The position numbers were made by a program, and so were the translations under genes. Below are positions 1-64,000 of a DNA stretch of 64,000 bases, one piece after another. The first letter of the stretch is position 1. Every line of letters begins with the position of its first letter. This DNA is from Amphiscolops sp. MND2022. Its lineage: Eukaryota. The stretch is taken from positions 9,054,001 to 9,118,000 of the forward strand of contig OZ076409.1 in NCBI GenBank assembly GCA_964187785.1. The letters are read 5' to 3'. The notes under the pieces were generated by a model. It searched no databases and was not told where the DNA came from. It saw only the letters and a program-made list of their open reading frames with translations.

Positions 1-1029
1 CCTGCCAGTATGTCTCCGTATTGAATGATTCTTTGGGATAGCAAATGCATGGATGTTTCCACTACATATAGAAGAAACATGAAAAACAATACTGGAATAG
101 TTGATTGGAGTTTCACAGAATAGAAACAAATTGTGTAATATTTACTGATAGCAGAGATGCTCATTGTCACTGAAGTTCCAGCGGATGCCTAGATTTTTGT
201 AGTTGATCTGGACGGACACGGTGATTCTTTTTCTTGTCCAATGAAGAATAGCTGTAAAAACACCATCGTACCAAAATGCAGATAATCATCGCGGTCAATA
301 TTTATAACGCAATCGTAAAATGCAGTCAGATTCTTTGCGGACATTTCATTGCCGGACCTTTTAGTCCGACAAAAGCAGACATTTCACTCCAAGACTTCAA
401 GTGCCAAAAATGATATCGATTCCGCCCTATTTGTTAAAATGCAATACCATTATCCCGGCTATTAACCCTATTATTGAAAGAATCATTTGACACCTTATAC
501 CTTGGAAAAAAATTTCGTATATGGAATGGTATGAACTGAAATTTCTGCAGGTATAAATTTTTTGGGATTGAAAGGGTTGTTGTTGGGACTGGATTGTCTG
601 GGTGCGAATCGAATTCGAGAATACATTATGAGTAAAACTACCCTAATTATGGAAAACTCAAACCTGTCGAGATTCTTGGACGGAAACCGTTTCTTGGAAG
701 AAATCATCTGGAAAGACAACGATCGAAAACAAAAAAACCTCAGCCTAATCATAATCATGACAAAATGTAAAGAAAGTTACTTCCGAGAAATACGATAAAC
801 TGAACAAAACTTATCGTCCTAAAGACCCATTGACACCCGATTTTTATAACATTATAAAAGTGTTATTAGAATTTATAACATTAGAACAGTGTAATTGAGA
901 TTCATGCAAGTTTTAAAAAAAAGTAGTAGACAGGACGAAAAATTCCAGAGGTGATAAACGCTATTTAAATCGATAGTTGCTCCAACATGTTTTTTCCATA
1001 TTCAGGAAAGTTGATTTCGGCTTTCATTT

Positions 1030-3098
1030 TTATGAGATAGAAGTTTCTAATTTTGATTTTGGCAGTAGCAAAAAGACACCTTTTTTGAGCATATTGTTTG
1101 GCACGGTGTTCCACAGGGGTACAGTTTTCTTGAAAAATCTGTTTCTCAGAAAATCAGATCTACAAAGGATTTTGAAGTTAAGAGTCTCGGTTCTGGATTG
1201 TTTTTGTATTTTGACAGTGTCTAGTTGTGAGTCTCGGAACACCGGGATTATACTGTTTGTCCATTTCCTAATGTATGATATTGATTTGTTTTTGAGAAAG
1301 TATCGGATCGGTAGGATGTTATGTTTGATCTTAAGATCGGATGATCGATCGTACTTTGTTCGATTGAAAGACGCTTTTATTCCCTAATTCAGTTGTTTTT
1401 CTAAAGTCGTATTGAGATTTTTGAGTTAACCCATTCAAAAAAAGTGCCGGGTAGTGGAGATGACTGTTACGAGGGCAATCAATAGCAGTCAAGAATTTTT
1501 TCAGGAAGATGGTCTCTGATGTAATAGAGAGTTTTGATTCCGCATGCCATTTTCCGGAGTATATGCTTAACTTCTTCGTAGAATGTTAGGTTTTGGTCCA
1601 GTTAGACACCTAAATATTTGATAGTGCTACTTGAGTGATTGATTTCAACTTTAACAACAAAGTTGGCGTTTTTGTATTTATTGTTTTAGTTTGTGGTTTG
1701 GAAGGTGATAAAGTTCGTTTTGTCTGCGTTCAATATCAGTTGATATTTTCCAAAAATTGATAGAGATTGTTAACTCAAGTGAACAAACTGCTGATTCAAT
1801 TTTTTACTTGAGGTAAAGACCACGGTATTATCCGCATATTGCACAATGATGCATTTGTGATCAATGCAAGTATACAAACTGTTCGCGTATGTGTTGAATA
1901 GAAGAGGTCTAAAACTGTACCCTGCGGAACACCTTGATATTTGGTCCAATCAGAGTTGCAACTAGGAAGTTTCTATTTTGAATTCTGTATCTGAGGAAAC
2001 TATTTATCATTGATACTGCAATACTGTCGAAACTTGGTGTTTTCAATATTTCGAGAAAGATGTCGTCTGAAATTGAATCAAAAGCCCTCGAAAGATCTGG
2101 GAACGCAGCGCAAACACCTTTTTTGTCGTGAGCCTTCTGTCATATGTTTTCTGTGGCATTTAAGAGTGCGTCGGTAGTTGAGAATTTGCTGCGGAAGCCA
2201 AAATGTGTACTGGTCAACAATTGATGCTGCTAGAGACATTCAGATTCATGTTCATGTGGAACTTTTTTGAACAATTTGGCCAATGCAAGAGTGATAGAGA
2301 TAGGCCTGTAGGTAATGGGTTTTCGCGGTCAATTTTTTTGAAAATAGGGATTACAAATGCTGATTTCAGGTGATTCGGGAACTTCGATTCTTCAATGAAT
2401 CCATTATTTAAAAGACATAGTGGTTCAGCAATGCTATTTGGGCAGTCTTTCAAGGCCCATGCGGGTTTGTTGGATGGCCCTATGTGTTTGTTTTTGTTTA
2501 CCTAAGTAGTCAGATAGTTGACTAGTTTTGAATGATGTCACCGGAGGAGTTCCGTAAACTGTTGATTTCGGTCTTTGTCTTCCTACAATTCTGGGCGTCA
2601 TTTATAAAATTCCACTTGTCTTTATGACTTTCAAGGTTGTTGAAAATTTTTATCTGGTCCGGAAATCCATTTGCTTTGATATTATCTAGAATTTGATTAT
2701 GTACTTTTTGATAGTTTACGTCATTGGGATCCATGATCAGTGTTTTCTCAAAGCATTTTCAAAAAAATCAGTGAATGCTGAAAACATTCCTTCAGCGCAA
2801 TTTTGATTATAGAAGTTACTCCATTCCGGATCGAAGAGATGGTTTCTCTGAGTTTCAGGCCGGTAGTTCCGTATATCGAAGATTTCTTTCATCCTCACAC
2901 GTGCTTAAGGTTTCCTTTTAATGTTCGTAATTGCCAGAGTATCGAGATAGTCTACGAATGATTCTGGAGTAGATCCTATTCGCGTTGGCTCTGTTGTGTT
3001 AAAAGTATGAAAGCCGTACGGAATTGTTATCATTTCTAGGCACTGACGTTGTTAATGGTTAAAAATTTAATGTTGAAGTCACCCATGAGAGTGATTGG
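1030..3098 (-). mobile_element. Degenerate non-LTR retrotransposon (CR1/L2/Jockey-group LINE) ORF2: APE endonuclease C-terminus plus reverse transcriptase
   Basis: Minus-strand motifs in the expected order: LMGDFNI (~3070-3095), TTEPTRIG...VDYL (~2945-3000), LKSAFVIPIFKK (~2335-2372), HFGFRSKFSTTDALL (~2160-2205), DLSRAFDS (~2075-2098), QGVPQGT (~1916-1937), QYADNT (~1823-1841) and the terminal FFKKTVPLWNTVP. Many frameshifts and stops. Confidence 0.9.
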
Positions 3099-3298
3099 NN
3101 NNNNNNNNNNNNNNNNNNNNNNNNNNNNNNNNNNNNNNNNNNNNNNNNNNNNNNNNNNNNNNNNNNNNNNNNNNNNNNNNNNNNNNNNNNNNNNNNNNNN
3201 NNNNNNNNNNNNNNNNNNNNNNNNNNNNNNNNNNNNNNNNNNNNNNNNNNNNNNNNNNNNNNNNNNNNNNNNNNNNNNNNNNNNNNNNNNNNNNNNNN
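3099..3298. other. Assembly gap (200 N)
   Basis: Run of N bases. Confidence 1.
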
Positions 3299-3949
3299 GA
3301 TGATCTGGGGCACTTTGTTACTCTATTGAATCCTCAGAAGTTACTCATGTGATTATAGCTCTGTTGATTGTTTATATATCTAAAAGGTTTCTGCCTAAAA
3401 TTTTGATTGATTCTTTCAGCATACCTTTTGATTTCGTCTCCAGTGGCTTTGTTGTCCAGTAAAGCTCAGATTTCCATCGTTAGAGAGTAGTAGGAATGAA
3501 AATAGAGTGTGTTCAGGAACGTTAGGCCGAGTCTCATGAAAATTTTAGCTACGGTAAAAGTATTGCATATTCTGTTTGGAGGTCAACTCTATTGTATTAA
3601 TTTCGGTCGTTGTGAAAAGATTTCGGTCGTTGTGAATGATGTCGGTCGTAGTGGTACCATGGTAAGGGCTTGGCTTGATCATGATCAAATTATGGCAATT
3701 TTATTTGGGTAAACACGGGTTGTATCATTGACCACTTATATCCTAAGAGCCGAATAGTCTTTTTAATCGGCAGTGGTTTATACTTTGCTTCTTTGCAAGA
3801 TTTTCAAGAAGCATATACCTATTTCAAAAAAAGCGAGGCTATAGCAGCTGTAAGTCGTGTATGTCGCAAAAAAATTCAAGCAAAACGAGCTCATACAAGA
3901 TTTGTTCAAAAAGTGGTGTTCTGACATGCTTCTTGTAATAAAATATGTT

Positions 3950-4161
3950 TATAGTCGGTGCTATATCTAGAACTTAAAAAGTCAAAGTTATTGAAATTGT
4001 AAAAGGGGAGACCATTTGGGCACTTTGAAATTTCTGTTTGCTGCAAAATATCAAACACTTGAAGGGGGACCCATTGGAGAGAAAAACAAATTTCGAAAAA
4101 AAGTCGCTCGATGCCGAAAAAAAATTAAAAGAACCTATTGTCTCTATATTTTGTATCTTAC
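3950..4161 (-). repeat. Left part of a HINE/DINE-1-like repeat split by the Gypsy insertion
   Basis: agtcggtgctatatctag and ggggacc motifs are shared with copies at 35051, 44604 and 49995-51610. It ends ttgtatcttac, as in the intact copy at 44821-44834. Confidence 0.7.
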
Positions 4162-5890
4162 TGTCGCAGGCTTCCGCCTGTGGCGGTACCCGAATAACAA
4201 CAACGACTACTGGACAGGAATTAGTACCAGCTACTTTGCTCATATATTGAAAACTAGAATCAAAACAAATTACTTTCCACCTAAACTATTGTATTTAGTA
4301 TGTTCTGTACACTATTATTGTTTTTAGTATTAGTCTGTTAATGCTCACATTTGGAAAGGCGAATCAAGATGCTTAATACGATAGAATTTGCAGTGCAATA
4401 GAATAATCAATGCAGTTGATAAAAGCGTGCAATTATACAGCTAAACGGAAACGAGTTCAAGTGAACGAAACTTCTATTCCGGAGACGTCACTTGAGCTCG
4501 TTATATCAGCCAATCAGATCCTTCCATTTACCGTGCAGTGTACATTTTCAATTCAATTGACCGGATATGGCAGTTTGACAGTATGATGTGTTTACTATTC
4601 GGGACAATAGACAAATGGCTGGTTCAGGGCGCTTCTCTAATTATTATTTGAAATAATCTGGAGTACTAAAATTTTTTTATGATTTACAGTCATGTAGTAC
4701 CATATTCATACTAGGATGCCTTAACAAGCCTCGTGAGCCTGACTGAAGTGGCCGACAATCATTAGTAGTAATTTTAACTACCGGTCCCTCTGCCTAGTCC
4801 GGCCACCCCTATTAATCGATTTCCTAGTCAAATGGCCGTACAGGGCTATGATTTTGTGTTATTCAAATTTTGCATGAAATCGTGCTGTTGATTTGGTACT
4901 AGATGATATTGTTTGCACACGCAGGCACGTGCCGTAAAATACCTTGGATTGTTTGTCATAAACAGCACTTTGAAATGTCAGCTCCGACGATCAGTCAAAC
5001 CCTATTTGTTTATTGTGAGGCCAATTTCCTCCGCTTCCTTTTGAAGCACATATTTGAATTTGGTGATATGCATTTAATCTGTTCAAACGCACTCCGTAAT
5101 GTATGTGGTTTCAAAATGATGCAGTTCCGTGTTTGGTATGTCCCCTGATTTATTTAAGTATGTAAAAAATGTGAATGGAACTCTCTCAGGGGTATATATA
5201 CTAGCACTTCACCTGCGAGAGACACAAATTGACTATTGCCACTATCATTCACACGCTTTGAAAGTATACAAATCTGATTTACTAATAAAATATTACAATC
5301 AGGATTTTCTTAATGCCTACAACAAGGAAGCAGAAGAAAACTAAAAAATCAAGAGAGGCAGAAATGCTTTCAGACATTGAAATTCTAGACATAATGCTTG
5401 GTGTGAATCATTTGGAGAGAGGAAAGTGAAATTAGTAATTTCGGCAGAAGGCCGGATAGTCCTAGTTACGATACGTTGATGAATCAAAATGGTAATTCTC
5501 ACTCTAATTCCCATGAAACTGAAATAAGGACGTATGCCCGAAACGGACATAATTCAGAAAGAACAGATTCAGGCAGTGAACTTAATTGAATATCAGGAGA
5601 ACTTAATCAGAGGATCACTAGGGAGTTGAGTGACTTCATGAGTTCTGTCAGTTCTCAAATACAAGGAGCCATAAATGAGGCCATTAGCGACTAGATGTTG
5701 CCTCAAAAACAAGCAACTTTGGGAGCCGGACAGGACCAAATGCCCGAAAGAAGGTGGGAAGCTCCGGTTAGGAGACATGTGGACAGTTCCGAAGAGTGCT
5801 TAAGCAAACTTAGGAGCAGTTCTCGAGATGACTGTCTAGGAGTCCCAAACAGGAACGAGGTCTAAGATAGTAGATCAGACAGCCATGACA
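4162..5890 (+). repeat. 5' LTR (~1.73 kb)
   Basis: Colinear with 17621-19317 along its whole length, from tgtcgcaggcttccgcctgtggcggtacccgaataac to tagatcagacagccatgaca. Confidence 0.95.
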
Positions 5891-7050
5891 TGGTGACAGG
5901 AGACAACGAATATCCGAAAACAGACCCAGAAATGCTAACTGGACGAATCTCATCACGGATAACACTTAACAAACAAACTCGTGATCAGCATGACCTCTTT
6001 AATACAACCCTGCCTGCAACAAGACAACCCCCCCAGTGGCCGTACAAGACCCAATTACAAGACTGGCAGACGTTTTGACAAATATCCAGAATCATCCAAC
6101 AGCACAACAACAACTCACAATCCGCCCAGTCAACTTCAACACGATAACTCGCGACGGAAAAGTGAGAAATTCGAGCTGTTGGAGGATTTATTCCACTCAA
6201 TGATCAAGATGCAGCCAGAAATGTCTAAGCAGATGAAAGTTAATCACTTCCACTCACTTCTTAGGAAGGGAGGGCTACTCTTAGGAAGGGAGAGCTACAA
6301 ACATTCAGAAACACCAGCACGGCCTATAGACAAGCTCTTGAAGATGTATTAGTCATTTTCAGACGCAAATATGTCAAACCTGAGTCACACACGACTGCCA
6401 AACATGAATGGGACTGCTTGGTCTCTGACCCTAACACGTTGCAGCTACCGGAATTCCTTGAAGAACTGAATCATGGGGCAGAAAAAAACGTTTGGGGACC
6501 ACGCTCAGAAAAAGATTGACAGTCGGCTATACGCGACACTGCCGCCAAAATTGAAACGATCAGTGAATTTGACCAGATTGGGAAATGACTCATACGATGA
6601 AATAGTTGCTCATTTGGAAAAAGAACTTGAGCTTAACGCCCTTGAGGAGTCAGATGACCTACCTATAGCAACGATGACATTCTCAACATCTAAGCCTAAA
6701 ACTCTTCTCTCCATTGGGCAACCGACTGACATCGTCTGAAACTACTGCAAGGAAAAGAGCCATATGGTCAAAGACTGTGAGAAACTGAAAAAGAAGAAAA
6801 AGATGCCCGAGGCAAACCGACTCAGAAGAAAATCTACCCTGAGTGTGGAACCTGGTGCAAGAAAAATTACACTGAAGAACGACGTTGGCAAGGCGCCGGT
6901 GCGCATCTCAAGCCTAAACCAACTAGGCCTGAAGATTCTTCGGATAAAAATCAAGACTCGAAAATGCAAAAACAGCAATATAACTCAACATCGTCTAGTT
7001 CCCAGTTCACATCAAAGAAGGACGATTCAAAACACTAGCTTCGCCACGAC
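5313..7050 (+). pseudogene. gag: gag (frameshifted), starting inside the 5' LTR
   Basis: ATG at 5313 gives MPTTRKQKKTKKSREAEMLSD. Capsid-like segments KFELLEDLFHSMIKMQPEMS and LYATLPPKLKRSVN follow. The zinc knuckle (C)NYCKEKSHMVKDC at ~6737-6778 has its first Cys mutated to TGA, and a second degenerate knuckle follows. Confidence 0.8.
5891..5902 (+). promoter_or_regulatory. Primer-binding site, tRNA-Leu-like
   Basis: TGGTGACAGGAG immediately follows the LTR CA. It differs at one base from TGGTGTCAGGAG, the complement of the metazoan tRNA-Leu(CAG) 3' end. Confidence 0.7.
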
Positions 7051-7599
7051 TCCAATACAACCAACTAGTGTCAGTTCGACAGTACATCAGGTCGGACCCT
7101 CCAACTAAAACTTTCCATAATTATCAACAACAATTGATGGGCTATCCTTCTGTCGTCTGGCAGCAGCAGATGGAAAAAGCTACCATTACTACTTATAACA
7201 TCACCCATTTATACCACAAACCAATAACTGTTTGAGATCCTGACCATACAACAACCTTCACTACCCCATTAAGTCCCATTACCCTAATCGAAGATTACAA
7301 TCCAACGTACATTGACCCAGATTACCGCAGAGATCCTTACTGGGATACCGATATCTACCATCAAGATTTGTTACAATTCCAATAAGTCCTAGATGACATC
7401 GAACACTACCAAAGAACAGTCCACGAGAACCCTCCAAAAACGCACAACAAGAAAACCAGAGCATTTATTGACAATTGGCAACTGCACGATGGTACCAACC
7501 ATCCAGTGTTCCCACCCAAACCCCCTGAGAACCAAGAACCCCGAAATCACAACTGAAACAATTCCACATTACCTGTTGGGTGAGAAACAATTTCAAAAT

Positions 7600-10500
7600 G
7601 TCTTTATTACCTAAGTTGGTGAACCTCAAGTGCAAAAAAACGCATGCTGTATTTCCCTTTGGACTTTGGGGAGCTGACCATAGGTGGCCTAATCGACACT
7701 GGGGCAGTATCCAGTGCAAACCTTTAAATGGACTTCCGGAAAATTCAACTTCCCCCTCCACAATTAGGTATCCGGGAAGGTCCGCCTTCCAATTTCCAAA
7801 TATTGGTCGCAAACGGACAATTAGAAACTCCCAAGAGTACGATCGGGCTGAAACTTGAGGTTGGTGATATACAATTCCACGAAATCTTCATAGTAATGGA
7901 GAAGATGACGGGGCCCATCATCGAACTAATGTTCCTTCGGAGAAACCACACCGTTCTGGACATGAGACAAGGCATTTGGAATTTTCCATCCTTTTCAATG
8001 CAGCTCAGAACAGCTGACCACCGATATTCCAACGTCATGGAGCCAATTCTCAATCCGTCAGAAAATACCATTCCAGCAAATGAGTCTTAATCAGGACGAA
8101 CTCCATACTATACCCTGAGAAAGCTGTCATAGAAATACTTCAACCAGCTACCTTCTTCACGAAGAAGGAGTTGTTACATTCTGCCCAGCACTGATCACAT
8201 TGACTGAAGGAAATATCCAAATACCAGTGAATAACTTCATGGATCACCCCTACAAACTTAAGAAGGGACTGCATATTGCCAATTTTCCAGTCAAGAAACC
8301 GGAACAGATGAAAAGTCAAACCGGTCGATCCAGTGTCAACCTGGCACTTGTTACAAAATGAGCCATTTTCCAAGTATGCTAGCCCAATATTTGCACAGAA
8401 GAAGCCAAATGGGTAACTCCGACTCCTGTTTGACTTGGGAAAAATCAACAACCTAATTTCGGATGATTAGATAAATGATAATCATCCTGTCAGTGCCCTA
8501 ATTGATTCTGCCCTACATATGACAGGCAAAAAAGCTCTTTTGCATATCGGATTGTTCACAGGCATATCATTGCCTACAGATGGCTGACGAACGATCAATT
8601 GAGATTTTGGTCTTTAATTTCGCTACCCGCACATTTGCTTACAGACGTTTGGCACAAGGCCTTAGCCGGGCGCTGTCCGCATTCTCCAGCTTTATGAGAG
8701 AATACCTCGACAAAGTAATTAAAGCGGGTCAGTGTGCGCAGTATGTGGACGACATCTGCATGACAGCCAATGATGGTGATCATCTCATTGCTAACCTAAG
8801 AGCAACCTTCAAATGCATTCAGGAGGCAGGCCTTAAACAAACAATGCACAAAAGATGCACAAATGAACCATCGCCCCACAAGGCGTTAAACCCCAGAAAC
8901 AGAACGTAAAGAACTTTCTTGAAAAAACCAAATTCCAAAAGTCGAAAAAGGCTTTGCAACGCTATTTGGGATTCTTGAATTACTACAGAAACTGTCCCAA
9001 GACTGTCCGAACACCTTGCCTCACTCTACAAAAAGCTGAAAAGTGACAAAAAGGTCCTGGTATCGACTAAATTGGTTCAGCAATTTGAGGAAACCAACAA
9101 AGCACTCGACAAATGTCACGAGACAGATGCAAGCCTCGGTGCTACTGGATACGCAGTCCTCATACAAAATGACCCTAATCAGAAGTTTACCTCACTACGA
9201 GAGTCATACGCATCGGTCTTTTATGGTTCAAAAACTTTTACCTCAGCCCAGATAAAAATTTCCATTTACGCAAAAGAATTTCTAGCGATTTATTTCGGGG
9301 TGCGCCTACACCGGTCATTATCCTAACCAACAAAAAAGCCGTGACACAATTTCTCCAAACAAAAATTGTACCCCCCGCCTTGTGGAATGCATGTAACCAC
9401 GTCAAACAATTTAATTTTGTCATAACACACATTCCAGGAGCGCAAAACACGGCAGAGGCTTACTTATCCCGCTTAGAAATTGATCCAAAGGACAAATTAG
9501 TCATGAAAATCCGAGAGGACGTGCAAACTTTGCCTATAGAAACCAATGTTCATTCTGGAGGAATGTCGCAAGAAGAACAAATCGCCTATACCAACGATGA
9601 CGACGAAATTGAAGAACAATACTGGGCGAGGAAAGAAGCTATTCGACGAAATCCCGCCACAGCAGAAACAAAAATAACCATACAGGCAGTTTCTACAAAT
9701 TTGGTCAGACAACAATCCGAGATACAGGTCCGACTACGGAAGACGAACCAGATAACCATCGAGCAATCCGAAGATGCAGTATCACAGCAATTGAAGCCAA
9801 AACTTTTTTATGAGGAATATTCAAAAAACGTACTGCAACAGGATGCCCGATATAGACATTATGTTATCAATTTGGAACGCATTGTAGTCAAGGACGATAT
9901 TCTGACAAGTCAATACTTCGATGAAACAGGGAAGGTGAAATGCCATCAGATCGTTCTCGCGCAACACCTACATCAAGAACTGCTTCAGTTCCTTCATGGG
10001 AGAGCACACAAGCACCCTGGCATATCAAAGATATTACAGTAGATCAGACAGAGGTATTACTCTCAGCATGGCAAAACATGTTAAAAAGTGGGTAGAAGGA
10101 TGTGAACAATGCGCAAAGGACAAACGAGTCCCCAATGCAACAATCACGCCTAGACTACTCAACCTGCCGGAATGGGACCTTGGACCCGAAGCGAAGACGC
10201 CATGCAGATCGACTTATTGCCGAATCTTCCCCCAAGCGGAGGATATGAAAATGTCTTCATAGCGATCGATGTCTTTACGCGATACTTATTTGCTTATCCT
10301 CTTACGGATTCTTCAGCAATCAACGCAGCGATAGTCGTAATTGACATCATGAATAAACATGCGTATCTGCCAACGACACCTAATACCGACAAAGGAACTG
10401 CCTTTACTTCAACGAATATTGCGGAGATTACACAGATTTTGAGAATCTAACCCAACTTTGCAATGACTAAGCACCCTCAAACAATCGGGAAATTAGAGCG

Positions 10501-11635
10501 ATCACATGCTTCACTCAAGACAAATCTCAAGATGGCATGTGGGGAATATTGCCAACAATGGCATAAAAATTTGCCGCTCACAGTTCTCAATAATAACACA
10601 AGCTACCACGCCCGTATCGATTGTGAACAAACAAGGGTATTCCATGGAAGATATCCATACAATATTTTGGATCACAAGCTTGGAAATAATCCAAACTAGC
10701 AGATCACCCCTACAACCGAATTTGCGGAAGAAATCCAAAATCGGACAAAACTCCTAATTGACAAAACGAAGCAAAGTATCATGCAATCCTACATTAAATA
10801 CAAGGAGTAATATGACCGAACGGCGAAAGCAGCTTCAATCAAACAGAATGAAAACTGTTTTGTATCGAGACCAAAAGCGGATCACCAAGGATCAACAATC
10901 CCATTCAGAGGTTGATGTTGGGTCGAACAATTTATAGTGCAAAAAGTGTTACCTAATGAAAACTATATAGTACGCTGGCTCAATACTAATAAAACTCAAA
11001 TATTGCACCGCATTCGCCTCAAAAACTTTGTTTCCAGTCAACCGCTTGAAGATAGTTTCCGAGAAGAGAGAACACAACCGGATGAAGAAATTATCATTCC
11101 GCAAGACGATCTTTATATATTATCGTGGGAAACAAACTTCAATGAACAGCTAGTTACGAAAGGCAACGAGTCTTTTCCGACTAGCTTGCCGAACGGCGAA
11201 CAGCCGGTTACGTCAAACGCCAATTCAAATGATGCAGATGACAATGTAGTTTAGTACATAATAGCGAACGATAGTCTCAATGACGTCAATGACGCCGCGC
11301 CAAAGCGGAATGAAAGATTGAATGATGACGTCAGCTTGAATAAAAAATTATATATTGAATCTGAAAAGAATGAAAACTCTGATTGGCCGAATCCGGCCAT
11401 TTACCCCAAAAAAATCTTTGCCGCAGTTGTCCGAAGAACAAGAAAACGATGCAACTTTTACAGAAGGAAATTCTTCTAATCAAAACAATGCACAAAACTC
11501 CAAAAAGGGGCTGATATTATCGTGCTCGAAATATCCCAAAATGAGGATAGAATTGAACGTCTGAGCCATAGAGGAAGGAAATAAAATCTGAAGCCCAATC
11601 CTAATCCAAATTACTCAGAACTCTTCAGATACTAG
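7600..11635 (+). pseudogene. pol: pol (protease, RT, RNase H, integrase), disrupted
   Basis: PR: GLIDTGA (~7686-7706). RT: SKYASPIFAQ, RRLAQGL, QYVDDI (~8739-8756). RH: ETDAS...SIYAKEFLAIYF. IN: HGRAHKHPG...CEQC, QIDLL, TDKGTAFTS, HPQTIGKLERSH. Tail NLKPNPNPNYSELFRY*. Roughly 450 nt of pre-RT sequence present in the relative at 38.7-39.1 kb is missing near 8360. Confidence 0.92.
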
Positions 11636-11875
11636 AAAAGACTCGAATTGCGCCCAGAAATGAGCGATATTTTCTTTTCTTTTCCTTTCTTTTTTCTCTT
11701 TTAGCCCCTCTGATGGACTATCTTTTGAATAAATATAGGTGCTTACTAATATCGATCCCTCTTAAAAAGATAAATACGGGGATCGGAAGATAACATCAAA
11801 GGAAACACAAATGAAAACAGAAAATCATCAGAGTCTACAACCTAAAGTACAGAAAGACATATGTACAATTAGTCT

Positions 11876-14800
11876 TTAGATGATCCTGCGGAAAACTCTC
11901 ACTACGGAGGAAGCTCTAGAACGGGCCACACTCCTGTCAGTCCTCCTTCGTTTTTGGTCATGATGCAACATGACGGCAGGCGCATCTGATACTGACGAAA
12001 CATCAGGGTCGGAAAAAGTCTTGGCACTCACTCCTGATACGGATACGGATCGAGTCAAAGCTCGATGTGCAATGGTGAGCGACTTCTAAATAGATGACCG
12101 CCCGAAAGTGTCTATATACGTCCAAGGGTCGTACGTGGCGGGAAAAACAGAATGTCCGAAAGAAGCCGAAAGCAAGGAGAACTTATCGAGATTAGCATCA
12201 TTACAACAAAAAGCCAAAGAATCAGGGACCATAGACAAATAACTTCGGCAAGGCAAGATCACATCCGACAACCGGGAATGGAGGCCGCTAGTATTTTTTC
12301 CCATCGTAACGGCAGGATACTGGGAACTGATGGAGGTGATACACATAAAGCACAACTTGAAAAGATAAGACACATGTTCGTGTATTCGGAAGAAGTCGAG
12401 GCTCTCGATGAATGTTCCTGCATGTTCGTTTGACACTGTAACCCAAAAACGTAATTGGAAGGTCGAATACAACAAGTCAAAGTGTCGCAGAGCCACCTCT
12501 GTAGGTCTTTTTTGATGTAAGGGTCAAATGCAGCCAACCCTTTGATAATGTCTGAACTGAGACCTGCGTGGCGGAGGACCTCTTCCAACACATCTTCGAT
12601 GAATTTCAAATCATCAGAGACAAAGTCAGTTGTGGCGGTTTCAGCAGTCTTGTCAATAGCTGCCCGATCGGATTTCTTGCTAAAACGTAGTCCCTCGGCT
12701 TTCAAATTGCTAGCGGTTGACATTCTGTTCGACATTTTGAGACGAATTAGAAATTCATCAGCATCCTTGAATCTCCAGTCATTTGTCTTGGATTTTAGTA
12801 GGAGGGATCACCGTCCCACTCTCTGAAGGCACGGTGTCAGGCTGGTAGATCTGGAAGCAGAGCTGGTAAATGAGTTTGCAAACTTCCCCACAGAGGAAGA
12901 AGGTCGCATCTCGGCGTGGCTCGATGTGAGTGGAGAAGCTGGTAACATCTGAAGCACAAAATCAAAACATCCCTAAATGGACTTTTGACAGACAGAGTTA
13001 CATCCTCTGTCTTCTATACTTACTATCACTAAAGAGACGGTTGAACAGTTCTAATTGCACTGTGAAGAAGTCATCACATATCACTGACCACTCGAAGTTC
13101 TGTACCTGTGAACAGGACAACAAAAGTTACAAGAATTACTGAGTTGCAGGAAGAACTTATGTGGCAGACAACCCATACTTCAACAACAACTTAGGTGATG
13201 AAACTCTGCTGGAAAATACCACCATATTGTGAACTCCTTGATTCTCTTGACGGCGAGAGTAGGCAGTCTAGTACCGCACAACAGATTTCCGGCGATTGAG
13301 CAACTCTCGGCAAAGGACTGGTAATTTGGCTACTTCCAGCTTGCGTGTGGTATTGGCCTAAATAGGACATTATTCAGAATCAAGAGTCACACCTTATCTG
13401 ATACCACCCCCCTTGAATTCGAAAATACTAAAGTTCGGGGGAGTCTAGAACCCAGTCTTCTGAGAAGGAACCTCCAAGCAAAATCAAGGGTGACTGGGTG
13501 ACAGAGAAAAAATCGATTCTACCAAACACACTGTAGCTGGGTTTGTGCATAATCGTCTGCAGGTCGAGTCGCTCGAACCGGAAGCAACTCTGCCTTCCAC
13601 GAACAAATGAAGTGGATTGGTCGATAGTCCGTACTAGGTCCACAGGACATCCGGAGCTGGCAACAATATCAGTGCTGGTAGTCACCACTGATAAAAATGG
13701 GAGAGAGAACCCAATTCGCCTGTGATCTCCGTAGCCGGGAGTTTGCTTCGACAAACAAAGCCCTTGCACAGTGCACTGCCCTTCCAAAAGCGTAGGGACA
13801 TGAGTCTGATTGTGCGTCTGTCTTCAAACTCAAGGGAGAAGTGCTGTGTTGTAGCTACCTGCTCTGCAATGTCTTCCATCGCGCAATTGAAAAAGTGTTG
13901 GAATATTGTCTATTAAAAGAATTACCATTTTTCAAAATAACGAAACTATACAGAAGTAGGAAAGTGGAAAGTACACTCACCGTTAGCCGCTCTTCACTGC
14001 AATCAAAATCGCAAAAGACAGCTTAATGGTTGGTGAAGATTCCAACTTGAGACCACAGATTTCGAAAAAGGGTTAGTTTTCCGTGTGTCTGGACGAAGTT
14101 TCCAATAAGGCAAATCTGGGTCTTAGCACGGGACTGTGGAGAGACCAGTGCTGTCAAACTTCCATTGATGAATTTTTCGTAGAAAGGGAACCTTTCTCTA
14201 ACGGCGACGAGTTCTGCGTGAAAAAATTTTGGAAGTTCTTCGGCCAACTCAATTTTATTCAAACTTTTCCCATTACGGCTTCTGACTCTGTGTTAGACTT
14301 TGCCTGTTACTGGATTGACGCTTTTGAGGAGTTCATAGCGCCAGCGTTGGTCCTTTCGCAAATGCTTTTCTGTCCTGTGGTGCCTCAGGATTTCTATAGG
14401 TCCCTTCGTTCTGATTGAAACGTTTTTCTTACATATATGACACCAGACTATGTGTGGATTGTGTATGGGGTCCGCTGGCCCAGAGACGAAGGAACGTGTC
14501 CAGTCTATCTTTGCGAAAAAATCCTCCCTCATAGGCACTCCGCGTATCTGCATTTTCTTGGACTTGGTTAATCTCTGGGACTTCAACATGCCCTGAGATT
14601 TCGTTCGCGCACCTCAGACAGTGTGGCATCGAGACTACTGTGCCCGTTGATTCAGCTCCCCCTCCGGTTGACCCCATTTGAAGACTTTTACACGCTGTTG
14701 GATGTGCAACCTCAGTGGCAGATCGTTTGAAACACGCAGTAATTAAGGTCATTTCTCCTGAACTGTCACTATTAATGAGAGAGGAGAAGTCCCCAATTTC

Positions 14801-15900
14801 TCTTTCTAAGACAATGTCCCTAGCAGTCTCGGGTACTGACTCGAAGTCAGTAGCAGGTCCTCCAAAACTGAAATCACTACTTTGGCAATATCGGCGGCCT
14901 GGGCTCGGGATCGGGATCTGAACTGGTGAGTTCTCGAAGGCGCTGTGGCAGGAGTCTCCTTGACCGCTCCTTTTACCAATTTCTCCATGGCGGAGCAGGA
15001 CATGCTGATGGCTTCATCCGTCAATACGCGCAAAAGGTGGTAAACCTGTGGCTCAGTGAACGGGGAAGACGTAAGGATCAGCAGCGTCAAAATATTGTTT
15101 CAATATGGCTCGACTACGGCCTCATAGTTCTCTCATCGAATTTTCTCGTGCCCGCTGTGGGACTTTGGACGTGCCAGTTCTATTCTCAGGACAGATTTCA
15201 AGGTCGGTCTCCTCGCATCCTTCGGATCTTGAACCAAAGCTCACTGGAAAGGTGCTGTAAGGCGGAGCGTACTCAGTCCGACTAGAGTCCCCGGTCTTTT
15301 CTTCCTCACAGAACTCGCTGAGGAATCGCACTTGATTTTCACCCCCGGGCAGAGATGGTATATCAAGTAGGGTGGAAGAAGTCTCATCTTCAGATTGGAG
15401 GAAGGAAGCAATGAACGGCTTTTTTGATGCATCAGAGGCTAATTGTAATTCGGGCTATTCAGTATTGTCAGTACCTGTGACCTTGAGAATTGATTCAAGT
15501 TGGGACAAGCTCAGAGGATTCTTGTGGTAAGGTGCTGTTGGCGTTGGAGTATTATTCCGAATATGGCCAGAAGTCAAATTTTCCAACTCACTCCTTTGAT
15601 TCTGTCCTGCTTCTTCCTCTAAGTCAGTTGCAGAGAGTCGGGAGGAGTGTTGTTCTGCAGATGACTGTGCCCTTACATGGAGTCGAACCAGCTCCTCTGC
15701 ATAAGCGGTGACGTCGATATTACTGTCAGTACTCTAGGAGACTTCGGTGCTCTGATAGGAGGGAATGGTTGTGGAGAGGCTTCCGCAATTGGGAGTGTAC
15801 CCGTATTCGAACTGGTATACCTGCGGATTCTCTATATTCAGATTTTCTAATAAAAGAGATGAAATTTGACGGTGTGCTTTCTCGAAAGAAATCCATTTTG
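11876..15900 (-). pseudogene. Antisense, intron-containing accessory gene of the Gypsy element; zinc finger plus hAT-transposase-like body (5' end uncertain)
   Basis: Zinc finger WCHICKKNVSIRTKGPIEILRHHRTEKH (~14360-14445). Segment HFSLEFEDRRTIRLMSLRFW. GT-AG introns at 13910-13980 and 12949-13023 whose removal joins the flanking frames. Scattered stops. The hAT assignment is by eye. Confidence 0.65.
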
Positions 15901-16249
15901 CCCCATTAGAAACCTTCCGGAAGTGTTTTAAAAATTCGAACAAAGCGTGTTGTCACGCGTTCAACGATGGAAACAGGAAGCGTTACGTGAACGAAATTTA
16001 GCCCTGATCAAACTAAAATAGTCCGAAATTTGAAACTCCAGACCAACCTGAGTTCGAAGACATTTCGCTGTGGCAGAGTTGACCTTCAGGAGATAGTCCT
16101 TATTCGGCAAATCAAAGATAAGGAAATTGGCCGGGTTCGGTTGAAGAGGAGAGAAGATTCAGAATGCCTTGAGAAGTATAAAGTCAGCAACAAAGTTGCA
16201 GACGGAAGAAGATGAATGACGTAAGGAAGATTACAAAGAAGAATACGAA

Positions 16250-17709
16250 TGATGATGGAAATGGAAAAAAAGATTAATCAGAAATTAGAAAGTTGGAGTT
16301 CGAGGCTGAAGAAGTTAACCAGACAAAAACTTTATGGTTATTTACATATTTATTACTGTGCATGGAGTCTGCCAGCGAAGTGTACAGACGACTCTTCAAT
16401 ACTTACAGCTTCGTTAGATGGAAGCCGATTTTGGACGTTCACTCAGTTTTGTTTTACTGTTTTGATCCGTTGCCCTTCTTATCTTTTAGTTAGCATTTCC
16501 GCCATTATGAATTGTTTAAAAATATTACTTTTCGCCATTTTATTAGTCATGTTAATTTTATCAATGAACAATTTTTATTTGCTGGAGCCATTTTGGAAGA
16601 AGTTACCCGACGCGTGTCGTTAATTACACCCTTGCGTGCTGCTATTCACCCACATGAATTGAAATTATTTGATGACAACAACTTGAAAGCCCTTCTCCCC
16701 TCCACTAAAGAAGGTGATGATGGGGGGAGAGAATTCGTAAATTCAAAGCTTGATTACCGCCGAGAACTTTCATTCAGGAATGTTTACGCCGAATTAGGGT
16801 AAATTACTGGAGATTCAACCGCCGAATAGGGACTACCGGGAAAAGGCCCAACTTGGCCTGAGTGAGAAAATTGATAAAATCATTCCTCTCACTTTGTCGA
16901 TGAAATCCAGTCGTCTCTAGCAAAGCAAAATTGCCAACAAATTCATAATGCAAAAGCTTAACTTGTCAAGAAAGCTCTTCGACTTTGAAGAGCAGAGTTC
17001 CGACGAATCAACAGACTCTGTGATATACATATCAAGCGATAGTGACTTGGATTTGGACTGGTTTCTGGATAGAAGTGCTGATCAGGAGGATCCAGCAAGA
17101 AGTAAATCTAGCCCAATGCCTATTGGGGGACGAGTCATGACCACGGAAGGACTTGACGAAGAAACGACAGCAGGTCCTAGCAGTTCGCAACCGATTCCGT
17201 CCACTACCGTCAAGTTCGGGCTTAACCATTTTGACAAGAAGATGTGCTCGCATCCTCTAGAAAGATGAAAAAAACCAAAATTGAGCTTTGCAAGACACTT
17301 CTGCTCGTTCTGGAATCCCCCATGTCACCCCTTGAGCACGAAAGGGGGCCTTCGCAGGACACCCCTCTGTTACAATCAACAGTTGCAAGCTTCCATGCAT
17401 CCTATCACGTTCAAAGTTCTCAACTGTACGCGGATCTTAGCAACCAGAGGTGTCTAAGTTGCATGATGTGCGGCAGGTCGGTCGACGAGATCAAGGAGCA
17501 GAAGATAAATGGGTATATGGAACAATCTACACCACGGGGTGAGCCCGCACACGTCACGGAAATCAGACGAGAAGCCTATTCGAACGGACTCAACGCATTT
17601 GCATTTTCTGGCTCCCGCTTTGTCACAAGCTGCCGCCTGTGACGGTACCCGAATAACAACAACGACTACTGGACAGGAATTAGTACCAGGTACTTTGCCC
17701 ACATATTGA
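16250..17709 (+). pseudogene. Sense accessory ORF(s) of unknown function in the Gypsy 3' region, ending inside the 3' LTR
   Basis: Chain of coding-like frames at 16293-16493, 16512-16802, 16948-17268, 17244-17642 and 17509-17709. Includes an acidic VIYISSDSD stretch and a CLSCMMCG Cys cluster. The final frame stops at 17709, 89 nt into the LTR. Confidence 0.5.
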
Positions 17710-19317
17710 AAACTAGAATCAAAACAAACTACTTTCCACCTGAACTATTGTATTCAGTATGTTATGTACACTATAATTGTTTTTATTATTAGTCTGGTAA
17801 TGCTAAAATTTGAAAATGCGAATCAAGATGCTTAATACGTTAAAATTTGCAAGGCTATAGAATAAAAAATTCAATTGAGAAAAGCGTGCAATTATACAGA
17901 TAAACGGAAACGATTTCAAGTGAACGGAATTTCCATTCCGGGGACGTCACTTGAGTTCGTTATATCAGCCAATCAGATCCTTCGATTTACTGTGCTGTGT
18001 ACATTTTCAAATCAATTGGCCGGACACTATGATGTGTTTACTGTTCGGGACAAAAAGCAAATATCTTGTTCAGACAGTTTCTCTATTTTTTGAAATGTTC
18101 TGGAGTTTTAAACTTTCTATGATATACCGTCATGTAGTGCCAAATTTATACTCAAGGATGCCTTAACAAGCCTCTTGAGCCTGATTGAAGTGACCGACAA
18201 TCATTAGTAGTAATATTTACTACCGATCCCTATACCTAGTCCGGCCACCCCTACTAATCAATTTCCTAGTCAAATGGCCGTACAGGGCTAAATATTGTGT
18301 TATTCCAGTTTTGCATGAAATCGTGCTGTTGATTTGGTATTAGATGAAATTTTTTGCACACGCAGGCACGTGCCGTAAAATACCTTGCATCCTTTGTCAG
18401 GAACAACACCTTGAAGTGTCAGCTCCGACGATCAATCAAACCCTATTTGTGAGGCCAAATTACTCTGCATCCCTTTGAAGAACCTATTTGAATTTGGTGA
18501 TATGTATTTAATCTGTTCAAACGCATTCCGTAATGTAAGTGGTTCCAAAATGATGCTGTTCAGTGTTTGGTATTTCACCTGATTTACTTAAGTATGTAAA
18601 AAATGTGAATGTCACTCTCTCAGGGGTACATATACTAACACTTCACCTGAGAGAGAAACAATTTGACTATTGCCACTATCATTCACACGCTTTGAAAAGA
18701 TACCATCCTGATTTATTAATAAAATATTACAATCGGGATTTTCTTAATGCCTACAACAAGGAAGCAAAAGAAAGCTAGAAAATCAAGAGATGCAGAAATT
18801 TTTCAGACATTAAAAATCTAGACATAATGCTAGGTGGGGATCACTTGGAGATAGAGGAAAGGGAAAATAACAATTTCGGCAGAAGCCCAGAAAGTCCTAG
18901 TTACGATACGTTGATGATTCAAAATGGTAATTCTCACTCTAATTCCCATGAAACTGAAATAGGTACTTATGCCCAAAACTGACATATTTCAGATAGAACA
19001 GATTCAGTCAAGAAACACATCAGGTGACCTTAATCAGAGGATCACTAGGGAGATGAGTGACTTCTTGAGTTCTCTTAGTTCTCAAATACAAAGAGCCATA
19101 AATGAGGCCATTAAAGACCAGATCTTGCCTGAAATCCAAGCATCCATTTGGGAGCCGGATAGGGCCAAATGCCCGAAAAAAGGTGGGGAAGCTCCGGTTA
19201 GGTGACTTGTGGTCAGGTCCGAAGAGTGCTTAAGCCGCAAACTTAGGAGCAGTTCTCGTGATGAGTGTCTAAGAGTCCCAAACAGGAACGAGGATAGTAG
19301 ATCAGACAGCCATGACA
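17621..19317 (+). repeat. 3' LTR (~1.70 kb)
   Basis: Runs tgtcacaagctgccgcctgtgacggtacccg...cagccatgaca. Visibly diverged from the 5' LTR by substitutions and small indels. Confidence 0.95.
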
Positions 19318-19322
19318 CTAAC

Positions 19323-19510
19323 GTTAGCAATTAAGTAACTCAAAGGGGAACTCTTTGCACATAGATGCGTTTTCGGTTGCCGGTCCAGTTTACTAGTTCT
19401 GTAAAAGGTGTCCACTACGCATACATTTTGTTACCTGACAAAAAAAGAAAAAACTTGCCACTTTTACATTCGGGCTTTCTTCCTTCAAAAGAAATTGGGC
19501 CAACTAGAAA
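19323..19510 (-). repeat. Right part of the split HINE-like repeat
   Basis: gttagcaattaagtaactcaaagggg...tgtccactacgcatacatt matches 44835-45000. Confidence 0.75.
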
Positions 19511-20972
19511 GAGCCAGCTAAAAATGGATAAAATGAAGGATAAACACAGCAGTCAAGTAACAATAAAAAGCACAAACGACACACTAAAAAACTTTATACA
19601 GTCCCAGCTTTATTGACTAAGATTTGGTACTCTCTACTACATTCCCCAATCTCCACTGTTAGCTGATTTTCGACCAATGGGAATGCCGGTAATGTATTGG
19701 TTGCAGTTCCTCCATTGGTCCATCGTTCGGTGGCCGGGTATCGTTCGCAGATTCTGTTGATATCACGGTGTTGACTGGACCGTAACGTCTGATTTGGATT
19801 TACTTGTAGGGTTGTGGTTTACTGCTGTCTTCCGTCTCTAGCTCTGTCGGAGTTGTACCGTTGTTGCCTCCGAGTTCATTCTTCCTACGGTGTTTCGGAT
19901 AACCCTAGCATACAGGATGATTAGATCTAATAATCGGATCAGCTTTTGTCAGTCTGTTTTTGTTAGTTTTATTTTAATCTGCAGGCATTTCTAGCTCATT
20001 ACCTCAGATTGCTTGCTAGTTCTAGGTCACTGTCACAGGTTTGTAGTCTATTAACTTCCTCTCCGTTGGGTGTAACGTAAAAAATGAAATAACTGATCAT
20101 TTTCATCTGTAATTAGTAGTTCTTTGTCTTCGCGTTTAACTTCGTCTATAGCACGGTCGATCTCCGTGTCTGTCATTTGGGCGGTAACGATTGTCAGCTG
20201 GCCAGTGCTGTTTTCTGTCATGGTGTGTCTCGGTGATCTTAGGGGAGAGTGTGAGCTGACCTGGTTTGTATTAGTGTCTGTCTGGTTTGGCCAAATGTAC
20301 TCATCTGTACCGTGGCCTTGTCTGTGGGTTCTTATGTCTTTGGGCGCTCCATGTCTTTGGGGCCGGTTCCTCTGTTATCGTTATGCTGTTCAAATTCAGC
20401 TATTGGGTTATAAACTTCATTTGTAATATCTTGCAGTTTGGTGTGGTAATCGGGTGGTTCGAGCCAATGATAATATTCTGGGCTCGGATTGAGGTGGTTT
20501 AGCCTCATTTGTGGTTTTATTATTTGTGGTTTATCGGATTGTCTTCTTTTGACTGATTTGTGGTGTTTTTTCTAGGAAGAAAAAATTGTATTTACTAAAT
20601 CTTTTGTGTTTTTTTCAGCTTCAAGGGTAGCTGGCCAGACACAACGTCAGCTCCTCTGAATGAGCATACCTGTAAAGTTTCCGATTTCGCTGAAATGGAA
20701 TTTTGTGTTAGTTTTTGTAACACGTCAAGTTTCAGAAGATTGCTCGTTTCCGTGTGAGGTTTTTGGCTATAATGGAGTTCAAATGCAGATTTTTTCAACT
20801 TTGTACGTGTCGTTTTTCTCACTACTTCCAGCGATATATCCAAAGCATTGTCGAATCTTTCGCCTGCTTTAAGGCTAATTAAAGGATTTTCTTTCAAAGT
20901 CTCAACTCCTCTTTCTACCAGACCCGTAAGCGTATGTTTATACGGTGTTCCGTGAATTACTTTATTAAAATG
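19511..20972 (-). mobile_element. Mag-type Gypsy, 3' part: integrase C-terminus, PPT and partial 3' LTR
   Basis: Minus-strand HGTPYKHTLTGLVERGVETLKE and KKSAFELHY. The purine tract ggagattggggaa is followed by TGTAG at 19641. Confidence 0.75.
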
Positions 20973-21467
20973 TGTTGGCGCATGACATCACAATGATGGC
21001 ACAGTAATTATTAGTTCACTTAGCATAGTAGACCAGTCTTTGCTTTCGAACCTGCCTGCGCGAGTTCGAATCTGTGACACCGCTTTTTTTGTTTAACTTT
21101 GCTTATTCAACATATCTCAATAACCGTTCTATTTTTATGTAAAATATTCAAAACTAATTGTTCACCAGTGTAAACCGCGAATAAACACGCATGTAAACAA
21201 CCTATTGCGATCTTCTTGATGTCCCTTTGAGTGTAAATGCTGTGTTTTCTAGCCAAAAACCAGTTGTTAACCAGTCCGCCAAATATCACTTTTCGTATCA
21301 TCTATCTTCCATTCATACTGTCAATAAACGTTATCAAATAGAATCTCGCATTGTGACAGGACCCAAATCTTTAGAAGCTTGAAGTGGATCTTTGAGCTCG
21401 ATCAATCTCTCTGGTTCGATTTCTGTCGGGAGTTCCCTTGTTGTAGCTTCAGAGGAGTCCCGAAACA
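20973..21467 (+). repeat. BEL 5' LTR followed by a tRNA-Met(elongator)-like PBS
   Basis: Runs TGTTGGCG...CGAAACA and is homologous to the solo LTR at 30304-30831. The PBS TGGTACCTCGACGTGAGG (21469-21486) resembles TGGTGCCCCGTGTGAGG. Confidence 0.85.
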
Positions 21468-24222
21468 TTGGTACCTCGACGTGAGGTCAACAGCAGAAAA
21501 ATCAGGAGGTGCAGATAGCTTTGGTGGAGTGTTGAAGTTGCCTCAGCGACCAAAAGTGCTCATTGAGGCACTCTCATGAGACGGGTAACAGCAATCCGAC
21601 AAGCTGGTGGACCACTGGAGGATGTCAAAGCCACAAGCGAGTTCCTGATCGATTGTCGCAAGATACGAGGAAGCAATTTGAATTGCCTCATCCTGGCACA
21701 GATGTGTTAACATTCAAAGAGTTTACTTCTTTCATAGATAGACGAAGCCGCGCATGGCAATTCAGTGGTGACCAGCCTCTGGTTTCTACTCCCAAGACAA
21801 GGCTTCTACTCCCAAGACGAATCCTAAGAAGGCACATCAGGAAGCCTCCTCATCAACTATTGAGCACTTCGCAAGTTGTAATTCGAATGATGCAACGGGG
21901 GTCCCACTCAATTGCCCAGCTTGATTGCTACAAGCAGTTTAGCACGCGTGAGAGAAAGGAAGTGGTGAGGTAGCTCAAACTGTGGGTGAACTGTCTGGGG
22001 AAGATTTTCGTGGCTGACTCTCAATCGAAGTTTCAACCGGGGGCATCACGCACCACTGCACTTTGACCGTCCTGTCGAGCAGCAAAGTTGTGTGACATGT
22101 GGTGCAACAATCAGTGGTCCCTCTGTGCTTCTTTCAAGAGCAATGGTTGGCATAGATGATAGAGCTGGAAAGACAGATCTTTTGAGCCTTGCTGGACTGT
22201 GGTCTCAAACATCCTTCATGCACCACCGAAACTCAACATTGCTCATTCAACAGTCGATGTAAAGATCTTTGGTATAACGGACGGCAACAAGCTGCGAAGG
22301 AGTCAGTCAATTGGGTGATTGGTCCTCAAAAACTGCCAGTTATAGCACTAGTGTTGAATTCAATCGCAGATAATATACCTTCTCAGTCCAGGAACAAGTG
22401 AAGTTAAGTAAACGTGTAGCAAAAGCGAGCGAAAACTTCCGTTCTGGACGAAAAGAAGAAGGATCATGGGCTGCACTATTGCAAGTCTGTCTTCGGTTGG
22501 ATTGTCACCGAGTGTTGTTCCATGTGCGTCCCTACCAATGTCAATCCTTTCAAGTAGCAGTGGAATTGGACTTTGCTCGCTTCTGGAAAGTAGAGGAGAT
22601 TCCTGGAGTGAAAACAATATCCAAATAAAATCTTCAACGTGTGCCATGATCTATTTTTCAGATGATGGCCGCAACACAGTTCATCTTCTTTAAAGTCTGA
22701 AGCACCCTCGAAAAACCTTCAAACAACCAACAAGAGATTGGTCTCTTTGGAAAGGAAGCTCGATTACCACGATGATGTGAAGCAGCAGTATCGTAAATTC
22801 ACCAAAAGAAATTTAGCACACGGGTCACTCGGAACAAACTCCTCAGACTCCAGTTATGTGTTATTACCTACTCCATCACAGTGTGTTCAAGGAGAGTACG
22901 ACGACCAACTTCAGTATCGTGTTTGATGCCGGCAGTGAATTGCCGAATGGCAATTCCCTCAACGATTGCCTGCTGCTTGGACCCCGCTCGCATGACGACG
23001 GGTTTGACAACCTCATTCGAGTTCACCTCCATCAACATGCGTTCTCGACATATTGGCAAAGATGTACCGTGAAGTTGCTTTGAATGAATCAGATCGTGAC
23101 TCCCACCGAATTCTGTGGCGTGATTTCGTGACAATTGCGTATTACATGTGTGACGTATGATGTTAACAGTTCCCCCTACCATCCACACCGAGCATTTCAA
23201 GATAGTGGTAGGAATCAAGGACCCAGTCCGAACACAGTAAATGTGATTCTCAATGATTACTGTGTTGAAGATCTACCGAGTGGCGCTGATACATTGAAGA
23301 AAGCATGCAAGCTTCAACTCGATTTCATTGAAACCCTCAACAGTGTTAGGCTACGCTAGTGGAGCAGCAACGAATCCCAATTGGTTTATATCTTCCCAAA
23401 GGGTTTTCTAGCAAGGCTAACGGAATCAACGATGAATCACATTTAATCAAAACCCTGGGACAGACGAGGCCCCCTCTAGAGGATCACTTCGAGTATGCAT
23501 GTAATACGCCAGTTTTAATAGTCGTGCTGGAAGCTGGATCTCGAATGGAATGATCCAGTTCCAGATGATGTATCAAGGGCGTACACAAACTTTAAAGATG
23601 ACATTCGCTCGCTGTCACAGCTCAAGAAACCCCAAAAAGTGCTACTAACACACTTGTACGATGAAGCGTCCTTGCATTTCTTCTGTGATGCCTCCGAAAG
23701 TGCATGTGGTGCTTGTGTCTATCTTGTGTCAGTCAAAAATGACATCGTCTCATGGACGTTTTTTCCTCCAAATGCAAACTGGCTAAAATCAAGCCCTCAA
23801 TCTCCCTCTTCTCGAAATTCTGGCAATCCACACCGGTGCCAAGCCTGCAACGGCAGTCAGACTCAACAACCGCCCGCTCATGGGTAAAGGCAGACCCAGC
23901 TAGGTGAAATACGTTTGTGCCCAACAGCCTCTCTCAATTTTAGTCAATGCTCCCAACAACTGAAATCATTCACGTACCTTCTGAGGAAAACTCAGCCGAT
24001 ATGTGTTCACGCGGCTTACTAGCATCGCAATTGGTGGCTCAGCCGAAGTTCTGGTTTAAAGGACCCAAATAGTTGGGTTCATCTTTTCCTGTCCGTCCCC
24101 ACACTCTCCTCACTAAAGTCAGGAAATCACTCCTCATTTCCGCAAGGAAATCAAATCCATGACAGTGTTAGCTTCGCCCAGTAACGCGTTAGTTGTAGAC
24201 CTAGATTGTTTCAATTCACTAC

Positions 24223-25124
24223 TGTTGGCGCCAGTCAATTGCCAGATCAGAAACTCAAATTCGAACGTGACTGATGAAACTTATAACTCAAAACACTTAC
24301 AAAAATTGTCAAGATTTAAATTGGAAAATCAGAATTTTGAGCAAAAGTAGTGATACAGGCAAAAACACCACCCCCTTTTTGAGAAGCACTTGTCAAATGA
24401 CCCTGAAACTTAGCATGTATATACTAGAGGTGCTAACTCATTTTTTCACTCGAACCACCCTACCTCGTTTTTCCCCTGGGTTCCGAGCAATTAACACCCA
24501 AGCTGACCTAAGTCGGACGCATGAAAACCCATTTTCGAGATTAATTATTATGTGATTTTCTCGATTGACCTTGAAGGATATGTAACTCTGTTGACATTAA
24601 TTACTTTTTCATTGTGTACACATGCTTTCTAGCCCACATGACCAACATGCCTAAACCACCACATAGTTTGTTTACTTAGCCAATAACTTCATTTTATGCT
24701 TTGAATGTCATTTATCTATACCAAATATTTCAACTGAAGTTTGTTTATATTTACTGAAGAATTGTATACGATATGTATACGAATATTAGATAGAGATTTT
24801 CTCCACTAAATAGCTATAGCAAGTTGGGTCTCAGGACCGCGAGACTAATTGACTTTCCACATCTTTACAACTTTTCGCTAGAGTCAGAGTAACTCAGTAG
24901 CTACTCTCATAGTTGGAGAGCCGGAGCGCGTAAAGATAAAGAGCGGGAAGTTTGTGCCGGACCACATCGCATCCACCGTAGTGCAAAGCGGGATCGCAGG
25001 AGATTACTACGGGTCACAAGAAATCAAGATTTGTTTGGTAACGATCCACAGTACTAAGTAACGGATCACGGCGGCGTAAAGTTTGTCAAGCCTCAGCGCA
25101 GGATAAGGTCAAGCAGCCGTTACA
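24223..25124. mobile_element. Solo LTR (902 bp) nested in BEL pol
   Basis: TGTTG...TTACA termini with TSD actac/actag. Removing it restores the BEL frame DLDCFNSL-EKLIRT. Confidence 0.75.
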
Positions 25125-26536
25125 ACTAGAAAAGTTAATAAGAACCCCGTGCATTTGCAAAGTAGCGTTCAAAAACGTCTCAAGACGATCTTCGATCGGG
25201 AGGAAGTGGCTTGCGCCTTGAAAAGCCGAATTCAAAGCCCCCTCAAATGTTGAGTCGATCAACCCAATGAGGGCAATAGCACCCGTCACCCAATTATGTT
25301 CAGCGGTGTTATCAAGGTCGGCTGCAGATTGGCCCACGGGTACTCAATGACTGACGATCAGATGTACCCTTAACTTGTCACACAGAAGCAAATTGGCAAC
25401 GCTTCCAATCAATGACGCTTACAGGAGAACAATCTACGGTAATCCCTCAGCAACAGTGGCAGAAACGAGACGTCAAATATGGGTCACTCAGACTGAGAAG
25501 AAGGCGTCAGCGTTGATCAAGAAGAATGTTACGTGTTTTTGCTTCAACTCAGGGTCAACACAGCAGCTCATTGGTGACTTGCCTTCCAGTCGCATTGAGG
25601 CTCCCGGACGTGCTTTTTCCTGTGTGGGCCCCGACTTTGCAGGAAATATAACATTCAAAAATGGAATTCAATGCGTCAAGGGTTATGTAGCTGTTTTAGT
25701 ATGTTTAGCATAGGAGATGTATCACTTAGAAGAGCAGTATTATCACGGACGATAGATGCGATAGTGGCAGTTTTGAGACTATTCATTGCGAAGGGAGGCA
25801 TTCCCTGCCAGATTGTATCAGACCATGCAACCAATTTCGTGGGTGCAAAGCATGACCTCATCGAACTAGACATACAGCATTATCGAATGGCTTTTCATTC
25901 CTCCTCGCTCACCCAACTTCGGCAAGTTTTGGGAAACAGCGGCAAAGTCAATGAAACATCACTTGCGAAGCGTAATCGGGGATTCGTTCCTCACGTATGA
26001 AGAAATGACAACACTCATGTGTCAAGTAGAACACGTTCTGAACTATCGCCCACTGATGGCGTTCACGAACAAGCAAGATGACATCATTGCGATCACTCCG
26101 TCGATTCTTCTCAAAGGCAGCCGATAGTACGCTATCCCACAACACCACTTGAAGAAGATAGATGCCCATTGAAACGATTCTGCGCTCTTTAACAGCTGTT
26201 CTGTCAATTCTGCTAGCAATGTTCTTCTGAGTATGCAGCTTCTTTTCCACCTCGAAGTAAATGGAGGCACGAACGTCAAAAGTTTTCAGTTGATGACGTA
26301 TTGCTGGTCACAGACGAAGGCATTCCACCATTGCAGTGGAGTTTGGCCCCAGTAGTTCAAGTGAAGGTAGGTCACGATTGTTTAGATCGAGTCGCATTGT
26401 TGAAATAATCGTGTGGTGCATTCACAAGACATATCAAAAAGCTGAGACGTCTACCAGTTAAGGACAATAACCTACACACTGCAATTGATGAAGGTCATGC
26501 ACAGAAAGTGTAGCACCTCAATCAACATTGAAACTG

Positions 26537-26873
26537 CGTGCCATGGTTCAATGTTTAACGGGACCGATTGTGGACTGTCAGGTCGTTGGTTCAAGCCCCT
26601 GTCTTGCCATGGCGAGTAGGTTGCAATTTCGTATAGGAACATTTTTCAGATTTCGATTCCTTTCTCACAGAGGGAGGAAGCTTAGTGTATGAAGTGAAGA
26701 ATGGGAGCCAGTCAACGTTTTACGTTTTCACCTGCAGCTGCATATACCAAATTCAAACACCCAAAATACACTCACTCCCTTTTGTATGATTATGGTGCAG
26801 TGGTAAACTGAATAATACCTCATCAGAAGGACTGGAGTTCATTTCCGATTGGTCAGCAGTGCAATAGTTTTTT
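26537..26873 (+). ncRNA. tRNA-like Pol III cassettes in the BEL 3' UTR (degenerate)
   Basis: Unit 1: A box TGGTTCAATGT at 26544, B box GGTTCAAGCCC at 26588, flanked by gccatgg/ccatggc. Unit 2: A box TGGTGCAGTGG at 26793, ctCATca loop, B-like GAGTTCATTTCC at 26835, T6 at 26868. Confidence 0.45.
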
Positions 26874-26990
26874 GTCGCAATAGTTTTTGTAGCATTTTTA
26901 TGTCATTTAGCCTTTGGTAATTCATAGACTATTCGTTGTTCTTGTGCTAACCAATGTAACTTTGAAGCTAATATTTCATGGTCGGCGGGA

Positions 26991-27124
26991 TGGTGGCACA
27001 TGACATCAAAATGATCGCGCAGTAATTGTTATCGCGCATAGCGGATAGCGGATCAGTCCTTGCGTTCCAAATGCCTGCCCGAGTTCGAAGTTGTGACAAA
27101 GCTTTTTGTTTAGCTTTCCAAACA
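26991..27124 (+). repeat. BEL 3' LTR, internally deleted or truncated
   Basis: tggtggcacatgacatcaaaatgatcgcgcagtaatt matches the LTR start and it ends ccaaaca, but it is only ~134 bp. Confidence 0.7.
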
Positions 27125-29800
27125 ATCGTTTTCGGCACGCACCTTTTCTAGCATTCTTACCGATTTTTCCCCGTCCTTTGATTCACAAAAAATGGCTGCC
27201 GATTGGTATTATCATGTAGAAAACAGACGGTAGGTTTTTGTGATTGGTCCGATGAAATCCGATTGGATCTCTTCGTTTGGTCCGGTCAATGGCGATAGTT
27301 TTTTTCGTACTTGGCAAATTAGCTTTAGGATTCTTTACAGACAGGGGTGCATGTTTCCCATTTTTTCTGGATTGCCTCTGCATTCTTTGGCCACCGGAAA
27401 TGGCGTGCTGCGCGCAACATCGTGTTGTTCGCGAGATGTCCTTTGTTCGCGAGATGTCCTTTGATTTTTGTGGTTCAGAGGTTCTTCGGTACTACAATTT
27501 TGTTTTCTAGAAAGTCAAGACCGAACCTGCTGCACAGTTTATTTTTGTGTATTTTATACTTTTAGGGTATTAGTTCGTGCTGTTGTTGTTCCAGACAAAC
27601 TAGGCTATTCAATAGGTTTGGATCATGGGTAGTTTCTGTCATAAGTAGCTGAGTTTCCTTTCGGCTTCTCTTACAGCTTGCTCCAAGTACCCATCAGTGT
27701 CTTCGTTTGCTGCTACTTACGGGTGCCCAGTTATCTGCTGGCACTTCTAGAATGGACGCGACCTGGTGGGTTTTGAAGTACATCTCTCCTTCTTCCAGGG
27801 GGATTAGTGCGTCCTAGGCGCGATTCTCATTGACCACAGTTTTTTATGATCTGATGTATTTCATCTTCAATCAATTTTGGCTCATTCCTGGGGAATGTGG
27901 GTACATAGTACCGCCTCCATCTCCCCCTGTCATGCGGTAAGTACCGGGTTTGACAATGTCTTTCCATTTATGTACCAAGTCTGTGGTTTCAGCGGATGAA
28001 TCTACCTCTTCAAGATTGTCGAGCGATCTCGTATCCATGGTTATGATGTATTTTGACACTTTGTGAGTAAATTGTAAGTTAAGGCATGCGTTCGATGAGT
28101 TACTATAGCAATTAAGGACGCTTTGTTCACGGGTGTCTGCTGGCCATATCCTGTTATTAGTTTTGCCCTCGCTTTCGTCCGTTCCGCTCTGTATTTGGTC
28201 GGTATGGCTGCTAAGGCAACCGTAATTCTAAAAAACTTATAGGGCAGTTGATTGTTGTTGATGACGTATTCGTCGTCGTATGCGCCATCTGTTTGTGGCT
28301 GTGCAATCGGATTTCTACTTAGGTCACCAGTGAGTGCTAAAAGTTTTCCCGCTGTATGGTTCACGTTTATAGTGAAATGTTCTAGTCGGTCCATCTATCT
28401 TATTAGCTTTGCACTATATGATTTGTTTGAGCGGTTTCTTTCAATCAACATTTCGAGAGTCTGATGGTCTATATCCGGCGATATTCAGCGAGGACATTGA
28501 TTAGCTCTTTCTTATGGCACTCCCTTGAGCCTTTGATGCTTTTATATCATCTAATCACTCCGGTTGTTTATTTCCTAGTGGTTTTCGATTTTTTCCTAGA
28601 AAACTGTCGGTATATCGGCTAAAGAAAAAAATCATTTTAGAAGACGCTAGTACCCGGAAAAGTTCCCTCGGTTACGAGAAATAGGTTACTGGCTTTTCTC
28701 CACAATAGCTGTCCGTATTTATTGCCCAGGCCAATTTTGGAGATCCATATTTCGTCCACCGGAGAGCCTGCAATTTTTATGGATAATTTTGATAACAAAT
28801 CTTCCATGTTTGGCATTTGGGTTATTTTCAGTGATTTCGTATAATTTGCGTGAATGTGGTGCAGGTTTTATAGACTTGTTTTTCTTCATTTTAATAGCAG
28901 TCGGCCTTACGAAGGAATTTTCATTAATGTTCTTTGCGTTCTTTATGTGGCCTTGTTTCTCTAGTGTTTTAATTTCGTTTTCGACCCATTGTTACAAATA
29001 GATTGGTATTGGACCCCCTTTAGTTGAACTAGTTTTGCGTCTGCCTTCAGCTGTATTATTTATTTCAAAGCTTTGTACTCTGGTTCTCATTGAATTGTTT
29101 TCTGATTTTACTCAGCTTTTTATTCAGTGTCCTGGTCTTCTCTCACATGGTTGATTTGTTGTTCGGTTCTACTCTTTTCATCCAGTCTCAACCCAATTTT
29201 GGATTCGTCTTTTTGTCGTTATCAAATTTTGAAGCATTTTTGATTGTGATTGATTACAGCATTTGCCAGTGTTTTTCCTTCAAACTTTATCCAGTTGTCA
29301 TTTACATCTCTCTTCCTAATCCTTCTATTCCCAATGGATGGAGTGGCGTATTGTCGATTTTCAACTTCGGTATAAATGTTATCGGTAAAGCAATGTCAAT
29401 GATAAATTTATTTGGTTCAGTGTTGATCAATGCGGTGATTGTGAAAAACTCGGGACCGTTAATATTTGTTGAGTGCGTTGAATTTATTGTCTGTTTTCCT
29501 GAGTGTATGGGTTCCTGTGGTATCTTTGGCAATTCCTTTGTATTGTACGTATTTCCGCTACCACAGACTCGCATTGTTTCTCGACTCTTGAAATGGTAAG
29601 TTTCTGGGGCAACTCCGGTATGCCTTCCTGTTCATTGTGTCATTGGACACCTGTTCACCACTTGACCGTGATACCGCTGTCGTCCTTGTTGCTTAACTTG
29701 GCAATGTTTTTGTGTTTTCGTCCATTGAGCAGTTTGTTACAGTGTGTAGGTGGTGATCTGATATAACGATCAATGGTTATTCTGAATGCGCTATGTTGTC
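27125..29800 (-). mobile_element. Mag-type Gypsy, 5' part: gag end, PR, RT, RH and IN N-terminus; degenerate relative of the 60946-64000 element
   Basis: Minus-strand GPEFFTITALINTEPNKFIID, LEKQGHIKNAKNINENSFVRP, DRLEHFTINVNHTAGK, WWPKNA..CTP and IQSDFIGPI. Colinear with 62200-63960. Confidence 0.85.
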
Positions 29801-30303
29801 TTCTGTTGTTTCGTAATTAAAAGAAATGTATTCATCAAACTATAATGCATTCACTTTTCTTCAATTATGATAAAGATAATGTTTTTTCAGCACTTAGCTG
29901 GCAGGTATTAAAAAATAACACAAACCAGAGACTAATTCATTCTGAGTTTGTACACTGAGAATTGGCACTCTCAACAACAATAATTGTTTTCAGATAATAG
30001 TTCTATAGCAAAAAAACCAAATGGACGTTTGAACCGAATTATATGCAAACATCTCCATCTGTTAATTTTTTTAAAAATGTTTTCGAACTTATACAATTGA
30101 TGTTCATCATTCGAAACGTTCCTTTTGACTTTTTGACGTATTTTCAAATTATATTAAGTGTGGCTGCCAGAGACAGCAATTGAGACAAGATGCCCGCTGA
30201 GCAGCGAGAATTTTCCGTCCCGAATTGTTCTACAACTACATAAAATTGAGGCTCAATAATAGCCAATGCTCTATATAAACCCAAAGAAGTTCGAAGAAGA
30301 AAG

Positions 30304-30831
30304 TGTTTGGGGTAGCTCTCAAGCTAAAACGGAAGAACTCAAGAAAGAGTGCGAACTAGGAAGAACGAAGGAACTCAAAGATAGAGTTCAAACTATTGAG
30401 ATTAGGGTTTTGACTCACGGCAAGAGATCTGTATTTGATAGCGTTTATTGAAGGTATGAGTGATAAAGAAAAATTAAAGAAATGAGAAATGGGGGACTGG
30501 TTATAAGCTGGTTGTTAACCGAGAAATTAGGCACTTAAAACCATATGGACAGCAAAAAGGTCTCAACCGGTTGTTTACACGGATGTAATAACAACGTTTA
30601 CAATTTTGAGCAATTGATGGTGAGTACTGTAAATGAAATGAGCATTATAAGTAATGTCGAGCAAAGTGATTGATCAGTAATAAAGGCCAAAGAAAGAATA
30701 AACAAAGATAACAAAAAAGAGCACTGTCGCAGATTGGAACTCGCTCTGACCGGTTCCACGGCAAAGACTTATCCACCTTGCTAAGTGAACTGATAACTAC
30801 TGCGCGATTATTGTGATGTCATGCGCCAACA
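30304..30831 (-). mobile_element. Solo LTR of the BEL family
   Basis: The minus strand reads TGTTGGCGCATGACATCACAAT...CCCCAAACA. Perfect 5-bp TSD gaaag at 30299-30303 and 30832-30836. Confidence 0.9.
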
Positions 30832-33800
30832 GAAAGCTTTAATTCATCTTTGCCCATTTTTAAAGGAAACACCAAGTTTCTCAATTCTGTGATAACTGGC
30901 CAGTTTTCTTATTGTGCGCTATGCGACTTACCGAGTGAAAGAAAATTTCAACTTTTTTCGATAACAATTTTCGAAAAAATATTTTTTTTGCAATTTTTAG
31001 TTTTCAGGATTTCTCTGAAAAAAATAAGTTTCCCGAGTTTTGAGGGTAACCTCTTTGTTATTTTTGATCTTGTGGAATTGATGGTTTCTTATTGATTGTG
31101 GAAAATACCTCACTTCAGTATTTTTCCGCTCAGTGCGTCTTTCCCAAAATTTCGTTCGGTGGAAGGGTACCCTTCGATTTCATACCTAATTTCGGCATGC
31201 AAAAGGTAGTTTGTGAGTTGAAACTTGTTTCGCTATCATAGAACTTTACCAAAAACGAAAACAAGTGCTTTTTGTGATTCCTGTTGGACAATAAGTGGTT
31301 TCCGAGTTTCAAGCGTATTTCGTGAGGTAATTTTTGCCACTGAGAAAATGGTATAACTTGAAACTAGATCATTGGCAAGTTTAGGAAACTTGAGCGGTCC
31401 CAGTGTAATATTTCGTTGCACATAATTCTACCAGAAGTGTAAAAAATTGGAAATATTTTCGAGAACTTTTCATACATGAACATACAGATATCTCTTCACA
31501 AGCCTACTGGACACCAATTTTAGTTGTTGTTGAAAGCTTAGACCATTCTAACCTGCTCTAGTAGCTCGAAACTTTTCTTCTAGAAGGTGTACTTCATATC
31601 AAGTGATTTTGCTTGAAGCTCAATTTATATTAAATATTTGATGAATATGGTCGAGATTTACGTTTTCAAACAAAGTTTGTTAAAGTTGGGCAATTTATCT
31701 TGTCTGATACCTTTTCGAAACACTACCGGTAGCTACAGTTTTCAGCCCCGAGCCTATGGGTTTCTGATTGAATTATATTGTCGGAAAAGGTCCAAAATTG
31801 GGACTATTATTTCGAAAAATTAGGAAAACCGGAAGTTTCGACAAATTTGTTGTAAACTCGGCGAACTTGTTCCTACTTTTTTCCTTGAATTACGTTTTGG
31901 ATACCCTCTTGTTGCAACATTCGGACCAATGGAAGTTCTAATCTACGAAAAGTTTTGTGGTTTGATCAAAAAGTATGAATTTGTCAAAACACGCGCCTTT
32001 TTGTTGTTTAATGGATTTCGGGTGCTTTGAGGCCAATTCCAACAAAGATTTGCAATGATATCTTTAAAAGTGCCTACTGGATACCAAGATAACAGGATTA
32101 GCCCTTTTTGAGCTTGTAAAACTCATCAATGCCAAGAAGCAGCTCAAAAATGGTACAAAAAACTGCCTAAAAATGTGAAAAATTCTTGAAAATTCCTAGA
32201 TTTACATTGTTTGGGTCATACTGAGGAAACCCTCTACCATAAAATATTTAAATTTTTCTTTAAAAAACGTGCTGTGGATCTAGTTGATCACCTGGAGCAC
32301 TTTGAACATTTATCTTACCGAAGTTTTCCAATCTCAAATAAAAATTCACCGAAAAGCTCAAAAAGAGGCAAACGTTTTGATCTTTTAGAATTTTTGCGGT
32401 CAATTTTGAGCCATTGTCCAACCGAAGTCTGCAAATACTTCTTTGAAAGCCGACAAAACTTTGAGTTCAGTCTTTTTAAAACGTTTGTCATCATTCTGAC
32501 TCCAAAACGATTCAACAAGTAAACATAGATTGTATAGAAACGAAGATGTTGTATTTTTCCTACTCATTTTTTCTACACATTTTTCTACTCAAGCAAAACG
32601 CTGGAGGGTTCTCTTCAGAAAATGCAATGCATAGTTCGTTCTCTCGTTGTTGATTGTGTTGGAACGCATAACAAAAACTCTGGGAAATTGAACAGAAATT
32701 GCATCAAAAACGACAAAAACTTCGAATTTTCAGGATCAATTTGAGTCATTTTTTAAAAAAATTGAACTTATTTCTCGACGAAAGCTCACGGAAACAACAA
32801 ATTTGCCATTGTTACGGGTTTTAACACTTTATTCAACGAAGTCTATCGATAGTTTGACAAAATTGAGCAGTAATGATGAAAAGAGTAAAAAGTTTGAATT
32901 TTTGTCTTTTTGGATGTCAATTCCGGACATTTTTTAATATAAAAAAACTGCATTTATCTCTCCACTAAGAATACTCCACTTCCTCTAATTTTGAATAATC
33001 AACTACATTTGATGAACAATTAAATTCCTTTTATATCCTCAACGTTTTCAGGATATCCTTTTATATCCTCAATCTTTAGTGGCCCTGTGATATTTTTCGT
33101 ATCCTCCTGGAAATCTCCTTTTATAAAAGAACGGACACTTTTTTCAGCTTTATATATTCGACGAGGAAAAAATAACAGGAACATCACAAATTGAAAATGC
33201 CTTCAGAGATCTATAAACTAGTTCAAGCATATCAGCACATTAGGTTTTTAAAATGACAAATCAAAAAAATTGTTATTTCCCGCCCACTATTCATATATGG
33301 GAAACGAAATTATTTAAATCAAAATTTTCCAATTTTTAACGCTTTTATGCAATTTTCGTCAAATTTTCGATAGACTTCGTTGATTAAAATGTTGAAAACG
33401 CTCAACATGGCACGAATTTATTGTCCAGTAGGCTTTTCCGAAGAGACAATTGCTGTTTTCTAAATGAAAAAGATCTGAATTTGTCATCGAAAATGACAAA
33501 AAACCCAAAATTTTCCATTTTTCAAAGTTTTTATGCATTTTTGTCAAGATTTCGACAAACTTCGTGGATTGGAATGTTTGAAATAGTCAAGAGGAAGATC
33601 AAATAAAAAAACAAACGAAATCAAAAAAGAGAAGGTAACTAATGCGATCAATTGATTTTGTTTCAATTTTTGATTTCCAGAAAATCCAAATTTGTTGTAT
33701 CTATATCTCAAACCTTTCCTAGGGTAAAAGTTATTTTTTGAAACGAAAGAACAATCGTACCTTTGCTATGTTCTGTTATATATCGTCAAATGTCCCTAGA

Positions 33801-35050
33801 GTAAGAAAAGTTTTAGTAAAGAGTAAGAGAAGAGGTTTGACTGATTTCTTGATTTCAAGTAAAAAGCAGAGACTCAAATTTCCAAGCTTTTGCGACCGAA
33901 AGTGGTCTTTTTGATTAGACTGAAACAAATGAATCAACGGGTTCAAAAATGGCCAAAAAACAATGGAGTGGAAGTCTCGCAATTTTTCTATTCTGGTCTC
34001 AAAGCAGGTGAAATTACGAACAAAAAACAGCAGAAGATACTTCGGTAGACAGCCATTAAGAGCCTGTTGAAAGACTCAGTAAATCGGACTGGAAAAATAG
34101 AAAACAGGCGATTATGTAGACTGTTTTCTTTTAAAAAACCAGGATTCTGTAAACCAGGTAAGCGTCTCTTTGCAAAACTTTCCTTTTGCAGTTTTTTCTC
34201 ATAACAAAAAACTTGAGAAAACAATGGCCCCAGAAAATGCAAATTGACTATAAGTGAAAGGACAAAAATGGTTGTTGGTCTTGGTCTGTTAAAAACGTCG
34301 TTTAAATAAATCATGAAAAGATTTCAAAATTTCATTCTCAGTTGAGCCTTGTTAATGGTTTTGCATCAATAAATTATTATATGATTTACCCTCGATTTGA
34401 GAATGGAAATCAGAACATAACCATTCATTTTATAATCGGAAAAGCAATCAGCTTCATAGATAGAAAAAAATCAACAGCAGTTATGGAAGATTATGTCTTT
34501 TCTTTAGTTAGTAAATCTGGAAAAGAACTATCACAAATATTTTACAAGCGACAAAACGTCGTTGCTAAAATCACTTCAGAGAGGTCGTCGTTACTTTTTG
34601 GAGTTGAAAATGTAAAAGGTTGAAACTGTGAACGGTTGAAATTGCATGGGTTGAAATTTCCAGGTCCTGACACCTGGATTCTGTTGTTTTCACACTTTCT
34701 GTTGGTTTTGTCAGCTCTAATCGATTTTATGGTGAATTTACAATTGATTACACAACAAACACAGAGTGCGAAGAAGAAGCTGCCCAGCCTAACAAATTTT
34801 AGCCTCAGAAGTCATCTTTATTGAACGTTGGGACAAACGAGAAAAATGTGAAAGAAAATCAGAAAGATTGATTTTGAACTCATTTTAAATGAATACAGAT
34901 TTTCAATTTCCCTAGTGCGTGTGTGTCTGCATTTGCGATTCATGCCAAAGTTATGAATTCTCAATACCAATAATTTGTTAATAATAATTTTTAGTTATTA
35001 CCCCTATTTTATCCACAATTATTTTTTATTAACCAACACATGTCCTGTTT

Positions 35051-35599
35051 TTAGTCGGCGCATTTTAGTAGAAAATGTGCGCGACTCTTACAGTGGGTAG
35101 TTTTTTAGACGCGTAAGGTCCACTTTTTTGTTCATTTGTTCAACAACGTCAAACCTCAACAACTTCAAACCTCAACAACTCCAACCTCAGAAACGCGTCC
35201 AAAACGAAAAGAAAAAACAAAACAGACGTCCAGAACCTCCAAAACACACTAAGAATCCCCACATAGCCCCACTTTTCTTCGACACTATGAGATTTTTTGA
35301 AACTTTTTGGATTGCACCAAAGGGTCCCCCCTTGATTTGTTTCGATATTTTGCAACACAATGGATGTCAAAAAATCGCAAAGGGTCCCCTCTTTCACATT
35401 TTTCGGCACTGTGGCACTGTTCAAAAATCTCATTTTAAAATATTTTTCGGGAAATTTTTTCATGTCCCCAAAGGGTTCTTCCCTTCATTTTTTTTTCATT
35501 TTTTTGCAACCAGCTGGAGTTTCAAAAAGCCCGAAGGGTCCCCCCCTTTCAATTTTGAGCCTTAGATATGACGCCGACTTTGGCCATTCTCGGCTTGTT
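35051..35599 (+). mobile_element. HINE/DINE-1-like non-autonomous element (Helentron-associated), complete copy
   Basis: 5' ttAGTCGGCGC..GCGCGACT hairpin, internal aagggtcccc repeats, 3' subterminal ACGCCGACT, a short hairpin and a terminal cttgtt. Confidence 0.6.
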
Positions 35600-35770
35600 A
35601 TGTTTTTATACAACATATCAATGGGAAATCACGTGTTCTTTTTTACCAAGGCACACATACATTTCTGTTTTGAAACCCTCAAGAGGTGGATTTTAAGGAA
35701 ATTTTCAGTGGAGGTATTCATTGAGTCGAAATCAAACAAACGTACTCATTTTTATTTTTTATTTAAATTT

Positions 35771-38700
35771 TCAACAAAATTCTGTAGTAATTCTGAAGTC
35801 AGGATTAGTATTAGGCCTCGGATTAGGTCGTAAATTGTATGTTCTCGTTTTTCTAGAATTATTACCGACAACAAAAGGCGGTAGTTCAGGTTTTTTGGGA
35901 AGGCTCTCCATAGTGGGTGGCGACAGGATGTAAGGATTGTCACTGACATCTAGATTGAACGACGTGTTACTAAGGGAGGATGTTTTATCCTTTTTCAGAA
36001 ATTTCATTTGCAGTTGTTCTAATTGCGTCATTTTCCGCTGTAACAACGTCTTCTGCTGTCATTAGGTGATTTCTGTAATTGTGGCTTCCTCGGGTAGGTT
36101 TTCTGTTGTTTTTCCGAACAGAACTTTTTCAAGTTCGGTTACCCAAGCTTGCGCGTACCAATCGTCATGGATTGTTTTAACCTCTGTGTCTGGAAGGTAA
36201 TCTTCCTCTTCGACTGTTACGTCAGGTACTGCTTGATTGGGCGCACATAGCCATAAGCGAATTCTATGGAGGGTTTGGGTGTGTCTTGTGTCCGTTCTTC
36301 TGACAGCGTAATTGTTGTTCGATAGTACCCTAACGACTATGTGGGACCGGTTCAAATGCAGTCTTTGAATGCAACTTTCATTGACTGATTATCTGCTTTC
36401 GGATTGAGGACGTAACAGTAGTCATTAACTTTGAGAGATGTGGCGGTCGCGTTTTTGTCGTTTTGTCTTTTGTACTTGAGGTAGGACTGCATCAAATTGT
36501 CTTTGGCGGATTGATGTATTTCAGCTATTTGTTTTTGTAATTCGTCCGCTAGGTCTCCGTTGGTAGCTTTCTTCCACTCTGGTTGGAGTCCAAACTTGAT
36601 GTCCAAGATATTATACGGGAAGCGTCAGTGGAGCACAGTGGTTGGTTCACATCCTAAGCTCTCATGATAGCTTGTGTTGTGGTTCATGACTGCTATCTGT
36701 ACATGTTTGTGTCACATCGACCGTCGTTCTCCCGTTGATATTTTCAATGAGGTTTTCGAAGATGCGTGTGTTTTTTCTAGGATGCAAATCGTTTGGTTGT
36801 CGCGTGGCTTATTCGTACGTCAAGTGTCTGTGCTATCTGGTTGACCACTTCTGATCTGACAGGTGATCTTTTATCGGTTAGTAACTGTTTAATGAATCAT
36901 CTTTGTTATTCCGGGATGTGTGTTTGTTTTTCCGTGGAGTGTTGATAACAGTTCTGGGACTATATGTTTCGGTATTATTATCTGGTGATGGGTGACAGTC
37001 CTATATTCTCCATAGTAGTTTCACATGAGTACACCATCTTTCATGATGATTCTTTCTTTCCTTAATTCCTAATAGAATTTTTCCTCGTGATTCAGTTTTA
37101 AGCAAGTGTTTGTCGTATTCTTCGTGGAGTATTAGTAATTTTAGCGCTTTGAGGAGGGGGTCTGCATCTTGTTCGTTCCTGATGTGCGCGTTTTCTTCAA
37201 TTGCTCCGAACGTATAGACTGCGGAGTTAAGTGGTATTTTGATCACTTCGGTTACTTTGGTTGAAAGTTCCTTTTCGTGTTCGTCTAGGGCACATTGTTT
37301 GCTAAGTACTTTTCTGGCAACAATTTCTTGCTTCTATTCTTCCTTTTCGTCTGGTACGAAGAAAAGTGCTTCTTCGTCTGCGACATCCGTCGATTGAAAA
37401 TTGACTTATATTGGCGACATTAGTACATCGTCTCGTATTTTCGGTTGAACTTTTTCTTTTGGGGTAAAATCGAGTACAAGAAATCTGCTGATTTTTGGTA
37501 GTCTGCTACGTGCATGATGTGAACTTGAATTGTAGGAGTAGTCGCAGGCATTCCACAGGGCGAGTGGTGTGGTCTTTGTTTGGAAGAATCTTCTGACCGA
37601 TCTGTCAGTACTAGGGACAGTACGAACGTATCCCATAGTATGTGACTATATTCCAGGAAAGCTTGGTATATAGCCAAAAACTTCCTGCAATATATTGACA
37701 TTTTCAGTAGGGCTGTGAGAACACGAGGGATCGAAACGCTACTGGTGGGAAAGCTTTTTTTGACAGGAGTTTCCGTTCATCGTTTTCCTATATCATGAGT
37801 GCATAACCTGATGCAAGGATGTTCGCTTCCGTCATGAGGACGATTTGTTGTCCAGCTTCGGGCTGTCGGAGGGCTAATCCACAGGCTTCCGCTAGGCTGG
37901 CGTTAATTTCTCTGAAGTTGTCGAATAGTTTTTTTGAGATGGTGATATTGGTATCAACTTTTAGAAGTTCATACATACCGATTAGTTTTTCTGACAGTCG
38001 CGGTATGTAGTTTCTGTAGTAGTCCACAAAGCCGATGTTTTTTGTACTTGTTTTTTTGATTTTGAGAATCGGAGTTGAATAGGAAAGTTTTGACTTTCTA
38101 TTTTTGCAGTGCCACTCCGTCGGGGGTGATGGTTCTGTCAAAGAATTCAATTTGGGGTACTCCAAAATGGCATTTTTTTATTGTCAGATTCAGACCGGCT
38201 GATACACTTGAAGACTGCTCTGATGTTTTTGATTAGTTGCTCCGTAATATTCGCGGCTATCCCAATGTCGTCGAGGAACTGTGCGTGCTGATCTGCTTTG
38301 ATGGCTGTGTCCAGATACTCACGCATGAAGCTCGAGAAGCCAGACAGAGCCCTGCTGCGTCATTGGGCCAGGCGACGGTAGGCAAACGTCCTACTAGCAA
38401 AACAAAAAGCAAGTAGTTCTACTGACCTTTGATCTGTCATCTGAAGGCAGTGATAGGCTTGCGAGCAGTCGAGCTTACGATTTAGCTTTATCCCAGCTAG
38501 GTGTTGTGCGGCATCTGAGAATGTGCTGATAGGATGGTTGTTGTTGATATAGTCATCTGCAATGAGTGCGTTGATTTTCCGCAGATCCACCAATAATCTC
38601 AGCCTGCCGTTTAGTTTCCGTTGTGCTAAGATGGGGCTGGTCTATTTGGGGAAAGGCAGCGTCGTGATGATTCCGTATTGGTGCATAATGTCCAGTTCTA

Positions 38701-41700
38701 CCGTCAGATCTTCTTTGAGAATGATCGGGACTGGTAGGCTCTGAGTGCAGACTTGCTTGTCATCTTTTGGTGTCGGCTGACTTTGAATTGCGTGTTCATG
38801 CCGATGTCTAGTCTATGTTGAGCGAAGATGTCATTGAATTGTGGCTTCTAAGCTTTCACGGTCCCTTCCCGTAATTAGTGAACCGGTCCATTTGAACGTT
38901 GAAAGGAACTGGGTTCGGGATTCTTCGCTTTCTGTTGGGTCACGTTTTTCGAGGTCGGCTAGCTCTCGTAGTTCTTTAAGGATTCGCTTTTGTATGGGCG
39001 AATGTTCATTCCCAGGGTTTTCCAGGTTTGGGAACTAAAATTTTTTTCATTGTCGTCAGGGCGTTCGACTTGTATTAGTGCGTTGATGTACGTGACAGCA
39101 TCGTCACGGTCTGTTAGCAGGTTCAGTGCTGCTATGTCTACCGAACGGATCAACTCCGTTTCCTCGGCCTTCAAGATTTGCAATTCGGCTTATTTAGTAT
39201 TTGGGGTTATTGTTTAAGGGAACTCCGTGGTTTTTCCTATTTTGATGGCTACTCTCTTGTCTCTGGCAGTTGATATCGTTGGGGCGACAATAAGTATCGC
39301 ATTCTCGTCAAACTGTGGTAGCGATTGTATTTTCCCAGTTATTGGGTGACCGTTACTCACAGGTATTGACGCGTCCATGACACGGGTGGATTGCGCAGAT
39401 AGAGTGTGTTTGCTCCCTGTTTTGATGGTGATCGGTTTTGGATTACATTTCTGCGTTTCCTCTGTGAGTGCCATCGTGATTCGTATTTTTGGGAAGCCGG
39501 ATATTCCTTGGGATGTCTAGTATGGTGGCGTGTTTCCACAGGAACGCCAATCCGATTATGGGAAACGACTTCTGGGTCATTATAAAAAAAGTTTCCTCAA
39601 ATGTGTAATCTCCAGTTTTGAATCGCATCGTGTACGTTGCGAGAGGTTGCTCTAATTCTGCGTTAGCGCATTGCACTTTGAAAAGGGGACGAGGCGCTTC
39701 ATTGATGATGCGCTGGGTTGCTTCATGCCTGATTATTTCTACATTTTTTCATTTATGGCATTTATTTACGCACCTGAGTCTACTAACACGTTTACTTTAA
39801 AGCTGCTGAAATCAATAGATAGGAAGAGCATTCGCTTCTTCTTTTTGAGGGCAATTGCGGACATAAACGGAATGTAGTCGTCATCTTTGTCGTGTTGGAT
39901 GAGTTCTTTGATGAGGTCGAGGTCTTGGGGTGATGGTGCTGGACAATCCGTTGTGCCTTCGTTGTTGGTGAGGAGTTGCGTAACAATTGCAGTTTGTGGT
40001 GGCGGAGCAGAAAAAATGTCTGCAATACGTTCCTTTTGCCTTGGTGACCAAAGTGTTTTGTCTTCAATGCATATGATGCCGTCTGCGTTTATCGTGGTGG
40101 TTTACAGCTTCGGGTATTAAAGGGATGGGTGGAGTTTTCTCGTCGGGTGAAGAGGTTTCGGCGGGTTTGGTACGTGTATGTTGAAAGAAAGGGTGTTGGT
40201 GTCGTAGATTTCTGGTTCATCCCAAGGAACACAACAGTAGTCCATGTCGTAGACGAAATTCGATCGGTTTTCGCTTTGGGCAGAGGATGTTTTAATGTGG
40301 CGTAGATATCTGGAGATTCCGTGATCCATTCATTCGGGAAGTGGTTTTGGGTTTTCTGGGTGTCTGATGTTGTTGCGGAGAATCATTCCGACTTTCAAAC
40401 TTGTTCGCCAATCCTGAGTGGGCTCTTCGTTGCACTCCGTCATGAAAGTTTTTTTTTCAAATCTATTTGGGGGGTGTTCTATGGTGTACGCCCTCGCGTC
40501 TACTTTTTCCCCGGGATCTAGGTGCGGCGATTTTTGATTTTTTTGCTGAGTTGCCGCGTTGGGTAGTGGGTGTTCGCTGATTTTATTGGATGAAATTGCG
40601 AACTTTCTTGTTTTCTTTCTGGGGTCGTTTGCCGCGTTTGCTCCGTACCTGCAGTTTTCGGTCTTGTACATTTTATTCGCAAGTTTCACATTTAGGTTTT
40701 TGGGTGTCTGCAGCATGTGTTTCGTTAGTTTTTGCCCTAATTCCGTAGTTTCTATTTGTCTTGAGTTTGCGGCATTGTGCTTCATAGTATACTTAGCGTC
40801 CGCAATGGAAACAATGCCCTCTTTGGTTTTGGTGCTGTTTTTGTTCCGAAGGGTTTACGTCGACGGCATTCAATGGAACTAACGTGGTTTCATCAGGAGC
40901 GCCCAGGCCGTTGAGACGGATGTCTCTTTCGAGCTGGAGGACCTTGTTGTTGTAGGGTTTGACTTCTAGTAGGCACGATTTAGTATTTTCTTGACATGGT
41001 TCGGCATTTTTGCATAAATTGCAGTATCTTTAAACTTTTCCGCCTCTGGACCGAACGCTTCTCGTGCACTTTTTTGTAGTGCATCCAAAATTTCATGAAA
41101 TTCTGTTCTGTTGGGCCAAAATGGAGGGCGTTCCATACACAGCGTGCCTTGGCTGAAGATTGAAAATCTCCAAAGCGACGTCGAAACACCGCCAGGATTT
41201 CTTCTAGGTTTTTTTGTGTCCTCAATATTATAAGACGCTTGTAGTGCATTTACTTTCAAGAGCGAGTAGAAATAACTGATTTGTTGTTTTTCCGTGGGGT
41301 GTGGGTACATTTTTATGTTGTTTCTAAAAAGGTCTTCGAAACGTTCGAGTGAGCGCTTTCGGCATTGGGAGTAAGTTAGGTGGCTGGAATGTTTGTGGAT
41401 GGGGCGCGAACAGTAATCATGATTAACTCATTAATGATCATTAATGTATATGGAACAGTCATGCATTCTGACTGTTATAAGAAATGTTGAGGATGCATTT
41501 TAGGATTTTAGGTGAATTCTACTTTCTTTCACAAATGAAAAAGAGCCATTTTTAAGATGCATGTTGAATCAACCTGGTGCGTCTGCATGTAAACCGTTTG
41601 AACCCTGGATTGAAAGTCACCCAGGATTGTTTTGTTATTATATTCCAAATGTTGTTACCATTTTTTCTTTCTACATTCGAGGAGTTATCGCCGCCACCAA

Positions 41701-43127
41701 CTATTCCTTTTGTGACATCATCTTCAGAGGGTTCTTCTCGAATATGAATAGAGCCAGATAGGATGTCTACTTTCGAAGAGAAGTTTTCCATTTGCCTCAA
41801 GTCTTCCTGTGTACCGAGCTCTGTATCTTTAGGACTTTTAAATTTTCAGTTTTCAATTTTACTATTGATTCCTTCGAAATCCATCTTCGAATGGGCACAG
41901 TTTTCATCTCCTCAATTGCCCACTATTTCGGTATCATCTCCAGAAGTCACTGGAGGACCTCTCCTCAACTTTTTCTTCTGATTCTTCCCAGGCATAACTT
42001 AGGAAACGTTTACTAATTGAATTGTTTTGCTATTTCAAATTGTTTCTTTATTGCTGGGTTCTGACCAACTGAGTCGAATAATTGAATGGAATGGGGGTTG
42101 CGACATCAAACTAAATTTCAGTAGGGGATCGACCTACGTCACTTTCGGTGCTAATAGCCCTGGTATGGGAGTCTCGGCTCGGTTCCGTTTTTATAAGCGA
42201 GTAGCATGACAGCTCAGATATACGTGCGCCAAATGTCAGGTCTCCACAATTAGTAGTCTTTGAGAAAAACCGCTTGGGGGTTTAAAGATTTGTCACACTT
42301 GGGATTCCAATGTACTATCTTCAAGTGCACTTCCTTAAATTAGAGTATTTTCGCTCAAAAATGAAACTTTGGGTAAATGAAAAAAGAGTAAAAGCCGCTG
42401 TAAGGGATCAATTCTGTTCTGACTGTTCAAACAATTACATTGCTGACGTCAATTCTAATTTATCTTTAAGTGGGGAAAAATATCATCTACTAAGTGAACA
42501 CCAAATTTGCCAAATAAGCATTACCGAAAGACGCTACAGTCACCCCTTTCAGGTCTTTTTACTAAATCGACTGTCTAGAAACGTGATAAACTCAGTTCTA
42601 TCTTTCGTCTGATCTCCTCGCAAAAAATTCTCCACACTTCGCAATAGAGTCAACAGATCTTTCTGAAATGAACACGGGAAAACATGTTTGGACTAAGAGA
42701 GAGTGTGTTGAAAGAGGAAGTCAGCTAGGAGAAGTTATGTAAAGAATGAACAATCGATTCCAAAACAAACTTCAAGAAATTAGGAAAAACATTACTTTTT
42801 CAGCTAAAACAACAAACACAGGTGAAGAACAAGAAGAAGTGTCACTTTCGAAACCATCAGCCTAAAGAAATGTCCAGTCCGAGATAGAAAAAGCATCTAC
42901 TAAAGAAATCAGAAACGAAAACCTGATACTCTGTTCAGGTTCTCAGCAATGGTGGAACTGCATCAGCCTGCAAATCATGTCTTCACTACAGAAGTACATT
43001 TAGATGATATAATGACAAGGGGGCGTAGTGGCACTTCGATTTTTCCCTACACTGTTACATCAGAACCTTTCTGAGGCAGCGCATTTCATGGTAGAGGAAA
43101 GACTGTTTGTCAACTGTTAGTATCACA
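35771..43127 (-). mobile_element. Degenerate Ty3/Gypsy related to the 4162-19317 element; 3' LTR missing, 5' LTR start uncertain
   Basis: LTR end ...CCTGACA at 42234, followed by PBS-like TTTGGCGCACG. Gag ATG at 41995 (MPGKNQKKK). PR LVDSGA (~39770-39790). RT VDLRKINALIADDYINNNHP..RRLAQ and QFLDDI. RH MTEAN..GYALMI. IN tail YNLRPNPRPN. Confidence 0.88.
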
Positions 43128-43369
43128 AAAACTCAGTATTTTGATTTTTTTCCAACAAAATGCTCGAAACGTCACAGTGTGCCCTTAACGAAACGGTGTG
43201 ACCCTTCATGCTCGAAAAACGCGTTTTGTAAAGTGAAAACATCAAAAATTGAAGCGAAGAACCTTCAGTGAAAAAAAATCCTAAAAAGTCGAAAAAACAG
43301 TTGGTGTATTCCACAATTGTTAAGAAAACTCTCATCGGTGGCCTATATGTTTGATCCTGTACATTTGAA

Positions 43370-43470
43370 AGCATGAAACATTTTCGTCTACCACGGGATT
43401 CGAACCCACCTACACACAAGAACTCACTCACAACGTAAAGAAAGTAATGTAACCCCAGGGCTGGCATATA
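43370..43470 (-). repeat. tRNA-derived SINE-like head
   Basis: B box GGGTTCGAATCCC on the minus strand at ~43395-43407. No convincing cloverleaf. Confidence 0.35.
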
Positions 43471-43860
43471 AACTGAATTATAGAAGTTATGGTAGAATCT
43501 GGTTGAGAAGAAAAAATCCTGGCTTAAACTAAGGTTTTTCTGTTCCAAAGAAAACTATTAATTTTATTAAACGAAGTTCTGGCAGAGACGAAAGATCACA
43601 TTCGTGAAAAACTACTTTCTCCAGCTACGATCACTGGAAATAGTTTTGCTCTTTCAAAAATAGGTTATGCAGCTTTTCTTTAATATTTTCCCATCCAGCT
43701 TGAAATAAATATGTAGGTCAAAATAATAACTTTTCAAAATAGAAACAAACATTCAATCCTTTGAAATTTTAGAAGAAAGTTTTTATCAGTAATTTTCAAG
43801 CATTTGTAATACTGAGTCTTTTAAAAAACACTTACTTAAAGAAGTGTTTACAGCTAAAAA

Positions 43861-44390
43861 TCATATTTCTAGACTGTCCAAAAAAGCCAGTCTTGATTTA
43901 AAATCCAGATCATGCAACCCCAGATCTTCCTCAACTGTAAGTGGGTCCCCTTTCCTCCGGGCTACTTCCTGGTACCCTGGTTCATCCAACACTTGCCTGG
44001 ATTTCTTGGTATTTGTATGATGAAGACCCCACAATCGGTGATCGATCAACCAGGTTCTTCTGAAACACTCATAGGCTTCATCCACCTTCTCGAAAATCTC
44101 CAGATCCACTCCCAAGTTGTGATAGATTCTGGACATGAGGCTGGAAAACTCTCCGTAAGTGCTGAGACACAGTTTCCGGGCTTCTAGAAGAAGACGCATC
44201 TGTTCTCTGCGGTTTTTGCTGGACATTGCATACAGAATGAGACCCTGGGTCATCAATGCTTCAGCTCGAAGACCAGAAGCTTCAGACCCCATTTCGTCAC
44301 AGAGCTCCAGCGCTTTCTTTATAGCGTCAATTCCTTCCTGACCTTTTTTCTTCCTCCACGACCTTAAACATGCAAGGAAGTCACACCGTT
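43861..44390 (-). CDS. Probable terminal exon with TPR-like repeats (kinesin-light-chain/TPR_12 style); 5' boundary unresolved
   Basis: Open frame ERCDFLAC..GIDAIKKALELCDEMG..SRIYHNLGVDLE...DEAYECFRRTWLIDHRLWGLHHTNT to a stop at 43861. Strong acceptor gtttttcag at 44391. Confidence 0.7.
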
Positions 44391-44603
44391 CTGAAAAACT
44401 TCATTTCAGTACCCTATGTGTCCTCTGAGCAATTTTGTACGCTGAAAATGAAGTACTGAGTAACTTGAAACTATCGAATTTTCTGGATTTGTAATACCAA
44501 GTCTTTCTTCATTATGACATAGCCCTACTAATTGCATTGCAAAACCTTATTGTTTTCAAGAACCATACCAATGTTTTTCACGAATCAGTTTCATCAAAGC
44601 CAA

Positions 44604-45005
44604 ACAAGACGGGAACGTTGGCTAAAGTTGGAGCTATATCTAAGGCTCAAAAAGTGCAAAGTTTTCAAAATTGTAAAACGGAGAACCCTTTGGGCTTTTT
44701 GGGCCAGTTTGTTGCAAAATATAAAAAAAAACTCCTGAGAGGCATCCCTTTGGAGAAAACAATTTCGAAAAAAGTTGCACAGTGCCGAACAATATCAAAA
44801 GGACCATATAGTCTCGTCCGGTTTTGTATCTTACGTTAAAAATGGAGTAAATGAAAGGGGGCCGGCCCTTTGCACTGACTTAGATTCGTTTCCGGTTGCC
44901 TAGTAAAACGTGTCCACTACGCATACATTCTGTAGTCTAACCAAAAAAAGTATTCACTGTAATCGTCGGGCTTTCTTTCTTAAAAGAAAAGTCGCCGAAT
45001 AAAAT
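44604..45005 (-). repeat. HINE-like repeat in the intron of the TIR-RING-SAM-TPR gene
   Basis: aacaagacgggaacg..gctatatctaaggctcaaaa through to the cgtcgggc..gtcgccga hairpin. Confidence 0.65.
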
Positions 45006-45023
45006 GAGCATAACTCAACTAAC

Positions 45024-46227
45024 GTGTCGTTTTCGCACATGCTCTGAACAGCAAAGCATTTGATGATGTATAGTTTACATAGCTTTGGTTTCTCCAGATA
45101 CTTTGACCCGTTTTTGATGATTTCGTCACAGATTCCGGACAAATGGTTCCAACTAGCTGCATTTGCTTTGTTGATGAACATCACTTGCTTCAACTTGCGC
45201 TGAACAATGTAAGCTAGCATAACTTTTGTGTTGTAAGACCTAGCGTTGTCTTTCTCGAAACTTAGCGAAGCTATTGCAAAAGTTTCTGCGTCAGCAAAAT
45301 TGCCGGCATCACAAAGCACCATGGAAATCTTGCTGAGTTGCCTCGCTTTTATGTCGAAACTTTGTTTCGTATCATTTTGAAGAGTATCTCCCAACTTTTT
45401 GATAAGTTTTGTGACATCATTCAAACGGGTCTCATTGAGAGACGCCCAAAATTTGATAGAATCGGCAGGTGTGGTGCCGGTTGTCAAACTTCGTTCATCG
45501 TAGATGTCCTCTATCATTTGAAACTCGCCAACACTTGCTTCGGGTGTACTTATAGGTGCAGCTGAAACAGCGTCTTGTTGTTTTTTATGATCAGAGATGC
45601 TTTTGAGAACCCGTTTCCGGTGCCCGGTTTTCAAACCCATGCCTTTCAGATCCTCGTCGGTTAGCTCCAAAACCAGATCCAATGATTCGAAGCCTTCTTC
45701 AATTACTGCATCTTGGATGTCTTGAGGAATGTTGTACTTCTGAAACCAGTCCATCAACTCCTGGCTCGTTTTTTCGCTTTGACCTTGGTCCATGGGTGAG
45801 GAACCACTGGTACTTTGGGCAGACCCAGATGAACCCTGATCAGAGCTTCTACTTTTGGAAGCTTTTTCATTCAACTCCACCAATTGATTTATCTTGAAAT
45901 CGGTTTTCAAGTCCGAAGCTGATTCGGCACAAGGTATTCGGCATTTTGGACACGTGAACTCTTGCTGATTTCGATTGTTCTCTTTTTCCCAATCGATCAG
46001 GCAGTGCAGACAAAATGTGTGGTTACATGGCATAAGTCGAGGCTCCTTGAAGATTTCTTGACAGATTTCACATGTGGTGAAAGACCGTAAATTCGCAAGA
46101 GTGCTCAAATTATCTTGGCCTTTTTCCGCAACATCCAGTTTTTCGTTTGTCTTCTCTTCAGTTATGGATAGATATGATAATCTTGATAAAACTTTCTTAC
46201 ACGTATCTTCAAGTTCTTCTTTCGTGC
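45024..46227 (-). CDS. Internal exon: C3HC4 RING finger, SAM domain and helical/TPR-like region
   Basis: RING CEIC..PCNHTFCLHC..CPKC (~45940-46072). SAM LELTDEDLKGMGLKTGHRKRVLKSI (~45595-45670). Acceptor ttctattcttttcag (phase 1) at 46228 and donor GTTAGT at 45023. The 1.2-kb frame is intact amid decayed TEs. Confidence 0.88.
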
Positions 46228-46292
46228 CTGAAAAGAATAGAAATTGTTGCGGCGCAAGACAAGTAAGATGAACTTAAAGTAACAAATAATTA

Positions 46293-46363
46293 GACGATAT
46301 GGCAGAATGGTAAAAGAGTAGACTTTGAAGCCATTGATCGTAGGTTCGATTCCCGGGACCGGC
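46293..46363 (+). repeat. tRNA-Gln(TTG)-like pseudogene or SINE head
   Basis: A box TGGCAGAATGG (46300), ctTTGaa loop and B box GGTTCGATTCC (46343). The acceptor stem is poorly paired and T-runs lie downstream. Confidence 0.5.
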
Positions 46364-46494
46364 AAGTATTTGGGAAAAATTTTTGTTTTTTTCAAAATAT
46401 CTCTGATTTTTGCAAAAATAACCTTGAGAAAATGCGTAAAAAGGTCATGCTAGCTTTTGTTTGTCAGTGTTTATTGCTGTTTGAGGCTCTTTTA

Positions 46495-46857
46495 TGTTCC
46501 CCCCCCCCCCCACCACCAAAATTTTGGCAGTAAATTTTCTTAAAAACTTTAGACTAGCTTAATTAGAAGTAAAACCTTCTTTCCTAATGGGAAGTTAACG
46601 TCTATTGTTCACGCTTTTCGACTATAATTATGTTCGTATTAAGTGTTTATTGATGACTCAAAACAGGAAGCTGTTGATTTCTTCATCCAAAATGCGTGAC
46701 TACATATTGAAAAAGTGTGAAAAAAGTTTGTATCTGAATCCTAAACTGTCACACTAAAAATAAATGTAAATTTGAAGCTTTCTGGATTGTATTCAAGTCT
46801 TTTTGTTATACTGTTTTCACTTATTTTCCAGGAAAATTTTGGTGGTGGGGGGGAACA
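46495..46857. mobile_element. MITE with C-rich TIRs
   Basis: tgttcC(n)accaccaaaattt / aaattttggtggtG(n)aaca. Homologous copy at 58388-58853. Confidence 0.65.
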
Positions 46858-47713
46858 GAAAAATCCCTGTTTGATAATATTAGAATAATTATTGTTCATT
46901 TGTCTGCGAAATGCAAAAATTCTACAGTTATTCATACCCATTTTGCCTCGATTTGTCACTGTTTATGGCCGTATTTGAAAGCTGAAAGATATTATTCAAC
47001 TCCTTCTTTTCAAACGAAGTCTATAGAAACATTTGGCTTTTATAGAAATTATGCAATTATTGTAGTTAACTAGTGCCCAATCGTTATTGTTTTCAAAGTT
47101 TTGTTTTCTGAAGCCCTCCCTTGTTGAAACTGCTTGAACTTTTTGCATGTACTTTAATGTTGCCAGCAACTTTTATTATGATTTTCTAAAACTCTTACGG
47201 AAACTTTCATGCGAAAATTTGTCCCTGTTGTATTTAACTTTTATCAAGCTGCTTGAAAGATTCATCAAAATTTTGGCGGCAAGTTTAAGCCTTGATGTTT
47301 TGCAGGTTTCATTAAGCAGCAGTAATAATTTTGAAAGAAATAAGGCGCTATCAATTTTACCGCTAAATTAATGCAAAATAACTTCAGTCGCATAATAAAC
47401 TGCAAGTTAGCGTCATGTCTAGCGTGCTATTTGAGAAGCGGTGATCACATCAGATGAGTAGTTGAGAAAACAAAGTGTGAATACAAAGTGATCGTGTCGG
47501 TAATCTAGTGTAATTTATTTTCAAATTTAATTACAACAGTGGAAAATGCAGTGTAATTGTACATGATTTACCAAACGAAATTCACTGAATTTTCTAGGTT
47601 TTATAAAAAATTACCCTGCATGCATGCCTGCAGCATGTAAAAAGTTCCTAGGCGATAGCCAATACAAAGCCTAGAGATAAAAATTGAACCGCGGAGTTCA
47701 CGGAGAAGAAGGT

Positions 47714-48459
47714 TGTCGTGTTTCTCGCAGATCAAAACGCTTTTCTATAAAAGCTATTATTCACAAGGCTGCAAATATCAAAGCACATATCAAAGGGACA
47801 TCGACATCTAAAATAAAACATATGTCAATTACAGCAATATATGATAAAGGCATAAATCAGTATACACCACATCCCCCTTCCAAGAGTTCTCATCAATTGT
47901 CCCATCGGAGAGCGTGTAGTTTTTTGTGCTGGAACTCACGATGCGTCTTTTCCTGCGAGGTAAGTTGTTCGGAAGGGCAATAATACAGCATGGCTCACTA
48001 AGGAAGACTCAAAAGGGTCCGAGAGAACAATCCTAGCGAGTACTAGCCACATTGCTCCCTTTGCCTGTCCAACTACCGTTGCCTCTGATCTAGTGACGGC
48101 TAGATCAACTACAGATGGTACTACGACCACGGGAGTGGCGGAACAAACTTCGACATGCGTTACTAGTAGAGACTCGTCTTTGGTTGTAAAGTCTTCTACT
48201 ACTCCCGAGGTCCCGATTAGGAGGTCTGCACGAGTCAGGAAACCGAACCCAAGACTCAACGACTTCGTTTGCAAGTAACTATAAGAACTGTTGGAAGGGA
48301 ATGATGTGTGTACTGATTTATGCCTTTATTATTATTTACTGCATTTGACATATGTTCTATTTTAGATGTCGATGTCCCTTTGATATGTGCTTTGATATTT
48401 GCCGTCTTGTGGATAATAGCTTTCATAGAAAAGCGTTTTCATCTGCGAGAAACACGACA
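47714..48459. mobile_element. 746-bp element with ~180-bp inverted LTR-like arms and an integrase-like C-terminal tail
   Basis: TGTCGTG...CACGACA termini with perfect TSD aaggt (47709-47713 and 48460-48464). Arms at 47714-47893 and ~48281-48459. Internal PIRRSARVRKPNPRLNDFVCK*. Confidence 0.85.
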
Positions 48460-48809
48460 AAGGTGAATGCTGATGTTGTATCTACAGAACTAACGCTTAC
48501 GAATATAAAAGGCCAGATTGAATAAAGGATTCAATTTGTATCCTTTTTCAAAAAGCCGAGTTATTGACTAAAGCCTGAACGCTGGTTAAGTAACAACGCA
48601 ATTCTTGCAAGAATCTTGCAAAATCTGTGCATTTATTACATTCTTCGAAAGATCTTACAACTGAATTTATTCCTTGCAAGAATCCTAAAAAGAAATGTAA
48701 TCTTTGTAGGATATCTCAAGGAAACGTCTTACAGATAAACCAATCTTCAGTCTAACTGGCATAAAAGGAAAGTTCAAAAGAGTGTTCCCAAAGCACAGTT
48801 GAGTTAAAC

Positions 48810-49301
48810 GAATCTAGGAAAACTCGTTGGAAACAACTCGTCGAAAACAACTCGCCGAAAACAACTGGTCGAAAATACTAAGCGGAAAACTCGTCGAAAA
48901 GCAACTCGCCGAAAATTCTCCGGTGGAAAACTCGTCGCAAGAATAGAAAATAATCTCATGCAAATATAGTGCTAACTTTGTGATCATACCGTGTCATGAA
49001 GTTCTAAATTATTATGAAGTACTGAACTGTAAACCATAAAAATGAAACATTTCAAACAATTATTTAACTATAAAAGCTGTACTATGCGTAAAACTGAAAA
49101 TTTCACGCATCAATTAACGAAAATTTGTCTCTAATTAGTACTGGATAAGCCGTTTGGGTAATATGTAACTATTCGACGAGTTCTCACCTAATTATCACTC
49201 GACGAGTTAATTTTCGACCAGTTTTCCGCCTTTTAATTTCGACGAGTTGTTTTCGACGAGTTGCATTCAGCGAGTTGTTTTCAACGAGTTTTCCGCATAC
49301 C
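48810..49301. mobile_element. Mutator-like MITE
   Basis: Perfect 9-bp TSD gagttaaac (48801-48809 and 49302-49310). G-initiated TIRs with tandem aactcgtcgaaaa subrepeats. Confidence 0.8.
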
Positions 49302-49994
49302 GAGTTAAACATTCTTAAGTCTTTTGAGTTAGCCAAAAGAACCATAACTGAATCTCACCTTTGTTAAAATTGTCTGAGCTTTGTGCATGCCTTTTAATGT
49401 TGGCGGCAACCATTGTTAAGACTTTCGAAAAATTTTCGGAAACTTCAATGCGAAACTTTTCCCTGTTGTATTCGACTTTTATCAAGCTGCTTGAAAGATT
49501 GCTCAAAGTTTTGGCGGCAATTTCAAGCCCTTAGTGTTGGTAATGAAGTGGAATTCATTTTCAAATTTAATTTGCAGCAATGTAAAATGCAGTGTAATTT
49601 TATAAGATTTACCAATAGAATTTTACTGAATTTTACACTTCGTCGCAACTTGTAGTTGTGTGGTCTGTCATATTTATGCGTGTATTTTCACTGTTATTAG
49701 CTGTATTTACTAGCTCGAGAGCTAGTTTTAGCAATTTTAGACGTTACTTCAAAGCGTCGAAAATTATCTTTCGATCAAATTGTCTATTTCACAGTGCCTA
49801 AAAACCAAGGCGAACCTTTTCGGATGAGGGCGCAATATTTTCGAACAACCGCCTACTCATTAGTAATACACAATTTACTTCGGATACAACATCAAAAGTT
49901 AGCAATTGGCGTGCTGGGCGCTAAATCGGAGCGCTTTATTTCGATTCTCCGCTGCCCCCGTGGTAAAACGCAGTTTACTTCGAATAAAATATCA

Positions 49995-51610
49995 ACAAGC
50001 CGGGACCGGCCCAAGTCGGTGCCATATCCAAGACTCAAAAATAGCAGAAGGACATCAAAGTTTCAAAGTATTCTCTTCTACAGCACTAAAAAAATATATT
50101 TTGAAAAAGTCTCAAAACGCCGAAAAAAATTGAAAGGGGGACCCTTTGGGATTTTTCTATACCCAGTCTGTCGCAAAACCCAAAAATAAATTGAAGGGGG
50201 GACCCTTTGGGGATTTTTTTTCAGAAAAAAGTCTCGCAATGCCGAAAATAACTGAAAGGGGTGACCCTTTGGTCTCGTCCGTCATTGTATGTTATGCGGG
50301 AAACTTTTTGGTTCTATTCCCTGGGCCAACAGGTGAAATTTGAAATTTTGTAGAACTTTTGGTAGAACTATTTTGGTCAGTTCAGGTGGTCATGAAAAAC
50401 AAGACGAGAACGTCTAAAGTCGGCTCCATATCTAAGGCTCAAAAAGCGCAAAACAATTTTTCGGAAAAAAACTTGAAATTTTTGAAAAAAAATTTTCTTT
50501 CGAAAAAAGTCGCATAGTGCCGAAAAATGTAAAAGGGGGACCCTTCTGGATTTATTAACATACATTCCGTTGCAAAATATCAAAAACCTCGAAGGGGGGA
50601 CCCTTTGGGGACATTGAAAAATTTTCGAAAAAAAGTCGCACAGTGCCGAAAAAAATCCAAAGGGGGACCCTTTAGGCACGTCCGGTTTTGTGGGTTTCCT
50701 TGAAAAAGTAAATAAAAAGTAAAAAACCAAAGGGGGACCCTTTGGAATAACTTAGATGCGTTTCCGGGGTATTCGTTTAGTTGAAGATACTGAACGTTAA
50801 CGTTCGTCGCTTCGAGTCTGTCTCAAATAAAAAAAACGAGTGACTGTAATAGTCGGGCTCTTTTCTTAAGAAAAGCGCCGACTAAGAACACTGACGAAAA
50901 ATCATGACTATAGTCGACTCTTTTCTCTAGAAAAGCGCCGACTAAAAAATTCGAGTATAGAGCAATATAGTTTGGATATGACGACATACAAAGTCAGATA
51001 TAACGCAATATGTTGTTCATATCAAAAAAGACAATCAATATAGTTTAGTTCGCTAGGCCAAAAGGAACGTTTCAAGATTTTGTACAACTTTCGAAGAAAT
51101 ATTTTGGTCAGTTCGTGTGGATTGAAAAAAAACGTCCAAAAGCCACTGTAATAGTTGCGCTTTCAGTCGGGAAGAAGAAAAAGCGCCCAACTATTACAGT
51201 GGCTTGTTTTTTTTCTTTTTTTTTCGCCAGACCACAGACCTCATTATGTATGTACCACTTTTTGTGCACTGTGCACTTTTACCAGAAGTACTTAGAGTAC
51301 TTGATTTTGAACGCATCCAAAGCCTCTAACGTGAAATACAAAACCATTGCAAAGCAGAAAGGTACCCCTTTTCAATTTTTCGTCACTATTAGACTTTCCC
51401 CAAAAAAGTTGTGAGACTTTTTTTCGAAAATTTTTCAGTGTCTTCAAAGGCCCCCTTTCAATTTTTTGATATTTTGCAACAAACTGGAATTTCAAAAAAT
51501 CCAACGGATCTCCATTTTAGTATTTTAAAAACTTTGCGCTTTTTGAGCTTGAGATATAGCGGCGACTTTAGACGTCCCCGCCTTGTTATTCCTTAAAAGC
51601 GCCGACTAAA
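49995..51610. repeat. Cluster of tandem/nested HINE-like copies in both orientations
   Basis: aacaag..agtcgg..atatctaaggctc starts at ~49995 and ~50398, with an inverted copy ending ~51588. Many gggggaccctt repeats and agtcg..cgact hairpins at 50850-50945. Confidence 0.65.
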
Positions 51611-51639
51611 AAGTGTTTGGTGATTTGGGTGGAACTAAC

Positions 51640-52024
51640 CAGACGTAACAGACAAGCACTGGAAAATGGAAGTGAATAAATAAGCTCGTGCTCCTTCTTT
51701 GGTGTTGTGTTTTATCCACTCGAAGCTTCCGAACACAATGGGCAGCATTTCTGGCTTAGCCCTCTGAGTATAACACCTGAAGGCACAGTTAAACTCAGCC
51801 ACACATTCCATACTGTTTGTCCACGCCTCGTCTAACAAGATTATCATAACTTTGCAGTTGATGGCGTTCAGAAGGATCTCATCCCGGAAAGCAGCGCCTG
51901 GACTCATTTCCAGACAGATGAACGTGCTAACTCCGGCTTCTTCCAGGAAATCGTGCAAGAGCTTGGCTGTGTCTTTCGTAGTCCGACAACAGTGGCTGAT
52001 GAAAACGTCACAAGGTGACGTCAT
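51640..52024 (-). CDS. First coding exon: TIR domain (TIR_2/SARM1-like)
   Basis: DVFISHC box 1, LHDFLEEAGVSTF, EILLNAINCKVMIILLDEAWTNSMECVAEF (conserved Glu codon at 51794-51796) and MLPIVF. ATG context caaaATG. Phase-1 donor G|GTTAGT at 51639. Confidence 0.88.
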
Positions 52025-52049
52025 TTTGGGTCACGTGACGATTCAGGCC

Positions 52050-52980
52050 GAATCTAGGAAAACTCGTCGAATAGGGAAAAGGAGGTCTAGCTGCTTCTAA
52101 TTTATTTGCTTCTAATCGAAATCTCTTTTTACTTCTAATTAAATTTCTTCAGCTGCTATGTAGTTGCTTCTAATTTATCTACATGTAAGCTAGCTGCTTC
52201 TAAAAATGAATACAGCACAAGCGACGAAATAATTACGATAATGTAATCAGCTATGCTCACATACCCCTAGTGCCCTAAATGCAGGAGCGAAGCGAAGCGG
52301 AGCGACGTGCCATATGGCCATGTCTCAATGTTGCTGCTTGGCGAAGGGAGCGAAGCGACCGAGCCATACAACAAATATGCTAACCTCTTCAAATTGTAAC
52401 CTGAAAATAATCGCTGTTATGGAATTCCTTCGACGCTTTGAATAGCTTTAATTTTTTCGACGTTTTGAATATTCTACGGTTTGAATAGTCACCGTTAGAA
52501 TCGTCTAAATTTGGAAGCTAGTAGTTTTAGGAGCAACTAGTTTTAGAAGCAGCTAGATTTAGATGTAACTCGTCATTTCAAAATTAGAAGCAACTGGGCA
52601 GACCCGTCGAAAAGCAACTCGCCAAAAATTGGCTGGCGGAAACTTGTCGCAACAACAGAAAATAATCTCAGACAAATATACCGGTTTGTGATCGTGCTGT
52701 TATTAAGTTCCAACTTATTATGAAGCATTACACTGTAAACTAAAAAAAGTGAAATATTTCAAGCAAATATATAACTGAAAAGCTATATTATGCGTAAAAC
52801 TGAAAATTTCACGCATCAATTAAGGAAAATTAATAAATAATTAGCACTGGATAATCCCTGTTTGTAATCTTAAAATTATTCGACGAGTTTGCAGTCAATT
52901 TTTATTCGACGAGTTAATTTTCGACCAGTTTTCCGCCTTTCAATTTCGACGAGTTGTTTTCGACGAGTTTTCCGCATACT
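52050..52980. mobile_element. Second Mutator-like MITE copy with a nested MITE (~52082-52605)
   Basis: Same termini as 48810-49301, with TSD attcaggcc/attcaagtc (7/9). The inner element has ggtctagctgcttctaattt / aaattagaagcaactgggcagacc ends. Confidence 0.75.
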
Positions 52981-53110
52981 ATTCAAGTCACGTGGTTTTG
53001 AGAAGACGTGGTTTTCTTCCAGGTCACGTGATTTTTAATTGTGGTCACGCCGTTTCCTGCTCATATGACGAAAAGCACCTGCCGTCTGTCAACAAATAAA
53101 GGTAAGTTGG
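52981..53110. promoter_or_regulatory. Candidate bidirectional promoter with clustered GTCACGTG E-boxes
   Basis: gtcacgtg at ~52987 and ~53023, gtcacgcc at ~53044, plus gtcacgtgac at 52030 on the other side of the MITE. Consensus plus-strand donor AG|GTAAGT at ~53101. Confidence 0.45.
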
Positions 53111-53375
53111 TAAGAAATATTGCTTCTATGTTTTCTCGTAATTAAAGAAATCTTGCTATCGGGATTGTTCAAAACCAATAAATTGCAAAACATATCAATA
53201 ATCAGCTGATAATCATATGTATTTTCAGCAAAGAAATGAAAAATCAATTGGAGAATAAAAAAATAGATTTTTTTTCTGTCAAATGTTTTGCAAAATTATA
53301 ACGTTAGTTAAAGATGTAAGCGACCGGTTTCTGCCCGTTGAAATGAGTCAAAAACTAAATCAGTCACAAAGAAGC

Positions 53376-53735
53376 AGAATTTTGACACCTCTGATCAACG
53401 ATTTAGATAATTAGCGGCCGCGTAGAATTTTTCAGCGATTCTATTAGCGATTCAAATTAGCGGCAACTAATAGATTGTCCATATTCAAAATCTTTTCGGT
53501 AAATACTCGGAGATTCAAAATGAATTTCAGAAAATTCAAAGTCTTACACTTGTAAAAATCACACAGTATGAGAATTTTATTTTCTTGTAAAAATTGAATT
53601 AAGTTATTGTTTATATTTAAAACATTCTTGAAATCGAACATTTAATAGTTTGAAGAAAAAGTTTTTCAGCGAAATAGCAATTTTCCGATAAGCGGTTTAG
53701 CGATTAGCGAAGAAATTATAGATGTCAAAAGTCTG
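53376..53735. mobile_element. hAT-like MITE
   Basis: TIR cagaattttgaca / tgtcaaaagtctg with internal ttagcga subrepeats. The TSD is imperfect. Confidence 0.45.
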
Positions 53736-55019
53736 CCAAGAAATAACAAGAAATGAGGTGAACATTGGCGGAAGAAAGTTTGGCGGTCTAATTGAAGAGA
53801 CGATCAGCCCATTAAGAGCAAGCAGACTTCAGTCAGCACTGGATGGAAATGTCTAGCACAAAATATTGAAAATACGTCGTTGTAAACTTCTAATAAAACT
53901 GTCATTTTGGAAGTCCGAGATCGGAGGTTGAGGAAATTGGCTGTTTCCAAAATTTCCGTCTGTGGTCGCTAAATCGGAACTTGAAAATTTAGCTGAAAAG
54001 GTCCAGAAAATGAAGCCGATATATCGGTCGTGAAAACTTGTTATTGGAGGCCTTTTGTTTTTTTTTGAAACCTAACAACTGCAACAGACTTTCCCACTTT
54101 GGACCCATAGTTGAAATATTCAACAATTTGTCTACAATATATTTTTTATTTATGTACCCTAGTCGACCCTTCCGGAAAGTTTTCCATGTTGTATCCATGC
54201 ATGCATTCTAATTTTTTTGTGAAAATTTAGTGTGAAAAATTTTGTGAAATGTCCATGCAGCCTGCAAAATCCTCTAAGCAGTTCCATGAACATTTGAAAA
54301 ACTTCCGTGCAGTCTAGAAAAAGTTTGAAAAAAATTCAAACAATTTCAATGAAAATTTTCGACATTCAACACTATGCAATTTGCAATTCGATAATTTAAC
54401 AAACCAGCTTGCAAGGCTCAGACTTGAAGAGAAAGCCTTTTTAAGAGGCACTATGTTTTGCAGAAGTTTCACTGCTAACAATTTCGTAAAAGTAAGGTTA
54501 TCAAGCTGAATGAAGACCAGTGAGCAAGCGTTCTGAATTCGAAACATGCAAGAAAGATCTCTAGAGTAAACTAAAATGTTTATTTAGTTTTACATGGAGT
54601 CATAGTCGTTCTGTGCTGTACTGTATGTCACGTATGATTCCTCGGGCAAATATTCGACGTAAATATATTCCAGAATGTAATAAATGGATCTTATGAAAGA
54701 GCCTTGCTCTGGTTATAACCACTATATACGGTAAACTACTGTTCATAACTGCCAAGCATTTAGAGGTTAAATTATACTGATCACATACGCTAGAATACAA
54801 AGAAGCTAACGACAGTCAATATGCCTAATAGAAAATTTCAAGTTATAATAAATTTTTACATATTCAATAGACAGAAAAGTCCCGGCAGCAAAAATCTGTC
54901 ATATTTCGATCAGAACTCAGTTTGAAATCAAGAACCATGTCATCTATCACCCCCTGCGGCGGGGGATATAAGGCTGAAGGTTCAAATACAATTATGTCGA
55001 CATCGTTTGCGTTGGAATT

Positions 55020-55501
55020 GGACCATGTGATCTATTCCCCCCCCCCCCCAGGTACACCTTGTTAGGAATTTCCCGCCCCCCCCCCCCCCCAAAACGAAAA
55101 CGGCTTTTTCACAAGTATATTAATTATTGATTGAATAAAACAAGTTGATATGCTTACAAATATTAACAAACGCGTGAATTTAAACTTCGTGGCAAAGACC
55201 CAAATTTTTTAAATGCTGAATGCAAAGTTCGTAGTTCTGTAAATATGGAAGTATGTCCGTTTGGAAGCACATTTCAAAGAATAATGATTGATTTTAACTG
55301 TCAATCAATGTAAAAGATATGATTATGTCGACATCAATTATTTTATTGGACTAAAATTTCAACGCAACGATGTCGACATAATGGTATTTGACTATTTAAA
55401 ATGCTATGTCGACATAATTAATTCGTTTAAAACTAGTATTTGAACCTAGTGTATTATTTCCCCCCCGCCGCAGTTTGGGGGGGAAATAGATCACATGGTC
55501 C
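55020..55501. mobile_element. Merlin-like MITE nested in a copy of its own family (~54930-55800)
   Basis: TIR ggaccatgtgatctatt / aatagatcacatggtcc with perfect 8-bp TSD ttggaatt. A related end lies at 60706-60945. Confidence 0.7.
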
Positions 55502-56324
55502 TTGGAATTTTGGTCCAATAAAGTAATTGATGTCGACATAATCCTATCCATTACATCGACTGTCAGTTAAAAGTTGCTCATTAAATTTTATCACGGAGAA
55601 AATTTGCGTTGAAATAGGGGCCTTTTTATACGATTTTAGCTTGTTCCAAACGTAAATTTCAGCTATTTTGGACAATAATATCAAAAAATTATGGTAATTT
55701 TTTTACCTGAAGTGTCCAAACAGTTGTAGAGACAATCCTCTAAGTATTCACAACCATATTTACTTCTCTCATTAGTGAAATATTTTTATTCAAGAACAAA
55801 ATGTGCTTTCGTGTAGGTATATCACCGCTTATTTTTTATTTCTGGCTTTTTTCGAAGTTTATTATGCAATATCGTGAAAACCGCCGTTAGTAACAAAAAT
55901 GCCAGAGATCACTAGCTTTGTACCTTTCATTAAGTTCTCAAATGTTTGATTTCAACACATTTTCTGACAAGTCTACTTAAGAATATACACTTCAAATTAG
56001 TAAGAAAAGGCAATTATTTCAATTTTATTCTGTACAATTTTTGTTTCGACGGAATTACAATTGTTTTGGGCTAGCCAATTACATACCAATTGGATCTTGT
56101 TTTCAATCCTTTTAGATCATATTTTTGCTTAATTCAGATCTGAATTTGCAATTGTGAGAGCATAATCCAATGATTTTTCAACGTCAGGTGCATTTTTTGG
56201 ATCTTCCATGATCAATTTTGGGCCTGAAATTTTTAGATCGTAATTCCATAATGCTGGATGTTTTTGGATAATTTATTAGCTCATTTGCCGAGACTTCTGA
56301 AGGTTTTATGATGAATGAGGTTCT

Positions 56325-56512
56325 AAACGGGAATCTTGAAACCTCTTGCATTTTCTTGCCTATTCTTGGTTTTTCTTGAAACTCTTGATAAGAATCTTGG
56401 AATTTCTTGAATTTCTTGGCACGATCTTGCAAGATCTTGCAATTTCTTGGATTTCTTGGTAAGAGTCTTGGCAAGATTCTTACCAAGAGTTCCAAGAGTT
56501 TTTACACTGGGC
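56325..56512. repeat. Short-period tcttg/caaga tandem array ending in a TIR-like ttttacactggg
   Basis: About 10-11-bp periodic tcttg units. A similar array lies at 48600-48720. Confidence 0.55.
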
Positions 56513-57458
56513 TGTTCATTTTAGAGAAAGTATTTTCAAAGAAAATGTTCAGTCAAAAAAGTTGAAGAACAGCGTCAAGGCTACAAATTTGGTCTCGCGG
56601 ATTTATTTCTCTGACCAATGGTTTTCGACATATTGCATAATGAAATTCAAGAAAATTCAAAAAAATCAAGATGATAATCATGATTGAATACTTTTAAACT
56701 TTTTTTTAAAAAAGTGAGGATCCTATCCTAATAAAATGGCAAACTACAGTACCGTGAAATTAATTTTTCTAAAATATTACACTGCAGATTTTAAAAGTAT
56801 GTCTATGGATTATATTCTCGCATAAGTAAACAGAACTTGTTCATTAAGTGTGGTCAGAATAATACTTCACATTTTTGCGTCCGAGCGTTAAATTCCGCGA
56901 AGCTTCAGCACATGTTTCAAACTTTATGTGACAGTCAGTTGATTTTAGAGTCTCTCTCTCTCTATCTTTCTTTGTTTCTTCCTTTTTTTCTCTTTTCTTT
57001 TTGTAACTGTCATTTTGTTTCAACTGAGTAATTCTCATGACATGACAAAGATTCTAACGTCAAAAGATTTTATGAGGCTACCAAACGTTCCGTGGAGAAA
57101 AACGTTGGAATTTCGATTAACACAGTATTCATGTTAAATTAGTTTTTTTGTGATGCGCGATAGAACTGTATAGTAGTGTCAGCACCTTCGTGTACAAGCA
57201 TTGATCCAATCGACAGCATATTCAGCAATGACGAAAGTCTAAAAAAAACTCGAAAAAAACGAAAACTGGAGGTTTCCAGCGTAGACGAGGAGCTCGAACA
57301 TTTTTCAAACATATCGATAGAGATATCTCGGCTTTCATTTTCTTCAAAACTGTTCGAAACTCTGATAAAACGCTTTCAAAACGCTGATCGTTTTGAATCG
57401 ATAAAACGGTGTTCGATAAAGCGCTATCGTGTTTTGCTACATGAAATTGTCTAGTGTA

Positions 57459-57886
57459 TAAGGGTGTGCGGTTAAGGAAAAAATTAAACTCGGTCAATGA
57501 TCACTCAATGGCAGCTTATTAATTGAAAAGTCGGTGAAAATCAATGAATTCAAAATGGTTAAAAATTCATCATTTCAAAATGTTTTCGTCGAGAAAAATT
57601 AGCATTATGAAGTTTGCTGGAGAAATACTTTGCCTATCACTGGAAATAAAGTTACCTCCGTCACCCCATACTCTTTCACTTGGTATAATACTCGGGAGCC
57701 AAATTTGCGAGTGCCGGAAATTGGACCTTATTTTTTTCCAAATCCGGAAATTATTAGATATTTGCAACTGAAACGATGCTGGAAATATTACATGGCTTGC
57801 TAAAAAAGCCAATGAGAATTGAAATTGAATCATTGACTGAAATTTTACAGCGCTGATAAAACCAATGAATTAATCGCACACCCCTA
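57459..57886. mobile_element. hAT MITE
   Basis: TIR taagggtgtgcggttaa / ttaatcgcacaccccta with perfect 8-bp TSD ctagtgta. Confidence 0.8.
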
Positions 57887-58387
57887 CTAGTGTAACACAA
57901 CCTAGGAAATGGGAATATTTCCTTTTGATTTGAAACTTTCTGCTATCAAGTTTGCATACTTCCCACGTCCAGGAAATTCACATGGCCATGCAGGGAATTG
58001 CATGGGATTTTTGTTCTGGAAAGTCTTTTACATGCTAGGGAAAACAAAAAGTAACTTTGAAAAAAGCCTTACTTGTATTCCTTGATAAAACTGCAGCGAA
58101 TTCCAACAAAATACAAATAGTCTGTTTTTTTAATGGCTCAACTTGCTATAGCATTTATGTTTCCTGAGATAATAAATAGTTCTGTCTGAACCGGCTGTGG
58201 TAAAAGCTATTGATAACCGGGTTGCTGAAGTTCTTGAACATGGAGAATGGAGAGAGAGACGTGACTCCTTCAACGCGAAGTGGAAAATTCCATTCAGCTA
58301 TAAATATAGGTTGATCGAAGATATTTTACGCACTGCTGTGCAATAATCTTTTCTGTGGTTCTTTTCTGTAAAATATCCCCCAATGGT

Positions 58388-58853
58388 GTAGTCATAAACT
58401 GTAGTACCCCCCCCCCCCCACCACCACCACCACACCAAAATTTTTGAAAGTAAATTTCCTTAAAAGTTTCACACTGGACTAATTAAAAAGTAAAACTTTT
58501 TTTCAAAACAGGAAGTTAACGTCTCTTAGAATAGTTTTTTTTTGTTTGAACAAAATTTTTTCACGCATTTTGACTATAAATATGTGTTTGTATAAATTGT
58601 TTTTTGTTACTCAAAACAGGAAGTTGTGAGTTTGTTTATCAAGAATGCGTGACTTCATAGACAAAAAAAGTGTGAACAAAGTATGTATTTCAATTACAAA
58701 CTGTCACACTGGAAATAAATATAAAATTGAAGGTTTCTGGCTTGTATTCAAGTCTTTTTGTAACAATATTTTCACTAATTTCCCGAAAAAATTTTGGCGA
58801 TGGGGGGGGGGAAGCAGAAAAGAACCGCCACAATCTTCAGTTTTTATGACTAC
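58388..58853. mobile_element. MITE, same family as 46495-46857
   Basis: gtagtcataaactg / cagtttttatgactac inverted ends. The interior is colinear with the 46.5-kb copy. Confidence 0.65.
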
Positions 58854-59735
58854 AGTGATGGTAGACATTCGATGGTAGTTTAAAAGACGTGAATGTTTTT
58901 CTTAAGCTGACATGTGCGGCAATGAAGGAAGTAAATAAAAGTAATTGAAAATAGATTGCTGCTGCCGAAAAAAAATGGTTCTGCTACATTTGTGTGTTCA
59001 ACAGAGATTCCTATGTCTGCGTCTCTTTGTAATTTCAGACGCAGCTCGGGAGAGCTCGATAAACTACAGTGAAAAACGGTGGTGTATGAATTCTTACAGG
59101 AATTCTTACTTGTCTAAATTGTCACCACCATCAATAATTTCTTGTAGTTACTTGTTACTTGTAGTTGTATTTGGCGTGGTGTAAGGGCGAGTTCAACATA
59201 CATGTTATTGGTACTACCAATGAAGAGCCAAGTTTACATTTAAATGACAATTCGGGTAATAATCCACAAGCGGCGGTCTCATTAAATATTCTTTTGGGAT
59301 ATCGGAACGCCAATTCTGGGGAAGAAAAAGAGGGAAAAGCGAAGCGCTTGCACCTTCAGAAAGCAAGCGATGCAAGAAGGGAGTAAAAAAATTGGGGGGG
59401 GGGGGGTGGTCTTTTGAACAAAAGAAATTGGGAGAAAAAAAGAAAAAAGGAGGTACAAGCAATTCAGCATGAACTTTTCTTTTTTAGCGATTATGGATTT
59501 ATTGGAGCCTGGAAGCTATCTATTGCACACACTGTGAAGTTAACAAGGGATGCAGAATTCAAACTGCAGGCAGGCAATCAACTTGGTCGTACAGGTGAAC
59601 CATTTTTGTCTCCCTGCGTTTTGAATGAGCCCTGAAGTGTTGTTGCAAAGCTTCCATTAGATTGAACATGCTTGGCTGGAGAGTCTGGGAAAACTCAAGG
59701 AGAATTCCAGTGACCTCCCATCAATCGGCACCCTG

Positions 59736-60175
59736 GTAAAATAGGATTGTGTACAGACAAAACCACCCCAGACAAAAGCGCCTATTTTACACAGTCAAAA
59801 GCGCCCCAAAACAAAATGTCTAGCTAATTTTTGAGGTGATTCCACCGCCTCTAATTAAACTTAAGTGAAGGTGTTCAAAAGGAATAATTCACACCAAACC
59901 AATTCCAATTGAAAACGACTTAAACTGCCAAAATTGGCATTTCTGAACCAAATATAGTAATTTCTTAAAGAAGCGATTAGTCTTTTCAAAGTGAAAAACT
60001 GATAAATACTTAATTGGAATTTGAAGTTTGTCGTAAAAAGATTCAACAAGTTTTCGTACAGCCTTTGATTGGGGCGCATATGACTGGGGCGCTTTTGACT
60101 GTATTTTTGGCGCTTTTGACTGGGGCATTTTTGTGCTTTTGTCTGATAATATGTAGAATGTTATTAGTTTTACCA
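59736..60175. mobile_element. MITE with aaaagcgcccc subterminal repeats
   Basis: cagtcaaaagcgcccc repeats on the left are mirrored by ggggcgcttttgactg on the right, with ggtaaaa/ttttacc ends. Confidence 0.5.
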
Positions 60176-61179
60176 AAATTGTCATATTCTACCGCTAGTA
60201 ATGACATCGGAAAAAGGTTGAGCATATGTACACGAAGGATTTTGTTTATCAGAATACTTCCTCTAAACTATTTCCGGTTGAAAAATTACACTTGTCTAAA
60301 TTGATGGATTAAAATGATGGATTAGAAAAACCATCCCATCTCCGCTTAGAAGTGGAAATTGAGATGTAGAATACATTAGAAAGAACAAGACAGCAACAGA
60401 ACTCAGACTGTTAATTAGTCACTTTTCTATGTGGCCAATCTTCTCATTGTTGTCGAATCACCATCACTGGTCCTGTCAGACAGGAAATCACAGGGTCATG
60501 ACAATTCATGTAGGGTTCCTTCTGGATGTTACCATCATTCGTGTGGTTGTTGACTTCAGTTCCACCGTTCTGTTGTAGGTAACTATTGACTGGCAGAAAT
60601 AGGAATTGATTTCAGACCATCGAGCATCCTTTTCAAAGTTTCTGATAAAGCTCTAGTTGTTCGTTTCACTCTTCCTTTCCAGAGCTTAACTAAGAAAAGC
60701 TAGTGGACCAGGTCATCTATTTACCACCCCCCTAGGTACGCCTTGTTGGGAATATCCCTCAACACGAAAGCATTTTGTTCTTGAATAAAACTATTTCACT
60801 AATAAGAGAATATTATATGAATGTAAATACTGAGAGGATTGTTTGGACACTTCAGGCAAAAAAACTTACCATAATTTTTTGATATTATTGTCCAAAATAG
60901 CAGAAATTTACGTTTGTAACAACCTAAAATTGTATATAAAGGCCCTGTAGAGGACACACAAACTCACTTAAACTAATTAGTCTGCTTGTACTATTTATAC
61001 TTACTAATTTAAAGTACCTGCCCGCCACATAAGTGCGGATGAACTGAATACATTCAGTGATAGAAAAAGAAGAGACAAGAATCAGTTGAATTTTAGTAAA
61101 CAATATCTTTCTCTTTACAAGTCAGCTATAGATACAACATGGCGCAGTCAGAGTAACCTTCACAAGTTACTGAAGATTA

Positions 61180-62538
61180 ATGGACGACAGCACAAATACC
61201 TCTCCAAGGAATGGAGGATTCAACGGGACGGTGACGGAAACGCACCAACGCGAAGAACCGCCACCAAACGATACAATGAACAGAACCACAGAACGGACTT
61301 GCACACAGAACCTCACCATTCCAACATTGGACAAGCAAGACTATACCAGTGCAAACATGTGGTGGCGGAAATTCGTACAGTACATAAAAATGACGAAAGA
61401 CTTAGATCTATCAACAATGACAAACAGCAAAGAGATACTGCCACAATACCGTGATCAACTGGAAACAGAGATAAAGGACATATTTCTGTGGGCAATCGGA
61501 CAAAACGCTATCACGGAAATGACCAAAACGGTTAGAGAAAGAGAACCAAGCTCATTGCCGTTACACAAACTGTACTCATTATTTCGGTTACATTTCACTC
61601 CAGAACGGAATGTCCACCACAGTAGAGCCGATTTTTTCGAATTGAAACGAGAAGAAGGAGAGTCAGCGGCAGATGTCTGGAAACGGATACTGGCAATCGA
61701 AAAAAATTGCGAATTTGAAACAATAACCGCGGCAGAACTACTAGCATCAAAGTTCATCTCGGTAATCGGCAAATCAACAGGCGACTACGACCTCAAGAAA
61801 AAAATCAGAAAAAGTGACATGTCAGTAGAAGCAATAACCGAAGCACTACATGAACATATGTACGAAAAATTAAACGACTCACCAGAAACAGAAGAGGAGA
61901 AGAAAATTAGATACCTCAACAAAAGGAAAGCAAAAAGCTATAAAGAACACACGGATAAACCAAGCAAATTCAAAAAAATGGACTGCAATAGATGCGGAGC
62001 TCCGAACTGGTCGAGACATCACGAATGCCCAGCCAGAGGAAAGAAATGTACAAAATGCGACAAGATCGGCCATTACGCAAAATATTGCAGAACAAATAAA
62101 AAGATAAACCGCATACAAGAACACGGAACCAGTAGTGCGGAAGAAGACGACTGGTCACCGAAAACAATCCTTTGCATTAATCAAAAGATCCATTCAACGC
62201 GTCAATTGAATACAGACGGTTCAGATTTCTTTACACTCACCGCATTGGTCAACAACCGACCAATCAAATTCATAATAGACAGCGGATCACCGGTAACTCT
62301 AATACCGAAATCACTATTTAATAGAATAACACCGTTGAAACCGCTGAAAACGGAATACCGAGACGTAAACGACAACAGAATTAAATTTGAAGGAAAAACA
62401 ACTGCAACAGTAGAAATAAACGAAAAGCGAAATGATCTGGAAATCCTGATAACTACGAAGGAAACCAACCGTTTGTTAGGCTTGGACTGGATGAAAAAAC
62501 TGGGAATAACGCTGGAGACCGGTAGAACCGATCCATAA
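61180..62538 (+). CDS. gag: Gag plus aspartic protease (452 aa)
   Basis: Zinc knuckles CNRCGAPNWSRHHEC and CTKCDKIGHYAKYC, protease FIIDSGS and LLGLDW. The stop at 62536 is in frame with the downstream pol. Confidence 0.88.
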   Translation: MDDSTNTSPRNGGFNGTVTETHQREEPPPNDTMNRTTERTCTQNLTIPTLDKQDYTSANMWWRKFVQYIKMTKDLDLSTMTNSKEILPQYRDQLETEIKDIFLWAIGQNAITEMTKTVREREPSSLPLHKLYSLFRLHFTPERNVHHSRADFFELKREEGESAADVWKRILAIEKNCEFETITAAELLASKFISVIGKSTGDYDLKKKIRKSDMSVEAITEALHEHMYEKLNDSPETEEEKKIRYLNKRKAKSYKEHTDKPSKFKKMDCNRCGAPNWSRHHECPARGKKCTKCDKIGHYAKYCRTNKKINRIQEHGTSSAEEDDWSPKTILCINQKIHSTRQLNTDGSDFFTLTALVNNRPIKFIIDSGSPVTLIPKSLFNRITPLKPLKTEYRDVNDNRIKFEGKTTATVEINEKRNDLEILITTKETNRLLGLDWMKKLGITLETGRTDP

Positions 62539-64000
62539 ATAAACCGTATCGTCGAAGATCCGGATATTACCACTCTCAAAAGGAAATTCAAGAAACTCTT
62601 TCATGAAAACCATACGGTGAAAGGACTAGAAGTGGAAATACAATTAAAAGAAGACGCAAGGCTAATACAACAAAAAGGAAGGCCAATACCGATTCACTTA
62701 CAACAATCGGTCGAAAAAGAAATTACCAAACTAATGAAACAAGGCCCCATCGAAAAAGCAAACAACATAGACGAAAACTGTTTCGTCAGCCCGGCAGTAA
62801 TAACCGTAAAGAAAGACAAATCGGTAAAAATCGCCCTAGACTCGAGAAAATTGAACGAGATCACGATCAAAAGAAAAACACAAATGCCCAACATGGAGGA
62901 ATTAATTTCCAGGATCTCCAGAAAAATTGCGGACGGACCGGCAGACGAAATCTGGACTTCGAAACTCGACCTAGACTACGCATACGGTCAATTATCATTG
63001 TCCAGAGAAGCCCGGAACCTGTGCATAATTGCCGTAACTGGTGGAAACTTTACCGGTTACTACCGTTTCCTGAAAGGGTTTTACGGGTTAGCGGACATAC
63101 CGACAATATTCCAAGAAAAAATCGACCAGACTTTAGAAAACAAACACCCAGCATGGCTAGACGATATAATAGTCGTAACCAAAGGTTCAAAAGAACAACA
63201 CAAAAAGGAACTAATAGATGTTCTAACCCGGCTAGAAAACGCTGGATACAAACTCAGCGAAAACAAATCCGAATTTTTCAAAACGGAGATTGAATGGTTT
63301 GGCCATAAAATTAACCAGAATGGAATCAGACCATTGCAAGACATATTAATGGCAATAAAAGAATTGAAAAGATCCAACAACGAAAAAGAACTCAAATCTT
63401 TTTTCGGAGCCATTCAATATTTATCCAAATATATCCACAATTTATCAGCACAAACAGATATCTTGAGACAATTACTGAAGAAAGATTATGAATGGATATG
63501 GACTGAAGAACATACACAAGCATTTGAGAATCTCAAACAAAAGATCACGGAAATACCGTGTTTGGCTCATTATAATTCATACTACCCAAACGTGATAACA
63601 ACCAATGCCAGTACAAAAGGCCTCGGTGCGACTCTATGGCAAGAACAACCCGACGGAAAACTGAAACCAATCGGCTTCGCAAGCCGATTCTTATCCGACA
63701 CCGAAAAAAAATACGCCATTAATGAACTCGAATTACTGGCCGTCGTTTGGGGGTTAGAACATTTTTGACTGTACATCTACGGTAAACCAATCAAGTTACT
63801 TACGGATCACCATGCATTAGAACCGCTCATTAAACGCAACTGGTCCAATAAAACATACAGCGCGCGGTTGACAAGGTGGTGGCTGGACGGATTAGCACAC
63901 TTTACGATCAACGTAAACCATATCGCAGGCAAACATTTAGCACTCACGGATTACTTGAGTAAAAATCCGACAGCGGATACGTCATCAACAAGATCCTACC
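62539..64000 (+). pseudogene. pol: pol: RT and RNase H
   Basis: SKLDLDYAYGQ, GFYGL, WLDDII. RNase H TNAS (catalytic D to N) and YAINELELLAVVWGLEHF, then a premature TGA at 63766. Confidence 0.88.

Follow-up and report, generated by a model that had tools for sequence, protein, structure and literature searches.

The stretch of DNA analysed here (the window, 64,000 nucleotides of Amphiscolops sp. contig OZ076409.1) carries three open reading frames on its minus strand, at 51635-52030 (131 aa), 44954-46273 (439 aa) and 43861-44400 (179 aa), which lie where the initial annotation had placed them and which, by Pfam, encode a TIR domain, a RING plus SAM region and a TPR-like tail, respectively. 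Joined at the predicted splice junctions 51640/46227 and 45024/44362, they give a coding sequence of 385+1204+502 = 2091 nt that is in frame, contains no internal stop and specifies 696 amino acids (Table 1). Exon 1 opens with an ATG at 52024-52022, with an in-frame stop two codons 5' of it, and the TIR exons of the paralogues begin at the same place. The exon 1 donor (TCT G/GTTAGT at 51640) and the exon 2 acceptor (ttttcag/GC ACG at 46227), both put forward in the initial annotation, are present in the sequence in phase 1 and produce an in-frame join, with GGC as the codon across the junction. The exon 2 donor (GAC AC/GTTAGT at 45024) is in phase 2, and the similarity of relatives ends exactly at AC/GTTAGT; both the acceptor and the donor phase of exon 2 agree with those of the two paralogues. 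For exon 3, the acceptor tgtttaag/G at 44362 occupies the position homologous to that of both paralogues, while a better-looking site at 44390 (tttttcag/A) was rejected as out of phase. A second in-frame acceptor, at 44398, offers an alternative to the site at 44362.

Table 1. Features of the TIR-RING-SAM-TPR locus, in positions of the window.
Feature	Position	Strand	Description	Basis
Exon 1	51640..52024	-	385 nt; 128 codons plus one base; TIR domain, strand A to strand E	
Glu73	51806..51808	-	GAA codon; at the pocket-Trp site of NAD-cleaving TIRs	Alignment
Glu77	51794..51796	-	GAG codon; candidate catalytic glutamate	Alignment with Cat1 and RPP1
Intron 1	46228..51639	-	5412 nt, GT..AG, phase 1; interspersed and tandem repeats throughout	
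Exon 2	45024..46227	-	1204 nt; short helix, RING, linker, SAM, first half of predicted TPR superhelix	
C3HC4 RING finger	45941..46072	-	Residues 52-95 of the exon 2 translation	Pattern match; zf-RING_UBOX
SAM domain	45587..45772	-		Pfam SAM_2, SAM_1
Family-specific helical region	45024..45505	-	N-terminal half of predicted TPR-like superhelix	Conserved block YDxR..G..P.D..KFW onward
Intron 2	44363..45023	-	661 nt, phase 2	Comparison of both splice sites with those of two paralogues
Exon 3	43861..44362	-	502 nt including stop 43861-43863; C-terminal half of predicted TPR superhelix	

The same TIR-RING-SAM-TPR order occurs in XP_063714813.1 (P0153), a 707-residue RefSeq model of the acoel Symsagittifera roscoffensis, with TIR_2 at residues 7-112, the RING at 173-214, the SAM at 274-331 and TPR_12 at 582-642. 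Homology between the Amphiscolops protein and the family of this model is collinear across all four modules, with identities to XP_063714813.1 of 41% (TIR), 28% (exon 2) and 45% (exon 3). A second model from the same species, XP_063728200.1 (P0158), has a partial TIR, its first 59 residues missing, followed by RING-SAM-TPR. Both models share with the Amphiscolops gene the domain order, the junction positions, the TIR helix C motif and the YDDR..G..P.D..KFW block; both are annotated as "uncharacterized protein", and neither has been studied. The initial annotation knew of no characterised protein with this domain order, and our literature search likewise found no paper describing the TIR-RING-SAM-TPR layout, but the layout itself is already present in RefSeq in these models. 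It so far appears to be an uncharacterised, lineage-restricted arrangement found only in unnamed predicted acoel proteins. The family is small: only 17 proteins among 1.84 billion representatives score below 1e-30, and its named members come only from an acoel worm.

The RING has eight zinc ligands at canonical spacing, scores 42.4 bits against a cut-off of 25.2 with zf-RING_UBOX (6.8e-11), with four RING Pfam models above their cut-offs, and ends in an invariant CPKCR whose Arg, directly after the last Cys, is itself invariant. Its nearest solved relative is the TRIM2 RING (1.5e-13); matches to TRIM2, TRIM3 and TRIM56 (1.5e-13 to 1.2e-11) include the flanking helices, and the CPxCR ending is common to both sides. 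Membership of the TRIM family was nevertheless rejected, as Pfam found neither coiled-coil/PRY-SPRY nor NHL and gave no match to zf-B_box in the protein at E up to 1. The SAM domain is recognised by SAM_2 (1.5e-8, 35.1 bits against 20.5) and SAM_1 (1.8e-7, 31.8 bits against 23), and its nearest solved relatives are a Caskin-1/EphA6 fusion (1.9e-11) and Caskin-1 alone (2.3e-11). In the model of the homologue P0153 the SAM reaches a pLDDT of 96-98, and the RING is poorly modelled (pLDDT 32-46), probably because of an untidy fragment alignment. On exon 3 of the Amphiscolops gene TPR_12 scores 9.3e-5 and 23 bits, under its cut-off of 30.1; the TPR fold was tested on P0153, to which this exon is 45% identical. 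Residues 372-707 of P0153 are modelled as helical with pLDDT >90, match the TPR domains of APPBP2, Pins/LGN and KLC1 in Foldseek (E ~1e-5) and match Atlas TPR_12 clusters at TM 0.59-0.66. Judged by this model, the C-terminal part of the Amphiscolops protein, ~330 residues, is a TPR superhelix. Structure prediction was confident for the TPR fold of P0153 but of low confidence for the TIR, with a pLDDT of 58.8 for exon 1 and 10-residue block means of ~33-73 for the P0153 TIR.

The TIR is an optional module of the family rather than its centre. Comparison of the members identifies RING-SAM-TPR as the constant core and the TIR exon as an add-on in some copies: family members that lack a TIR include copies at C2:14.2 Mb and P0011. 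In P0011 the RING, helical and TPR parts occupy a single 509-aa reading frame on a 1944-bp contig. Because such members exist, the RING-SAM-TPR part can work alone.

From these modules we infer the biochemical activities of the protein. With moderate confidence, we favour a mechanism in which this 696-residue cytosolic protein, with its N-terminal TIR, TRIM-type C3HC4 RING, single SAM and TPR superhelix, acts as a RING E3 ubiquitin ligase. Its TPR groove would bind a peptide ligand or substrate, self-association through the SAM and TIR domains would gather RINGs and TIRs, and this clustering would turn on ubiquitin transfer. Clustering may also activate the TIR to cleave NAD+ by way of Glu77, a step that we regard as tentative; otherwise the TIR would be a homotypic assembly surface only. 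A like logic, in which a peptide- or ligand-binding repeat domain is coupled to a RING-type ligase, is found in CHIP/STUB1 (a TPR plus U-box E3) and LRSAM1 (an LRR-SAM-RING E3), the latter also having a SAM; unlike the Amphiscolops protein, both have another domain order, other repeat and ligase subtypes and no TIR. Bacterial TIR+TPR proteins, as described in PMC7075850 (group 6), also have an N-terminal TIR and a C-terminal TPR array, but they are prokaryotic, belong to another TIR group with other box motifs and, in that account, carry no RING or SAM.

The TIR itself is recognised by TIR_2 (PF13676; 2.5e-11, 44.5 bits, cut-off 28) and by PF01582 (29 bits against 21.3), and in both sequence and profile comparisons it is matched best by NAD-cleaving TIRs, namely SARM1, Cat1, RPP1, TcpB, AbTir and RUN1. 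SARM1, an ARM-SAM-SAM-TIR NAD+ hydrolase, gives the best solved sequence match (E 0.006), also heads the structural matches (E 1.9e-3, 23-25% identity), and resembles the Amphiscolops protein in the catalytic Glu, in the BB-loop Gly and Phe, and in combining SAM, TIR and helical-repeat domains. In the family, BB-loop Gly43, which corresponds to the Gly in EAGKF of SARM1 (G601), is invariant, and Phe46 and the helix C motif W..S.EC..EFNCA are conserved. The two proteins differ in that the order is reversed in the Amphiscolops protein, which has one SAM rather than two, TPRs rather than ARM repeats, and a RING; given the order TIR-RING-SAM-TPR, with no ARM match in Pfam, SARM1 orthology was rejected. 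The initial annotation had read SMECVAEF as the catalytic S-x-W-C-x-x-E motif. Its glutamate holds up: in alignment, Glu77 falls on the Glu of Cat1 SDWCWDEL and RPP1 SSWCLDEL, and it is nearly invariant (>=90% conserved in an 11-sequence family alignment). The Trp position does not, being occupied four residues earlier by Glu73, also nearly invariant in the family, at the equivalent of SARM1 W638. Since the candidate Glu is kept but the pocket Trp is a Glu, NADase activity of this TIR seems possible, though short of probable.

A single gene with a catalytically dead TIR is a plausible alternative, though not one that we would call likely. In such a protein the TIR would be a homotypic or heterotypic module that brings the E3 ligase to TIR proteins encoded elsewhere in the genome, for which at least 29 TIR_2 matches supply possible partners. 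Loss of the pocket Trp fits this account, as does the self-sufficient ligase core suggested by the TIR-less paralogues, and in the one broad test of animal TIRs bearing the Glu that our search found (bioRxiv 10.64898/2026.04.20.719644), the majority (49/61) were inactive. However, the family TIR resembles further TIRs encoded in this genome only remotely (best score 19 bits), it is closer to enzymatic than to adaptor TIRs, and Glu77 together with the whole helix C motif is strongly constrained, beyond the usual need of a generic interface.

The proposal of the initial annotation, read literally, is a protein in which TPR sensing would lead to SAM polymerisation and thereby to a genuine Glu77-dependent TIR NADase and a RING E3, a SARM1-like executioner. 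TPR sensing, SAM polymerisation and NADase activity are here predictions from sequence, and the reading as a whole is doubtful. The match of Glu77 to the catalytic residue of Cat1 and RPP1 is consistent with it, as are the closest solved TIRs, all of them NAD-cleaving, and a SAM that adjoins the TIR, as in SARM1. Glu-bearing animal TIRs can be active, as 12/61 were in the test cited above, although the Glu by itself predicts activity only weakly. Furthermore, TLR, MyD88 and NF-kB are reportedly missing from acoels (PMC12849515), so that adaptor partners for a scaffold TIR would be absent and any TIR signalling by this protein must run outside the Toll pathway. Against these points stand the nearly invariant Glu at the Trp position, where the W638A substitution in SARM1 lowers kcat 100-400 fold (PMC8266388), the 49 inactive TIRs of that test, the single SAM in place of a tandem pair, and the low-confidence model of the exon 1 TIR. 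In its fullest form, an animal TIR enzyme hard-wired to an E3 ligase, in which TPR ligand capture would drive SAM/TIR clustering and then NAD+ product formation or depletion with simultaneous RING ubiquitination, the idea is unlikely. If true, it would imply an immune or cell-death pathway independent of Toll, in a lineage that lost TLR, MyD88 and NF-kB, and a TIR-E3 protein with an active site built on Glu in place of the Trp of other TIR enzymes.

Our preferred account, a RING E3 ligase with a TIR at its N-terminus, places the TIR exon in one gene with the others. At G000:C2:61.697-61.702 Mb, one paralogue keeps the TIR, RING-SAM and TPR exons within 5 kb, with order and strand unchanged, and a third copy in the genome also carries all three. 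The two three-exon paralogues share with the Amphiscolops gene the exon order, strand, intron phases 1 and 2 and junction positions. Against a single gene, intron 1 spans 5.4 kb, and in one paralogue 51 kb separate the TIR exon from the RING exon. Divergence runs in step across the three exons (73/59/69% for the C2 copies compared with each other; ~44/38/47% against the Amphiscolops gene, with exon 3 at 46-47% identity to the paralogue exons). In every exon comparison pN was 0.16-0.42 against a pS of 0.79-0.98, and by this measure all three exons are under purifying selection. The exon 2 reading frame has no Met ahead of the first RING Cys, and therefore an upstream coding exon is required. 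In relatives, TIR and RING-SAM reading frames lie on contigs of identical length (38772, 461036 and 408900). Finally, XP_063714813.1 joins the TIR to RING-SAM-TPR in one model, and its Pfam TIR match reaches residue 139, beyond the end of the TIR-exon-equivalent sequence, which alignment with exon 1 places at ~124. On the strength of paralogue collinearity, low pN relative to pS, the Met-less exon 2, the joined RefSeq model and the shared contigs, the interval 43861-52024 is one intact three-exon protein-coding gene, a real animal gene, and the claim of the initial annotation that TIR, C3HC4 RING, SAM and TPR occur in order within one gene is supported.

It is accordingly very unlikely that the locus holds two genes, a small one at 51635-52030 coding for the TIR alone and another for RING-SAM-TPR with an unrecognised first exon nearer 46227, even though the 5.4 kb gap is filled with repeats, ORF callers list the pieces separately, some family members have no TIR, and an in-frame TAG directly follows the exon 1 donor, so that an unspliced message would yield a TIR-only protein. 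Less likely still is a pseudogene, silent or in decay, duplicated from the chromosome-2 copies: although transposable elements surround the locus, its three frames are open, every splice signal is intact, pN is far below pS, and relatives 63-65% identical (P0002, P0003, P0169 and P0170) have open reading frames too. The picture of intact frames among decayed transposable elements, drawn in the initial annotation, stands for the frames but only in part for the elements: at least one repeat, at ~50398-50800 in intron 1, shares 93-97% identity with 39 of the scored matches from the rest of the genome and is therefore young rather than decayed.

Splice sites read directly in the sequence join the three open frames into a single predicted coding sequence of 2091 nt (385+1204+502), which would encode 696 aa with zero internal stops. 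The junction that the initial annotation had proposed between the TIR and RING-SAM exons, 51640/46227, proved exact, with phase 1 on either side. The end of exon 2 was placed at its donor because similarity to every relative breaks off at this one point. For exon 3, an alternative acceptor at 44398 is in frame and weaker, and would give 708 aa; the strongest-looking acceptor, tttttcag/A at 44390, was ruled out, being out of phase with a stop two codons on. In all three TIR-bearing copies of the gene, an in-frame stop is reached within one to three codons past the exon-1 donor (51638-51635 in the window, with equivalents at loci L026 and L028 of the same genome); a message retaining the intron would therefore encode the TIR alone, as a product of about 125-130 aa.

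Predicted exon structure of the window gene and location of its two paralogues on a different chromosome (C2) of the same assembly
Feature	Position	Strand	Length, phase or basis
ORF 1 (TIR)	51635-52030	minus	131 aa open frame
ORF 2 (RING+SAM)	44954-46273	minus	439 aa open frame
ORF 3 (TPR-like)	43861-44400	minus	179 aa open frame
Exon 1	ATG at 52024, end 51640 before GTTAGT	minus	in-frame stop two codons 5' of ATG
Exon 2	start 46227 after ttttcag, end 45024 (donor AC/GTTAGT, phase 2)	minus	splice sites and relatives
Exon 3	start 44362, acceptor tgtttaag/G	minus	acceptor homologous to both paralogues
Intron 1	between 51640 and 46227	minus	5412 nt, phase 1 at both ends
Intron 2	between 45024 and 44362	minus	661 nt, phase 2
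Compact paralogue	TIR C2:61697281, RING-SAM 61700277, TPR 61701689	one strand for all	own-genome search
Second paralogue	RING-SAM and TPR at C2 62.025-62.027 Mb; TIR exon 51 kb upstream		own-genome search

That the TIR, RING-SAM and TPR exons form one gene, as the initial annotation had claimed, is very probable from sequence comparison: the exons join in frame, their order and phases are conserved in paralogues, and RefSeq models share the layout. Among the public sequencing runs listed as containing 43861-52030, none is of RNA. Intron phases (1, then 2) and junction positions are identical between the window and all paralogous copies. Divergence runs in step across the exons: for exons 1, 2 and 3, the two C2 copies share 73, 59 and 69% identity, and the window shares about 44, 38 and 47% with each of these copies. 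The dN/dS check that had been envisaged likewise came out in favor of the gene, pN (0.16-0.42) being far below pS (0.79-0.98) in nine of nine exon comparisons; pN and pS are given instead of dN/dS ratios because synonymous sites are saturated. Furthermore, the exon-2 frame of the window contains zero Met ahead of the first RING Cys, and an intact RING therefore requires a coding exon upstream.

Two RefSeq models from Symsagittifera roscoffensis, both described as "uncharacterized", fall in the same 90% clusters as our ORF-level matches. XP_063714813.1 (707 aa; P0153 in our set) carries Pfam matches to TIR_2 (7-112), RING (173-214), SAM (274-331) and TPR_12 (582-642), and XP_063728200.1 (600 aa; P0158) consists of a partial TIR followed by RING, SAM and TPR (Pfam). 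These full-length relatives emerged from cluster membership only; a word-index search with the TIR found no fused longer protein among 90 candidates. The Pfam TIR match of XP_063714813.1 reaches residue 139, and the part equivalent to the window TIR exon stops at about residue 124 when the two are aligned; this hints that exon 2 begins with the coding sequence for the last TIR helix, but is only suggestive, because the structural model has low confidence there. Among relatives, the closest TIR ORFs and the closest RING-SAM ORFs lie on contigs of equal size (P0169/P0162, 38772; P0170/P0003, 461036; P0167/P0155, 408900), with P0169 and P0170 sharing 65% and 63% identity, respectively, with the window TIR.

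The constant core of the family is RING-(SAM)-TPR, and the TIR exon is optional. This follows from the 1.07 Gb own-genome assembly, in which we found three TIR exons of the window type versus six matches to the TPR exon and about seven to RING-SAM, one decayed copy with a TGA included, and from TIR-less members: two loci at C2:14.2 Mb, counted among the RING-SAM/TPR matches, have no TIR nearby, and P0011, a 509-aa relative on a 1944-bp contig, combines RING, the helical block and TPR in a single frame but matches neither TIR nor SAM. When the exon-2 profile was searched against 1.84 billion representatives, 15054 matches were obtained at E up to 0.001, of which only 17 fell below 1e-30, the rest beyond these being generic RING proteins. 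Pfam detected no TIR in the 20 scanned of 150 listed exon-2 profile matches, most of the 20 being single-ORF calls from unannotated assemblies. The family's named members all come from an acoel, which points to a related acoel as the source of the window. A partial family copy at G000:C2:61619691-61626533 (L009 and L023) retains only part of the helical block plus a TPR exon; it is probably a pseudogene because this exon carries an in-frame TGA.

The RING of the second ORF (zf-RING_UBOX, 42.4 bits in Pfam) is of the C3HC4 type, with all eight ligands canonically spaced. CPKCR is invariant in the family; its Arg, which follows the final Cys, occupies the 'linchpin' position of active RING E3s. 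The nearest solved RINGs are those of TRIM2 (1.5e-13), TRIM56 and TRIM3. The same ORF contains a SAM domain (SAM_2, 35.1 bits in Pfam) whose nearest solved relatives are Caskin-1 SAMs at about 2e-11, the best match being a Caskin-1/EphA6 fusion construct. TPR matches in the third ORF are all sub-threshold in Pfam (TPR_12, 23 bits against a cut-off of 30.1). AlphaFold models residues 372-707 of P0153 as a continuous helix stack that crosses the exon 2/3 junction with pLDDT mostly above 90; we used the SAM and TPR parts of this full-length model alone, its TIR and RING being of low confidence with untidy fragment alignment. Foldseek returned 49 PDB matches to the C-terminal domain at E up to 0.001, led by the TPR domains of APPBP2, Pins/LGN and KLC1 and by designed TPR proteins, and the ESM Atlas gave TPR_12 clusters at TM 0.59-0.66. 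According to their PDB entry titles, the APPBP2 and Pins/LGN structures were solved with partner peptides or proteins bound.

The TIR of the first ORF (Pfam TIR_2, 44.5 bits; cut-off 28) has SARM1 TIR as its nearest solved chain by sequence (E 0.006), and the family profile places Cat1, SARM1, 4lzp (a putative uncharacterized protein), RPP1, TcpB, 4c7m (a TIR-domain protein) and RUN1 nearest; TIRs of TLRs, of IL-1R and of adaptors come further down among the solved-chain matches or do not occur there. The structural model of the TIR exon has a pLDDT of 58.8, with residues 91-129 below 50, and its Foldseek ranking (SARM1, RPV1/RUN1 and AbTir on top, with no match reaching E 0.001) serves as a lead only. 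In profile alignments, the family motif S-K-E-C-L-S-E-F overlies S-D-W-C-W-D-E-L of Cat1 and S-S-W-C-L-D-E-L of RPP1, which makes Glu77 the candidate catalytic residue. Glu77, Glu73 and the BB-loop residues Gly43 and Phe46 are each at least 90% conserved across 11 sequences. Hence, the S-x-WC-x-x-E motif of the initial annotation stands as regards its Glu, but Glu73 takes the place of the pocket Trp of NAD-cleaving TIRs. SARM1 W638A is among the mutants in which kcat falls 100-400 fold while Km rises (PMC8266388), and 12 of 61 Glu-retaining animal TIRs assayed were active (bioRxiv 10.64898/2026.04.20.719644). Given the alignment and conservation of Glu77 on the one side, and the Trp-to-Glu73 replacement, the SARM1 mutant and the low proportion of active animal TIRs on the other, enzymatic activity of the window TIR is conceivable but somewhat doubtful.

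The family TIR is remote from the other TIRs of its own genome (best match 19 bits). Acoels are reported in a 2026 study to lack TLRs, MyD88 and NF-kB, and a whole-word search of its text found SARM, RING and SAM unmentioned (PMC12849515). Yet the genome contains at least 29 TIR_2 matches, so its TIR proteins must work independently of the Toll pathway. A second, larger TIR family (L031-L039) occurs at G000:C9:4.56-4.70 Mb and on C13, C7, C4 and C3, with four matches grouped on contig 9. Its members are single-exon ORFs of about 400-670 aa with a central TIR_2 (62-71 bits), long flanks in which Pfam matched nothing at E up to 0.001, and S-x-x-C-x-S-E instead of the Trp-containing motif. ARM- or SAM-like flanks, suspected in other TIR ORFs of this genome, were dropped when Pfam gave TIR_2 only.

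By analogy, the window protein may work most like a TPR-coupled RING ligase joined to a SARM1-style TIR/SAM module. In the likeliest mechanism, it would be a RING E3 ligase that captures a peptide ligand or a substrate in its TPR groove; SAM and TIR would drive self-association, and the resulting proximity would switch on the paired RINGs and, provided that the TIR is an enzyme, build its composite active site. The gene is not a SARM1 orthologue, as its domain order differs, a RING is present, TPR replaces ARM and there is a single SAM. Nor is it a TRIM despite its TRIM2-like RING, because Pfam detects no B-box in the window gene. The earlier statement that no characterized protein with this domain order is known holds in that we found no paper describing it, but RefSeq contains the layout among its uncharacterized predictions. 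TIR-RING-SAM-TPR was undescribed in the literature searched, and PMC8662601 names neither RING nor TPR; the layout could be listed in the comparative TIR study of Gerdol et al. 2017 (Dev Comp Immunol) or in the domain tables of the 2026 bioRxiv preprint.

The role of animal TIRs outside Toll signaling is at issue here, and that preprint reports some of them to be enzymes. The present family offers a compact test case, in which one protein joins a TIR with a conserved candidate Glu, a predicted ubiquitin ligase, a putative oligomerization domain and ligand-binding-type repeats, with TIR-less paralogues of the same genome as natural controls. Should the TIR be active despite its Trp-to-Glu replacement, the definition of a TIR active site would widen and NAD+-based signaling would be tied to ubiquitination in an animal. 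Should it be inactive, the gene would be one more of the lineage-specific shuffles of immune-type domains that are common in invertebrate genomes.

Repeat elements lie in and around the gene. Together with base composition and introns, the transposon content marks the genome as eukaryotic. At 61174-63768 (plus strand) lie two adjoining long ORFs of LTR-retrotransposon type with uninterrupted frames of 454 and 409 aa, in which Pfam identifies gag-aspartyl protease, reverse transcriptase and RNase H domains. Intron 1 holds an interspersed repeat of roughly 400 bp (about 50398-50800) with 12,819 first-look candidates in its own genome, 39 of the scored matches being 93-97% identical. This element, which may be SINE- or MITE-like, is young and present in very high numbers. 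Short tandem arrays inside or just upstream of the gene (48821-48937, 49237-49290, 50104-50272 and 52456-52563; periods 14, 16, 40 and 62) are probably pieces of repeat elements. ARAGORN found no tRNA gene in the whole window, and the tRNA 3'-end-like stretch at 46340-46365 (minus strand; ggtcccgggaatcgaacc), just upstream of the exon-2 acceptor, is probably a fragment of a tRNA-derived SINE.

Follow-up and report, generated by a model that had tools for sequence, protein, structure and literature searches.

Introduction

In the standard cycle of LTR retrotransposons, the minus-strand cDNA extends from U5 via U3 and the polypurine tract (PPT) into the integrase gene. Several described systems come close to the locus reported here, each in a different respect. 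Ginger1, Ginger2 and Tdd (Bao et al. 2010; PMC2836005) and GingerRoot (PMC6839031) are described with TGTNR termini, terminal inverted repeats and an integrase-related interior, and Bao et al. speculated that the terminal inverted repeats of Ginger1 came from two opposed LTRs (PMC2836005). An inverted double insertion of two copies of Rover has also been described (PMC5932611), and DIRS-1 is a retroelement with inverted terminal repeats.

Here we analyse a unit that lies in a 64-kb stretch of DNA from Amphiscolops sp. MND2022 (64,000 nucleotides of contig OZ076409.1, the whole of which is called the window). With the K02A2.6-like Ty3/Gypsy elements it has in common an integrase tail, a PPT, a short TG...CA LTR and a 5-bp duplication, whereas its LTRs are inverted, each of its termini is a 3' end, a primer-binding site (PBS) was not found, gag, protease and reverse transcriptase (RT) are lacking and the whole measures 746 bp. 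Like the intermediate proposed by Bao et al., it consists of two opposed LTRs around an integrase region, one of them the original 3' LTR and the other probably from another element, but it keeps only the last 128 integrase codons, has no catalytic core and bears no evidence of a second move (PMC2836005). It also departs from the nested insertion sketched in the same work in that its left flank is not element DNA, at least at the present site (PMC2836005).

The termini, the length of the inverted ends and the integrase-related interior are shared with the Ginger groups and GingerRoot as these are described (PMC2836005, PMC6839031), but the duplications differ. Ginger1 duplicates 4 bp, CCGG or CCGT/ACGG, against the 5-bp AAGGT found here (PMC2836005). 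Ginger2 and Tdd duplicate 4 bp within RTATAY, and 5 bp in the case of TDD-4/5 (PMC2836005). The duplication of the unit has the length of that in TDD-4/5 but equally of that in the Gypsy relatives, and its target is not RTATAY. Taking the described Ginger groups and GingerRoot together, its 5 bp stand against duplications of 4 and 6 bp (PMC2836005, PMC6839031), and, unlike the terminal inverted repeats described for them, its inverted ends contain PPTs. Furthermore, the partner of a Ginger element is a stand-alone integrase-like transposase, whereas the parent family of this unit has protease and RNase H. In the Rover pair, too, a single site holds two LTR elements that are inverted relative to each other, but the unit retains the outer ends only, and the target word does not recur in its centre (PMC5932611). 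DIRS-1 uses a tyrosine recombinase, in contrast to the DDE integrase (rve, Integrase_H2C2) of the family of the unit. In the literature that we searched, which was covered in part, we found no description of a Gypsy unit whose two PPT-LTR ends share a single duplication, and this is weak evidence that such a unit is unreported.

Results

Structure of the unit and its target site

The sequence-only reading had described 47709-48464 as a pair of inverted LTR ends, each with its PPT, inside a perfect 5-bp target-site duplication (TSD), and arm alignment together with flank comparison confirmed this arrangement (Table 1). The unit itself (47714-48459, 746 bp) starts with TG and ends with CA. The arms, estimated before at about 155 bp, proved to be longer: they occupy 47714-47893 and 48281-48459 and align over 180 columns, 160 of them identical (89%, 20 differences), and it is only their LTR-like part, of 158 bp, that comes near the earlier figure. 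Each arm continues inward for a further 21-22 nt, in which the purine tract lies; over the 22 columns just inside the LTR the arms agree at 18. The plus strand was found as it had been described, with an integrase-like tail ending at a stop (48276-48278), a purine tract and then the LTR; the frame of this tail also has an internal stop (47961-47963). Integrase homology runs through the whole 387-bp middle, beginning where the left arm ends on its inner side (~47892).

Table 1. Features of the inverted-arm unit and of the intron around it (positions in the window)
Feature	Position	Strand	Basis
Left TSD copy, AAGGT	47709..47713	.	flank comparison
Left LTR-like end of 158 bp in inverted orientation, with the U5-type end outward; nearer subfamily Y	47714..47871	-	arm alignment; read-through peptides, 4 relatives
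Left polypurine tract, 10 purines	47872..47881	-	
Junction zone, inverted 3' untranslated end meets integrase coding; crossover uncertain within about 47889-47894	47882..47893	.	
Gypsy integrase gene 3' end, last 128 codons and stop; in-frame stop 47961-47963; groups with subfamily X	47892..48278	+	
Right polypurine tract, 9 purines	48293..48301	+	
Right LTR-like end, 158 bp; normal position behind integrase stop and PPT	48302..48459	+	
Right TSD copy, AAGGT	48460..48464	.	flank comparison
Putative host intron, about 5.4 kb, TIR exon to RING-SAM exon; TPR exon follows	46228..51639	-	Pfam, splice sites

The flanks of the unit are equal at exactly 5 bp and unequal at 4, 6 and 7 bp. Two random 5-mers drawn from the local flanks would be equal with a probability of 0.0026, and AAGGT does not occur among 1,939 local 5-mers. 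Beyond the TSD the inverted repeat is not continued (7 of 30 flanking positions identical), and an inverted duplication of the right end together with its flank was rejected on this comparison. No adjacent pair of the two flanks, which would represent an empty site, was found when the window was searched with each flank; a repeat copy at 49348-49634 stops short of the site. A second copy of the unit is also absent from the 64-kb window.

The low chance of a 5-mer match likewise counts against an ordinary element whose 5' LTR was inverted in place and whose flanks agree over 5 bp by coincidence. This inversion was rejected on the position of the PPT, which lies inside the left LTR. An inverted 5' LTR would have a primer-binding site next to it, not a PPT. 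That the unit is such an inversion or, as the other form of this reading, the remnant of an ordinary Ginger-type DNA transposon (discussed with the parent family below) we regard as very improbable.

No PBS was detected beside a U5 end, both U5-type ends abutting host DNA. Three PBS-type motifs of 7-8 nt are absent from both strands of the unit, and two 5-nt motifs have one match each, away from the U5 ends. The arms are inverted, so that the unit lacks the two direct LTRs of a TRIM-type element. It contains no gag, protease or RT, and the catalytic core of the integrase is also missing. Judged by the standard LTR cycle, the unit should be unable to copy itself again, because it has no recognisable PBS, no 5' LTR, promoters that, if any, point outward, a broken frame and no catalytic core.

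The parent family

The 104-residue integrase tail alone had no Pfam match. A first protein search with it gave 14 proteins from 306 candidates, 77-89% identical to it, and a second search, in which the frame was used with its internal stop read as X, gave 18 proteins from 28 candidates, 15 of them new; the family thus comprises 29 proteins over both searches. Among the first 14, Pfam recognised rve in eight, Integrase_H2C2 in five and an aspartyl protease in one (P0005), and this protease shares 41% identity with the one in the full-length relative P0023. In P0005 the protease region is fused straight to the 3' half of the integrase, an internal loss of RT and RNase H. Another family protein, P0008, starts at the equivalent of residue 814 of P0018, within the RNase H domain of the latter (714-816), and its best full-length relatives (36-46% identity) contain RT, RNase H and integrase, most of them with protease as well. 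Among the frameshifted fragments found for the family itself no RT was seen; the copies are old and degraded.

The PPT stands directly before the TG...CA LTR and behind the integrase stop, and four relatives read into the same sequence. According to these comparisons the parent of the unit is a Gypsy LTR retrotransposon and not a Ginger element, because the family has a protease and an RNase H tail and its nearest full-length relatives are protease-RT-RNase H-integrase polyproteins. Presumably this K02A2.6-like kind of Ty3/Gypsy, which has a single ORF, is the one called 'Mag-like'. Full-length copies of the family would be expected to carry the arm sequence as a direct LTR pair. The suggestion that both ends are PPT-LTR 3' ends of a Gypsy retrotransposon therefore stands, with a 5-bp duplication that fits a single integrase event, and the partner, for which an ordinary Ginger transposase had been the other candidate, appears to have RT-type domains, as its protease, its RNase H tail and its RT-bearing nearest full-length relatives indicate. 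These same protein domains weigh against the Ginger remnant mentioned above, for which it can be said that Ginger1 and Ginger2 have TGTNR ends and terminal inverted repeats of 40-270 bp and that the duplications of TDD-4/5 are of 5 bp (PMC2836005).

The left flank of the unit has no match to the family proteins, and a nested insertion at the present site was rejected accordingly. No relative of P0008 was found among viral contigs, and a 21-nt pattern from the arms had no match in viral contigs or in JGI metagenome contigs. DNA of the element was found in none of 98 fetched loci and in none of 10 genomes behind some of these loci; as no source among these is known to contain the family, this result is uninformative.

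LTR pairs of more distant Gypsy relatives

As a control we used these 98 loci, which belong to relatives with 26-44% identity (79 from the best 80 of 346, plus 19 more) and are not independent, many coming from one assembly. In 38 of the 98, direct repeats enclose the integrase and both flanks are available; the TSD of the pair was 5 bp in 20, 6 bp in one and not found in 17. Under our criteria no pair was recovered from the remaining 60, many of which were too short. An inverted LTR pair was seen in none of the 98. One inverted candidate, in L071 (arm 7623-7945), was rejected as lying outside the LTR of that locus (about 7355-7604). The LTRs of L081 and L083 end in the same 8 bases as those of the unit. 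Since two of the control loci share terminal bases with the arms and 5 bp is the commonest TSD length among the pairs, the arms look like ordinary LTRs of Gypsy relatives on this sequence comparison, and 5 bp is the duplication to be expected. The 19 added loci (L080-L098) come from prokaryote genome bins; they code for relatives of Gypsy integrases, accompanied in several cases by an LTR pair and a 5-bp duplication, and are probably misbinned eukaryotic contigs.

One template or two

Two main types, called here X and Y, can be told apart among the family proteins, in a grouping made with 24 of the 29 (the other five lacked an anchor motif or had too little sequence behind it). Seven of seven hand-picked diagnostic residues of five of the 24 proteins, those of type X, are present in the middle of the unit, which groups with these proteins (FastTree support 0.877). 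The four frameshifted proteins that continue into the LTR are all outside the X group, with P0010 partly intermediate. Their read-through peptides match the left and the right arm with 92 versus 89%, 93 versus 79% and 89 versus 73% identity, the fourth matching the left arm only; they were anchored on the left arm, and this anchoring can favour it. No X-type peptide running into an LTR was found among the family proteins.

The differences between the arms are also unevenly placed, with 14 in the inner 65 columns and six in the outer 115; only three of 200 permutations clustered as strongly. Of the 14 differing inner columns 12 are informative, 10 favouring the left arm and two the right (binomial p 0.039), although the same split counted as events becomes 7 versus 2 (p 0.18). 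As the middle groups with X, the left arm matches the Y type and the differences cluster inward, the arms probably derive from two templates (we put this at about two in three). The assignment of arms to subfamilies was made with four short peptides, and the right arm could be merely a more mutated copy instead of an X LTR.

These data bear on the origin that the sequence-only reading had put forward, a fold-back or copy-back derivative of a retroelement. In its single-molecule form, a nascent minus strand would snap back near its own PPT, copy its own LTR, become double-stranded and integrate, and the arms, identical at first, would have decayed to 89%. The copies seen in this family, 77-89% identical over the tail, are old and degraded, so that a decay of 11% is possible, and 109 of the 115 outer columns are identical. 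Nevertheless, neutral decay predicts an even spread and an even split, against which stand the clustering in the inner 65 columns and the 10-to-2 skew; moreover, a hairpin would have a single DNA end, and the second end would need an extra priming step. We therefore hold a single-template fold-back to be rather unlikely. The single-molecule version of a copy-back origin is weakened by arms that look like two templates, on evidence that is suggestive (p 0.015 to 0.18, depending on the test).

The junction

At the junction, the inverted stretch on the inner side of the left PPT is similar to the last four codons before the junction in the family, with six of eight fixed positions in the left arm and seven of eight in the version of the right arm. 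Over 127,976 window positions, such likeness occurs 455 times at 6/8 and 47 times at 7/8, so that the chance of it in any of seven registers is about 2.5% for the left arm and 0.3% for the right. It would be compatible with annealing or end-joining through such a short inverted similarity, which we take as a hint only, since the look-alike was noticed post hoc and is shifted by 3 nt from the register of the actual crossover; that the right arm gives the better likeness would also speak for the single-template fold-back.

None of the 29 family proteins bears the junction, a count with little power, as a junction copy would have no start codon before 48093. This touches the reading that the unit belongs to a family that is non-autonomous but mobile. 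Two opposed Gypsy 3' LTR ends of sister subfamilies would serve such a family as terminal inverted repeats, and an integrase acting in trans would re-insert its members after their excision or copying as DNA, an LTR-to-terminal-inverted-repeat step. The shape fits, with a TGTNR start, inverted ends of 180 bp and a clean duplication, and such an origin is what Bao et al. proposed for the inverted ends of Ginger1 (PMC2836005). Against it, the window has a single copy, all 29 family proteins retain integrase sequence upstream of the junction (a test of low power), and integrases are described as normally only integrating, the mechanism of excision being unknown (PMC2836005). Mobilisation in trans finds no support so far, the frame being broken and no PBS motif having been found among those tried. 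We consider a mobile family quite improbable.

Host intron and surroundings

TIR, RING, SAM and TPR domain exons (Pfam) follow in a row on the minus strand at 43864-52030; if they form one gene, it would have an unusual immune-type domain order. The TIR exon is followed by a GT donor (51639) and the RING-SAM exon preceded by an AG acceptor (46228), which are phase-compatible and in frame, and the unit accordingly appears to sit in an intron of a TIR-RING-SAM gene. As RNA, the unit has a predicted fold of -364.7 kcal/mol (z -23.5 versus 20 shuffles), with a longest perfect run of 45 bp. The long hairpin that had been proposed for an intron of the TIR gene is thus upheld by the predicted fold, together with an intron called from splice sites, and transcription of the gene, if it takes place, could make it a source of double-stranded RNA. 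Juxtaposed inverted LTR copies are cited as a route to plant hairpin RNAs (bioRxiv 10.1101/2024.07.25.605110).

Other repeats were noted in the window. A MITE-like element with inverted ends made of 14-nt repeats is present at 48801-49310 and in a second copy at 52602-52983; the first copy lies in the same putative intron as the unit and is flanked by a 9-bp direct repeat (48801-48809, 49302-49310). A short element has two copies, 73% identical, at 46499-46862 (with 21-bp perfect inverted ends) and 58416-58821, and another repeat has two old copies, ~80% identical, at 47108-47593 and 49348-49634, the unit lying ~120 bp beyond the first. At 61174-64000, and cut by the window end, lies another Gypsy element; it has protease, RT and RNase H domains and is ~25% identical to relatives of the family studied here. 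Further features are an RT-like remnant at 38207-38755 (minus strand), a 1.7-kb direct repeat pair, 87% identical, at 4162-5890 and 17621-19317, and an assembly gap of 200 N at 3099-3298.

Discussion

The reading that we favour, and to which we give about half of our confidence, is that DNA of two related templates was joined head to head in the course of a single Gypsy retrotransposition event, and that the unit is its one-off and dead product. Two co-packaged RNAs of sister subfamilies would each have been reverse transcribed starting at the U5 end. By one route, two unfinished minus strands would anneal by their 3' ends and prime each other, and the outcome would be a short duplex that carries a U5 end on each side; by another, two cDNAs would each give one U5 end to a single integrase complex, their inner parts being trimmed and joined later. 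In either case the integrase would insert both U5 ends in concert, leaving a single 5-bp duplication.

A different order of events would also account for two templates and for the equal outer 5-mers, namely that one 5-bp site received two full elements on separate occasions, in head-to-head orientation, and that the long palindrome between them was then lost asymmetrically, so that nothing but the outer ends remained. Inverted tandems of LTR retrotransposons with a target-like junction motif have been reported in Drosophila (PMC5932611). However, most of the LTR tandems described there arise by LTR-LTR recombination, and the inverted tandem lies at a palindromic motif, whereas AAGGT is not palindromic (PMC5932611). 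In addition, the same five bases would have to be struck twice, and flanking pentamers differ among related elements. We find such a double insertion with later collapse unlikely, although its end product, once the deletion has taken place, would be identical to that of both routes of the single event.

The unit is most likely, then, a rare, dead copying accident. Standard LTR finders seek direct repeats, and a unit of this kind would be classed as a MITE. As a one-off, it would be a readable fossil suggesting that a germ-line Gypsy integrase took two U5 ends, probably from different cDNAs, and produced the normal 5-bp duplication. It would also show how a 180-bp hairpin of retrotransposon origin can arise in one step within a host transcript. 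Its shape is the raw form that has been proposed as the start of the Ginger1 DNA transposons, and, if the unit did belong to a mobile family, it would represent the transition from LTRs to terminal inverted repeats caught in the act, as Bao et al. proposed for Ginger1 (PMC2836005). If the U5-U5 architecture recurs, a genome-wide count would give its frequency and tell whether any such unit moves again.
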